Source: Candidatus Limnocylindria bacterium
GTDB taxonomy: Bacteria > Chloroflexota > Limnocylindria > P2-11E
Direction: 5' to 3'
Length of the DNA stretch: 41,705 bases
Assembly: GCA_038324015.1 (NCBI GenBank)
Contig: JBBQHN010000003.1
Location: forward strand, 1 to 41,705
The notes under the pieces: model-generated
Databases searched by the model: none
What the model saw: the letters and a program-made list of their open reading frames with translations, nothing else
Told to the model about the DNA's origin: nothing
Shown: positions 1 to 41,705 of the stretch, piece by piece
How the letters are laid out: every line of letters begins with the position of its first letter
Position numbering within the stretch: the first letter of the stretch is position 1
Made by a program: the position numbers and the translations under genes

Positions 1-1042
1 CCGCAAGACCCAGCTGCTCGACCGCCTGGACCGATTCCCCGCCTCCGACGACGGTCACCGCGCCAGACAGGGTCGCCTCGGCCATCGCGCGCGCGATCGC
101 CTCGGTGCCGTGCGCGAACTCAGGCTGCTCGAACAGGCCCAGCGGGCCGTTCCAGAAGACCGTCTTCGCGCCTGCAATGTGCGCGGCGAATTCCCGTTCG
201 GTCTCCTCGCCGATGTCGAGGATCCGGTCGCCAGACCAGCGCATGTCGACCGGAAGGAGGATCTCCGTGCCGCGCGACGTCGCGGCGGCAAGGATGGCGC
301 GCGCGTCCGCCTCGCGGTCGGGCTCGCTCAGCGACGCCTTGATGTCCGTGCCGTTCGCGGCGAGGAACGTGTTGGCCATACCGCCGCCGATCGCGACGAC
401 ATCAGCTTTGGCGACGAGCGACCTCAGGACATCGATCTTCGAGCTCACCTTTGCGCCGCCGATGACCGCGACGAACGGCCGCTTCGGCTCATCCAGCAAC
501 GAGGTCAGCACGCGTACCTCGCGATCGAGGAGGAGGCCGGCGTACGCCGGGAGGAGCCGGGCGACGCCCTCGGTCGACGCGTGGGCCCGGTGCGCGGCGC
601 CGAACGCGTCGTTCACGTAGGCGTCGAAGCCGGTCGCGAGCGCCTTCGCGAACGTCGGGTCGTTCTGCTCCTCTTCCGGATGGAAGCGGACGTTCTCGAG
701 CATGAGCACATCGCCCGGCTTGAGATCGCGGACCTGCTGCGCGACCTCCGGCCCGATGCAATCGGGGGCCATCGGGACCGGCGTGCCGAGCAGCTCGGAC
801 GCACGTGTGGCGACCAGGGCCAGGCTCAGCTTCCGGTCCGGACCCTTCGGCCGGCCGAAATGTGAGCACAGCGCGATCATCGCGCCCTGCGTCCGCAACG
901 CGTTGATCGTGGGAAGTGCGGCGGTGATACGGGTGTCGTCCGCGACCCGTGGCGGCTCGCCCTCCACGGGCACGTTGAAGTCGACACGGACGAGGACGCG
1001 CTTTCCCTTCGCGTCAAAAGCCGCGATGGTGCGCTTGGCCAA
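1..1042 (-). CDS. pgk: Phosphoglycerate kinase (3' end runs off the window; not in the ORF track)
   Basis: Manual translation from TTG at 1042: MAKRTIAAFDAKGKRVLVRVDFNVP...SHFGRP...LENVRF...YVNDAFGAAHRAHAST...GGAKVSSKI...GGGMANTF...WNGPLGLFE. Lies directly downstream of gap. Confidence 0.96.
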   Translation of the reverse strand, partial: MAKRTIAAFDAKGKRVLVRVDFNVPVEGEPPRVADDTRITAALPTINALRTQGAMIALCSHFGRPKGPDRKLSLALVATRASELLGTPVPMAPDCIGPEVAQQVRDLKPGDVLMLENVRFHPEEEQNDPTFAKALATGFDAYVNDAFGAAHRAHASTEGVARLLPAYAGLLLDREVRVLTSLLDEPKRPFVAVIGGAKVSSKIDVLRSLVAKADVVAIGGGMANTFLAANGTDIKASLSEPDREADARAILAAATSRGTEILLPVDMRWSGDRILDIGEETEREFAAHIAGAKTVFWNGPLGLFEQPEFAHGTEAIARAMAEATLSGAVTVVGGGESVQAVEQLGLA

Positions 1043-1046
1043 CGCG

Positions 1047-2078
1047 CTACGCGGTCGCGGCGGCGGGCTGCTTGGTCCGGAGCCTCGAAGCGACGAGAGC
1101 GGTGATGTCCGCCAGGCGGCACGCATAGCCCCACTCGTTGTCGTACCAGGAGACGATCTTCACCATGTTGCCGAGCACGATCGTGTCGACCCCACTGACG
1201 ATCGTTGAGTGCTCATCTCCCTTGAAATCCGTCGAGACGAGCGGCTCCTCGGTGTACGCCATGATCCCCTTCAGGCTGCCTTCGCTCGCGCGCTTGAATG
1301 CGGCGTTCACCTCATCCTTCGTCACCTCGCGCTTCAGGGTCGCGGTGAAGTCAACGACCGAAACGGTCGGCGTCGGGACACGGAACGCCATACCGGTGAA
1401 CTTGCCCTTGAGCTCGGGAATGACGAGCGCGACCGCCTTTGCGGCACCCGTGTCGTGTGGGACGATGTTCTCGGCGGCCGATCGCGCGTCGCGGGGGTCG
1501 TCTGCGGTCACGTCCAGGACCTTTTGCGAGTTCGTGTATGAGTGGATGGTCGTGAGAAAGCCTTTTTCGATGCCGAATTCGTCATTGAGGACCTTCGCAA
1601 CCGGGGCAAGACCGTTCGTGGTGCATGAGGCGTTCGAGATGATGTGGTGCTTCTCGGGATCGAACTCGCGGTCGTTCACGCCGAGCACGATGGTCTTGTC
1701 CTCGTTCTTCGCCGGCGCGGAGATGATCACGTACTTTGCGCCGGCGTCGAGATGGGCCTTCGCCTTCGTCGCATCGGTGAAGAGTCCGGTCGACTCGATG
1801 ACGATGTCGATGCCGAGCGCCTTCCAAGGCAGCTTCCCGGGATCGCGCTCTTGGACGACCGCGATGCGCCGCCCGTCGACGACGATGGCATCCGCTGTCG
1901 CTGACACCTCGCCCTTGTACGTCCCGTAGTTGGAGTCGTGCTTGAAAAGGTGGGCATTCATCTTTGGGTCCGCGAGATCGTTGACGGCGAGGATCTCGAG
2001 CTCCGGATGCCGCTCGAGACTCGCCTTCAAGAACAACCGCCCGATCCGGCCGAAGCCGTTGATAGCGACACGTGTCAT
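1047..2078 (-). CDS. gap: Type I glyceraldehyde-3-phosphate dehydrogenase
   Basis: [21 protein letters not shown] catalytic motif, [22 protein letters not shown] at 2078 preferred over GTG at 2087. Confidence 0.97.
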
Positions 2079-2105
2079 GTGGACCACCCGCTTTCCGACT
2101 TCAAT

Positions 2106-3074
2106 CTAGAGGAACCACGCACCGTTGCCCGCCAAGCGGTCACGGGCCGCGAGGGCCGATCCGATGATGGACACATCGCCGCGCAGCGCGGACGGCACGA
2201 CCGAGCATGCGGCCGCCGGGACTTTGAAGGCGCGCTCCGCAATGGCCTTGCGCATGGGCTCGAGCACATGTCGCGGCTCGTGCTCGGCGATCGATCCGCC
2301 GATGACGATCCGCTCCGGATTGAGCGCGTTCACGATGCCGACCGCGAGGTTCTCGAGCGCTCGCATCGCGCGCGCGATGATCGCCGCGGCACGCGCTTCA
2401 CCCGCCGCGGCGCGCGCGTACACGACGCTCGCGTCGGTCACGCCGTACTCGTCCGCGATGTACCGCCCGGCCGCATAGGACTCGACGCAGTCGTAGCCGC
2501 CGCAGCGGCACTTCTTCCGACGCTCGAGGTCGACCGGGAAGTGGCCGAGCTCACCGGCGGTATTGGTCGCGCCGCGCAACATGCGACCGTCGGCGACGAT
2601 CGCGCCGCCCACACCGGTCGACACGGTGAGATAGACGAAGTTCCGGGCGCCCTTCGCCGCGCCGACGGTCCCCTCGCCGATGGCCGCCATGACGGTGTCC
2701 CGGTCGAGGAACACCGCCGGTCCGTCCAGCCGCTCCCTGAGCCGCGGACCGAGCGGGAAGTTCGCGTCGCTGAAGCCCGCGATGTTCTGCGTCGTCAGGA
2801 TGACGCCGGTCGTGTGGTCCAGCGGCCCGGGTGCCGAGCATCCGGCGGCGGCGATGTCGGTCATACGGACATTCGCCGCGCCGACCGCTGCAGCGGCGCT
2901 CGCGACGAGCGCGTCGACGACCGAGTCCGGGCCGGTCTGCGGCGTCGGGCGCGCGTCGCGGCCGAGGAGGATCGCGGTGTCACCATCGAAACGCGCGACC
3001 GCGGCGCGGATGTTCGTACCGCCGAGGTCGAATCCGAGGTAGAGCGGGCTCAGGTCCGGATCACCCGGGATCAG
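2106..3074 (-). CDS. ROK family sugar kinase (glucokinase-like); true start upstream of the ORF-track ATG, probably CTG at 3074 or 3053
   Basis: The in-frame upstream extension encodes LYLGFDLGGTNIRAA (ROK ATP-binding motif). Also STGVGG, GELGH, CRCGGYDCVE zinc motif, LNPERIVIGG. Confidence 0.88.
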   Translation of the reverse strand: MIPGDPDLSPLYLGFDLGGTNIRAAVARFDGDTAILLGRDARPTPQTGPDSVVDALVASAAAAVGAANVRMTDIAAAGCSAPGPLDHTTGVILTTQNIAGFSDANFPLGPRLRERLDGPAVFLDRDTVMAAIGEGTVGAAKGARNFVYLTVSTGVGGAIVADGRMLRGATNTAGELGHFPVDLERRKKCRCGGYDCVESYAAGRYIADEYGVTDASVVYARAAAGEARAAAIIARAMRALENLAVGIVNALNPERIVIGGSIAEHEPRHVLEPMRKAIAERAFKVPAAACSVVPSALRGDVSIIGSALAARDRLAGNGAWFL

Positions 3075-4654
3075 ACCTTGGGCAGTCGCCCGCTGACGTC
3101 AGGCGCGGCCAGTGCCGATGCATCGGCGCCGAAGACCTGCTGCTGAGCCGCGCGATATCCCTTCTTCGCCTTGTCCTTCCCGAAGGTGCGCTCGGCGTCC
3201 TCGAAGATCTGCGACACCAGCATCGCGAGGTACGGGACGGCCTGCGATTCGGGAACGTTCTCGCGATCGAGCGCCTGTGCGTCGATGCGGTCGTCGACGA
3301 TCGGCAGCGGCCGGTCGATCGGCTCGGCCTGCTCGTCAACGCGCATCAGGAGGTTCGCCATGCGGTCATCGAGCCGGCCCTTTCCGTAGGTACCGCTGTT
3401 GTACTCGGCGAGCAGCGCGTTCGAGAACGACGCGAGCTGGCCCGCGCGTCCAACGCCGGCGCCCGGCGCGGCGTCCGCGGCAGTGGCGGCCGTCGGGAGC
3501 GACGCGTCCTTTGGGGCCTCCTCCTTCTTGAGGAAGCCGAAGAGACCCTTCTTCTTCTCCTCGACCGGCGCGGGTGCCTGCATCTCGGGCGCCATGCGGG
3601 ACCACTCGCTGATGCGGTCGGTCGCCACCGGCGGTGGCTCGACCGGAACGGGCGCTGCCGGCGCCGGCGCGAACACGCCGCTCAATGCCGCAAGACGCTC
3701 GTCCTGCGCGGCTGGGATGTCGACTGGCGACAGCGCGGGCGCGATCTCCGGCTCGACGACCGGCGGGCTCATCCGCGCGTCGAGGGCCGCCGCGAGATCG
3801 GCGCGGAGATCAGGCTGCGGTGTCTCCCAGTGCTGCGCGGGCGCCGGGTCCCAGGTCTCTGCTGGCGCGGGCGGAGCAGGCTGCTCCCAGCTTTGGCCGA
3901 GCGGCTCCGGTGACGACCAGCGTTCCGGCTCAGCGGCGGGAGCGGGCTCCGGCTCGGCGGCGGGAGCGACGTACAAGGGTGCGGGTTCAGGAACCCAGGC
4001 GGGCGCTTCCGGCGCCGGAGCGACCCACACGGGTGCGGGCGGGCTCCACGGTTCCGGCATTGCAACAGGCTCGAGTGCCGGCGGCGGGTAGGCGGGCTGC
4101 GCCTGCTCAGCCGCGGGCTCGAGGACATCAATGAATCCGGTGTCGACCAGCGCCGCGAGGGCCGCGCGGGTCGCGAGCTTGCCCGTCTTCAGGTGATCAG
4201 CGACGCCCTGTACGTCGCGATCGCCATTGACCGCAAGCAGCGTCCGCCACTGGTCCGGCTCGAGCGTGATGTTGCCTTTCTCCGCAGCGCGCTCGGAGAG
4301 ACGGAAACGCGAACGGTCGTCAGGTATGACCTTGCGGACCGCGACGATACGGTCGCGCTCCAGGACGGCTTTGTCGAGCAGCTGGTCGAGGTCGCCCGAG
4401 AGATTCGAAGCGGGGCTCTCGTTCCAGGGGATGAACTCGAAGGCGCCGACCGACACCGCGAAGATCGCGCCGAGCGCGGGCTCACCGGTGTCCTCGCTGG
4501 CGATGGCCGCGACGAGCCGGCCGCCATCGAAGCCGAGCGTGCCGCCAGTGGAGTCGGTCCCGCGGACCTCGAGCTGTCCCGTCTTGTTCGTCGAGTGGAT
4601 GAGCTGGACGACCGTCTCGAGCGGGAAGGAGTCGAGCTCCCCACGCAATGTCAT
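3071..4654 (-). CDS. DUF4388 (PatA-N-like) domain protein with a long Pro/Ala/Glu-rich linker and an unknown C-terminal domain
   Basis: N-terminus LRGELDSFPLETVVQLIHSTNKTGQLEV...FDGGRLVAA...GAFEF matches the DUF4388 pattern. ATGA overlap with malK. Confidence 0.75.
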   Translation of the reverse strand: MTLRGELDSFPLETVVQLIHSTNKTGQLEVRGTDSTGGTLGFDGGRLVAAIASEDTGEPALGAIFAVSVGAFEFIPWNESPASNLSGDLDQLLDKAVLERDRIVAVRKVIPDDRSRFRLSERAAEKGNITLEPDQWRTLLAVNGDRDVQGVADHLKTGKLATRAALAALVDTGFIDVLEPAAEQAQPAYPPPALEPVAMPEPWSPPAPVWVAPAPEAPAWVPEPAPLYVAPAAEPEPAPAAEPERWSSPEPLGQSWEQPAPPAPAETWDPAPAQHWETPQPDLRADLAAALDARMSPPVVEPEIAPALSPVDIPAAQDERLAALSGVFAPAPAAPVPVEPPPVATDRISEWSRMAPEMQAPAPVEEKKKGLFGFLKKEEAPKDASLPTAATAADAAPGAGVGRAGQLASFSNALLAEYNSGTYGKGRLDDRMANLLMRVDEQAEPIDRPLPIVDDRIDAQALDRENVPESQAVPYLAMLVSQIFEDAERTFGKDKAKKGYRAAQQQVFGADASALAAPDVSGRLPKV

Positions 4655-5739
4655 GCGATGGCCTCGCCAGTCGTTTTGTCGAATACGTGGATCTTCGAGC
4701 GGTCGAAGCCGATCTTGAGCGTCGCTCCGGGCTGCGTCTGGGTACGAGTGTCGACGCGGGCGACGAACGTCTGGCCGCCGGCCGAGAGATGGAGCTGGAA
4801 CTCGTTGCCCAGGAACTCGACGACCTCGACCTTCGCGTCGACGGGGATGTTATTGCTCTGGTCGGGCCGCACACCGGCGTCGATGTCCTCGGGACGGATC
4901 CCGACGATCACCTCGCGGCCGGTCGAGCGTCCGCTCCCACCCGAGAGCGGCGTCTGGAAGAATCCGGCGTCCGCGACGGGCGACTCCGCTGAACCCGAGA
5001 GCTTCGCGGGGAAGAAGTTCATGGCGGGCGATCCGATGAAGCCGGCGACGAAGATGTTCGCAGGCTTCGCGTGCAGGTTCTCCGGCGTGTCGATCTGCTG
5101 CAGGAGGCCGTCCTTCATCACCGCGATGCGGTCACCCATCGTCATCGCCTCTACCTGGTCGTGTGTGACGTACACGGTCGTGCGCTTGATGCGCTGATGC
5201 AGCTTCTGCAGCTGCGCCCGCGTATCGATGCGCAGCGCCGCGTCAAGGTTGGAGAGCGGCTCGTCCATCAGGAACACCGCGGGCTCGCGCGCGATCGCGC
5301 GACCGACGGCCACGCGCTGGCGCTGACCACCGGAGAGCTCCTTCGGCTTGCGCTTGAGCAGCTTCTGGAGGCCAAGCATCTCGCCGACCTCGGCGACCCG
5401 GCGGTCGATCTCGGTCTTGTCCATGCCGCGGAGCTTCAGGCCGAAGGCGATGTTGTCGAAGACCGTCATGTGGGGATAGAGCGCGTAGTTCTGGAAGACC
5501 ATGGCGATGTCCCGATCCTTCGGCGCGACGTCGTTCACGAGGCGCTCGCCGATGAAGATGTCGCCACTTGTCTGCTCTTCAAGGCCGGCGATCATCCGGA
5601 GGGCCGTGGTCTTGCCGCAGCCCGAGGGGCCGACGAGCACGAGGAACTCCTCGTCCTTCACCTGGATCGAGAGGTCGTTCACCGCGAACACCGACTCGCC
5701 GAACTTCTTGGTCACGTGATCGAACGTGACTGTGGCCAT
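4651..5739 (-). CDS. Carbohydrate ABC transporter ATP-binding subunit (MalK/MsiK/UgpC family)
   Basis: GPSGCGKTT, VFQNYALYPHM, LSGGQRQR, FLMDEPLSNLD, VTHDQ, FVAGFIGSPAMN, C-terminal TOBE region (GIRPED). Confidence 0.95.
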   Translation of the reverse strand: MATVTFDHVTKKFGESVFAVNDLSIQVKDEEFLVLVGPSGCGKTTALRMIAGLEEQTSGDIFIGERLVNDVAPKDRDIAMVFQNYALYPHMTVFDNIAFGLKLRGMDKTEIDRRVAEVGEMLGLQKLLKRKPKELSGGQRQRVAVGRAIAREPAVFLMDEPLSNLDAALRIDTRAQLQKLHQRIKRTTVYVTHDQVEAMTMGDRIAVMKDGLLQQIDTPENLHAKPANIFVAGFIGSPAMNFFPAKLSGSAESPVADAGFFQTPLSGGSGRSTGREVIVGIRPEDIDAGVRPDQSNNIPVDAKVEVVEFLGNEFQLHLSAGGQTFVARVDTRTQTQPGATLKIGFDRSKIHVFDKTTGEAIA

Positions 5740-5743
5740 TCAT

Positions 5744-5773
5744 CCCCTCCGAGGTGCTGAGCGGCTCAAAGTA
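5744..5773 (-). promoter_or_regulatory. Putative -10 box (TACTTT, 5768-5773) and Shine-Dalgarno (GGAGGGG, 5744-5750) for the malK...pgk operon
   Basis: Sequence motifs at plausible spacing upstream of ATG 5739. Confidence 0.5.
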
Positions 5774-5775
5774 TG

Positions 5776-6309
5776 TCACGGGAGGTCGATGAGCAGCCTC
5801 GTGAGCGATGGCCGTCGCGGCCCCTGCTCGGCCGGTCCGATGAGGCGCGCGCGGATCGCGTCGGATCTCGAGATGAGGGCACCCGTAACGAGGCGCCCGA
5901 GGACCCGGATACGGAACGCGACGGCGCCGGGTGGTGGCTGCAGCGCGACCCGGAGCTGCCGGTCGAGGCCGACGCGCACGAACGGCGAGTCGACGGTCGC
6001 GAGCTGGCGCGAGCGCCGATCTGACACCGCGTAGTAGGCGACACGGACGAACGCTTCGGCGACATCGGGATCGTCCACCGCGAGCTCGACCGTCAGCTCC
6101 ACCGGGCTACTCGCGGGACCGAGCGGATGCAACAGACCTTCGACGCCCCAGGCGCGGCCGGCCGGGATCCCGATGATCAGTCCTCCGGCATCCTGATCGA
6201 GGACGCCGCGCGGCGTCGTGCGCCGGAACGGCCCGCCGGGATCCGCGGACGCGGGCGCTGCCGAGGACACGACCACGACGACAGCGATAAGAAGGACGGC
6301 CCGGCGCAT
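5776..6309 (-). CDS. Hypothetical secreted protein
   Basis: Signal-peptide-like N-terminus MRRAVLLIAVVVVVSSAAPASA-D. Fills the intergenic gap. TAGCGT -10 box 6 nt upstream of the ATG. Confidence 0.65.
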   Translation of the reverse strand: MRRAVLLIAVVVVVSSAAPASADPGGPFRRTTPRGVLDQDAGGLIIGIPAGRAWGVEGLLHPLGPASSPVELTVELAVDDPDVAEAFVRVAYYAVSDRRSRQLATVDSPFVRVGLDRQLRVALQPPPGAVAFRIRVLGRLVTGALISRSDAIRARLIGPAEQGPRRPSLTRLLIDLP

Positions 6310-6381
6310 CCGGCGACGCTACGTGAGGCGCGGTCGCGTGGCGCTGGTGCGTTCGTCAGCGCGCTCGTCCTATTGACGCGG

Positions 6382-9348
6382 CTAGGCGAACTCGATCTCC
6401 CACGTACCGATCTCAAATGCCTCGAGGGTCGCCGCCGCCGAGCCGTAGCGCAGCTCGAGCGGCGCCGCGGTCCGCACGACGTCGAGTCCGGTATTGCCGA
6501 GCTCGAGCTCGCCCTCGCGAAGATCGAGCGGACGTGACGTGCGGACCGGACGCGCGAAACGCAGGGTCGTGCGCGCGACATCCTTGCCTGGATTCACGAG
6601 CCGGATGACGATGCGATCCGGTGTGCGCGCCCGGATCGCGGAGAGCGTCACTGCGGGATCGCCGTCGAGGAAGCAGAACGAGCGCTCCTCGCCAGCGCCC
6701 GTGCCGAGCCAGGCCGGCGAGAGGAACTCGCGGATCGTTCGCGCGGCCTCAGGCACGCCGATCGTCTCGCTCAGCGGCACGACGCAGTAGCGAAAGGTCA
6801 TCTCGCCGAGGCACTGCGCGGACGGTGTCTCGAGGCGCGGGCCGGCGTCGCCCTTCCGCTCCGGGAGGTCACGGCGCGAGAGCCAGCCGACCGAGCGGAA
6901 CAATGTGACCGCGATGGCGCTCCCGTCGCTCTGGACCGAGTACTCGCGAAGACCGTCGGCCCCGACGGCGATGCCAGAGCCACCGGACCGCACAGCCACC
7001 AGATCGTGGAAGCAGCGCTCAGGCGTCGGCGGCTCGACCCAGCCGCGCTTGCGCGGGGCCCGGTTCGATCGCTCCAGCCAGGCGAAGCCGGCACCGGCCG
7101 TGTGCGTCGCGGTCCGCAGGCCGGTGTCGAAGACGACCTTCAGCCGGTGATCGCGTGCCGCGTTGGTGACGGTCGCGCTGACATCGACCTGCGATGCGCC
7201 CGCGTCGAGCGAGATGACGAATCGGACACGGTTGTCGACGAGCTCGGGCCGCCGCGCGAGACGGTCGTCACGGAGCGATGGCGGGAGCCGCAGCACGACG
7301 TCGACCGTGACGAGCGCGCGATCACCCTCGACGCGCGTCGCTCGCCGGCCCACGAGCCCCCTCGATCCGATCGTCGGACCGGCGTACGAGTACGTGTACA
7401 CGTCGCCGCGGTCGCCCTCGTCGATGAGCAGGTTCTGCCGCGGGCTCCGGGTCTCGGTCGCGCGATCGATCACGGTGAAGCTCCCGTCCTCTTCGACCTC
7501 GACGCGCAGCCGCTCGTTCACGATGACGCCGGCCTCGGGCGCGCTCACGCCGTCGGTCCGTGCCCGCACCGCCGGTGTGACGCCGAGCGGCGCACAGCTG
7601 ATCACCGTGAGGCGGCCGTTGATCGGCACCACCGCGTCGCGCACCCAGGGCAGGCCGCTCCACACCACCGGCGCGCCGCCGACGCCCGAGAGCGTCGTGC
7701 ACAGCTCGCTCACGACGCGCTCGCCACCGGCCTGCACCATGGCAAAGCGCGGCGTCATGTCCAGGTCGTGCACCGCGTCGGCCGAGCAGCCGCAGATCGA
7801 GTCGTGCGGCTGGTTCGCGAGAAGCGTGCGCCAGAGCGAACGGATCGTCTCGCTCGCCGTACCGCCCGCGAACGCGTCCAACGGCTCGCAGCGCTCCAGC
7901 AGCAGCCGTTCGCAGGCCGCGTTCTCCTGCTTGATCCACATGCGCGTCGAGTTGACCCCGCGGAGGATCGGCCGGTACTTGCCGGAGACCATCTCCCCGA
8001 TGAAGACCCCACGCGGCGCGGGCAGCGCGGCGACGAACTCCTCGAGCGTCGCGATGCGCGCCCTCGTCCGCGGCGCCACCCTGCCGATCGCGTCGACCGC
8101 GTCTGGGAGCGTCTCGAACGCCTGGGTATGGTCGTCATCGACCATGAACAGGAGCGCATCGCCCGCCGCGTATGGCGCGGTGGTCGCCATGATCCGCGGC
8201 AGCATCGCGCGCACACGGCGCGGGATGTCCGCGACCGGGGTGCCGCCATCGGCGACGAGACCGAGCGCGTTGTTGTAGTGGCCGACCTGGTGCGACGCGA
8301 CGACCCGGTCGCCCGACGGCGCTTCCCACTTGAATTCGCTCCCGAGCGCCACGCCCTCATCACCGACCCCGCGGGCGAACACATAGGAGTCGTAGCCAAA
8401 CCCGCGGAGGAGCTGCGGCATCTGCGCCGGGTGGCCGAATGGGTCTGCGACATACGCGACGCGCGAGGCGCGCCCGAGCGAGCCCGCGACGCGCAAGCCC
8501 TCCTGGAAGTTGCGGATCAGCGATTCACCGGCGACGAGGAGCAGATCCGCGAGGACGTACCAGGGACCGATGAGCAGCCGGTCGGCACGGACGAGCGCTT
8601 CGATGCGCGGCCGGTCCTCCGGCCGGACAGCGAGGTGATCCTCGAGCGGGATCGTCTGCCCATCGAAAGTGAATGAGCGGAACCGCGGCTCCCGCTCGAG
8701 CAGATCGAGCAACGCGGAGACCATCGGGACGAGCCGCCCACGGAACGCCTCGAAGCGCTCGTACCACTCCCGGTCCCAGTGGGTGTGCGGCACCACGAAG
8801 ATGCGCCACGGGAAAAGACGCAGCACCCACGCGACGATCGGCGGCGCCGCGAGCCCCCAGGCGATGCCGACGATCGCGCCGCCGAGGGCATCGAGCGGGT
8901 AATGCACGCCGACGAAGACCCGCGACAGCCCGACGGCCGCCGCGAGCAGGATCGCGAACGGGCGGAAACGCGGAAAGCACTGGCCGAAGGCGACGGCCGC
9001 GCCGAACGCCAGTGCCGTATCTCCCGACGGGAACGAGTAGGACGAAGGCTCGGGGATGATCGCGGGCAGCGCATCCGGGATCGCGAGGAACGGCCGCGGC
9101 CGCTGCACGATGCGCTTGATGGTCTCGGCCGTGGCCCACGCGAGGACCATGCCGATGAAGATCGTGAGCGCGACCCAGAGCCCGCGCCTGCCGCCGCGGG
9201 TGCGCCAGAGCACGATGCCGAGCAGCCACCACTGGAGTCCCTGGAAGTTCAGGTACGTGACGACGATGGCGACGACCGCGATGAGCGGATTCCGCGCCGA
9301 GACGATCGCCGTGTAGAGGTGCTGGTCGAACGCAAAGAGCTGATCCAT
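6382..9348 (-). CDS. Fusion: N-terminal membrane PAP2-family phosphatase + C-terminal GH38 alpha-mannosidase (MngB-like), ~988 aa
   Basis: PAP2: KRIVQRPRP (C1), FPSGD (C2 variant), SRVFVGVHYPLD (C3), about five hydrophobic helices. GH38: VPHTHWDREWY, FDGQ, IGPWYV, DPFGH, HDSICGCS. ATG at 9348 overlaps the DedA stop (TGATG). Confidence 0.9.
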   Translation of the reverse strand: MDQLFAFDQHLYTAIVSARNPLIAVVAIVVTYLNFQGLQWWLLGIVLWRTRGGRRGLWVALTIFIGMVLAWATAETIKRIVQRPRPFLAIPDALPAIIPEPSSYSFPSGDTALAFGAAVAFGQCFPRFRPFAILLAAAVGLSRVFVGVHYPLDALGGAIVGIAWGLAAPPIVAWVLRLFPWRIFVVPHTHWDREWYERFEAFRGRLVPMVSALLDLLEREPRFRSFTFDGQTIPLEDHLAVRPEDRPRIEALVRADRLLIGPWYVLADLLLVAGESLIRNFQEGLRVAGSLGRASRVAYVADPFGHPAQMPQLLRGFGYDSYVFARGVGDEGVALGSEFKWEAPSGDRVVASHQVGHYNNALGLVADGGTPVADIPRRVRAMLPRIMATTAPYAAGDALLFMVDDDHTQAFETLPDAVDAIGRVAPRTRARIATLEEFVAALPAPRGVFIGEMVSGKYRPILRGVNSTRMWIKQENAACERLLLERCEPLDAFAGGTASETIRSLWRTLLANQPHDSICGCSADAVHDLDMTPRFAMVQAGGERVVSELCTTLSGVGGAPVVWSGLPWVRDAVVPINGRLTVISCAPLGVTPAVRARTDGVSAPEAGVIVNERLRVEVEEDGSFTVIDRATETRSPRQNLLIDEGDRGDVYTYSYAGPTIGSRGLVGRRATRVEGDRALVTVDVVLRLPPSLRDDRLARRPELVDNRVRFVISLDAGASQVDVSATVTNAARDHRLKVVFDTGLRTATHTAGAGFAWLERSNRAPRKRGWVEPPTPERCFHDLVAVRSGGSGIAVGADGLREYSVQSDGSAIAVTLFRSVGWLSRRDLPERKGDAGPRLETPSAQCLGEMTFRYCVVPLSETIGVPEAARTIREFLSPAWLGTGAGEERSFCFLDGDPAVTLSAIRARTPDRIVIRLVNPGKDVARTTLRFARPVRTSRPLDLREGELELGNTGLDVVRTAAPLELRYGSAAATLEAFEIGTWEIEFA

Positions 9349-9983
9349 CAGGGCTTGCGGAGGTGACGCCAGATGAAAAGGCCGACCGCTGCCACGATGA
9401 CGGCGGCGATGATGTAGTCGAGCCCCGCAAGGTCGTGCTTGATATCGGTCCAGTTGGCACCGAGCAGCATGCCGCCCCAGACGAGGAGCATGACCCACGG
9501 GATCGTGCCGAGGATCGAGAACGCGACGAACCGCCAGAGCGGCATCCGCGCGATACCCGCGGGCACCGAGATGAACGTCCGCACGATCGGGAGCATGCGC
9601 GAGAAGAAGACGGTCGCGTCACCCCAGCGCTTGAAGTGGCGGTCCGCGACATCGAGGTCATGGGTCGAGATGAGCACGTACCTCCCGTATCGCTCGAGCA
9701 GCGGCCGGCCGCCGTAGGCGCCGACCGCATATGCGACGAGCGATCCGAGCGTGTTCCCGGCGACGCCCGCAATGACCGCGCCCCAATATGACCAGAGCTG
9801 CCCGGTCAGCGGCTCGCGTACCGCCTGCGCGACGGAGAACCCCGCCAGCGGCAGGATCAGCTCGCTCGGCACGGGGATCGCGGCGCTCTCGATGGCCATC
9901 GCGACGACGACGCCGAGGTAGCCGAACGTCGCGTAGGCCCGCTCCAGCAATGGCAAGACGTACGCGTCGATGGCCAGAAGCAC
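9348..9983 (-). CDS. DedA family membrane protein
   Basis: IESAAIPVPSELILPLAGF, GSLVAYAVG, FKRWG, FFSRMLPIVRTFISVPAG. GTG at 9983 chosen because the longer ORF-track start overlaps the divergent gene. Confidence 0.93.
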   Translation of the reverse strand: MLLAIDAYVLPLLERAYATFGYLGVVVAMAIESAAIPVPSELILPLAGFSVAQAVREPLTGQLWSYWGAVIAGVAGNTLGSLVAYAVGAYGGRPLLERYGRYVLISTHDLDVADRHFKRWGDATVFFSRMLPIVRTFISVPAGIARMPLWRFVAFSILGTIPWVMLLVWGGMLLGANWTDIKHDLAGLDYIIAAVIVAAVGLFIWRHLRKP

Positions 9984-10046
9984 CCCGTTATCATCGGGCC
10001 TGAGGCAGACGGGTGGGTCCGGAAGAAAAAGACCGGGGAGACGCCC
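9984..10046. promoter_or_regulatory. Short divergent promoter region with overlapping -10-like hexamers
   Basis: TATCAT on + (9989-9994). GATGAT on - (9990-9995), 6 nt before GTG 9983. GGGGAG SD before ATG 10047. Confidence 0.45.
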
Positions 10047-11252
10047 ATGCGCCACGCGACCGCTTCGGCCCTCGACGACCGGCTCCGCGACGGTCTCGCA
10101 CGCGTCGGGAGCGCAGATCTGCTCGTCGGGATACCGAGCTTCAACAACGCCGGCACGGTCGGGCACGTCGCCCGCACGGTGGCGGAAGGTCTCCGCGCGC
10201 ACTTTCCCGATGCGACACCCGTGATCGTCAACGCCGACGGCGGGTCAAAGGACGGAACGAGCGACGTGGTCGCGCGTTCGACCGGCGCTATCCCGACCAT
10301 CACCGGCGCGTACGTCGGTCCGCCCGGCAAAGGCTCCGCGTTCCGTGCGATCTTCGAGGTCGCGACCGAGCTCGGCGTACAGGCCTGCGCCGTGGTGGAT
10401 AGCGATCTCCGCAGCATCACGCCCGAGTGGATCAAGCGGCTCATCTCGCCGGTCCGCGAACGCAGCGCCGACTACGTCACGCCGCTCTACGCACGTCACA
10501 AGTTCGACGGCACGATCACGAACAATGTGGCCTACCCGCTCACGCGCGCGCTGTACGGCCTGCGCCTGCGCCAGCCGATCGGCGGCGAGTTCGGCTTCAG
10601 TCCCGAGCTGGCCCGCGACTTCCTCGATGGCACAGCGCTCGGAGGCACAGACGTCTGGACCACGGACGTCGCGCGCTTCGGCATCGATATCTACATGACG
10701 ACTACGGCGCTCGCGACCGGACGCCGCGCGGTCCAGGCGTTCCTTGGCGCGAAGATCCACGACCCCAAGGATCCGGGATCGGACCTGGCGCCGATGTTCA
10801 CGCAGGTCGTGAGCACGCTGTTCCGCCTGGCGATCGCGAACGCCGACCAGTGGAGGGACGTGCGCGGATCGAAAGCCCCGACGATCGTCGGCTCGATCGA
10901 CCCCGTCGAGCCCGAGGCCGTGAACGCGAGCGTGGACATCCTCCGGCAGAAGTACGCCGCCGGTCGCATCGAGCATCAGACGACGTGGGACGAGATCCTG
11001 AGCAGCCCGGTGCCGGATCACCTCGACGACGCGGCGTGGGCCCGCATCCTGTTCGACTTCGTGCTTGCGTCGAAGAAGCGGCCCGCCGACATCCAGCGCT
11101 ACGTCACGGCGCTCGTCCCGCTGTACTTCCTGAAGGTCGCCGCCTTCATCGATGAGGCGAAGGATCTCGATACGGATCACGCCGAAGCGCTCGTCGAGCG
11201 CCAAGCATCGACGTTCGAACAGCTGAAGCCCGAGCTGGCGAAGCGCTGGTGA
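10047..11252 (+). CDS. GT-A glycosyltransferase, glucosylglycerate/mannosylglycerate synthase (Ggs/Mgs)-like
   Basis: VGIPSFNNAGT, NADGGSKDGT, PGKGSA, VVDSDLRSITPEW, PLYARHKFDGTITN, LRQPIGGEFG, FGIDIYMT, KIHDPKDP: the pattern of single-step glycerate glycosyltransferases. Confidence 0.75.
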   Translation: MRHATASALDDRLRDGLARVGSADLLVGIPSFNNAGTVGHVARTVAEGLRAHFPDATPVIVNADGGSKDGTSDVVARSTGAIPTITGAYVGPPGKGSAFRAIFEVATELGVQACAVVDSDLRSITPEWIKRLISPVRERSADYVTPLYARHKFDGTITNNVAYPLTRALYGLRLRQPIGGEFGFSPELARDFLDGTALGGTDVWTTDVARFGIDIYMTTTALATGRRAVQAFLGAKIHDPKDPGSDLAPMFTQVVSTLFRLAIANADQWRDVRGSKAPTIVGSIDPVEPEAVNASVDILRQKYAAGRIEHQTTWDEILSSPVPDHLDDAAWARILFDFVLASKKRPADIQRYVTALVPLYFLKVAAFIDEAKDLDTDHAEALVERQASTFEQLKPELAKRW

Positions 11253-13357
11253 CCGTCGCCATGAAGGAGGATGGCCTCGTCCTCGTCACCGAGGACGACG
11301 GCAGCCTCCCGTTGGGTACCTCCACCGCGCTCGGGCTTTACTACCACGACACCCAGTACCTCTCGGGCTACTCGCTGCGCATCAACGGTCAGGCGCCGGC
11401 GCTCCTCTCGGCCAACACCGAGGAGAACTACGTCGGCGCGTTCCAGCTCGCGAACCGTCCCGCGACCCTCGAGGACGGGTCGATCCTCGCGTCCCAGTCG
11501 CTCTCCGTACGGCGCACCCGGTTCCTGGCCGACGGCCTGCGCGAGCGCGTCGGGATCCTGAACTGCAATCCGGGAAAGGTCCGGCTGCGCATCGAGCTCG
11601 AGTTCGACGCGTCGTTCCAGGACCTGTTCGCGGTGCGCGGCTACCGCGGGCTCGCGCGTACGACGGAGGAGACGCCGCTCGAGATCATCCCCAATGGCAT
11701 CCGCTTCTCGCGGCTCGGCCGCGACGCCGTGCGCCGCACCACCGACATCACGATGCGGCCCGCGCCCGACCAGATCAGCGGACGCACGTTCGTCCTCGAG
11801 CGCGAGCTCGCGCCACAGGAGATCGTGACCTACGAGCTGGCCGTCGTGCCGCGGGAGGACGGCGTGGGCGCGGCACCGGCGCCCCGCGATTTCGACGAGG
11901 CGCTCGACGCGTTGAACGCTCGCTACCGCAAGTTCCTGCGTGGCTGCGCGGCGTACACGACCAGCTCGGAGTCGCTCGATGACGAGCTCGTGCTGCGAAG
12001 TGCGCTCGATCTACGCGCACTCATCGACGAAGAGGAGACCGGCCTCTACGTGACCGCCGGGATCCCGTGGTACGCGGTGCCGTTCGGACGCGACGGGCTC
12101 ATCGCGGCCTATCAAACCCTGGCCTGGAACCCCGATATCGCGAAGGGCACGCTGCGCCTGCTCGCGAAGTACCAGGGCACCAAGGTGGACCGCTTCACCG
12201 AAGAAGAGCCCGGCAAGATCTTCCACGAGCTCCGGCGCGGCGAGCTCGCGCGCCTCGGTGAGGTCCCGCACCGTCCGTACTACGGCACGGTCGACGCGAC
12301 CCCGCTCTTCGCGATGCTGTTCGCCGAGACCGTGAAGTGGACGGGCGATCGGGTCTTGTGGCGCGAGCTGCTGCCGGCGGCCGAGCGCGCGATCGCGTGG
12401 TGCGACACCTACGGCGACGCGGACGGCGACGGCTACATCGAGTACGGCGCGAGCCCGAGCGATCTCCGCAATCACGGCTGGAAGGACTCGGCGAATTCGC
12501 TGTCCGACCCCGACGGCCAGCCAGCGGCGCTTCCCGCGGCGCTCGTCGAGGCGCAGGCGTACGTGTATGCGGCGAAGTGCGGCGTCGCGGACCTCTACGC
12601 GCTCGATGGCGACGACGAGCGCGCGGTAAAGCTGCGCGCCGAGGCCACAGCGCTCGCGGAGCGATTCGAGCGCGACTTCTGGATGGAGAACGAGGGCTGC
12701 TACGCCCAGGCGCTGGACGGGAATAAGAAGCAGGTGTCCGCCGTCACGAGCAACGCCGGGCACGCGCTCTGGGCCGGGATCGCGCGGCCAGACCGCGCGA
12801 AGCGCGTCGTCGAACGGCTCATGGCGCCGGACATGTTCAGCGGCTGGGGCGTGCGCACCCTGTCATCGACCTACCCGACCTACAACCCGATGAGCTACCA
12901 CAACGGCTCGGTGTGGCCGCACGACAACTCGCTGATCGCCCAGGGCTTCGTGCGCTACGGCTTCCGCGAAGAAGCGAACGCGATCATCGAAGCGCTCATC
13001 GAGGCCGGCAAGCGCTTCCCGAACGCACGCCTGCCGGAGCTGTTCTGCGGCTTCCAGCGCGACCTGCGGTTCTCGTCTCGACCAGCCGACTACCTCGTAT
13101 CGTGCATCCCGCAAGCGTGGTCCGCAGGGATGGTGTTCCTCTGTTTGCGGTCGCTCCTCGGTCTCGAACCGGACCTCGAGCGCCGGCGCGTCACGGTCGA
13201 CCCGGCGCTCCCGGTGTGGCTCGACACCATCGAGGTGCAGCATCTTCGCGCGTATGACTCGACCATCTCGTTCCGTGTCCGCCGTTCGGGTCGCAGCATC
13301 ACGGTGACCGGCGGCGGATCGCGCGTGGTGCGCGCACCCGCGCCGATCGCCACGTGA
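11249..13357 (+). CDS. Amylo-alpha-1,6-glucosidase / glycogen-debranching-like (alpha/alpha)6 glycoside hydrolase
   Basis: GLYYHDTQYLS, AGIPWYAVPFGRD, EEPGKIFHELR, YYGTVDATPLF, GWKDS, YHNGSVWPHDN, RLPELFCGF. GTGA overlap; alternative ATG at 11261. Confidence 0.88.
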   Translation: MTVAMKEDGLVLVTEDDGSLPLGTSTALGLYYHDTQYLSGYSLRINGQAPALLSANTEENYVGAFQLANRPATLEDGSILASQSLSVRRTRFLADGLRERVGILNCNPGKVRLRIELEFDASFQDLFAVRGYRGLARTTEETPLEIIPNGIRFSRLGRDAVRRTTDITMRPAPDQISGRTFVLERELAPQEIVTYELAVVPREDGVGAAPAPRDFDEALDALNARYRKFLRGCAAYTTSSESLDDELVLRSALDLRALIDEEETGLYVTAGIPWYAVPFGRDGLIAAYQTLAWNPDIAKGTLRLLAKYQGTKVDRFTEEEPGKIFHELRRGELARLGEVPHRPYYGTVDATPLFAMLFAETVKWTGDRVLWRELLPAAERAIAWCDTYGDADGDGYIEYGASPSDLRNHGWKDSANSLSDPDGQPAALPAALVEAQAYVYAAKCGVADLYALDGDDERAVKLRAEATALAERFERDFWMENEGCYAQALDGNKKQVSAVTSNAGHALWAGIARPDRAKRVVERLMAPDMFSGWGVRTLSSTYPTYNPMSYHNGSVWPHDNSLIAQGFVRYGFREEANAIIEALIEAGKRFPNARLPELFCGFQRDLRFSSRPADYLVSCIPQAWSAGMVFLCLRSLLGLEPDLERRRVTVDPALPVWLDTIEVQHLRAYDSTISFRVRRSGRSITVTGGGSRVVRAPAPIAT

Positions 13358-14556
13358 GGCAGAAGAAGCAGCGCGTCCTCTTCCTCCATTACACCGCGCC
13401 GTCGATCCTCGGCGGCGTCGAGCATGTGATGGGCATCCACGCGCAGGCCGCGAAGGACGCGGGCGATCGCGTCGCGATCGTCGCCGGACGGGGCACCGCA
13501 CGCGGGATCCCGGTCGTGATGATCCCGGAGCTCGACTCGCAGCACCCCGCGGTGCTCCGCGACCGGGCGGCGCTCGCGCGCGGAGAGGTCACACCGGAGC
13601 ATGCCGCGCTGGTCGCACGGATCACCCGCGCGTTGCGGCCACACGTACGTCGCGCCGATCGCGTGGTCGTGCACAACGTGTTCACGATGACGCTGAACGC
13701 CGCGCTGACCGAAGCGCTGTTCGCGCTGGCCGCTGAGCACGAGGGCGTGTTCGTCGCCTGGACCCACGATCTTGGCTGGAAGGACGGGCAATACACGGCG
13801 CAGCGGCATGAGGGTCGCCCGTGGTCCCTCTTCGCCACCGCAGCCCCCGGCGTCCGCTACGTCGCGATATCGGAGAAGGCCCGGGCCGAGCTCTCCGCAC
13901 TCACCGGTCTGGCGCGCGACAAGATCACGCTCGTGCCCAACGGGGTCGACCGCATCGCGGTGCTCGGACTATCGGCCCGCGGCGTGCGGCTCGCGAAGGC
14001 GTTCGAGCTCTTCGACGCCGATCCGCTGCTGCTGCTTCCGGTCAGGATGACGCGCCGCAAGCGGATCGAGATCGCGATCGATGCGCTCGCGATCCTGCGC
14101 ACGCGCTACCCGCTCGCAGCGCTCGTTGTGACGGGTGGACCGGGCGCGCACAACCCAACGAACGCCGCGTACGAGCAGGAGCTCAAGAAGCGGGCGGGGC
14201 CCGGCGTGCATCTCTTCCACACCGAGGGTGTCCGCCTGGGTGCGCGAGAGCTGGCCGATCTCTACGGCCTCGCAGATGCCCTCGTGCTGCCGTCCGAGAA
14301 CGAGGGCTTCGACCTCCCGATGCTCGAGGCGGGCCTGCGACGCATGCCGATCATCTGCACCGACATCTCGGCACTCCGCGAGGTCGCCGGCGATGACGCG
14401 ACGTACGTACCGCTGAGCGGTGATGGCAGGTCGTTCGCCGAGGCGATCAAGACTCGGCTTCTCGCCGACCCGATCGCACGGCTGCACCGGCGGGCGCGGC
14501 AGAACGAGTGGCCGAGGATCCTGGCCGAGCTCGTGCTACCTGTCATACACGGATGA
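13354..14556 (+). CDS. GT4 (GT-B) glycosyltransferase, MggS-like
   Basis: GGVE, WTHDLGW, VPNGVD, PVRMTRRKRIE, LPSENEGFDLPMLEAG (EX7E). GTGA overlap. Confidence 0.85.
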   Translation: MRQKKQRVLFLHYTAPSILGGVEHVMGIHAQAAKDAGDRVAIVAGRGTARGIPVVMIPELDSQHPAVLRDRAALARGEVTPEHAALVARITRALRPHVRRADRVVVHNVFTMTLNAALTEALFALAAEHEGVFVAWTHDLGWKDGQYTAQRHEGRPWSLFATAAPGVRYVAISEKARAELSALTGLARDKITLVPNGVDRIAVLGLSARGVRLAKAFELFDADPLLLLPVRMTRRKRIEIAIDALAILRTRYPLAALVVTGGPGAHNPTNAAYEQELKKRAGPGVHLFHTEGVRLGARELADLYGLADALVLPSENEGFDLPMLEAGLRRMPIICTDISALREVAGDDATYVPLSGDGRSFAEAIKTRLLADPIARLHRRARQNEWPRILAELVLPVIHG

Positions 14557-16340
14557 AGTGCCTCGTCGTCATCACCGATGCCACGCGTGACAAGCCCCTT
14601 ATCGACGTCGCCGCAGCGCTCGCGGGCACGGCTGACATCGTCCTCGCGTCGATCATCGAGGTGCCGGAGGGCGAGACGCTCGCCTCCGCGCAGCCGCAGG
14701 CCCGTGCCCGACGCAAGGATCTCGTCGCGCTCGCGGCTCCGCTCACGGTCCGGCCGATCGTGACCGTCGCGCGGCGGGGCTGGGCCGCGGTCGTCGAGGC
14801 CGCCCACGACGAACACCCCGACCTTCTGCTCATCGGCTGGCGTCGGCCGGGTTGGGATTACCTCGGGACGACGATGGAGGACATCCTCCGCGACCCACCC
14901 TGCGACCTCGCGATCGTGAAGGGCCCGGCGGGACGCGGGCGGCGGATCCTCGTTCCGGTGCGCGGCGGCCGCTACGCGGAGCTCGCTGCGAAGCTCGGCG
15001 TCGGGCTCGCTCGCGCACGCAAGGGCACGGTCACGCTCCTCCATGTCGTCCCCGCCGGCGCCACGAGGCGGTCTGGCGCGACCCTCTACCAGCTGGTCGG
15101 TGAGCACGCCTTCGACGAGCGTGTCGACGAGCTCCTCACGCGCGTCGGTGACGCGACGAAAGTCATCGTCGACGAGCTCAGCCGCCACGACCTCATCGTC
15201 TTCGGCGCGAGCGGCGGAGCCGCACCGCTCGGACCGATCGGCCAGGAGATCATCGCCGAGGCACGTTCAGCGATCATCGTTCGCACCCACACGCCGGTCG
15301 CATCGAACGTGTTCCTGTCGCCCTCACCGCTTCCCACCGACCGCACGGAACGGAGCAAGGCGATCGGCGAGCTCGTCGACAAGTGGTTCGTCGAGAACAC
15401 GTTCACCAGTGCGGAATTCGCGAATCTCGCGGCCCTCGTCGCCCTGAAGGAGAAGCAGGGCCTTCGTATCTCGGTCGCGCTGCCGACGCTCAACGAAGAG
15501 GAGACCGTCGCGAAGGTCATCACCGTTGTCCGCAGCCGGCTGATGGAGCGCGTCCACCTGGTGGACGAGCTCATCGTCATCGACTCGAACTCGACGGACC
15601 GGACCCGCGAGATCGTGCGCGGGCTCGGCGTTCCGGTGTACATCCATCAGGAGCTGCTGCCGGAGGTCGGTCCCGGACGAGGCAAGGGCGAGGCGCTCTG
15701 GAAGAGCCTCTCGGTCACGACGGGCGATATCGTGGTCTGGGTGGACACGGACGTGTCCAACTTCCACCCGACATTCGTGTATGGGCTGCTCGGCCCGCTC
15801 CTGGTCCGGCCCGAGATCGCGTTCACCAAGGCCTTCTACCGGCGTCCACTCGATGTCGGCTGGCAGCTGCAGCCGACCGGCGGCGGCCGCGTCACCGAGC
15901 TCGCGGCGCGCCCGATCCTCAACATGTTCTTCCCGGAGCTCTCGGGGATGATCCAACCGCTGTCCGGCGAGCAGGCTGGTCGCCGCAGCGTCCTCGAGCG
16001 GCTCCCGTTCTTCAGCGGGTACGGGATCGAGACCGGGCTGCTCATCGACGTGCTGCGCGACTCGGGTCTCAAGTCCATCGCGCAGGTCGACATGAAGCAG
16101 CGCATCCACCGCAACCAGTCGCTGCTCGCGCTCACGAAGATGTCGTTCGAGATCCTGCAGGTGGCGATGAAGCGGCTCGGCGACGCCCGCGGCGAGAGCC
16201 TGCTCGACGCCGCGAACCTGACGATGAAGCTGATCTCGCCGACGGCCGAGGGATTCCATCTCGAGGTCCAGGACGTGAGCATCGTCGAGCGGCCACCGAT
16301 GATCTCGGTGCCGTCGTACCGGGATCGCGCCCGCCGCTAG
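14553..16340 (+). CDS. gpgS: Tandem universal-stress-protein domains fused to glucosyl-3-phosphoglycerate synthase (GT81)
   Basis: N-terminal USP-like repeats (HPDLLLIGW...LGTTMEDILRDPPCDLAIVK; RILVPVRGG...HDLIVFGAS). C-terminal LPTLNEEETV, GKGEALWKSL, VDTD, GGGRVTELAARP, QPLSGE, GYGIE, RIHRNQ. ATGA overlap at 14553. Confidence 0.85.
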   Translation: MKCLVVITDATRDKPLIDVAAALAGTADIVLASIIEVPEGETLASAQPQARARRKDLVALAAPLTVRPIVTVARRGWAAVVEAAHDEHPDLLLIGWRRPGWDYLGTTMEDILRDPPCDLAIVKGPAGRGRRILVPVRGGRYAELAAKLGVGLARARKGTVTLLHVVPAGATRRSGATLYQLVGEHAFDERVDELLTRVGDATKVIVDELSRHDLIVFGASGGAAPLGPIGQEIIAEARSAIIVRTHTPVASNVFLSPSPLPTDRTERSKAIGELVDKWFVENTFTSAEFANLAALVALKEKQGLRISVALPTLNEEETVAKVITVVRSRLMERVHLVDELIVIDSNSTDRTREIVRGLGVPVYIHQELLPEVGPGRGKGEALWKSLSVTTGDIVVWVDTDVSNFHPTFVYGLLGPLLVRPEIAFTKAFYRRPLDVGWQLQPTGGGRVTELAARPILNMFFPELSGMIQPLSGEQAGRRSVLERLPFFSGYGIETGLLIDVLRDSGLKSIAQVDMKQRIHRNQSLLALTKMSFEILQVAMKRLGDARGESLLDAANLTMKLISPTAEGFHLEVQDVSIVERPPMISVPSYRDRARR

Positions 16341-16687
16341 ACGCGCGGAAGCGGAGGCAACGGGCGGCCTGCGTATACGTGCCAGTGGAGATGGAGGACG
16401 TCCTGTCCGCCCTCCGGTCCGGTGTTCGACTGGATCCGGAAGCCGCGCTCTCCGAACCCCGCGTCCTTCGCGAGCTGCGCGGCGATCACGACAAGATGCC
16501 CCACGAGCGACTCATCGCTCGTATCGGCCAGCGAACGGATGTGCTCGCGCGGGACCACAACGACGTGGAACGGAGCCCGGGGAGCGATGTCGCTGAACGC
16601 CATGATCCGGTCGTCCTGATAACGGATGTCAGCGGGGAGCTTGCCTTGAACGATCCGGCAGAAGGTGCAGTCCAGGCTAGACGACAG
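16337..16687 (-). CDS. HIT family nucleotide hydrolase (HinT-like); start probably CTG at 16687 or 16675
   Basis: [11 protein letters not shown] histidine triad. The in-frame upstream extension gives [14 protein letters not shown] (conserved CxxC N-terminus). Confidence 0.9.
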
Positions 16688-18518
16688 CGGCGACCTTCTT
16701 CATCTGGCCGAGAACGCGATCGCGGTCCTGCTTCGCGAGGACACGTTTGCGGAGACGGAACGACTTGGGGGTGACCTCGAGGAGCTCATCGTCGGCGAGG
16801 AACTCGATCGCATCATCGAGCGACAGCGTCCGGATGCCGTCGAGCTTCGCGGCGATGTCGCTGTTGCTGCTGCGCATGTTCGTGAGGTGCTTCTTCTTGC
16901 AGACGTTGATCTCGAGGTCGCGCTCGCGGATGTGCTGGCCAACGATCATGCCCTCGTAGACCTCGATACCCGGTCCGATGAAGAGCGTGCCACGGTCCTG
17001 CGAGCCGGCGAGGCCGAACGTGCTCGTCTCACCCGCCTCGAACGCGATGAGCGAGCCGAACTCGCGCGTCGCGATCGGGCCGGCGTGCGGACCGTAGCCC
17101 GCGAACAGCGTGTTCATGACGCCCTGGCCACGCGTGTTGGTGAGGAACGCCTGGCGGAACCCGAGGAGCCCGCGGGTCGGGACCTTGTACACACAGTGCA
17201 CGCTGCCGTCGTCGCGATACTTCATGTCCTGGAGGATCCCGCGGCGCTGGCCGACGAGCTCGACGACTGCGCCGAGGCCCTCCTGTGAGACCTCGACCTC
17301 GAGCTGCTCGTACGGCTCGAGGGTCTCGCCGTCCACGACCTTGCCGATGACTTCGGGCTTGGAGACCTGGAACTCGTAGCCCTCGCGACGCATGTTCTCA
17401 ACGAGGATCGCGAGGTGAAGCTCACCGCGACCGGACACGAGGAGCGTGTCCGGCGTGTCGGTGTCCTCGACCTTGAGCGCCACGTCGCGCTCGAGCTCCG
17501 CATAGAGACGCTCCCTGAGCTTTCTGCTGGTGACGAAGGTGCCCTCGCGTCCCGCGAACGGTGAGTCGTTCACCTTGAAGGACATGCGGAGCGTTGGCTC
17601 TTCCACCCGGATGGGCGGGAGCGGCCTTGGATCCGCGGCGTCCGCGATCGTCTCGCCGATGGTGGCGTCACCGACACCGGCGATCGCGACGATGTCGCCG
17701 GCCTCGACGGACTCGACCTCTTCGCGGTCGAGGCCATTGAAGGTGAACACGGCGGTGACCTTGGTCGGAGTGAGGACCTTGCCGTCGTGATCGATCCGGA
17801 CGACCGACTGGCCGCGCTTCACCCGACCGGTCTGGAGCCGCCCGAGAACGATCTTGCCCTTGTAGTCGTCGAGGGTGGTCATGGTCGCGAGCAGCTGAGT
17901 CGGACCATCGGGGTCGACGTCTGGCGGCGGGATCATGCCGATGATCGCCTCGAACAGCGGCTCGAGCGTCGTGCCGATGTGCCGGTGGTCGGTGCTCGCC
18001 GCCCCGATGAGCGCATTCGTATACACGGTCTCGAACTCGGCCTGGGCCTCGGTCGCCCCGAGGTCGAGGAAGAGATCGAACGTCTCATTGAGGACGTGGT
18101 TCGGTCGCGCATTGGGCCGGTCGACCTTGTTCACGACCAGGATCGCGCGGTGGCCACGCTGCAGTGCCTGGCGCAACACGAACTTCGTCTGCGGCATCGG
18201 CCCGTCGACCGCGTCCACGAGGAGGAGAACGCCGTCGACCATATTCATGACGCGCTCGACCTCGCCACCGAAGTCGGCGTGACCGGGCGTGTCGACGATG
18301 TTGATCTTGGTGCCGCGGTACACGATGGCCGTGTTCTTGGCCATGATGGTGATCCCGCGCTCGCGCTCGATCGCGTTGCTGTCCATGACGCGCTCGGCCA
18401 CCTGCTGGTTCTCGCGGAAGATGTGGCTCTGCTTCAGCATGGCGTCGACGAGGGTCGTTTTGCCGTGGTCGACGTGCGCGATGATCGCGACGTTGCGAAT
18501 GTCGTTACGTGCTGTCAC
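16677..18518 (-). CDS. typA: Translational GTPase TypA/BipA
   Basis: [63 protein letters not shown]. Confidence 0.97.
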
Positions 18519-18546
18519 GTGATAAGCCTAACGGCACATCGCGTCG

Positions 18547-20340
18547 CTACGGTCGCGTGTCGGTCTCGACCTCCCACAGGCGGCGCATCTCATCGGATGT
18601 AGCCAAGAGCACATCCAGCGAACCTTCCGCTTCGATGTGCCCGTCCTTCAACACGATGATCCGACCGGCACGACGGAGCGCGGGCCTCCGGTGGGACACC
18701 GCGAGGATGGTCGGCCGGTTCCCGATGCCGCCCGACGGATCGAGCAGTCGGTCCCAGAGCGAGCGCTCGGTGGCCACATCGAGCGCGCTCGAAAGATCGT
18801 CCACGACGAGAAGATCGGCCTGGCGGACGAAGGCGCGCGCCGCGGCGACGCGCTGCACCTGGCCACCCGAGAGCCGCACCCCGCGTGACCCGACGAGCGT
18901 GTCGAGCCCCTGGGCGAGCGCAGGAACGTCGCGCTCGAGCACCGCTGCGTCGAGCGCCGCAGGGAGCAGGGCGTCGTCCGGGAGGCCGAGGAGGATGTTC
19001 GCGCGAAGGGTGTCGCTGAAGAGCCGCGGCACCTGGGGCACGTATGCGGTCCGCGGCGGCACGAGGAACGAACCCGGATCGTGGACTGCGACACCATTCC
19101 ACCGGATCTCCCCCGCCTCCGCGCGCAGCAGGCCCAGTAGCACGCGGACCAGGGTCGTCTTGCCGGCACCGATACGTCCCGTCAGGACGGTGAACGTGCC
19201 ACGCTCGAGGCGCAACGACACATCGCGGATGCCGTACCGGTACGTGAGGCCGCTCGCCTCGAACACCTCCAGCTCACCGCCCCGTCGAGGTGTCGGCGTC
19301 GTGAGCGGCCCGTGCAGCTGGAGCGGTGTCCGCGCGATGAGCCCCTCGGCGGCGACACCGGATGCCTCGCCGCGCATGAGCGCGAGCATCCGCTTCACCG
19401 AGACGTTCAATTGCTTCCATTGCGTGAGGAAGATCCCGGCGAAGCCGGTGAACTCGGTCACGAAGCCGAGGTACGACACGAACAGCGCGAAGTCGCCGAC
19501 GGTGAAGCCGCCACTGCGCATCGATTGCGCGCCCAGCAGCAGGATGAGCCCGGTGCCGAGGTTCACGGTGTTCCAGTAGATCGACTGCGTGACGAGCTGC
19601 GCGCCACGTTCGCGCATCATCGCGTGGCGACGGGTGTCGTTGAGATGCCGGAAGTGCTCGACCACTCCTCGCTCGGCACGCGCGAGCTGCACCGCCTGGA
19701 CCGCGCCGAAGATCTCGCCGAGCGCCCCGGTCACGCGGCTCGTCGCGATCTGGCTCGCAGAGCGCGTCTGCCGGAGCCGCGTGGTCGCAGCCTGCGCGAC
19801 GAGGATGATGGCGACCAGTGGAGCGAATACGAAGATCGCGATCGTCGCGTTCACTCGGATGAGGATCGTCAGCGCCACGGCGGCGAAGATGAGATTGCCG
19901 ATCATGTCGATCGTCCAGTCGGCGCCGTTCTCGGCATACTCGACGTCGTCGCGGAAGACCGAGAGGGCTTCACCGGGTGTGCGGTCCAGCGATCGCGCAC
20001 CGGGACGTCGCAGGACCTCCATGAGCATGTTCCGCTGGAGGACACCGGTCACGCCGAACCGGAAGCGGACATCCACGAGCCAGCCGCCCAACATGAGACT
20101 CGCGTGCGCGATGCCGACACCCACGAAGAGCGCCGCGAACCAGAGGACCGCGGGCACGTCCGCGGTGCCGTGCTGCAGGCTGTCGAACGCTCGCTGCGCG
20201 ACGAGTCCGGGCAGCAGCTGCGACGCGTACATGCAGATCCAGATGACGGTGTCGGCCAGATAGATGCCTGTCCGGTACGTCACCATCCGCCAGAGGAACC
20301 GGCCGGTGCCGATGGTGTCGTCGTGCACGACGGCGCTCAC
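18547..20340 (-). CDS. ABC exporter half-transporter (TMD+NBD) with degenerate Walker B
   Basis: N-terminal transmembrane helices, [29 protein letters not shown]. Confidence 0.92.
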
Positions 20341-22095
20341 GAGGCGAGCACCGGTTCGAGCCCGGTGCGGAGGAGTGCGGCGAATCGTGAGCCCGGGTCA
20401 GCGGCGAGGTCGGTGCGCGGGCCGTGCTCGACCATGCGACCCTCATCGAGGATGAGGATGTCGTCGCAGCGGTAGACGGTCGCGAGCCGGTGCGCGAATC
20501 ACGATCGCGGTGCGATCCGCAAGGAGCGCGTCGATCGCCTCCTCGACGTGGCGCTCGGTGACCGGATCGAGCCGGGACGACGCCTCGTCGAGCACAAGCA
20601 GGCCCGGATCGCGGACGAAGACCCTCGCGAACGCCAGGAGCTGCGCCTCACCGGCCGAGAGGCCGCCCGCCGTCATGTCGGCGCCGAGCGGATCCGTCGG
20701 GGACTGCGCCCGGAGCCACGGCCCGAGCCCGATGTGCTCGACGATCTCCGTCAGCTTCGCGTCACCGACGGTGGGATCGAAGAAGGTCAGGTTGTTGCGC
20801 ACCGACGCGCTGAAAAGCTGGACGTCCTGGCTCACCAACGTCGCGCCCGTGCGCACCGAGTCGAGGGACGCGTCACGTAGGTCGACGCCGCCGAGCCGGA
20901 CGGCACCGCTCGTCGGGTCGTAGAACCGGAGGAGCAGCCGCGCAAGCGTGGTCTTGCCGCTGCCGGTGCGACCGAGGACACCGAGCACGCGCCCCGGCGC
21001 GATACGCAGCGAGACGTCGTGCAGCACGAGCGCGTCCTCGTAGGCGAAGGAGACCGAGTCCAGCTCCACCGCGAGCGGGCCGCCCGGCAGTGCCTGCCGT
21101 CCATCGTCGAGGACCGAACGCAGCCGGAGCAGCTCATCCACCCGGCCGACGCTCGCGATCGCCCGTTGCAGGTCCTCAAGCTCACGGCGGAATGCCTCGA
21201 TCGGCCGGCGCAGCAGCTCCGTGTAATAGAACAGGAGGTAGACCGTGCCGACGGAGATGGCGCCGATCGTCCACAACCAGCCGCCGACGGCGAACGCCAC
21301 AGCGTTGCCGATCGCGAACGTCAGGATGGTGGATGCCCAGATCACGCCGACACCGAGCATCGCGCGGCGGCGCGCCGCCAGCCACGAGCGGTGGTGCAGC
21401 GCGAGCCCGTTGAGGACGTGGGTCTCGGCGCCGCTCGAGCGGATGTCCTCGGTGCCGCCGAGCCGTTCGCCGAGGAAGCCGAAGGTCTGCGCGGACGACT
21501 CGCGCACCCGGCGCCAGCCACCGACCGCGATCGTGCGCAGCGGCCCGAGGAACAACCCGACCGCACCGAACGCGAAGAGCGTGAGCGCGAGGCCTGCGCG
21601 CCAGTCCTCGAACGTGACGACGACGAGAACGCCGACGAGCAACACGAGGTTCCCGAGGACGTTCACGATGAAGCGCGAGAAGAAGCCGCCAAGCGCGGTG
21701 ACGTCGCCGTCGATGCGCTCGATGAGCTCGCCCGGCGTCCGAGCCTTGTGGAAGCCCAGATCGAGCGTCAGGCAGTGCAGCGCGAGGTCCGCTCGCAGCG
21801 CATTGGTGGCGATCCAGCCGATGCTCTCGCCGAGGTATGTCGCGAACGCGGCGAGGATCTGTTGCCCGAGCGCGAACGCGACGAACAGGATCGCGATCTT
21901 CACCAGAAGATCCAGCTCCGCGCCATGGATCGCGTTGTCGATGAACGCGCGCAGAAGCTGGGGTGCCGCAAGCTGCAGACCGATGCTCGTCAGCAGCAGG
22001 AGACCGAGGATCACGACCTTCTGCCACTGCGGCGCGACATAGTGGCGGAAGAGATCCACGTAGCGATCTCGCACCCCGCTCGGCGCGGCCATCAC
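20337..22095 (-). pseudogene. ABC exporter half-transporter (TMD+NBD) with a +1 frameshift near 20497 (true lesion or sequencing error)
   Basis: GRTGSGKT, LSAGE, LVLDEASS. After IVI the expected AHRLATVYRCDDILILDEGRMVEHG...VLAS* continues in another frame and ends at TGA 20337-20339, overlapping the next GTG. Confidence 0.85.
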
Positions 22096-22739
22096 TCGAG
22101 CTCGGCGATCGCCGCCGGCAGACTGCTGAGGTCGCGGAGCACGCGTGTCGGCGTTGTGGTGAGCGGCTCGGCGTGGCGGTCGATGAAGACCGTGCGGAAG
22201 CCGAGCGCCGCCGCAGGCGGCATGTCGTGGTACTGGCTCGCGCCGACGTGCACCGTGTCCCTGGTCGACGCGCCGGTGAGCTCGGTGAACCGCTTCCAGT
22301 GTCCGGTCGCCGGCTTGTAGCTGCCGACGTCCTCGGCGGTCACGACGAGGTCGGGCACGATGCCGAGCTTCGGGATCGACGTCGCGATCAGATCGCGGTC
22401 GACGTTGGAGAGGATCGCGACCTTTCGACCCGCGGCCTGAAGGGCGCGGAGCGCCGCGGGGACCTCCGGGAACGCCTCCCAGCGCGGCAGCGAGGCCGGG
22501 AGCGGCGACGGCCGATCGATGCCGTGCCGGTGAAGGAGCGCCTTGCCCGCGCGATCGAGGACGTCGGAGTAGCGCAGGTACGCGCCGCCCTCGACCGTCG
22601 CCTCGGTCCGGATGTACTCCTGTGCGAGCGCGTCGGGATCGACCGGTCGATCGAACAACGGAAGGAGCGCGGCAACGATGCCGCCTTCCCAGTCGATGAG
22701 CGTGCCGTAACAGTCAAAGGTGCACCAACTGATCGCCAC
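22092..22739 (-). CDS. HAD-superfamily hydrolase (haloacid dehalogenase-like)
   Basis: FDCYGTLIDW, ILSNVD, SYKP, HVGASQYHD. Confidence 0.9.
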   Translation of the reverse strand: MAISWCTFDCYGTLIDWEGGIVAALLPLFDRPVDPDALAQEYIRTEATVEGGAYLRYSDVLDRAGKALLHRHGIDRPSPLPASLPRWEAFPEVPAALRALQAAGRKVAILSNVDRDLIATSIPKLGIVPDLVVTAEDVGSYKPATGHWKRFTELTGASTRDTVHVGASQYHDMPPAAALGFRTVFIDRHAEPLTTTPTRVLRDLSSLPAAIAELE

Positions 22740-22755
22740 GCCGGAAATGTACGGG

Positions 22756-23970
22756 CTAGCTGGCGATCCGTTCCGTGATCTCGGCTACGAGACGGCGCGC
22801 GATCTCAGCTTTCGGCAGCAGCGGCAGAGCCTCCGCACCGTCGGCGCTCACGAGCGTGACCTGGTCGGTGTCGCTGCCGAACTCGGAACCCTTCGCCGTC
22901 ACGTCGTTGGCGACGACGAGGTCGAGCCCCTTCTCCCGGAGCATGCGTGACGCCTCCGCGACCGCGTCACCGGTCTCGGCCTTGAAGCCCACGACCAGCG
23001 TGTGTGGGTCGCGCTTCTCGACGATCGCCTGCAGGATGTCGGGGTTCTTCACGAGGGGGATCGAGAGGGAGTCGCCTTGGTCGCGCTTCTTGAGCTTTTG
23101 GTGGGCGGGCGTCGCGGGCCGGTAGTCCGCGACGGCCGCGGCCATGACGACGGCGTGCGCGCCGCGGAGCGTGGCCAGCACGGCATCGCGCAGCTCGGCC
23201 GCGGTCTCGATGCGCACGACCGTGACGCCGGCGGGCGGGCGCAGCGCGACCGGCCCGCTGATCAGCGTCACCTCCGCACCCGCGCGCCGTGCCGCTGCCG
23301 CGATCGCATAGCCCATCTTGCCGCTCGAGCGGTTGGAGATGACGCGCACCGGATCGATCGGCTCGAGCGTCGGGCCCGCGGTGACGACGATCCGCTTCCC
23401 CGCGAGCGCGGTCGACGCCGCCAGCGCCTCCTCGATCGCCGCGAGGATCGTCTCGATCGGCGCCAGACGTCCCTCGCCATTCACGCCGGAGGCAAGCTCG
23501 CCACTCTCGGGCTCGACGATGACCGCGCCGCGCGCACGGAGCGTCTCGACGTTGGCCTGCGTCGCGGCGTTGGACCACATGTGCGTCTCCATCGCGGGCG
23601 CGATCACGACAGGGGCGTGCGCCGCGAGCACCGTCGTCCCGATCAGGTCGTCGGCCATCCCCTGCGCGAGGCGGGCGATCGTGTTCGCGGTCGCGGGCGC
23701 GATCACCACGACGTCGGCCTGCTGCCCCATCGCGACGTGGCCGGCGGCACGATCGTCGAACGTGCCGAACATCTCGACCTCGACCGGCCGGTATGTGAGC
23801 GCCTGGAAGGTGAGCGGCTGCACGAACTGCGTGGCGCCCGGCGTCATGACCACCTGTACGGTCACGCCGGCCTGGGTCAGGCGGCGTGCGAGCTCGACGA
23901 CCTTGTACACCGCGATCGAGCCGGTCACGCCGAGGACGACGAACCTGCCGCGCAGGACGTCGGCGCTCAT
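22756..23970 (-). CDS. coaBC: Phosphopantothenoylcysteine decarboxylase/ligase
   Basis: LGVTGSIAVYK, APATAN, PAMETHM, TAGPTLEPIDPVRVISNRSSGKMG, AAVADY, GFKAET, VANDV. ATGA overlap at 23970. Confidence 0.95.
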   Translation of the reverse strand: MSADVLRGRFVVLGVTGSIAVYKVVELARRLTQAGVTVQVVMTPGATQFVQPLTFQALTYRPVEVEMFGTFDDRAAGHVAMGQQADVVVIAPATANTIARLAQGMADDLIGTTVLAAHAPVVIAPAMETHMWSNAATQANVETLRARGAVIVEPESGELASGVNGEGRLAPIETILAAIEEALAASTALAGKRIVVTAGPTLEPIDPVRVISNRSSGKMGYAIAAAARRAGAEVTLISGPVALRPPAGVTVVRIETAAELRDAVLATLRGAHAVVMAAAVADYRPATPAHQKLKKRDQGDSLSIPLVKNPDILQAIVEKRDPHTLVVGFKAETGDAVAEASRMLREKGLDLVVANDVTAKGSEFGSDTDQVTLVSADGAEALPLLPKAEIARRLVAEITERIAS

Positions 23971-24740
23971 GCCGCGTTCAGCTCCCACAGCATCCGCAAC
24001 CCCTCGAGCGTCAGGTCGTCGTCGACCTTCTCGATCATGTCGGTGAGCGGCGCGATCGTCGAGGCGAGCCCGCCGGTCGCGATGACCGCGGCCTTTGCGG
24101 GAAGCTCCGCAAGGATGCGGGTGAGCAGGCCTTCGACGAGGCCGACGTATCCGAACATCAGCCCGCTGCGGAGGCAGTCAGCGGTGTTCTTCCCGATGGC
24201 CTCCTTCGGCGGCGTCAGGCTGACCGCGAAGAGACGCGACGCGCGCGAGAACAGCGTCTCCGCGGACACCTCGAGACCGGGGGCGAACGATCCACCGAGG
24301 AAGTCCCCCTCCGCGCTCACGACGTCGAAGTTCGTCGTGGTGCCGAAGTCGACGACGACGACGGGTCCGCCGTACCGGCGATGCGCGGCCAGCGTGTTGG
24401 CGATGCGATCGGCGCCGACCTCCAAGGGGTTGTCGACACGCAGGCGCACGCCCGTCTTGATGCCCGGACCGATGACGATCGACCTCCACTTGAGGTAGCG
24501 ATCGCCGAGCCGGCTGAACGCCGTGGTCAGGGGCGGCACGACGCTGCCGAGCACGAGCGCGTCCATCGACGTCAGCGAGAGCCCTTCCTGATGTAGGAGC
24601 GCCTCGAGCGTGACCGCGAGCTCGTCCTCGGTGCGGTCGTGGTCCGTCGCGGTGCGCCACGTGGCGATGAGCTTCGTATCGCGGTACGCACCGATGACGA
24701 CATTCGTGTTGCCCGCGTCGATCGCGAGGAGCGTGCCCAT
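23967..24740 (-). CDS. coaX: Type III pantothenate kinase
   Basis: LAIDAGNTN, SVVP, VGADRI, VDFGT, ATGG, LTLEGL. Confidence 0.94.
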   Translation of the reverse strand: MGTLLAIDAGNTNVVIGAYRDTKLIATWRTATDHDRTEDELAVTLEALLHQEGLSLTSMDALVLGSVVPPLTTAFSRLGDRYLKWRSIVIGPGIKTGVRLRVDNPLEVGADRIANTLAAHRRYGGPVVVVDFGTTTNFDVVSAEGDFLGGSFAPGLEVSAETLFSRASRLFAVSLTPPKEAIGKNTADCLRSGLMFGYVGLVEGLLTRILAELPAKAAVIATGGLASTIAPLTDMIEKVDDDLTLEGLRMLWELNAA

Positions 24741-24746
24741 CGCCCG

Positions 24747-24836
24747 CTAGTCCTGTTCTATCTCGCGGCTTCGCCGCGAAGACACGCTCAAGACTGGTGG
24801 GTTTCCCTCGTCGCGGCGAAGCCGCTCCTCGCTCAT
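24747..24836 (-). CDS. Possible 29-aa small ORF (MSEERLRRDEGNPPVLSVSSRRSREIEQD) bridging coaD and coaX
   Basis: ATG overlaps the coaD TAA (TAATG); TAG ends 6 nt before the coaX ATG. No homology recognised. Confidence 0.3.
   Translation of the reverse strand: MSEERLRRDEGNPPVLSVSSRRSREIEQD
24765..24825. repeat. Perfect 15-bp inverted repeat (GCGGCTTCGCCGCGA ... TCGCGGCGAAGCCGC), REP-doublet-like
   Basis: Arms at 24765-24779 and 24811-24825 with a 31-nt spacer. Each arm is itself a GCGGC-NNN-GCCGC hairpin. Confidence 0.8.
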
Positions 24837-25357
24837 TAGTCCTTCGGCTCGGTCGCCCCGGTGCGCAGGCCCTGCTTCGCCTTCTTCGCGAGCGCCTTCG
24901 CGACGTTCGGCGGGACGAGCTTCTCGACCGTCGCGCCGAACGCGACGAGCTCCTTCACTCGCGAAGCGGAAACGAAGAGGTACTCCGGTGCGGTCATGAG
25001 CAAGACCATCTCGAGCTCCTCAGCGAGCAAGCGGTTCATGTTCGCCATCTCGAACTCGAACTCAAAGTCGGAAAGCGCGCGGATCCCTCGAATGATGAAC
25101 GTGGCGCCGACCCTCCGGGCAAACTCGACCTGCAGGCTGTCGAAGCTGACGACCTCGACATTTTTGAGCTTGGCGCACGCCTCCTTCATCAGGGCGACGC
25201 GCTCGTCCGCGGTGAAGACGGTCTTTTTGGAAAGGTTGCGGCCGACGCCGATGACCACGCGGTCGAACAGGCGCGAGGCCCGCTCGACGATGTCGAGATG
25301 GCCGTTCGTCGGCGGGTCGAAGGATCCCGGATAGATCGCAACGCGTTCCACTGCCAC
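24836..25357 (-). CDS. coaD: Phosphopantetheine adenylyltransferase
   Basis: IYPGSFDPPTNGHLDI, IRGIRALSDFEFE, VSASRVKE. AGGAGG SD at 25367-25372, 9 nt before GTG 25357. Confidence 0.96.
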   Translation of the reverse strand: MAVERVAIYPGSFDPPTNGHLDIVERASRLFDRVVIGVGRNLSKKTVFTADERVALMKEACAKLKNVEVVSFDSLQVEFARRVGATFIIRGIRALSDFEFEFEMANMNRLLAEELEMVLLMTAPEYLFVSASRVKELVAFGATVEKLVPPNVAKALAKKAKQGLRTGATEPKD

Positions 25358-25401
25358 TTGGTCGCGCCTCCTGTTATCGGTAGTGCACGCCGGGGCTAAG
25401 C

Positions 25402-25707
25402 CTATCTCCTGGTCAGTGCCACTCCCGAAAGCAGCAGGCCGGCCGCGAGCGTCACCGCCGACGCGACCGTCTGGAGGTCCGTGGCGATCCCGTGTACGAC
25501 GATGCCCGCGAGGCCGGAGCCAACGAGACCTCCGGCGATGGCCGCGCCGGCGCGGCCCCGCGCCGCGGCGAACGGCAGGACGAACACGAGACCGAGCACG
25601 ATCCCACCGAGCGAGGCGAGAATCCCGCCAACGAGCGCGCCAGCGATCGCGCCGCCCAGCCACCACGGAAAACGGCCGCTCAGGCTTCCGCGCTGTAGAT
25701 CTGCCAT
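25402..25707 (-). CDS. Small Gly-rich hypothetical membrane protein (~101 aa)
   Basis: Three to four hydrophobic Gly/Ala/Leu segments. Fills the hutI-coaD gap; purine-rich tract before ATG 25707. Confidence 0.55.
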   Translation of the reverse strand: MADLQRGSLSGRFPWWLGGAIAGALVGGILASLGGIVLGLVFVLPFAAARGRAGAAIAGGLVGSGLAGIVVHGIATDLQTVASAVTLAAGLLLSGVALTRR

Positions 25708-25729
25708 TCGGTCGGGTACCCCTTTCAAT

Positions 25730-26986
25730 TCACGCCACGCGCCTCCCGGCCGCGTAGACCTCGCGGACCAATGGTGCACCGAGGCGGTAGCAAAGATCGC
25801 GCTCATCGTCGGTCTCGAGCACGATCAGATCGGCGCGCCGGCCGGCGACCAGCGCGCCGGTGCGCGAGCCGCGGCCGAGCGCGTGCGCGCCATTGATCGT
25901 GGCGGCGACGATCGCCTCGTGCGGCGTAAGGTGCGAGAGGGTCACCGCCAGGGCGATCGCGGTGGGCATTCCCTCGAGCGGCGACGTTCCAGGGTTGTGA
26001 TCGGTCGCGATGGCGACCGGGACGCGCGCGGCGAGGAACCGGCGAGCGTCCGGCGGCGTGTAGCCGACGAAGAACGCACTGCCGGGAAGGAGCACCGCGA
26101 CCGTGTGCCCCATGCGGGCGAGGACGCGCATCCCATCGACCGACACGTTCGCGAGGTGATCCGCCGATCGGGCCTGAAGACGCGCCGCGAACGCGGCGCC
26201 GTCCACGTCGTGCAGCTGATCGGCGTGCACGGTGACCGCGAGTCCCGCGGCCTGCCCCGCCTTCAGCAGCGGGCGCACCTCTTCCGGCTCGAACGCTCCC
26301 TTCTCGACGAATGCGTCGATCGCCTCCGCAAGGTGCTCTGACGCGACCGTCGCGACCATCGCCTCGGCGGCCTTGAGGAAGGTCTTCTTATCCGTGCCGT
26401 GCGGGAGCGCGTGGGCCGCGAGATACGTCACCGCGACATCGACCGCGGACTCCGTGCGGATGCGCGCGATCAGCCGCAGCTGCCGCAGCTCCTCGTCGGG
26501 ATCGAGGCCGTAGCCGCTCTTGATCTCGATGGTCGTGGTGCCGAGTGACACGGCGCGGGCGAGCCGCGCGCGCATGAGCGCGAGGAGCGTCTCTTCGGAT
26601 GCGTCGCGCGTCGCGCGCATCGTCGCGTGGATCCCACCACCGCGTTCGAGGACCGCGAGGTAGTCGGCACCGCTCTGTCGCGTCGCAAACTCGTCCCAGC
26701 GCTGACCCGCGTAGCAGAGGTGGGTATGCGCATCGACGAAGCCGGGCATCACGACGCGGCCGGCGACCTGCCGCTCGATCGCGCCTGGTGTGAGATCGAG
26801 CTGCTGCCACGTGTCGCCACGACCGGTCGCGACGATCGCGCCATCGCGCGCGGCAAGCCACCCGTCAGCGACCGCGCCGACGTCCCCCGCCGCGGGCCCG
26901 ACCCGCGGCTGCTCCGTCTTGAATGGCGCGAGGGTGAGGAGGCGCGCGCCGCGCACCAGTAGGTCGACCTGCGGGCGCTCATTCAC
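25730..26986 (-). CDS. hutI: Imidazolonepropionase
   Basis: MPGFVDAHTH, GGGIHAT, EIKSGYGL, AAHA, VHADQL, SADHL, ATDHNPGTSP. Confidence 0.94.
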   Translation of the reverse strand: MNERPQVDLLVRGARLLTLAPFKTEQPRVGPAAGDVGAVADGWLAARDGAIVATGRGDTWQQLDLTPGAIERQVAGRVVMPGFVDAHTHLCYAGQRWDEFATRQSGADYLAVLERGGGIHATMRATRDASEETLLALMRARLARAVSLGTTTIEIKSGYGLDPDEELRQLRLIARIRTESAVDVAVTYLAAHALPHGTDKKTFLKAAEAMVATVASEHLAEAIDAFVEKGAFEPEEVRPLLKAGQAAGLAVTVHADQLHDVDGAAFAARLQARSADHLANVSVDGMRVLARMGHTVAVLLPGSAFFVGYTPPDARRFLAARVPVAIATDHNPGTSPLEGMPTAIALAVTLSHLTPHEAIVAATINGAHALGRGSRTGALVAGRRADLIVLETDDERDLCYRLGAPLVREVYAAGRRVA

Positions 26987-27877
26987 CTACAGGAAGTGCG
27001 CTTCGATCACCCGGTCGCGCGGTAGGGACTCGAGCTCCAGCGCCGCGCCGGCGACGGCGAGCGCGGCGTCGAGCGGGATGAGGCCGATGAGCTCGCCACG
27101 GATGATGCGGACCCCCGCGGCTGTCGCACGCGTTTCCACTGCGTGCCATACCTGCGGCAGTGTCGTGACGGTGTGATCCAGCAGATTCATCGAGACCTGC
27201 GCGCGTGGCGGGTCGGTCAGCATGAAGCCCTTCGCCTGCACCGCCGGCAGACCCCCGGACGACTCGCGGATCTCTCTTGCGATCCGCTGCGCGAGCTTCA
27301 GGTCGATCGTCTCGAGCTCGATGTTGAACGCGATGAGCGGTGGCCGTGCGCCGATCACGATCGCGCCCGCGGTCGGGTTGAGCGTCATAGGTCCCGCGTC
27401 GGGTACGTGCGTCGTCCCGAGGAACACCGCGAGGCCCTCGTACTCGGGCTTGCGGATGTCCGGGAGGCGGACTCGCTCGGGCCGGGTCGCGGCCTTCGCG
27501 TAGTAGAAGACGGGCACCTGATGGCGCGCCGCCACGACTTCACCCACTCGATGGGCGATCGCGACGCAGTCCTCCATGGTCGATCCCGTGAGGGGCACGA
27601 ATGGCACCACGTCGACAGCGCCGAGTCGGGGGTGCTCCCCCTTGTGACCGCGCATGTCGATGACCTTGTACGTGGCGTCGATGAGCGCCAGTGCCGCTCT
27701 CTCGACGGCGTCTGCTTCGCCCGCGAATGTGAAGACCGAGCGGTTGTGATCGGGATCGCTCGTGCGGTCCAGGAGTCGCACACCGGGAGTCGCGATGATG
27801 ACGGCGGCGAGGCCGTCGATGACGTCGAGGCGGCGGCCCTCGCTGACGTTCGGAACGCACTCGACGATGCCTGGCAC
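26987..27877 (-). CDS. Glutamate formiminotransferase (FTCD N-terminal domain)
   Basis: VECVPNVSEGR, DPDHNRSV, HPRLGAVDVVPFVP, GARPPLIAFN, QVSMNL, ELIGLIP. Confidence 0.93.
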   Translation of the reverse strand: MPGIVECVPNVSEGRRLDVIDGLAAVIIATPGVRLLDRTSDPDHNRSVFTFAGEADAVERAALALIDATYKVIDMRGHKGEHPRLGAVDVVPFVPLTGSTMEDCVAIAHRVGEVVAARHQVPVFYYAKAATRPERVRLPDIRKPEYEGLAVFLGTTHVPDAGPMTLNPTAGAIVIGARPPLIAFNIELETIDLKLAQRIAREIRESSGGLPAVQAKGFMLTDPPRAQVSMNLLDHTVTTLPQVWHAVETRATAAGVRIIRGELIGLIPLDAALAVAGAALELESLPRDRVIEAHFL

Positions 27878-27891
27878 GAGTGGAGCCTAGG

Positions 27892-28311
27892 TCAGTCGGC
27901 CTTCGCGGCTCCGGCTTCGCGGACGCGATACGTCAGCGCCTTCATGATGGCGTGCGAGATATCGGTGTCCTGGTGCAGCACGTTCTGGAACTGGCGCGGG
28001 CCAAGGACCAGGCACCGCGCGGGCGATGTCGTGGTAACGGTCGCCGTCCGTTTGCCGCCGTCGAGGAGCGCGATCTCGCCGAAGAAGTCGCCGGTGGCCA
28101 TTTTCGTGATCCGCTTGTTCGCGCGGGTCACGTCGGCGGTGCCGGACATGAGGACGAAGAAATCGCCACCGCTCTGACCCTCGCGGCACAGGACCTTGCC
28201 CGCCGGGAAGTCCATCTCTTCGACCTGCGTCGCGATGAACGCAAGCTCTTTGGCCGTGCAGTGCGCGAACAGCGGCACGGCCTTCAGCTTGGCAGCCTTC
28301 GCGTCGGCCAT
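27892..28311 (-). CDS. Stand-alone cyclic-nucleotide-binding domain protein
   Basis: LKAVPLF, EGQSG, GDFFGEIALLDGGKRTATV. No HTH. Confidence 0.88.
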   Translation of the reverse strand: MADAKAAKLKAVPLFAHCTAKELAFIATQVEEMDFPAGKVLCREGQSGGDFFVLMSGTADVTRANKRITKMATGDFFGEIALLDGGKRTATVTTTSPARCLVLGPRQFQNVLHQDTDISHAIMKALTYRVREAGAAKAD

Positions 28312-28315
28312 CGCC

Positions 28316-28756
28316 CTAGTGCTTGGCGCTCATCTCGTCCTCGCGTTCCGCGTTGCGGAGACGCTTCGTGAGGACAGGAAGGAGCGTGAGCGCGATCTGG
28401 GGATGGCTCTCGAGGATCCCCTTGAAGTGCCAGCGCTGGATGCCAAGGCATGTGGTCGGCTCGGTCGCGCGGACCGTCGCGGACCGCGGGAACTCATCGA
28501 GAAGCGCCATCTCGCCGAAGACGTCGCCGGACTTGAGCTCAGCGAGCTTGTGCTGATGGCCGCTGCGGTCCTGGACCGCCTCGACCCTGCCAGTCTTGAT
28601 GATGAACGCGCCGACCCCGGTGTCGCCCTGGCGGACGATCTCCTGGCCGGCCGTGTACGACTGTTCGACGGCCGCGTTCGCAATGGCCTCGAGCGACTTC
28701 CGATCGAGGTCCTGGAAGAGCGGCACGTGCTTCAGGAACGCAACGTTGTCAGCCAT
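28316..28756 (-). CDS. Stand-alone cyclic-nucleotide-binding domain protein
   Basis: LKHVPLF, QGDTG, GDVFGEMALLDEFPRSATV. ATG at 28756; the ORF-track extension to 29467 is antisense to the GNAT. Confidence 0.88.
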   Translation of the reverse strand: MADNVAFLKHVPLFQDLDRKSLEAIANAAVEQSYTAGQEIVRQGDTGVGAFIIKTGRVEAVQDRSGHQHKLAELKSGDVFGEMALLDEFPRSATVRATEPTTCLGIQRWHFKGILESHPQIALTLLPVLTKRLRNAEREDEMSAKH

Positions 28757-28804
28757 GAGGCGGCAGCATAGCCGAGGCTCCGTTGGCCCGATACTGGGCG
28801 AACC

Positions 28805-29641
28805 GTGTCGTTCAGGGTCGAAGTTGCGACCGACATCGCAGCCTGCGCGCTGACCGTCCCGATCCAGGAGGAGACCTGGAGCGGCGACGTCACGGTGCCG
28901 CCACAGCTGCTTCTGGCGACCGTCCACAACGGAGGATTCGTCGCGCTCGGCTACGTCGACGGGGACGAGCGTCCGGCGGGGTTCGTCTTCGGCTTCCTCG
29001 GCATCTACGACTACCACTTCCGTCATCACTCGCACATGCTCGCCGTGCGCCCCGAACATCGCGGCTCCGGACTGGCGATCGGGCTGAAGGAGGCACAGCG
29101 GGACCACTGCCTGGACCAGGGCATCGAGATCATGGCCTGGACGATGGACCCCCTCGAGTCGCTGAACGCGCGATTCAACTTCGGCAAGCTGGGCACGTAC
29201 GCCCGTGAGTACCACCGCGACTTCTACGGCGCGATGCCCGACAAGCTGAACGCCGGTCTTCCCTCGGACCGCTTCTACGTCGAGTGGCCGATCGGCACCG
29301 ACCGCACCTACAAACGGCTGCGCGGCGAGGACCAGCCACCCGCGCTCGAGAACGCCGAGCGCGAGGAGATCCGCCTGCTCCTCCGCGCCGACGGCGACCG
29401 CCCCGTGCTCGCCCATCCACCGGCAGGCGAATCGCACCTGCTCGTCGAGATCCCCGCCGACTTCCAAAGCATCAAGCGGCGCGACCAGGGACTCGCGCTC
29501 GAGTGGCGCAGCGCCGCGCGCGGCGCGTTCGAAGGCGCATTCGCGCAGGGCTACGCTGCCGTCGAGTTCCTTCGCGGCGCGAACGGGCGCGGCGCGTACC
29601 TGCTCGTGCCGCAGCCGCGGCGTAAGGATGAAACGTCATGA
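28805..29641 (+). CDS. GNAT-family acyltransferase (putative D-amino-acid N-succinyltransferase)
   Basis: GFVFGF, HSHMLAVRPEHRGSGLAIGLKEAQR, WTMDPL, NARFNFGKLG, FYG, PSDRF. Coupled (ATGA) to the NSAR/OSBS gene. Confidence 0.8.
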   Translation: MSFRVEVATDIAACALTVPIQEETWSGDVTVPPQLLLATVHNGGFVALGYVDGDERPAGFVFGFLGIYDYHFRHHSHMLAVRPEHRGSGLAIGLKEAQRDHCLDQGIEIMAWTMDPLESLNARFNFGKLGTYAREYHRDFYGAMPDKLNAGLPSDRFYVEWPIGTDRTYKRLRGEDQPPALENAEREEIRLLLRADGDRPVLAHPPAGESHLLVEIPADFQSIKRRDQGLALEWRSAARGAFEGAFAQGYAAVEFLRGANGRGAYLLVPQPRRKDETS

Positions 29642-30753
29642 GATTGGACCGGGTCGAGCTCTTCGTCGTGCGGCTGCCGCTGAAGCGCCCCTACGAGACC
29701 AGCGGCTCGCGCGAGACGCATCAGACGCACGTCCTTTGCCGCACGGAAAGCGACGGCGCGGTCGGTTGGGGCGAGAGCGTCGCGCCGGAGCTGCCGTGGT
29801 ACTCCGGCGAGACGCCGAAGACGGTCTGGTACGCACTCGACGAGATCCTCATCCCGGAGCTACTCAAGACCGATCTCGCGAGTCCGGCGAACGCGGACCA
29901 CGCGATGTCGTGGGTCCGCGAGCACCGGATGGCGAAAGCCACGATCGAGATGGCGATCTGGGACCTCGCCGCCAAGCAGCAGGGCCTCCCACTATCGACG
30001 GTGCTCGGCGGAACCCGCGACCGGATCCTCTGCGGGGTCGCGATCGGCATTCACCCGTCGGTCGAGGCCCTCTTCGAGACGATCGACCGCGAGCTCCAAG
30101 GTGGCTACCAGCGCGTGAAGCTGAAGATCAAGCCGGGCGCCGACGGTCACGTCGCCGAGGCGGTGCGCAACCGGTACCCGGACCTGGCCTTCATGCTCGA
30201 CGCGAACTCCGCGTACACGCTCGACGACCTGCCGCTCTTCAAGCGCATCGACGCGTATCACCCCACGATGATCGAACAGCCGCTCGCGTATGACGACATC
30301 GTCGATCACGCGACGCTGCAGCGCGCCATCGCCACAGCGGTCTGTCTCGACGAATCGATCCACACGGCGGACGACGCGCGCAAGGCCATCGAGATCGGCG
30401 CGACGAAGGTCATCAACATCAAGCCGGGTCGTGTCGGAGGGCATTCGGTCGCGAAGCGCATCCACGACGTCTGCGCGGATCTGGGCGTTCCAGTGTGGTG
30501 CGGGGGGATGCTCGAGTTCGGCATCGGCCGCGCGCACAACGTGCACCTCGCGTCGCTGCCCAACTTCAGCCTGCCGGGGGACGTGAGCGCGTCAGAGCGC
30601 TACTTCGAGCAGGAGATCATCGGCGAACCGTTCACGGTGGAGCCCGACGGGACGATGACGGTACCGACGGGCCCGGGCATCGGCGTGACCGTGCTCGAGG
30701 ACCTTATCCGGAAGATCGCGCTCCAGACGAAGGAGTACCGGCCGGCTCGCTGA
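29638..30753 (+). CDS. menC: o-Succinylbenzoate synthase / N-succinylamino-acid racemase (NSAR/OSBS, enolase superfamily)
   Basis: KLKIKPG, DANSAY, IEQP, LDESI, NIKPGRVGG, WCGGMLEFGIGRA, PGDVSAS. Confidence 0.88.
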   Translation: MRLDRVELFVVRLPLKRPYETSGSRETHQTHVLCRTESDGAVGWGESVAPELPWYSGETPKTVWYALDEILIPELLKTDLASPANADHAMSWVREHRMAKATIEMAIWDLAAKQQGLPLSTVLGGTRDRILCGVAIGIHPSVEALFETIDRELQGGYQRVKLKIKPGADGHVAEAVRNRYPDLAFMLDANSAYTLDDLPLFKRIDAYHPTMIEQPLAYDDIVDHATLQRAIATAVCLDESIHTADDARKAIEIGATKVINIKPGRVGGHSVAKRIHDVCADLGVPVWCGGMLEFGIGRAHNVHLASLPNFSLPGDVSASERYFEQEIIGEPFTVEPDGTMTVPTGPGIGVTVLEDLIRKIALQTKEYRPAR

Positions 30754-31204
30754 CCGGAGCCTCGGGCGGCCACACGATCACTTCGTCGATCACGGTCCCG
30801 AACGCGTCCACCAGGCGCGCGTAGTCGCCGCGCTCCCAGATCAGCCGCGCAGAGTCGAGCGGACCACCGACGTAGACGTGCTTGCGGCCGTGGGTGAGGT
30901 CGTCGGCGAGCGGATGCATCGCAGCGCGGATGCGTGATCCCGAGTGGATCCGATAGATCTCGCCCGCGGTGACGAACGCGGGCGAGCCCCACGTATAGAT
31001 CCACTTCCACTCGATGGGCTTCGCGATCTCGACCTTCCAGAGCGGCCGGACCTGCTGGAGCCGCCAGTTGCCGAGATCGCTGTCGAGGGCGATCTGGACC
31101 TCGACCCATTCGAGATTGGCGTCATCGAGGCCCGTGCCGGCGGGCGCGGCCTTCAACGACAGGATGCGCGCCTTGTTGGCCTCGGCCGGTTTGAAGTCCG
31201 CCAT
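30704..31204 (-). CDS. Hypothetical protein (~166 aa)
   Basis: Fills the menC-MIP gap with protein-like composition. TAGCGT 8 nt upstream of ATG 31204. 3' end overlaps menC by 50 nt. Confidence 0.65.
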   Translation of the reverse strand: MADFKPAEANKARILSLKAAPAGTGLDDANLEWVEVQIALDSDLGNWRLQQVRPLWKVEIAKPIEWKWIYTWGSPAFVTAGEIYRIHSGSRIRAAMHPLADDLTHGRKHVYVGGPLDSARLIWERGDYARLVDAFGTVIDEVIVWPPEAPVSEPAGTPSSGARSSG

Positions 31205-31260
31205 GGGCGTGAACGCTAGCATTTGGCATCGCGACCCGCGCACGCGTGATGGAGGGGCGA

Positions 31261-32043
31261 TTGACCGAGCACTCCCGCGCGCTGCTGGCCGAGATCGCCG
31301 GGACGTTCATGTTCGTCGTCATCGGCGCGGGAGCGATCGTCACGTCGGTCGTGGCGGGCTCGCCGCCGAACGCGCTACTCGCCATCGCTCTCGCGCACGG
31401 TCTTGCTCTCGCGATCGCCGTGTCGTCGTTCGGCGCCATCTCCGGCGGTCACTTCAATCCGGCTGTGACACTGGCGCTCGCGATCGCGCGCAAGCATCCG
31501 TGGTCGCGCGTACTCACCTACTGGGTCGCACAGCTGATCGGAGCGGTCCTCGCCGGTCTGGTGCTCGGGGTCTTCTTCCAGCCGTACCTCGCCGCGGTGA
31601 ACCAGACGCACCTCGGGACTCCGACCGTCGCGCCGCTCGTCGGTGCGGGCCTCGCGATCGTGATCGAAGCCGTTCTCACGCTCTTCCTCGTGTGGGCGGT
31701 CTTCGGGACCGCGGTGTCGCCGGACGCGCCGAAGATCGCCGGGTTCGGCATCGGGCTCATCGTCGCGGCCGACATCCTGGTCGGCGGCCCGCTCACCGGC
31801 GCCGCGATGAACCCGGCGCGCCACTTCGGCACCGCGGTCGTATCGGGCTACTTCGACAACTGGTTCGTCTACTGGATCGGACCGTTCATCGGCGCCGCCA
31901 TCGGCGGCTTCTCGTACCGCTACATCTTCTCCTCGGCGCAGGAGCGCGACCCGCTCCCGAGACCGGACCTGTCCCCCGTCCGGCCAGACCCGGCTTCGGC
32001 AGCCGAGCCTCACGCCACAGATCGGACCGAACGGCTGGGATAG
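31261..32043 (+). CDS. MIP/aquaporin family channel
   Basis: SGGHFNPAVT and GAAMNPAR (two NPA motifs), six hydrophobic helices, YWIGP. TTG 31261 follows GGAGG; alternative starts at 31246/31249. Confidence 0.95.
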   Translation: MTEHSRALLAEIAGTFMFVVIGAGAIVTSVVAGSPPNALLAIALAHGLALAIAVSSFGAISGGHFNPAVTLALAIARKHPWSRVLTYWVAQLIGAVLAGLVLGVFFQPYLAAVNQTHLGTPTVAPLVGAGLAIVIEAVLTLFLVWAVFGTAVSPDAPKIAGFGIGLIVAADILVGGPLTGAAMNPARHFGTAVVSGYFDNWFVYWIGPFIGAAIGGFSYRYIFSSAQERDPLPRPDLSPVRPDPASAAEPHATDRTERLG

Positions 32044-32048
32044 GCCGG

Positions 32049-32120
32049 TGAGGGGCGAGGGATTCGAACCCTCGACCAAGGGATTAAAAGTCCCCTGCTC
32101 TACCGCTGAGCTAGCCCCCC
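32049..32120 (-). tRNA. tRNA-Lys (anticodon UUU); CCA not encoded
   Basis: GGGGGGC TA GCTC AGCGGTA GAGC A GGGGA CTTTTAA TCCCT ... GAGGG TTCGAAT CCCTC GCCCCTC A: full cloverleaf, followed by CCG. Confidence 0.95.
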
Positions 32121-32190
32121 GCGCTGCCCGCGTGATGATTCTCGCATTAGCCTTACCGGCGACAGCGGACCCGGCGTAGCCTGTGGCGTA

Positions 32191-33195
32191 GTGATCCGGA
32201 CGCGATTCACCGAGCTCGTCGGTGTCCGCCATCCCATCGTCCTCGGCGGGATGTCGGGAGGCACGTCCCCGGAGCTTGTCGCGGCGGTCAGCAACGCGGG
32301 CGGTCTCGGCATCTACGGCGCATCGCAGCGCGTTCGGCCCGGAACGCCCCTGGGTGGAGACGAGACCCGGTCCCTCGGTGAACGGATCCGCTCGCTGACG
32401 GCGGCGCCATTCGGACTGAACCTCTTGCTGTTCGATGCATCTCCTGAGGACGTCGACACCCTGCTCGCATGCCGGCCACGCGTGCTTTCGACGGCGTGGC
32501 GGCGACCGGATCAGGATCTGCGTCCGGTCGCGGAGCGTTCCCACGCAGCGGGCGCGCTGTTCATGCATCAGGCGGACACGCTCGACGAGGCGAAGCGGGC
32601 CGCGGCGGCCGGTGCGGACATCGTCGTCGTGCAGGGCACCGAGGGCGGTGGACACGTCGGGTTGATGGCGTCGCTGCCGCTGGCGCGGATGGTCGTGCGG
32701 GCACTGTCGCCGCTCCCGGTCCTCATTGCCGGCGGCATCGCCGACGGGGCGGGGATCGCCGCCTCGCTGGTGCTCGGCGCAGATGGGGTGTTGCTGGGCA
32801 CCCGATTCCTCGCGACGAACGAGGCGCCGCTCCCGGACGGGTACAAGCGCGCCATCGTCGAGAGCGATGGGCACGACACGCTGCTCTCGGAGATCCCGGA
32901 CATCGCGAGTGATCGGGTGTGGCCCGGTGCGTACGCCCGCGTCCGGCGTAACGCGTTCGTCGAAGCGTGGGCCGGTCGCGAAGGCGAGCTACGACGGCGC
33001 TGGCGCGAAGTGCAGCCGCAGCTACGCGCCGCGCGCGAGGCTGGTGATGCCGCGCACGGCACCCTGCTCATCGGCCAGGATGCCGGGCTGATCGATGAGA
33101 TCGAGCCGGCGGGCGCGCTCGTCGTGCGGCTCGCCGCGGAGGCCGAGGACGTTCTGCGTCGGCGCACGTTAGCGGTACTGGACGAGATGGGCTAG
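32191..33195 (+). CDS. Nitronate monooxygenase / FabK-like flavoprotein
   Basis: PIVLGGM, AAVSNAGGLG, PFGLNL, QGTEGGGH, AGGIADG, LGTRFLAT, GQDAGLI. Confidence 0.88.
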   Translation: MIRTRFTELVGVRHPIVLGGMSGGTSPELVAAVSNAGGLGIYGASQRVRPGTPLGGDETRSLGERIRSLTAAPFGLNLLLFDASPEDVDTLLACRPRVLSTAWRRPDQDLRPVAERSHAAGALFMHQADTLDEAKRAAAAGADIVVVQGTEGGGHVGLMASLPLARMVVRALSPLPVLIAGGIADGAGIAASLVLGADGVLLGTRFLATNEAPLPDGYKRAIVESDGHDTLLSEIPDIASDRVWPGAYARVRRNAFVEAWAGREGELRRRWREVQPQLRAAREAGDAAHGTLLIGQDAGLIDEIEPAGALVVRLAAEAEDVLRRRTLAVLDEMG

Positions 33196-33199
33196 CCGA

Positions 33200-33460
33200 T
33201 CAGCGGATCCCCTTGAGGAGATCTGCGATCGGGACGCCGAGCCGCTTCGCGAAATGCGACAGCGCCGCAAGCGACGGCGCGACCCGGCCGGTCTCCATCT
33301 TCCAGACGTACTGGCGCTGGAAGTAGACGATCCCGCGCGGGCTCTGACCGAGCTCGGCCATCGTGAGGCCCTTCTTCTCGCGGAGCACGCGGATGCGCTT
33401 CCCCACCGCGCGGAGGAGCTTCGACTCGCCGGGCACGTCGGGATTGACGCGCGCCGGCAT
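33200..33460 (-). CDS. XRE-family helix-turn-helix protein
   Basis: VGKRIRVLREKKGLTMAELG...YVWKMETG...PSL...LGVPIADL. Confidence 0.8.
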   Translation of the reverse strand: MPARVNPDVPGESKLLRAVGKRIRVLREKKGLTMAELGQSPRGIVYFQRQYVWKMETGRVAPSLAALSHFAKRLGVPIADLLKGIR

Positions 33461-34080
33461 CAGCGACGCCCCGCCACGAAGTCGAGCATCGCGGCGACGA
33501 CCTCGGGCCCATACGGCGCATGGAACATCCCGACCGAGTGCTCTTTCCCGCCGAACATGAGGAGCGTCTTCGGTCCGTCACAGACCTCGAAGGTCCGGAG
33601 GACGTGTGGCGCGGCACCATAGGTGTCCTCGTTCGCGCAGATGAACAGCTTTCGTCCGCTGACCTTGCGGGACAGCGCATCGTCGACCGCCTGCACCGGC
33701 GCCGAGATGCTCACGACGCACTCGACGTCGCGTTCGAACGACGACCCGAGCACGGCGTGGCCACCCATGGACGCGCCGACGAGCGCGATCTCCCGCGCGC
33801 CGGCCCCCTTGAGCCAGGCTTTGGCAGCACCCACGTCGGGGACCGTGGACTCTGACGTCGTCTTCCCGGTCGATCCGTCGTAGCCGCGGAAGTTCAGCGC
33901 GAGTGCCGGGACGCCACGGGCGACGAACTTCGGCGCGAGGTCCCGCCAGCCGGTCGCGTCCCAGCTCTGACCGTGACAGAGGATCACGGCACGCGATGCC
34001 GGCAGCGTCCCATACAGATCGGCCTGCAGTGTGTCGGTCCCGCTCTCGAGCCGCACGGTGCGCACCCCGACGTCGCTCAC
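33460..34080 (-). CDS. Alpha/beta-fold hydrolase
   Basis: LCHG, NFRGYDGS, GASMGG nucleophile elbow, late Asp (NED) and His (KEHS). Confidence 0.85.
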   Translation of the reverse strand: MSDVGVRTVRLESGTDTLQADLYGTLPASRAVILCHGQSWDATGWRDLAPKFVARGVPALALNFRGYDGSTGKTTSESTVPDVGAAKAWLKGAGAREIALVGASMGGHAVLGSSFERDVECVVSISAPVQAVDDALSRKVSGRKLFICANEDTYGAAPHVLRTFEVCDGPKTLLMFGGKEHSVGMFHAPYGPEVVAAMLDFVAGRR

Positions 34081-34106
34081 GGGCCAATGGTGCTACAAAA
34101 ACCGCG

Positions 34107-36473
34107 ATGGCACGCACGATCTCGACCGACGCTGAGCGCCTGCGGAGCGAAGCGACGCCGGCGTTCCCGCATTGGGAAACGACCAAGGACGTCGTCGACG
34201 AGTTCATCGACCTCTCACTGAACTACCGGCAGAGCGGCCACCCAGGCGGATCGCGTTCGAAGGTGCACCTGCTTCTCGCGCTCATGCTCTCTGGCGCGAT
34301 GCGCCACGACGTGCTGCGTCCGTGGCGGCCGTTCGGCGACCGGTTCGTGCTTTCGGCGGGCCACACGGTGCCGCTCGTCTACGCGACGCTCGCGACCCTC
34401 AACGAGGCGATGCGCCTGCGACACGAGCGCACCGGTGACCCGCGGTTCGCGTTCCCACACGACGGACGGTTCACGCTCACCTGGGAGGATCTCCTCGGCC
34501 TGCGCCGCAATGGCGGGCTCCCGGGGCACGCTGAAATGAGCGGGAAGTCGCTCTTCCTCAAATGGAACACCGGTCCCTCCGGACACGGCATGCCGCCGGC
34601 GGCCGGCGAGGCGGTGGCGTTGAAGATCGCGGGCTGCGAGGAGGTGAAGGTCTTCGCCGTGGAAGGCGAAGGTGGCCTCACGCCCGGCGCCTCGCACGAG
34701 ACGCGCAACTCGGCGTGGGGCCTGGGGCTGTCGAACCTCGTGTTCCTCCTGGACTGGAACGACTTCGGGATCGACGAGAACGCGGTCTCGAGCGTCGTGC
34801 ACGGCGGGCCACGGGACTGGTTCGAACCGTACGGCTGGCGGGTCGTCGGCACCGAGCAGGGAAGCGAGTGGGACGAGGTCACGCGGGTCGTGCTCGACGC
34901 CGCTCGCGGCGCGAATCCAGACCATGTGCCGACGGTCGGCTGGTTCAAGACGCGAAAGGGCCGCGGGTACCTCAAGTACGACTACAAGTCGCACGGCTCC
35001 CCGCACGCCATGAACAGCGAGCTCTTCTGGCAGGGGCGGAAAGAATTCATGGCGAAACACGGCGTCGAGTACGCCGGTGTCGACCAGCCCGCGCCGAAGG
35101 ACGCCGCCACGATCGCGGCACAGGCGCGAACGAACCTCGCTGTCGCGGCGTCGGTCCTCCGCAAGCGGACCGACGTGGTCGACCACCTGACCGACCGGTT
35201 GAGCGCGATCGCCGCGTCGGTGCCCGAGACGATCCCCACGTTCCGCCTCGGCGGCAAGGGCACCGGCATCTTCAACGACGAGCGGATCTACGACTACGAG
35301 CGCTACCCCGCGGGCATGTGGGCGAAGCCGGGCGAGAAGAAGCCGAATCGCGCAGCCCTTGCGACCTGGGGCGCCTGGGTGAACAGCTACGCGAAGACGC
35401 AGTACGGCCGGCCGCTGTTCATCGCGATGTCCGCCGACCTCGCCGAGTCGACGAACATCTCCGGCTTCATGAAGGGGTTCGAGGGTGTCGAGGGCTGGGG
35501 CTGGTACCAGCGCGACACGAACCCGACCGGCACGCTCCTCCCGCAGCAGATCACCGAGTTCACGAATGCCGGCATCGCCTGCGCGATCGCCTCGGTGAAC
35601 CTCGCCGACGATCCGTTCACCGCCTTCAACGGCTTCTGGGGCGCCTGCTCCACATACGGATCGTTCTCCTATCTGAAGTACGGCGAGATGCGGCTGTTCA
35701 GCCAGCTCGCGCAGGACTGCGACCTACGGCTCGGGAAGGTGCTCTGGATCGCGGGCCACTCCGGACCGGAGACCGCGGAGGACTCCCGGACCCACTTCGG
35801 CATCTTCGAGACGGGGGTCACCCAGCTCTTTCCCGACGGCACGGTCATCGACGTCCACCCCTGGGAGCACAACGAGGTACCGGTCGTCATCGGCGCGGCG
35901 CTCCGCGCGACGGCGCCGATCGTCGCGCTGCACCTCACCCGCCCCGCGGTCGACATCCCCGATCGCGCCGCGCTCGGGATGCCGTCGCACTTCGCCGCGG
36001 CCAAGGGCGCCTACGTCCTGCGCCCGTACCGCGTGGCTGCGCCACGGATGGGCACGGTCTTCGTCCAGGGCAGCTCCACGACCGCGAACCTCGTAAAGAT
36101 CCTCCCACGCCTCGACGAGGCCGGCCTCAACGTGAAGGTCGTCGCTGCGATCAGCCCGCAGCTCTTCGCGCTCCAGGACGAGGCCTATCGAGCGTCGGTC
36201 GCATCGCCCGCCGACCGGATCGACGCGATGGTCATCTCGAACCGTGCCCGGCGCGTCATGAGCGACTGGATCGATCACCCGATCGTCGCCGAGTACTCGC
36301 TGACGTCGGACTGGGATGACCGCTGGCGCACCGGCGGCAGCGTCGACGAGGTCATCGCCGAGGCGCACCTGTCGCCGGACCACCTCTTCGCCGGCATCCA
36401 ACGGTTCGCGCGGGATCGCGCGGCCCGGCTCGCGAGACTGCGCGAGATCGTCGACGGCGCCGCCACACCCTGA
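34107..36473 (+). CDS. Transketolase-like ThDP enzyme (divergent)
   Basis: QSGHPGG, DRFVLSAGH, LPGH, NTGPSGHG, GEG-X28-N ThDP motif, SADLAEST, ITEF, EDSRTH. ATG at 34107. Confidence 0.85.
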   Translation: MARTISTDAERLRSEATPAFPHWETTKDVVDEFIDLSLNYRQSGHPGGSRSKVHLLLALMLSGAMRHDVLRPWRPFGDRFVLSAGHTVPLVYATLATLNEAMRLRHERTGDPRFAFPHDGRFTLTWEDLLGLRRNGGLPGHAEMSGKSLFLKWNTGPSGHGMPPAAGEAVALKIAGCEEVKVFAVEGEGGLTPGASHETRNSAWGLGLSNLVFLLDWNDFGIDENAVSSVVHGGPRDWFEPYGWRVVGTEQGSEWDEVTRVVLDAARGANPDHVPTVGWFKTRKGRGYLKYDYKSHGSPHAMNSELFWQGRKEFMAKHGVEYAGVDQPAPKDAATIAAQARTNLAVAASVLRKRTDVVDHLTDRLSAIAASVPETIPTFRLGGKGTGIFNDERIYDYERYPAGMWAKPGEKKPNRAALATWGAWVNSYAKTQYGRPLFIAMSADLAESTNISGFMKGFEGVEGWGWYQRDTNPTGTLLPQQITEFTNAGIACAIASVNLADDPFTAFNGFWGACSTYGSFSYLKYGEMRLFSQLAQDCDLRLGKVLWIAGHSGPETAEDSRTHFGIFETGVTQLFPDGTVIDVHPWEHNEVPVVIGAALRATAPIVALHLTRPAVDIPDRAALGMPSHFAAAKGAYVLRPYRVAAPRMGTVFVQGSSTTANLVKILPRLDEAGLNVKVVAAISPQLFALQDEAYRASVASPADRIDAMVISNRARRVMSDWIDHPIVAEYSLTSDWDDRWRTGGSVDEVIAEAHLSPDHLFAGIQRFARDRAARLARLREIVDGAATP

Positions 36474-37456
36474 CCGGCCGCCCACCCGATCGTCGGACCC
36501 GGATCGCGGTCGACGACGTCGCCGCGCATAACCAGCGGATGTGGGACCGCCTCTCGGCGGCCGGTATCCCGTACACCCGGCCGCAGGGCACGCCCCCCAA
36601 GTCGGCCGCGGGGAAGCGCCGCTTCCTCGATCCGAACGACCGCCTCGCCGGCCTGCCGATCAAGGGACAACGCGTGCTCGCGCTCGCGGGCGGAGGCGGA
36701 TGGCACCCCGTGCTGTTCGCCGAGCTCGGCGCCGAGACGACGGTGCTCGACATCAGCGCGAAGCAGCTCAAGGTCGTGCACGAGCTCGCGCGCGCGCGCG
36801 ACGTGAAGGTCCGCCTGCTGCAAGGGGACATGCGCGACCTTTCGGAGTTCGCGGATGGCTCGTTCGACATCGTGTGGCACAGCCACTCGATCGTGTTCGT
36901 GCCGGACGCGGACCGCGTCATCGCCGAGGTCGGGCGTGTCCTCGGGCCAGGCGGGGTGTACCGCGCGTCGACGATGCACCCGGTCACGCTGCGGATGTAC
37001 GGCACCTGGACCGGCACGGGCTGGGGCTTCAACCAGAGTTATTTCGCCGACGGCGCGGTCCCATTCGAGGATGCGACCTGGGAGTTCAAGGACGTGAAGG
37101 TCGAGGCTGCCACGCTCGAGTACGGGCATCGCATCTCCGACCTCATCAACGCCTGCGTTGCCGCCGGACTGGTCGTCGACGGGTTCTGGGAATCCACACC
37201 GGGCGAGATCTCGACGAAGGTGCCGCTGCGGGCGCTGACCCGCGAAAAGCTGCTGGCGGAGCTCGACGATCTTGAGCCGGGATCGGACGACGCGCTCGAG
37301 CGCTACCTGCCCGCGTTCATCGAGTGGCGCGCGCGGAAGCTCAGTCCGACGAGCGGGAGCGGATCTGCGACGAGTACTGCCGGGCGATCTCCGAAAGCTT
37401 CCGGATCGCGACGGGGATATTCACCGACCAGCCGACGCCGACCACCTTCTCGGTGA
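36470..37456 (+). CDS. Class I SAM-dependent methyltransferase; start uncertain (CTG 36470 vs ATG 36539)
   Basis: VLALAGGGG, LDISAKQL, GDMRDLS, SFDIV, RVLGPGG. The in-frame upstream DDVAAHNQRMWD looks like part of the protein. Confidence 0.82.
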   Translation: MTGRPPDRRTRIAVDDVAAHNQRMWDRLSAAGIPYTRPQGTPPKSAAGKRRFLDPNDRLAGLPIKGQRVLALAGGGGWHPVLFAELGAETTVLDISAKQLKVVHELARARDVKVRLLQGDMRDLSEFADGSFDIVWHSHSIVFVPDADRVIAEVGRVLGPGGVYRASTMHPVTLRMYGTWTGTGWGFNQSYFADGAVPFEDATWEFKDVKVEAATLEYGHRISDLINACVAAGLVVDGFWESTPGEISTKVPLRALTREKLLAELDDLEPGSDDALERYLPAFIEWRARKLSPTSGSGSATSTAGRSPKASGSRRGYSPTSRRRPPSR

Positions 37457-37652
37457 ACAGCACGTCGCTGTCCGGATCCCAGTACGCCTGCTTGATGCGT
37501 GCGAGGTCCGGCACGCGGAAGTCGTAGGGCACCACGCCCGCGACCTTGCCGTGCCAGGTGCGTTCCTCGGCCGGCTTCTTGAGCTCCTGATAGAGGGCGC
37601 CGAAGAACGCGAGCCAGATGAGCGTGCGGAGGAGACTGACGAGATCCTTCAT
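37341..37652 (-). CDS. Small membrane-anchored hypothetical protein (DUF5808-like)
   Basis: One N-terminal helix, then WHGKVAGVVPYDFRVP...YWDPD...FT...GVGWSVN. ATGA overlap with the upstream gene. Confidence 0.7.
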   Translation of the reverse strand: MKDLVSLLRTLIWLAFFGALYQELKKPAEERTWHGKVAGVVPYDFRVPDLARIKQAYWDPDSDVLFTEKVVGVGWSVNIPVAIRKLSEIARQYSSQIRSRSSD

Positions 37653-39688
37653 GCCGTAAGTATCGATGCAGGCGGCGTGCCGCCGCTCGGGCGGTCACCC
37701 AGCACCCGGACCCGCGTCCCCAGTACCAACGCCGCGAGGTACAGCCCGGCGACGACCACGAGCAGCCAGCGGTAGCCGGTGAGGAGCGCGGTGTACTCCA
37801 ACACCCCGCCGAGCGTGGCGCCGATCAGGTTCGATGCGAAGGCCATGTCCGCGCTCCGGGTGTCTTGGAACGAGCGAGTGAACACGAGGTTCGCGAAGAA
37901 GACCGGCGCGAACGCGACGATCGCCGCAAGTCCATACCGGAGCCAGGCCGGCTCGACGAGCAGAGCCGACGGTGGCAGCAGGAAGGCGATGCCGAGCGCC
38001 AGCCCGAGCGCGGCATAGAGCGGTCCACGCCGTGGATGCAGGCGCGCATTCACCGCGATCGCAAGCAGCACGCTGAGCAGGATCGCGAGGAACACCAACG
38101 CGTTCACGAACCAGGTCGTCCCGAACAGCAGACCGAAGGTCGCAAGGCTGCGGGTCTCGAGCAGCAGGAACGCGGCGCCGAGGGCGAAGAAGTGCGGGCT
38201 GAACGCTGCGACCGGCGTCCGGCTCTCGCGAGCGACGAGGAGCGTGCCGCCGACGGCCGCGATGAGAACGAAGCCGAGCGCGCCGATGTATGCCGGATCG
38301 ATCCCCCGCTGATGCAGATACAGGAACGGCCAGTCGTCCGTTGCCGGAGCCGGTACGGCGGCGGCCGGCGCACCGCCTCCAGTCCCTCCGGGGACAGCCA
38401 TCAGCACGGCGGCCGATCCGATCCCGACGTTGAACGACTCGATCAGCGGCGGAGCGCCGAACACGCTCGTGAGCATCCCGGCGATCTTGTCGACGAGCCA
38501 TGGCTGCCGGTAATAGTTGTAGAGAACGAACACCCCGTCGGGGGTCAGGTGGTCGCGGGCGCTCGCGAACGCTTCGGTGGTGAACAAATACGACTCGAGA
38601 CGCAGGTTCGCGGTGGTGCTGACAAGCGTGAGCGAGTCGGGTAGCGCGAAGATGATGAGGTCGTACCGCGCAGGATCGGATCGCAGGTACGCCCGGCCGT
38701 CGTTGACGTGCCGTTGCACCCGCGGATCGTCGTACGGCCGGTTCGGATGCTGCGCAACACCGATCTCGAGGATCCGAGGATCGATCTCGACGGCGTCGAT
38801 CGCGGTGACGTTGTGCGCGATGGCATAGGCGACATCCGTGCCGCTTCCCGCGCCGACGATGAGCGCGTGTGCGAACACGCGACCCGGGTAACGCCTGTAG
38901 ACCTGGTCGTAGAAGACCTCGGGCTGGTCGCCACCGAGGCTCACCGGGTGCATTGCCTGATGCGGGATCCCGTTGACGTAAATGGACTGGTCCCAACCGG
39001 CAGGCGACTCGACGTAGATCCGGTAATAGGGCGACCAGACCTCGCCCGAATGGCCATAGGTCGCGGATGCGTAGACGACGGCGAGCATGATCACCGCGTT
39101 GGCGACGGCGGGCCAGCGCGACGCTCTGCGCAGCTCGAGCGCGACGATGGGGAGCGCCAGCACGGCGAACCAGACGGCGGGCGGGAGACTGAACGACGCG
39201 AGCAGGCTGAACGCGACGATCCCGACGATGGAACCTCCGATGTCGAGCGCATACGACCGCAAGGGTGTTTGCGCGCGCAGCAGACCTCCGAGCGGCAGGG
39301 CGAGCGCCATGAGCACGACGACAACGAGCACGAACACGATCGGCAGCACGATGAAGTTCGTGTCCGCAGCGTGACTCTCACTGAGACCGAACGCGATCTC
39401 GTTGCCGGCCTTGAACTGCAGCTCGAGCTTCTCGTGAAGCACGACGCCGACGACGACGGCCAGGAGCGCGGGGAACGGCGACACCACCGGGCGCACCGCG
39501 CGGCCGAGCAGGATGCCAAGACCGATGCCCAGGAAGCTCGCCATCAGGATGTAGTTGGAGAAGAACCCGATGTAGATCACGTTCGCGGGGATCCAGCGCA
39601 GCAGCAGGAGCTCGGCATAGAGGAGCGCCGCGCTTGTCAGGACAAGCTGAACACCTGGGCGCGCAAGCCTGCGCGCGAGCGGTTCGAT
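37649..39688 (-). CDS. Polytopic membrane protein with a central spermidine-synthase-like SAM/dcSAM-binding domain; start upstream of 39580, exact codon uncertain
   Basis: Transmembrane blocks flanking WSPYY, VNGIPHQ, VGAGSGTD, AVEIDP, DGRAYL, ATDDWPFLYL. The first helix (LVLTSAALLYAELLLLRWI) lies in frame upstream of the ORF-track start. Confidence 0.8.
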   Translation of the reverse strand: MEPLARRLARPGVQLVLTSAALLYAELLLLRWIPANVIYIGFFSNYILMASFLGIGLGILLGRAVRPVVSPFPALLAVVVGVVLHEKLELQFKAGNEIAFGLSESHAADTNFIVLPIVFVLVVVVLMALALPLGGLLRAQTPLRSYALDIGGSIVGIVAFSLLASFSLPPAVWFAVLALPIVALELRRASRWPAVANAVIMLAVVYASATYGHSGEVWSPYYRIYVESPAGWDQSIYVNGIPHQAMHPVSLGGDQPEVFYDQVYRRYPGRVFAHALIVGAGSGTDVAYAIAHNVTAIDAVEIDPRILEIGVAQHPNRPYDDPRVQRHVNDGRAYLRSDPARYDLIIFALPDSLTLVSTTANLRLESYLFTTEAFASARDHLTPDGVFVLYNYYRQPWLVDKIAGMLTSVFGAPPLIESFNVGIGSAAVLMAVPGGTGGGAPAAAVPAPATDDWPFLYLHQRGIDPAYIGALGFVLIAAVGGTLLVARESRTPVAAFSPHFFALGAAFLLLETRSLATFGLLFGTTWFVNALVFLAILLSVLLAIAVNARLHPRRGPLYAALGLALGIAFLLPPSALLVEPAWLRYGLAAIVAFAPVFFANLVFTRSFQDTRSADMAFASNLIGATLGGVLEYTALLTGYRWLLVVVAGLYLAALVLGTRVRVLGDRPSGGTPPASILTA

Positions 39689-39695
39689 CGCGGGC

Positions 39696-40298
39696 CTAAC
39701 CGACGCGCGCTGGTGTCGGCGTCGTACCCGGTTTCACGAGGGGCACGGCCCGCGTGCACTGCGGGCAGGCGTCTGGCGCGTACGTCGGGATGGCGACGTC
39801 CCAGAGCGCGATGACCGGCAGGTCGCCGAACGTCGCCTGTCCGGCGGAGCGATCCACCAGGACCCCCACCCCCACGACCTCGGCGCCACAGGCGTTCACG
39901 GCGTCGATCGTCTCCTGCACCGAGCCCCCGGTGGACATGATGTCGTCGACCACGAGGACGCGCTCGCCTGGCTGGAGCTGGAAGCCGCGGCGGAACTCGC
40001 GGCCGGGACCAGCGGCGACGCGCTCCGCGTAGACGGCGCGCACGCCAAGCTGCCGGCCGACCTCATGGGCAAGGATGATGCCGCCGGTCGTCGGGCCGGC
40101 GACGGTCTGCACATCGAGCGCGCGAGCCGATTCGGCGATCGCCGCGCACAGTCGTTCGGTCTCCTGCGGCCACTGCAGGACCTGGAACTTCTCCAAGTAG
40201 AAAGGAGAGTGCTTGCCCGAGGAGAGGAGAAAGTGTCCTTCGAGGTAGGCCCCGGCGCGGGAGAAGATGTCCTCGACGACGGTCGATCCGATGCGCAT
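39696..40298 (-). CDS. pyrE: Orotate phosphoribosyltransferase
   Basis: GHFLLSSGKHS, VAGPTTGG, VLVVDDIMSTGGS PRPP motif, LVDRS. Confidence 0.93.
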   Translation of the reverse strand: MRIGSTVVEDIFSRAGAYLEGHFLLSSGKHSPFYLEKFQVLQWPQETERLCAAIAESARALDVQTVAGPTTGGIILAHEVGRQLGVRAVYAERVAAGPGREFRRGFQLQPGERVLVVDDIMSTGGSVQETIDAVNACGAEVVGVGVLVDRSAGQATFGDLPVIALWDVAIPTYAPDACPQCTRAVPLVKPGTTPTPARVG

Positions 40299-40348
40299 CT
40301 GGCGAAAAGTATGCTGCCTCGCCGCCCTCGGCGCGCTAGCATCGAGCC

Positions 40349-41020
40349 ATGGCCGTGACCCAGCGACCCCTCACGACCCGCCGCGATATGGTGAAGATCT
40401 TCTCCGAGGACCGGCTGATCGGCGTCATCCGGACGGCGACGCCGGCGCTCGCCGAGCGCGCCGCGCGCGCGCTCGCGGAGGCGGGCGTGCGCCTCGTCGA
40501 GATCACCTTGACCGTGCCGGATGCGATCGAGCTCATCGCGAAGCTCGCGAATGACAGCGCGTTCCGCGACACCGGTGCGGTCATCGGCGCCGGGACGGTC
40601 CTGTCGGGCGCGCAGGCCGAGGAGTCGCTCCTCGCCGGTGCGCGCTTCCTCGTGAGCCCCGCGCTGGTGCCGGACATGATGAAGGTGGCGAAGGCCCACG
40701 ACGCGATGTCGATGCCGGGCACGCTCACGGCGACCGAGATGGTGGCCGCGGCTGACCAGGGCGCGGACTACATCAAGGTCTACCCGGTCGCGACGGTCGG
40801 AGGTCCCGCGTACATCGCGAACATCCGGCGCGCACTGCATCTCCTGCCGCTCGTCGTCACCGGCAACATCGGCTACGACGAGATCCCGGAATACCTCACG
40901 GTCGGTGTCGTCGGCTTCGGCATCGGCGGGCCGCTCATCCCGGCCGAGCTCCTCGCGAACGGCGATCACACGGCGCTCGTGACGAACGCGCGGAAGTTCC
41001 TCGCGGCAACGCGCGCGTAG
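40349..41020 (+). CDS. eda: KDPG/KHG aldolase
   Basis: IGVIR, LVEIT, IGAGTVL, GARFLVSP, PGTLTATE, IKVYP (Schiff-base Lys), GGPAYI. Confidence 0.85.
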   Translation: MAVTQRPLTTRRDMVKIFSEDRLIGVIRTATPALAERAARALAEAGVRLVEITLTVPDAIELIAKLANDSAFRDTGAVIGAGTVLSGAQAEESLLAGARFLVSPALVPDMMKVAKAHDAMSMPGTLTATEMVAAADQGADYIKVYPVATVGGPAYIANIRRALHLLPLVVTGNIGYDEIPEYLTVGVVGFGIGGPLIPAELLANGDHTALVTNARKFLAATRA

Positions 41021-41026
41021 CGGGGT

Positions 41027-41705
41027 ATGCCGCGCGACCTTCCACTGGGGAACGGCGACCTTCTGGTCACCTTCGACGCCCGCTATCAGCTCCGCGACAT
41101 CTACTACCCACAGGTCGGCCTCGAGAACCACACCGGCGGTGAGCCGTGCCGGTTCGGCGTGTGGGCCGACGGCCGGTTCGCCTGGACGGGCGACGACGGC
41201 TGGGAGCGCGACCTCCGTTTCGCGCACGAGACGCTCGTCAGCGACGTGACCCTCGGCCACAGCGGACTGGGCATGCGGATCCGCTGTCGTGACGCCGTCG
41301 ACTTCGACCGCAATCTCTATCTCAAGGAGGTCACGGTCGAGGACGTCACCGGCAATGACCGCGACGTCCGCTTGTTCCAGCACTTCGACGCGCACCTTTG
41401 GGGCAACGACATCGGAGACTCCGCGTTCTACGACCCCCGCACGCGCGCGATCGTCCACTACAAGGGGCGCCGGTACTTCCTCATCACCGGCGTGAACGTG
41501 AAGGGTGAGTCCGGGCTCACGTCGTTCGCGATCGGATTGAAGGAAGCGCTCGGCCGCGAGGGAACCTGGCGCGATGCCGAGGACGGCGACCTGTCGCGCA
41601 ACCTCGTCGCGCAGGGCTCGGTCGACAGCGTCGGCATGCTCGGGCTGCACGTTCCGGCGAACGGGATCGCGACCGCGACGTTCGTCATCGCCGCAGGACA
41701 GACGT
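41027..41705 (+). CDS. Glycoside hydrolase family 15 (glucoamylase-like), N-terminal part; runs off the window
   Basis: Manual translation: MPRDLPLGNGDLLVTFD...RDIYYPQVGLENH...IGDSAFYDP...HYKGRRYF...EGTWRDAEDGDLSRN...QGSVDS. Confidence 0.82.
   Translation, partial: MPRDLPLGNGDLLVTFDARYQLRDIYYPQVGLENHTGGEPCRFGVWADGRFAWTGDDGWERDLRFAHETLVSDVTLGHSGLGMRIRCRDAVDFDRNLYLKEVTVEDVTGNDRDVRLFQHFDAHLWGNDIGDSAFYDPRTRAIVHYKGRRYFLITGVNVKGESGLTSFAIGLKEALGREGTWRDAEDGDLSRNLVAQGSVDSVGMLGLHVPANGIATATFVIAAGQT

What the first reader, a model, noticed from the sequence alone, without database searches (positions are those of the whole stretch)
6382..16340. Candidate undescribed system: divergent locus combining glycosyl-glycerate synthesis, hydrolysis and a DedA/PAP2 membrane module
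Seen: two tightly coupled operons (TGATG/GTGA/ATGA overlaps) diverge from a 63-bp spacer. Left arm: dedA then PAP2-GH38. Right arm: Ggs/Mgs-like GT, GDE-like glucosidase, GT4, USP-USP-GpgS. Established: GpgS (two-step) and Ggs (one-step) both make glucosylglycerate; MggS-type GT4 adds mannose to give mannosylglucosylglycerate in Thermotogales; E. coli MngB (GH38) cleaves phospho-mannosylglycerate. Inference: one locus builds GG/MGG and strips the mannose (GH38) and glucose (GDE-like) again. It is also tied to membrane lipid-phosphate handling (DedA + PAP2), which known osmolyte clusters do not require. This could mean a lipid-linked or exported product. I know of no description of this combination.
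Basis: partly seen in the sequence, partly recalled or inferred. Interest (0 to 1): 0.85.

Follow-up and report, generated by a model that had tools for sequence, protein, structure and literature searches.

The report
Glucosylglycerate cluster beside DedA and PAP2-mannosidase fusion
A soil and freshwater Chloroflexota lineage joins an otherwise ordinary gene set for the stress solute glucosylglycerate to two sugar-cleaving enzymes, one of them fused to a membrane lipid phosphatase in a form not found in print, but the chemistry is inferred only.

Summary
Two translationally coupled operons diverge from a 63-bp spacer. The minus arm holds a UptA-like dedA and a PAP2-GH38 fusion. The plus arm holds an MGS-fold glycosyltransferase (GT), a GH176 hydrolase, a GT4 and USP-USP-GpgS.

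- The core pair, MGS/Ggs-like GT plus GpgS, is a widespread and already known kind of glucosylglycerate (GG) cluster. In other phyla the same GT sits beside GpgS-like, MpgP-family phosphatase, glycerate-kinase-like and MscS-like genes.
- DedA next to PAP2 is also a published module, read as polyprenyl-diphosphate phosphatase plus polyprenyl-phosphate flippase.

Three things are specific to one order of Ca. Limnocylindria.
- GH176 and GT4 lie between the two GG synthases.
- GH38 is fused behind a PAP2 domain whose active-site motifs are invariant, but with PSGD in place of PSGH.
- Both arms are linked.

The fusion was found in 25 of 26 genomes of that order. It was in none of 14 sister-family genomes and in no other class among 401 sampled Chloroflexota.

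[quoted passage not shown] Mannose as the second sugar, both hydrolase substrates and any lipid link are inference. No phosphatase for the GpgS route was identified.

The parts
9348..9983 (-). dedA, a DedA/VTT family membrane protein that is UptA-like (211 aa)
   Evidence: Pfam VTT_dom 80.6 bits. NCBIfam UptA NF052604 163.4 bits, below the cut-off of 250. GTG start at 9983 and TGATG overlap with the next gene.
8815..9348 (-). PAP2 membrane phosphatase domain of the fusion (residues 1-178). Motifs: KRIVQRPRP, PSGD, SRVFVGVHYPLD
   Evidence: Pfam PAP2 73 bits. Motifs read. PSGD in 116 of 117 full-length homologs. K78, R85, P86, P107-D110, R143, H149 and D153 are invariant in 20 sequences of 49-92% identity. 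AF2 gives helices 2-19, 21-50, 54-81, 109-124, 126-146 and 151-176.
6382..8814 (-). GH38 alpha-mannosidase part of the fusion (residues 179-988). It starts a few residues after the last transmembrane helix
   Evidence: Pfam GH38 N, middle and C domains. PDB 3lvt/5kbp 1.4e-70 and 2wyh 3.8e-64. HTHWDREW in 115 of 117 homologs. DPFGH invariant.
9984..10046 (.). 63-bp divergent intergenic spacer with a conserved GGTATCATCGGGC-like element next to the dedA start
   Evidence: Sequence. Alignment of 16 spacers. No full sigma-70 consensus was found.
10047..11252 (+). GT-A glycosyltransferase with a C-terminal helical domain, of the mannosylglycerate-synthase/Ggs type (401 aa)
   Evidence: Profile against PDB: GpgS 2.3e-8, R. 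marinus MGS 4.3e-5. AF2 pLDDT 88. Foldseek top hit 2bo7_A, E 3.1e-13, TM 0.71/0.75 over 406 columns. JGI names 6 of 120 listed homologs 'glucosylglycerate synthase'.
11249..13357 (+). GH176 glycoside hydrolase (GDE_N_bis plus an (alpha/alpha)6 MGH1-like domain, 702 aa)
   Evidence: Pfam. PDB 7vma 4.8e-97, aligned over query residues 50-644. GH176 assignment of 7VMA taken from PMC13671375.
13354..14556 (+). GT4 retaining glycosyltransferase (400 aa)
   Evidence: Pfam Glycos_transf_1 and Glyco_transf_4. Best NCBIfam hit is MggS at 53.6 bits, far below the cut-off of 640. It is 41% identical over its full length to a GT4 directly upstream of USP-GpgS in an Anaerolineae MAG.
14553..15374 (+). Tandem universal-stress-protein (USP) domains fused in front of GpgS
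   Evidence: Pfam Usp in two stretches, 60.5 bits. The fusion is conserved in Chloroflexota relatives.
15375..16340 (+). Glucosyl-3-phosphoglycerate synthase (GpgS, actinobacterial type) domain
   Evidence: NCBIfam equivalog NF010496 at 379 bits against a cut-off of 262, matching residues 290-601 of the 610-aa ORF.
5776..6309 (-). Small secreted protein of no known family (177 aa, signal-peptide-like N-terminus), 72 bp downstream of PAP2-GH38. It may belong to the minus arm
   Evidence: No Pfam hit. Translation. Conserved in this position in relatives at 38-90% identity.
4651..5739 (-). MalK/UgpC-type ABC ATPase with no cognate permease nearby. It is a conserved left flank within the family
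   Evidence: Pfam ABC_tran, OB_MalK and TOBE_2. NCBIfam UgpC subfamily 470.6 bits against a cut-off of 432. Synteny.

Best explanation
The plus arm is a glucosylglycerate (GG) solute operon with built-in turnover. USP-USP-GpgS makes glucosyl-3-phosphoglycerate from an NDP-glucose and 3-phosphoglycerate. A phosphatase that I did not identify would release GG. The MGS-fold GT makes a hexosyl-glycerate in one step from an NDP-hexose and D-glycerate; GG is the most likely product. The GT4 adds a second hexose to GG or its phosphate, giving a mannosyl-GG-like diglycoside. GH176, from a family with alpha-1,2-glucosidase activity, cleaves the Glc-alpha-1,2 bond. The minus arm supplies the matching alpha-mannosidase (GH38). 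[quoted passage not shown] A UptA-like DedA is encoded next to it. This is the known polyprenyl-diphosphate phosphatase plus polyprenyl-phosphate flippase pair, kept intact when GH38 was fused on. Both arms start from one 63-bp region and are probably co-regulated. The USP domains would gate synthesis against hydrolysis. Shown here: gene order, domain content, family or fold assignments, conservation and distribution. Inferred: every substrate, the identity of the second sugar, the membrane topology, co-regulation and the functional link between the arms.
For: GpgS is above its curated cut-off (379 against 262). The GT-A gives its best full-length fold match to R. marinus mannosylglycerate synthase (TM 0.71/0.75). 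Its only sequence-profile PDB hits are GpgS, MGS and MpgS. GT-A and GpgS are adjacent in all 20 class-level loci examined. I examined 71 GT-A loci from other lineages. Of these, 32 have a GpgS_Meth-like GT (366 bits, cut-off 700) and 20 have an MpgP-family phosphatase (TIGR01486, 220 bits against 164.75). A further 18 have a glycerate-2-kinase-like MOFRL protein, and 40 have a small MscS-like membrane protein. All lie within 6 kb. GH176 matches 7VMA at 4.8e-97, and the family has a demonstrated alpha-1,2-glucosidase (PMC13671375). The best NCBIfam hit of the GT4 is MggS, and JGI names 1 of 120 listed homologs MggS. GT4 homologs of 38-42% identity lie next to GT-A or GpgS in 4 of 71 other loci. 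Orthologous GH176 (60% identity or more), and GT4, lie in the cluster only in loci of the clade that has the PAP2-GH38 fusion. The two-arm layout holds in 8 of 8 family-level loci, in 9 loci named Limnocylindria/Chloroflexota and in a third genus. It persists with two inserted GTPase genes in the sister family. GH38 catalytic-type motifs and all PAP2 motif residues are invariant. The loops at 49-56, 126-130 and 177-182 carry the positive charges (read). That places GH38 inside the cell.
Against: No enzyme was assayed. GT4 (53.6 against 640) and GH38 (356 against 1138) fall far short of the MggS and MngB models. No GH38, PAP2 or DedA lies near GT-A in any of the 71 loci outside this clade. The link between the arms therefore rests on one clade, where synteny may simply be inherited. 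DedA-PAP2 is a general module. The cluster's DedA is the better-scoring of two DedA genes in 4 of 5 genomes and the only one in the fifth. No DUF368 transporter was found in any of the 5, so this DedA may be a housekeeping gene. No GpgP was identified. The 69%-complete genome has no full HAD-IIB hit, and its one histidine-phosphatase protein is only 30% identical to the one in the Anaerolineae cluster. A hydrolase translationally coupled between two synthases would run a futile cycle unless it is regulated after translation.
Confidence: 0.45

Rival explanations
1. The arms are two unrelated modules that are neighbours by descent. The plus arm is a GG cluster. The minus arm is an envelope module: it recycles the lipid carrier (PAP2 outside, DedA flipping polyprenyl phosphate back). 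Its fused cytoplasmic GH38 trims or salvages mannose-containing lipid-linked or free oligosaccharides. GG is not involved.
For: DedA-PAP2 adjacency and fusion are published as a lipid-carrier recycling pair (passages). In sister family f4 the DedA ortholog sits next to a stand-alone PAP2 with a His in motif C2, far from the GG genes, in 2 of 2 genomes examined. The closest stand-alone PAP2 homologs in other classes have PSGH, and DedA lies within about 1.1 kb in 2 of 3. None of 71 GT-A loci outside the clade has DedA, PAP2 or GH38. The cluster's DedA is the best or the only DedA, and no DUF368 was found in 5 genomes.
Against: The short divergent spacer (about 35-100 bp by tblastn edges) is kept while the fusion protein diverges to about 60% identity. 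The arms stay within 4.6 kb even at 49-51% identity. The GH38 fusion, the in-cluster GH176 and the GT4 all occur in the same clade only. These genomes also have a canonical BacA/UppP and one to three other PAP2 genes, so this PAP2 is not needed for housekeeping.
Confidence: 0.3
2. GG is a primer, not an end product. The GT4 and partners build a GG-primed oligosaccharide or glycolipid, like the early steps of mycobacterial methylglucose lipopolysaccharide. Alternatively they build a lipid-linked or exported glycoside. DedA and PAP2 serve its lipid carrier, and the hydrolases trim it.
For: The GpgS is of the actinobacterial type, which primes MGLP in mycobacteria (abstracts of PMC3240985 and PMC2674218). 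An Anaerolineae cluster holds three GT4 genes, USP-GpgS, a histidine phosphatase of the mycobacterial GpgP superfamily and GT-A. The hydrolase is physically fused to a lipid phosphatase.
Against: The cluster has no methyltransferase, acyltransferase, polyprenyl-phosphate glycosyltransferase or flippase/exporter. GH38 is predicted to be cytoplasmic and the PAP2 site external. The best weak NCBIfam hits of the GT4 include enzymes with small soluble acceptors: MggS, MshA and BshA.
Confidence: 0.15
3. The two hydrolases are catabolic enzymes for imported alpha-glucosides (kojibiose-type) and mannosides. They are not for self-made solutes. The region is a general sugar island.
For: In the sister family the minus arm abuts a sugar ABC transporter, a GH176 paralog and two GH13 genes. 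A MalK/UgpC-type ATPase and, further out, a ROK kinase flank the cluster here. The unfused GH38 of G030 has neighbouring open frames of ABC-transporter-like sizes, but I did not annotate them.
Against: GH176 is translationally coupled between two glycosyltransferases (GTGA overlaps). Its orthologs occur only inside the GG cluster, and the scattered copies are paralogs of about 40% identity. No permease or binding protein is in this window's cluster.
Confidence: 0.1

Closest known systems
Persephonella marina ggs-gpgS-gpgP operon-like cluster, with two routes to glucosylglycerate (Fernandes et al. 2007). I recall this paper; it is not held.
   Same: A one-step Ggs-type GT is encoded beside a GpgS. 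In other phyla the GT-A family found here sits beside a GpgS_Meth-like GT and an MpgP-family phosphatase.
   Different: Here the GpgS is the actinobacterial type fused to two USP domains. No phosphatase is in the cluster. GH176 and GT4 are inserted. A DedA and PAP2-GH38 arm diverges from it. I could not compare directly with the P. marina sequence.
Mannosylglucosylglycerate pathways of Petrotoga mobilis and Rhodopirellula baltica: GpgS, MggA, MggB, MggS (PMC3736172; I read the abstract and sections 4, 8, 25 plus passages).
   Same: GpgS together with a GT4 that could extend GG or GPG. MggA and MggS are GT4 enzymes.
   Different: The GT4 here scores 53.6 bits against the MggS cut-off of 640. 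No MggB-like phosphatase was seen. That paper describes no hydrolases in the locus and no membrane module in the sections I read.
Mycobacterium hassiacum GG accumulation and the glucosylglycerate hydrolase GgH, GH63 (PMC5381378 and PMC6608630; search listing and abstracts only).
   Same: A synthase plus a dedicated hydrolase that removes the solute when stress ends. GH176 and GH63 share the two-domain (alpha/alpha)6 architecture, and the authors suggest one clan for both.
   Different: A different GH family. phmmer against PDB gave no GgH hit. Here the hydrolase is inside the synthesis operon.
GH176: Arthrobacter humicola A8F5 alpha-1,2-glucosidase and TgAMY/7VMA (PMC13671375; abstract, sections 9 and 10, passages).
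   Same: Strong full-domain similarity to 7VMA (4.8e-97). Alpha-1,2 specificity would fit Glc-alpha-1,2-glycerate or an alpha-1,2-linked diglycoside.
   Different: The substrate here is unknown. The paper reports at least six large GH176 clusters of unknown function. I did not map the kojibiose-binding residues.
DedA (UptA) with PAP2 lipid phosphatase, adjacent or fused (Roney and Rudner preprint 10.1101/2022.02.03.479048, passages; Sit et al. PMC9876793, passages).
   Same: dedA lies directly next to and is translationally coupled with a PAP2 gene. UptA is the best NCBIfam hit.
   Different: The PAP2 carries a C-terminal GH38, has Asp in place of the motif-C2 His, and the pair faces a GG operon.
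E. coli MngB, a GH38 2-O-(6-phospho-mannosyl)-D-glycerate hydrolase.
   Same: It is the best NCBIfam model for the GH38 part. JGI names 3 of 120 listed homologs with the MngB enzyme name.
   Different: 356 bits against a cut-off of 1138. No PTS context was seen. The protein is membrane-tethered.

Membership tests
GpgS (glucosyl-3-phosphoglycerate synthase, NCBIfam NF010496 equivalog) | Whole-protein HMM score above the curated cut-off | tested here: met
   379 bits against 262, with profile positions 5-305 of 307 matched.
GpgS | Forms glucosyl-3-phosphoglycerate from NDP-glucose and 3-phosphoglycerate | not testable with these tools
   Needs an enzyme assay.
One-step hexosyl-glycerate synthase (R. 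marinus MGS / P. marina Ggs type) | GT-A domain plus C-terminal helical domain, matching MGS over its whole length | tested here: met
   Foldseek top hit 2bo7_A: E 3.1e-13, TM 0.71/0.75, 406 columns, 17% identity. GpgS structures match the GT domain only, at TMq about 0.46.
One-step hexosyl-glycerate synthase (MGS/Ggs type) | Sequence-family membership (Pfam MGS_GT PF21969, or significant similarity to MGS) | tested here: inconclusive
   No PF21969 hit at E<=0.01. phmmer against PDB found nothing. A profile of 12 homologs hits MGS at 4.3e-5 and GpgS at 2.3e-8.
One-step hexosyl-glycerate synthase (MGS/Ggs type) | Orthology to the characterised P. marina Ggs | not tested
The only lead is that JGI names 6 of 120 listed homologs 'glucosylglycerate synthase'.
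MggS / MggA (GT4 mannosyltransferases that make MGG or MGPG) | NCBIfam NF041101 score above the cut-off | tested here: not met
   53.6 bits against 640. It is the best hit, but only slightly above other GT4 models such as MSMEG_0565 at 46.3.
GH176 | Significant full-domain similarity to the founding member TgAMY (PDB 7VMA) | tested here: met
   E 4.8e-97, query residues 50-644 against chain residues 37-584. Pfam GDE_N_bis 152 bits.
GH176 | Catalytic acid, base and 'fixer' Asp (D427, E611, D287 in A8F5) conserved | tested here: inconclusive
   The acidic residues in the PFGRD, GWKDS and LPEL motifs are shared with 7VMA in the alignment. I could not map A8F5 numbering onto them.
MngB (GH38 mannosylglycerate hydrolase, NF007331) | Score above the curated cut-off | tested here: not met
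   355.8 bits against 1138.
GH38 alpha-mannosidase | N-terminal, middle and C-terminal GH38 domains and N-terminal metal/nucleophile motifs | tested here: met
   Pfam 111, 45 and 36 bits. HTHWDREW in 115 of 117. DPFGH invariant. The catalytic roles of these motifs are recalled, not tested.
PAP2 polyprenyl-diphosphate / lipid phosphatase (BcrC, PgpB, LpxE type) | Tripartite motif KX6RP, PSGH, SRX5HX3D | tested here: not met
   C1 and C3 are present and invariant. C2 is PSGD in 116 of 117 homologs and PSGY in one. The nearest stand-alone homologs have PSGH. The motif definition is recalled.
PAP2 polyprenyl-diphosphate / lipid phosphatase | NCBIfam equivalog score (SepP, undecaprenyl-diphosphate phosphatase, PgpB) | tested here: not met
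   61.6 against 250, 39.2 against 229 and 26.6 against 261. The Pfam PAP2 domain itself is met (73 against 27.2).
UptA (DedA-family undecaprenyl-phosphate transporter) | NCBIfam NF052604 score above the cut-off | tested here: not met
   163.4 bits against 250. It is the best hit, and the VTT domain is met at 80.6 against 33.9.
DedA-PAP2 lipid-carrier recycling module | dedA adjacent or fused to a PAP2 gene | tested here: met
   TGATG overlap. Conserved in all two-arm loci.

The most novel reading that the evidence does not exclude
The PAP2(PSGD)-GH38 fusion with its DedA partner is a single membrane machine that couples turnover of a mannosyl/glucosyl-glycerate glycoside to the polyprenyl-phosphate cycle. 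It could work in one of two ways. Either the glycoside, or a GG-headed glycolipid, is made on or handed to a lipid carrier and exported, with the altered PAP2 site releasing the carrier outside and GH38 trimming inside. Or it is a bacterial counterpart of the eukaryotic pairing of dolichyl-diphosphate phosphatase (PAP2 family) with cytosolic GH38 salvage of free oligosaccharides, recruited here to a stress-solute operon.
Probability: 0.15. Interest if true: 0.8.

Novelty: new variant of a known kind. Interest (0 to 1): 0.55.

Why it matters
Ca. Limnocylindria are uncultured Chloroflexota. Many metagenome proteins match this cluster closely. A defined GG-type solute cycle would give a testable handle on how they survive drying, salt or nitrogen stress. 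It would also propose substrates for three orphan groups: a GH176 clade, an MGS-fold GT family present in many phyla, and a USP-gated GpgS. The PAP2-GH38 fusion has an invariant His-to-Asp change in an otherwise intact active site. It is a compact test case for how a lipid phosphatase scaffold is reused. It could also show whether DedA-PAP2 pairs act outside cell-wall carrier recycling.

Tried and rejected
- The Fernandes 2007 and 2010 papers are not held. The P. marina and Petrotoga operon details are therefore recalled, and no characterised Ggs, MggA or MggS sequence could be aligned or placed in a tree.
- phmmer of GT-A against PDB found nothing. A profile was needed.
- Promoter and terminator scans of the spacer and both operon ends found no sigma-70 consensus. 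The only terminator-like site is weak and lies inside the start of the 177-aa gene.
- Search for a GpgP. The own genome has no full HAD-IIB hit. Its one His_Phos_1 protein reaches no NCBIfam cut-off and is only 30% identical to the phosphatase in the Anaerolineae cluster. The HAD gene at 22092..22739 is haloacid-dehalogenase-like. The phosphatase is unresolved.
- I considered the PAP2 domain as the missing GPG/MGPG phosphatase. I rejected this because the charge distribution puts its active site outside the cell.
- Sequencing runs: no RNA holder was listed. No reads were laid, so nothing can be said about expression.
- Literature searches. No paper holds both Limnocylindria and glucosylglycerate. 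None of the 10 listed papers for GH38/PAP2/fusion/mannosidase holds both GH38 and PAP2. Nothing relevant came up for Chloroflexi plus glucosylglycerate.
Table S2 and Fig. S11 of Roney and Rudner, Table 3 of Sit et al. and Table S3 of PMC3736172 could list related architectures that I did not see.

Full report
**What is there.** The window has 66-71% G+C. Named homologs place it in Chloroflexota, Ca. Limnocylindria. It is contig C3 of a 69%-complete assembly. The finding's anatomy holds.
- Minus strand: dedA runs 9348..9983 with a GTG start. It overlaps as TGATG with a 988-aa PAP2-GH38 fusion at 6382..9348.
- A 63-bp spacer follows.
- Plus strand: a 401-aa GT-A (10047..11252), a 702-aa GDE-like hydrolase (11249..13357), a GT4 (13354..14556) and USP-USP-GpgS. 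They are joined by GTGA, GTGA and ATGA overlaps.
- The last overlap puts the GpgS gene start at 14553, not 14508.
- Pfam and NCBIfam confirm every domain. Only GpgS passes a curated equivalog cut-off (379 against 262).
- Right flank: a convergent typA.
- Left flank: a 177-aa signal-peptide protein, a MalK/UgpC-type ATPase, a DUF4388 protein, a ROK kinase, gap and pgk.

**The first glycosyltransferase.**
- phmmer against PDB found nothing. A profile of 12 class-level homologs hits GpgS (2.3e-8), Rhodothermus mannosylglycerate synthase (4.3e-5) and MpgS (0.035), and no other family below E = 0.1.
- An AF2 model (pLDDT 88) has that mannosylglycerate synthase as its top Foldseek hit over the full length: TM 0.71/0.75 over 406 columns. 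GpgS structures cover only the GT domain.
- The family is large. At least 585 relatives turned up in one genome per species, across Nitrospirota, Pseudomonadota, Desulfobacterota-type lineages, Aminicenantes, Acidobacteriota, Armatimonadota, Planctomycetota and Actinomycetota, at 43-48% identity.
- I examined 71 of those loci that lack the two-arm layout, looking within 6 kb of the GT. 40 hold a small MscS-like membrane protein. 32 hold a 410-aa GT matching the Methanococcoides-type GpgS model over its full length (366 bits, cut-off 700). 20 hold an MpgP-family HAD-IIB phosphatase (220 against 164.75). 18 hold a glycerate-2-kinase-like MOFRL protein, sometimes fused to the HAD domain.
- This context is built around glycerate and glycosyl-phosphoglycerate. 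As far as I recall it matches the ggs-gpgS-gpgP arrangement of Persephonella marina, but that paper is not held.
- JGI names 6 of 120 listed close homologs 'glucosylglycerate synthase'.
- I therefore read the GT as a one-step hexosyl-glycerate synthase, most likely Ggs. The sugar specificity is not shown.

**The hydrolase and the GT4.**
- The GDE-like protein matches PDB 7VMA at 4.8e-97 over its catalytic and N-terminal domains.
- A 2026 JBC paper (PMC13671375) assigns 7VMA to GH176. It shows an Arthrobacter member to be a strict inverting alpha-1,2-glucosidase. It doubts the alpha-1,6 activity claimed for 7VMA and notes at least six large clusters of unknown function.
- GG is Glc-alpha-1,2-glycerate, and MGG is Man-alpha-1,2-Glc-alpha-1,2-glycerate (reference titles). 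A GH176 member acting on such bonds is plausible but untested.
- The best NCBIfam model for the GT4 is MggS, at 53.6 bits against a cut-off of 640. JGI names 1 of 120 listed homologs MggS.
- MggA and MggS are both GT4 enzymes.
- Independent support that this GT4 works with GpgS/GT-A comes from other lineages. Homologs of 38-42% identity lie next to GT-A in 4 of 71 other loci. In an Anaerolineae MAG the 41%-identical homolog sits directly upstream of USP-GpgS. That cluster also holds two more GT4 genes, a histidine phosphatase and GT-A.

**The minus arm.**
- DedA next to, or fused with, PAP2 is a published pattern. It is read as undecaprenyl-diphosphate phosphatase plus undecaprenyl-phosphate flippase (Roney and Rudner preprint; Sit et al.).
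- The DedA here is UptA-like but below the cut-off (163 against 250).
- The unusual piece is GH38 fused directly behind the last PAP2 helix.
- The PAP2 motifs C1 (KX6RP) and C3 (RX5HX3D) are invariant. C2 is PSGD in 116 of 117 full-length homologs, and also in the sister family at about 50% identity. The nearest stand-alone PAP2 homologs in other Chloroflexota classes have PSGH. The site is therefore conserved but altered, not decayed.
- Positive charges cluster in the loops at 49-56, 126-130 and 177-182, and AF2 gives six helices before GH38. This fits the usual PAP2 topology, with the active site outside and GH38 in the cytoplasm.
- The GH38 motifs HTHWDREW and DPFGH are conserved. MngB is the best NCBIfam model but far below its cut-off (356 against 1138).

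**Distribution.**
- The full divergent layout is present in 8 of 8 family-level loci with enough contig. It is also in 9 of the 80 genome-collection loci, all named Limnocylindria or Chloroflexota and some from the same assemblies as the handles. It occurs in a third genus as well.
- In the sister family the arms are separated by two dynamin-like GTPase genes (4.6 kb). There the minus arm abuts a sugar ABC transporter, a GH176 paralog and GH13 genes.
- In the other families of the class, 10 of 10 loci keep only GT-A plus (USP-)GpgS.
- The fusion was found in 23 of 24 and 2 of 2 genomes of the two families, and in 0 of 14 genomes of three other families, one of which has an unfused GH38. These tallies, and those, include the unpublished genomes G007 and G011. 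No other claim rests on them.
- In a sample of 401 Chloroflexota genomes only 3, all of this family, have the fusion, and 94 have GH38 matches that start at the GH38 boundary. The 5 I checked are unfused.
- Of the best 150 cluster representatives among 1.84 billion proteins, 2 full-length proteins and 4 fragments include the PAP2 part. Of the other 144, all but a few fragments or partial matches begin at the GH38 boundary.
- The ESM Atlas shows the fused clusters with Chloroflexota as the commonest phylum.
- In family f4 the DedA ortholog sits beside a stand-alone PAP2 with a C2 His, far from the GG genes, in 2 of 2 genomes. In f3 no PAP2 was detected beside it, in 2 of 2 genomes.
- These genomes also carry a BacA/UppP, one to three further PAP2 genes and usually a second DedA, and no DUF368 transporter was found.

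**Reading.**
- The plus-arm core is a known kind of GG cluster. Three things are new: the GH176-GT4 insertion, the USP-GpgS fusion (shared with other Chloroflexota and one locus labelled as a delta proteobacterium) and the linked DedA/PAP2(PSGD)-GH38 arm.
- The simplest model is a stress-gated synthesis and hydrolysis cycle of GG or a mannosyl-GG-like solute, with a membrane-tethered mannosidase (confidence 0.45). GG with the GgH hydrolase in Mycobacterium hassiacum is a precedent for such a pairing (abstracts only).
- The main rival is that the arms are separate modules kept together by descent (0.3). The link is seen in one clade only, and DedA-PAP2 has its own established role.
- A GG-primed polymer or lipid-linked product (0.15) and a purely catabolic role for the hydrolases (0.1) are not excluded.
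- The phosphatase for the GpgS route remains unidentified.

**Limits.**
- No expression data: no RNA holder was listed.
- No characterised Ggs, MggS or MggA sequences were available for trees.
- Supplementary tables of the cited papers were closed.
- I found no paper that describes this combination or a PAP2-GH38 fusion.

Noticed in passing
window 9984-10000, and the aligned spacers of L031-L038 and L052-L059: A GGTATCATCGGGC-like element directly next to the dedA GTG start is conserved across the genus and family, while the rest of the spacer varies in length and sequence. TATCAT resembles a -10 box for the plus arm. That would make the two arms' start regions overlap and leave dedA with almost no leader.
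   Followed up: partly
L080:2575-11946 (Anaerolineae MAG): This is a richer GG-type cluster. In order it holds an ABC permease, a GT4, a second GT4 (41% identical to the window's), USP-GpgS, a histidine phosphatase of the mycobacterial GpgP superfamily, a third GT4, GT-A and a DtxR-type regulator. It hints at GG-primed oligosaccharides in another Chloroflexota class.
   Followed up: partly
L060-L130 (GT-A loci from Nitrospirota, Burkholderiales, Desulfobacterota-type lineages, Aminicenantes and others): The MGS-fold GT family is about 45% identical across many phyla. It is usually followed by a small MscS-like membrane protein (40 of 71 loci). It is often flanked by a GpgS_Meth-like GT, an MpgP-family phosphatase and a MOFRL glycerate-kinase-like protein, which in one Burkholderiales locus (L064) is fused to a HAD domain. 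Seven loci also have GH13 proteins of about 650 and about 1000 aa.
   Followed up: partly
L131:13608-16891 and L132:3496-5274 (sister family, G025 and G026): Dynamin-like GTPase genes sit next to dedA in this family. In G025 two of them lie between dedA and GT-A. The one checked in G026 is directly upstream of dedA.
   Followed up: partly
window 2-2864, minus strand: pgk, gap and a ROK-family sugar kinase lie a few kb left of the cluster. They make 3-phosphoglycerate, which is the GpgS acceptor, and could phosphorylate released hexose. This may be coincidence.
   Followed up: no
window 5776-6309, minus strand: A 177-aa protein with a signal-peptide-like N-terminus and no Pfam family always follows PAP2-GH38, including in the sister family at 38-39% identity. 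Its function is unknown.
   Followed up: partly
window 3071-4654, minus strand: A 527-aa protein with an N-terminal DUF4388 domain overlaps the stop of the MalK-type ATPase gene. The pair is conserved with the cluster in the genus.
   Followed up: no
window 31375-32874 and 39896-41650, minus strand: Long ORFs of 499 and 584 aa with no Pfam hit. I did not check whether they are real genes.
   Followed up: no
window 18547-22095, minus strand: Two adjacent ABC exporter genes (fused membrane and ATPase halves) lie right of typA, followed by a haloacid-dehalogenase-type HAD, coaBC and coaX. No link to the cluster was seen.
   Followed up: no

Follow-up and report, generated by a model that had tools for sequence, protein, structure and literature searches.

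A single gene joins a PAP2 phosphatase to a GH38 mannosidase

The open reading frame at 6382..9348 on the minus strand of the window (the whole 41,705-nucleotide stretch of Candidatus Limnocylindria DNA analysed here) is a single gene and not an artefact. Its stop-free translation of 988 amino acids (P0001) joins a membrane PAP2 phosphatase domain to an alpha-mannosidase of family GH38. Overall, it is best explained as a bifunctional membrane protein whose catalytic sites would lie on opposite faces of the membrane, a reading to which we give a probability of about 0.6. In agreement with the original prediction of a single-ORF fusion, four Pfam domains follow one another in one chain, all above their cut-offs: PAP2 (residues 61-172, E 2.1e-20, 73.3 bits against 27.2), Glyco_hydro_38N (183-444, E 6.1e-32, 111.5 bits against 25), Alpha-mann_mid (463-552, 45.4 bits against 31.1) and Glyco_hydro_38C (610-822, 35.8 bits against 25). 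The AlphaFold2 model of the whole chain has a pLDDT of 94.0 and a pTM of 0.88. Read from stop to stop, the frame extends to 9618, and its longest ORF begins at a GTG at 9498; the alignment of the orthologues begins at residue 1, with lengths mostly of 988-1000 amino acids, and the ATG at 9348 shares one base with the stop codon of the upstream DedA ORF (TGATG).

The junction between the two parts lies at 8803..8817 (minus strand), where the last PAP2 helix ends at R177, the residues LFPW (178-181) form the link and R182 opens GH38 strand 1. The link is taken as four residues because the model places a helix at 151-177 and then a strand at 182-188. This predicted length is in keeping with the earlier statement that the last PAP2 helix runs into the GH38 zinc motif without a linker, and the peptide quoted there, AAPPIVAWVLRLFPWRIFVVPHTHWDREWY, is present at about 8761-8850. 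Among 72 fused proteins W181 is invariant and R182 nearly so.

A class-wide search of 401 genomes, including the source genome, recovered full-length orthologues in 88 of them, some on contigs of more than 1 Mb. Besides the source genome these are 85 of the 91 other genomes of its family and both genomes of the sister family; the class has three further families in the search, and none of their 307 genomes has the fusion. Partial matches stop at contig ends or are broken at another place within the GH38 part (G521, G611); at the junction itself the frame is unbroken in every match among the 401 genomes, which bears out the claim that neither a stop nor a frameshift occurs there. PF01569 and PF01074 are both present in 117 of 120 homologous clusters among the matches listed, and of the best 150 hits in a search of 1.84 billion cluster representatives, only two are full-length fused clusters. 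Sequence change is faster in the PAP2 part than in the GH38 part, with PAP2 identity falling to 33-61% in distant orthologues, and the divergence of both parts rises together across orthologues. For a close stand-alone orthologue of the fused PAP2 in other families of the class, five searched genomes gave only two weak hits. The fusion is a conserved orthologous family across one order and has so far been found in that order only. Of the two observations named at the outset as telling against the fusion, a split at the junction in close relatives was seen in no match among the 401 genomes; the architecture is, however, not unique to the source genome but the property of an order-wide family, whose members already stand in public databases under generic names. 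The host lineage is abundant and uncultured, and occurs in soil and sediment.

Both halves belong to well-known enzyme families, and their combination is new to the literature as far as found. Our literature search found no description of a PAP2-GH38 architecture, consistent with the earlier remark that no characterised protein has it, and in a study of Limnocylindria genomics (PMC13212565) the terms mannosidase, PAP2, glucosylglycerate, cell envelope and peptidoglycan do not appear.

The PAP2 domain and its variant active site

The PAP2 membrane domain spans residues 1-180 (8809..9348, minus strand; Pfam 61-172), with predicted helices at 2-17, 21-33, 35-51, 53-81, 109-124, 126-145 and 151-177. 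Like Aquifex LpxE (6ebu), B. subtilis PgpB/YodM (5jki) and E. coli PgpB/YbjG, it is all-helical, has about 180 residues and carries the motifs KX6RP and RX5HX3D. Motif C1 (K78-x6-R85-P86 in KRIVQRPRP, 9091..9117, minus strand) matches KX6RP, and K78, R83, R85 and P86 are invariant in 29 genome orthologues and in the 72 fused proteins, whose overall identity goes as low as 49%. The same two sets show R143, G147, H149, P151 and D153 of motif C3 (R143-x5-H149-x3-D153, 8890..8922, minus strand) to be invariant; this motif matches SRX5HX3D, nucleophile His included, with S142 present in the source protein and variable among fused orthologues. Motif C2 departs from the pattern. It reads P107-S108-G109-D110 (9019..9030, minus strand), with Asp for the usual His, so that the strict PSGH motif is absent, and PSGD is again invariant in the 72 fused proteins and the 29 genome orthologues. 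The original prediction had missed this PSGD variant of C2.

The best solved relative of the PAP2 part is LpxE 6ebu (phmmer E 5e-14, residues 5-167 aligned), which aligns as FPSGD and shares the Asp of the fusion at the motif-2 His position. According to the accessible text of PMC6581854, Aquifex LpxE carries Asp where the motif His would stand and, in a periplasmic active site, cleaves C55-PP, Kdo2-lipid A and PGP. By this analogy, PSGD would be compatible with phosphatase activity. The motif C2 His is kept in 16 of the 17 nearest stand-alone PAP2 relatives, and for this reason the chemistry or substrate of the fused domain may have changed. The similarity to LpxE is remote. The host of the fusion is a Chloroflexota MAG, and unlike LpxE and the other small PAP2 phosphatases the fusion carries an 808-residue GH38 C-terminus, which no characterised PAP2 protein is known to do. 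The PAP2 part also scores below the NCBIfam equivalog cut-offs of SepP (61.4 against 250) and PRK11837 (39.6 against 229). The invariant GRRG of the predicted cytoplasmic loop 53-56 was considered as a fusion-specific docking site and rejected, as stand-alone relatives have similar GG(K/R)(K/R)G(K/R) loops.

The GH38 domain and the topology of the protein

On the minus strand, the GH38 N-terminal catalytic domain (residues 183-444, 8017..8802) holds H188-x-H190-x-D192 (8773-8787), the nucleophile D302 (8443-8445, within DPFG) and D406/H407 (8128-8133). It is followed by the alpha-mannosidase middle domain (463-552, 7693..7962), with H515/D516 at 7801-7806, and by C-terminal beta domains (Pfam 610-822, 6883..7521), whose beta structure continues to residue 987. 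Residue roles were assigned by alignment to SpGH38 (D125/D232) and dGMII, following the accessible part of PMC2815779. A set of 54 GH38 sequences, both fused and unfused, shows no variation at H190, D192, D302, D406, H407, H515 and D516, and in the 72 proteins of the fused clade H188 does not vary either. The metal-ligand, nucleophile and acid/base positions are thus intact, as had been claimed for the catalytic motifs.

A Foldseek search with the model gave E 1e-61 and TM 0.79-0.80 to 5kbp and 2wyh/2wyi. Like the enzymes of E. faecalis (3lvt/5kbp) and S. pyogenes (SpGH38, 2wyh) and E. coli MngB, the GH38 part has a multi-domain GH38 fold, no signal peptide and the same metal-binding, nucleophile and acid/base positions, at 22-24% identity to the solved relatives in structural alignment. 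These bacterial comparators are soluble, whereas the GH38 part of the fusion is attached to a membrane domain. Among the NCBIfam models it matches MngB best (NF007331; 356.1 bits against an equivalog cut-off of 1138), of which, by sequence, it is judged a relative and not an orthologue.

Lysine and arginine are enriched in loop 49-56 (mean 4.0) and past the last helix (mean 3.1) across 29 orthologues. Together with the PAP2 site, predicted to be periplasmic as in LpxE, this enrichment would place the GH38 part in the cytoplasm. An outward-facing PAP2 site with a cytoplasmic GH38 domain is the inferred topology; the same arrangement had been deduced earlier from the positive-inside rule, and the motif alignment to LpxE, the predicted helices and the K+R counts are all consistent with it.

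Gene neighbourhood

The upstream gene at 9348..10202 (minus strand), which the first reading of the window passed over, encodes a DedA protein (Pfam VTT_dom, E 1.7e-22, 80.6 bits against 33.9). Its true start is probably near 9980-10020, since conservation begins at residues 60-75 of the maximal ORF. The product resembles UptA (NF052604, E 1.8e-47, 162 bits against an equivalog cut-off of 250); because such cut-offs are missed, the names UptA, SepP and MngB denote likenesses only. Going by the stop/start overlap, the fusion gene is predicted to be translationally coupled to this UptA-like DedA gene. DedA adjoins the fusion in 28 of 31 family loci, the other three being cut by contig ends, and in both sister-family loci. 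Single-chain fusions of DedA or DUF368 to PAP2 and a role as UndP flippases are described in the accessible portions of PMC9876793 and PMC10127716, which do not mention a GH38 partner for these proteins. The present system resembles the DedA-PAP2 fusions in tying a DedA/UptA-like flippase to PAP2, here as a translationally coupled gene pair, but differs from these and from DUF368-PAP2 in that its PAP2 domain is joined to a glycoside hydrolase and not to a flippase.

Downstream, at 5776..6309 (minus strand), lies an ORF of 177 amino acids with a signal-peptide-like N-terminus and a beta-sandwich, which has neither a Pfam nor an NCBIfam hit and is present in 29 of 31 family loci. Its model has a pLDDT of 69, and a fold search returned weak jelly-roll/CBM-like matches with E about 1e-3 and none at E <= 0.001.

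Profile searches identified a divergent sugar gene cluster at 10047..16340 on the plus strand, consisting of a GpgS-like GT (10047..11252), a GDE_N_bis/MGH1-like hydrolase (about 11156..13357), a GT4 (about 13258..14556) and a Usp-GpgS fusion (about 14424..16340). The GpgS match in the cluster reaches 379 bits against a cut-off of 262, and the context further includes a MalK-type ATPase and a ROK gene. The cluster order is kept in all 11 of the 20-kb loci, from six genera of the family. In the sister family, the fusion has amylases, a GDE-like hydrolase and a sugar ABC importer as neighbours, and the GT cluster is not adjacent. We regard the cluster as a glucosylglycerate-type context and a candidate association of the fusion; within one family, conserved gene order may mean only that little has been rearranged, and not that the genes work together. 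Mannosyl-3-phosphoglycerate synthase (MpgS, PF09488) was found in none of five genomes, which weakens mannosylglycerate as an endogenous substrate. The idea that PAP2 supplies a missing glucosyl- or mannosyl-3-phosphoglycerate phosphatase was set aside as unlikely: the PAP2 site is expected to face outwards, and there is a gene for a HAD hydrolase at 22092..22784.

Proposed function and alternative explanations

Based on the conserved residues, both domains are quite probably active, and we propose a working model in which (i) the N-terminal 180 residues would form a small lipid phosphatase of the LpxE/PgpB type, with an outer-face active site made up of K78, R85, H149, D153 and, in place of the motif-2 His, Asp110; (ii) this site would most likely remove phosphate from polyprenyl diphosphate (C55-PP), with other lipid phosphates as possible further substrates; (iii) the coupled UptA-like DedA protein would then bring the monophosphate carrier back to the inner face; (iv) the last membrane helix, running from out to in, would lead after four residues into a complete GH38 domain, by its residues a catalytically intact, retaining, metal-dependent alpha-mannosidase, which this helix direction would hold at the cytoplasmic face; and (v) the mannosidase would most likely act on a small cytoplasmic alpha-mannoside, candidates being a mannosyl(-glucosyl)glycerate-type solute from the neighbouring GpgS/GT4 genes or an imported manno-oligosaccharide. 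We lean slightly towards action of PAP2 on C55-PP together with DedA and, to the same degree, towards a soluble GH38 substrate; a lipid-linked one is doubtful. BacA/UppP is present in all five genomes tested, so these bacteria do not depend on the PAP2 domain as their sole C55-PP phosphatase. The fused PAP2 is the best PAP2 match in each of the five and the only PAP2 found in G402 (95% complete). A single origin of the fusion in the order's ancestor is most likely, where a DedA-PAP2 operon would have been joined to a GH38 gene next to it.

The two activities may be coupled. Coupling would tie sugar trimming to the recycling of the lipid carrier behind all cell-envelope polymers; if uncoupled, the protein would be a clean natural case in which a soluble GH38 enzyme has become tethered to the membrane. 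The strongest form of coupling makes DedA, PAP2 and GH38 one carrier-lipid salvage machine, with a glycoside hydrolase inside the polyprenyl phosphate cycle: the tethered GH38 would strip alpha-mannose from stalled or surplus polyprenyl- or other lipid-linked mannosides at the inner face, while the PAP2 site and the DedA flippase would return the carrier from the outer face. As a complete machine this appears quite improbable. That the fusion holds GH38 on membrane-bound mannosides while PAP2 and DedA recycle the same carrier is, as an explanation of the architecture, unlikely. The gene fusion with strict co-occurrence of DedA across two families, the very short membrane link with its conserved junction, and PMT/ArnT-type GT-C enzymes, users of polyprenyl-P-sugars, in all five genomes speak for it, and the pTM of the whole-chain model may hint at a defined domain arrangement. 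A complex prediction of the PAP2 part (1-180) with the GH38 part (181-988), run on 72-row alignments of each and without controls, gave a score of 0.01 (mark 0.32), which weighs on neither side. We know, however, of no lipid-linked alpha-mannoside in the source lineage. Polyprenyl-P-mannose is beta-linked and should therefore not be cleaved by a retaining alpha-mannosidase. According to the accessible part of PMC2815779, the nearest GH38 relatives of known structure take free mannosides without a lipid as substrates. In addition, neither DedA nor PAP2 was found near GH38 in 13 unfused loci, so that outside the order a link between GH38 and the carrier lipid has no support.

It is improbable that the PAP2 part is a mere membrane anchor for the mannosidase, its His-to-Asp change marking lost phosphatase function. 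The Asp sets it apart from 16 of its 17 nearest stand-alone relatives, its divergence is the faster of the two parts, and the presence of BacA could make PAP2 activity dispensable. An anchor would, however, not keep the other catalytic residues and the Asp itself invariant in 72 proteins down to 49% identity, LpxE is active with the same Asp (PMC6581854, accessible text), and the fused domain is the leading PAP2 candidate in each of the five genomes. Whether or not the two activities are coupled, the fusion offers a defined protein for probing PSGD in a PAP2 active site.

Little more can be said for a separate soluble GH38 made also, or mainly, from an internal start near the junction, which would render the fusion partly a matter of annotation and which we consider a poor prospect. 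Unfused GH38 proteins start 2-25 residues ahead of the HTHWD motif, and in-frame GTG codons lie at V174, V185 and V186. Inspection of the DNA near the junction, however, revealed neither an ATG nor an evident Shine-Dalgarno-like sequence, in line with the earlier observation of no evident internal SD, and the junction frame is open in every genome searched, as would follow from selection for the fused product.

An origin of the fusion as a chimera of the assembly, or through the false merging of two genes, is effectively refuted: short-read contigs of four runs do end at 8741-8801, with depth up to 3485 in one run, but these ends lie not at the junction but inside GH38, in a conserved motif common to many organisms; the same ORF occurs in 88 genomes from many assemblies, and the divergence of its two halves rises in step. 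Reads over the junction, the check originally proposed, give two contigs that bridge PAP2 to the first GH38 motif, from run X1, probably the source sample, with 0 differences across 8761-9600, and from run X7, spanning 8767-9600. The fusion may also serve as a ready marker gene for its order.

Structure of the PAP2-GH38 fusion

The fusion protein P0001 is encoded by one open frame of 988 codons on the minus strand (6382..9348), as the original prediction had it: the frame holds no stop, Pfam recognises both domains, and the junction peptide cited there is found in the translation. Every Pfam match exceeds its curated cut-off, with PAP2 at residues 61-172 (E 2.1e-20), Glyco_hydro_38N at residues 183-444 (E 6.1e-32), the GH38 middle domain at residues 463-552 and the GH38 C-terminal domain at residues 610-822. 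The stop-to-stop frame extends to 9618 and the longest ORF begins with a GTG at 9498; orthologues, mostly 988-1000 residues long, match from the very first residue when translation starts at the ATG at 9348, which shares one base with the stop of the upstream ORF (TGATG). In an AlphaFold2 model built from a 54-sequence alignment (mean pLDDT 94.0, pTM 0.88), a helix at residues 151-177 is followed by a strand at residues 182-188, so that four residues lead from the last membrane helix to the first glycosidase strand.

The fusion is genuine. The claim that neither a stop nor a frameshift interrupts the junction held in the class genomes searched, where no match is broken at this point, and assembled short-read contigs agree: one of the public metagenome run X1, probably the source sample of the window (8761-9600, 0 differences), and one of run X7 (8767-9600) bridge the junction, each spanning the PAP2 part and reaching the first GH38 motif. 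Short-read contigs from four runs end at 8741-8801, and the summed contig depth of public metagenome runs spikes to 3485 at 8728..8809, the same place where contigs break, because the DNA coding for VPHTHWDREWY is near-identical in GH38 genes from many organisms, an assembler trap immediately beside the domain junction. Two orthologues seem damaged inside the GH38 part: in one the frame shifts somewhere from about residue 438 to 467 (genome, contig and positions G521:C36:8933-11807), and the other contains an in-frame TAG (G611:C37:4274-7246), which may be sequencing error or decay.

Distribution and origin

PF01569 and PF01074 occur together in 117 of the 120 homologous clusters listed (60-92% identity, mostly 988-1000 aa), the other three, without PAP2, being short partial sequences; the sources of the clusters include Candidatus Limnocylindria and Chloroflexota MAGs, and product names are generic. 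In the phylum search (401 genomes, a sample plus the window's own), a GH38 match was found in 103 genomes, and the match covered the PAP2 part in only three of them, all of the window's family. The class search (likewise 401 genomes including the window's own; E <= 1e-150) gave a fusion match in 85 of 91 other genomes of this family, in 2/2 of a sister family belonging to the window's order (49-51% identity over query residues 7-986) and in 0/153, 0/138 and 0/16 of three other families. Six of the genomes counted carry an unpublished flag (G446, G427, G590, G467, G461 and G506), and the family count is 79/85 when they are set aside; partial matches stop at contig ends. The window's own MAG (2.03 Mb, 69% complete) yielded no second GH38.

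Among the best 150 matches to 1.84 billion representatives at 50% identity, two clusters (P0055 and P0122) are full-length fusions, accompanied by a few fragments, and the remainder are unfused GH38 proteins aligned only from about query residue 175-185, the closest at 34-43% identity. The sole named cluster among eight looked up (two of them fused) is unfused and belongs to Gaiellaceae. A protein atlas lists five PAP2 + GH38 clusters, and where members have a record, the phylum is most often Chloroflexota.

The fusion is inherited as a single gene across an order, and one fusion of neighbouring genes in the order's ancestor is the simplest history. PAP2 and GH38 are textbook families; their joining is phylogenetically narrow and was absent from the literature searched.

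Catalytic halves and topology

The GH38 motifs, predicted to be intact, proved invariant at all seven residues (H190, D192, D302 in DPFG, D406, H407, H515 and D516) across 54 fused and unfused sequences, and in the alignment these match the metal ligands, nucleophile and acid/base described for SpGH38 of S. pyogenes and Drosophila mannosidase II (PMC2815779). Foldseek aligns this half at TM 0.79-0.80 with 5kbp of E. faecalis and 2wyh/2wyi of S. pyogenes, and its best NCBIfam model is the mannosylglycerate hydrolase MngB (356 bits, below the cut-off of 1138).

In the PAP2 half, K78, R83, R85 and P86 of the first motif, P107, S108, G109 and D110 of the second and R143, G147, H149, P151 and D153 of the third are invariant in 72 fused proteins and in 29 genome orthologues, although in distant orthologues the domain falls to 33-61% identity, against 58-79% for the GH38 N-domain. 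Motif 2 reads PSGD, not PSGH; the 17 nearest stand-alone PAP2 relatives (roughly 190 aa long, with no more than about 40% identity, several labelled undecaprenyl-diphosphatase by one source) have His at this position in 16 cases and Asp in none. Among solved structures the best relative is Aquifex aeolicus LpxE (6ebu, E 5e-14), with acid phosphatases and B. subtilis PgpB/YodM next. LpxE aligns with the same Asp in place of the motif-2 His, a replacement that its paper also states; this enzyme is described as hydrolysing C55-PP, Kdo2-lipid A and PGP at the periplasmic surface and as rescuing E. coli without C55-PP or PGP phosphatases (PMC6581854). By analogy with the active LpxE, the PSGD variant is compatible with activity. 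The K+R clusters of the fusion (means of 4.0 in loop 49-56, 1.8 in loop 125-129 and 3.1 after the last helix), together with the motif positions, suggest that the PAP2 active site lies outside and the C-terminus inside.

The firm part of our interpretation is that the catalytic residues of both halves are under purifying selection, and that the protein is predicted to be a two-faced membrane enzyme whose PAP2 lipid phosphatase points outward and whose GH38 alpha-mannosidase points inward. In the five genomes tested, BacA was found in all and the fused PAP2 was the best PAP2 match in each; one of the five, 95% complete, yielded no other PAP2.

DedA partner and sugar neighbourhood

The upstream neighbour is a DedA/VTT protein, which matches the model of the undecaprenyl phosphate transporter UptA best (E 1.8e-47, 162 bits against a cut-off of 250). 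It lies immediately upstream of the fusion in 28 of 31 loci of the window's family, the other three being cut within the fusion gene by contig ends, and in both sister-family loci; neither DedA nor PAP2 was found near unfused GH38 in 13 loci (nine with 1.5-kb flanks, four with about 6-kb). The literature describes members of this DedA subfamily as UndP flippases and reports single-chain DedA-PAP2 fusions (PMC9876793, PMC10127716). We propose that the PAP2 half would most likely act on polyprenyl diphosphate with the coupled DedA.

Gene order is fixed in 11/11 20-kb loci from six genera of the family: GAPDH, ROK, DUF4388, MalK-type ATPase, a small ORF, fusion and DedA on one strand, and divergently a GpgS-like GT, a GDE/MGH1-like hydrolase, GT4 and a Usp-GpgS fusion. 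The last (14424..16340, plus strand), kept in all 11, matches the GpgS model over residues 318-629 (379 bits, cut-off 262) and has two Usp stretches, best at 45-166; a compatible-solute synthase here bears a domain resembling a stress sensor. The other three (10047..14556, plus strand), namely a second, very divergent GpgS-like GT (48 bits), the GDE_N_bis/MGH1-like hydrolase and a GT4 weakly matching mannosylglucosylglycerate synthase (53 bits, cut-off 640), look like an island for glycosyl-glycerate synthesis and breakdown, with no obvious phosphatase gene inside it; MpgS was found in none of the five genomes tested. In one genome of the sister family, the fusion and DedA have other neighbours, namely two alpha-amylases, a GDE-like hydrolase and a sugar ABC importer.

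Because of this sugar-metabolism neighbourhood and the known substrates of GH38 relatives, we favour a small cytoplasmic mannoside as the probable GH38 substrate. A lipid-linked substrate and a real coupling of both activities may nonetheless apply, given the fusion itself, the tight membrane link and the constant presence of DedA; persistence alone is no proof of coupling, since genes that have fused do not easily separate again. PMT/ArnT-type GT-C enzymes, present in all five genomes tested, point to polyprenyl-phosphate-sugar-dependent glycosylation outside the membrane; their domain sits in very large frames of 1230-1416 aa (G000:C11:19661-20134 and relatives).

Taken as maximal ORFs, DedA and the divergent GT overlap; from the start of conservation we judge the true intergenic space (around 9980..10050) to be about 60 bases, so two divergent promoters would have to share a very short region. 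Downstream of the fusion, in 29 of 31 family loci, lies a 177-aa ORF of no known family (5776..6309, minus strand), with a signal-peptide-like start, an invariant FRRTTPR-like segment right behind it and a modelled beta-sandwich (pLDDT 69) weakly matching jelly-roll folds and carbohydrate-binding modules (E about 1e-3). All 11 family loci keep the 527-aa ORF with an N-terminal DUF4388 (3071..4654, minus strand) between MalK and ROK; its start overlaps the stop of the MalK-type ATPase gene (4651..4654). The window also carries one tRNA gene (32049..32120, minus strand; Rfam, 72 bits), and its remaining genes, for BipA, an ABC exporter, CoA biosynthesis, formiminotransferase and an enolase-superfamily enzyme, are of the housekeeping kind.
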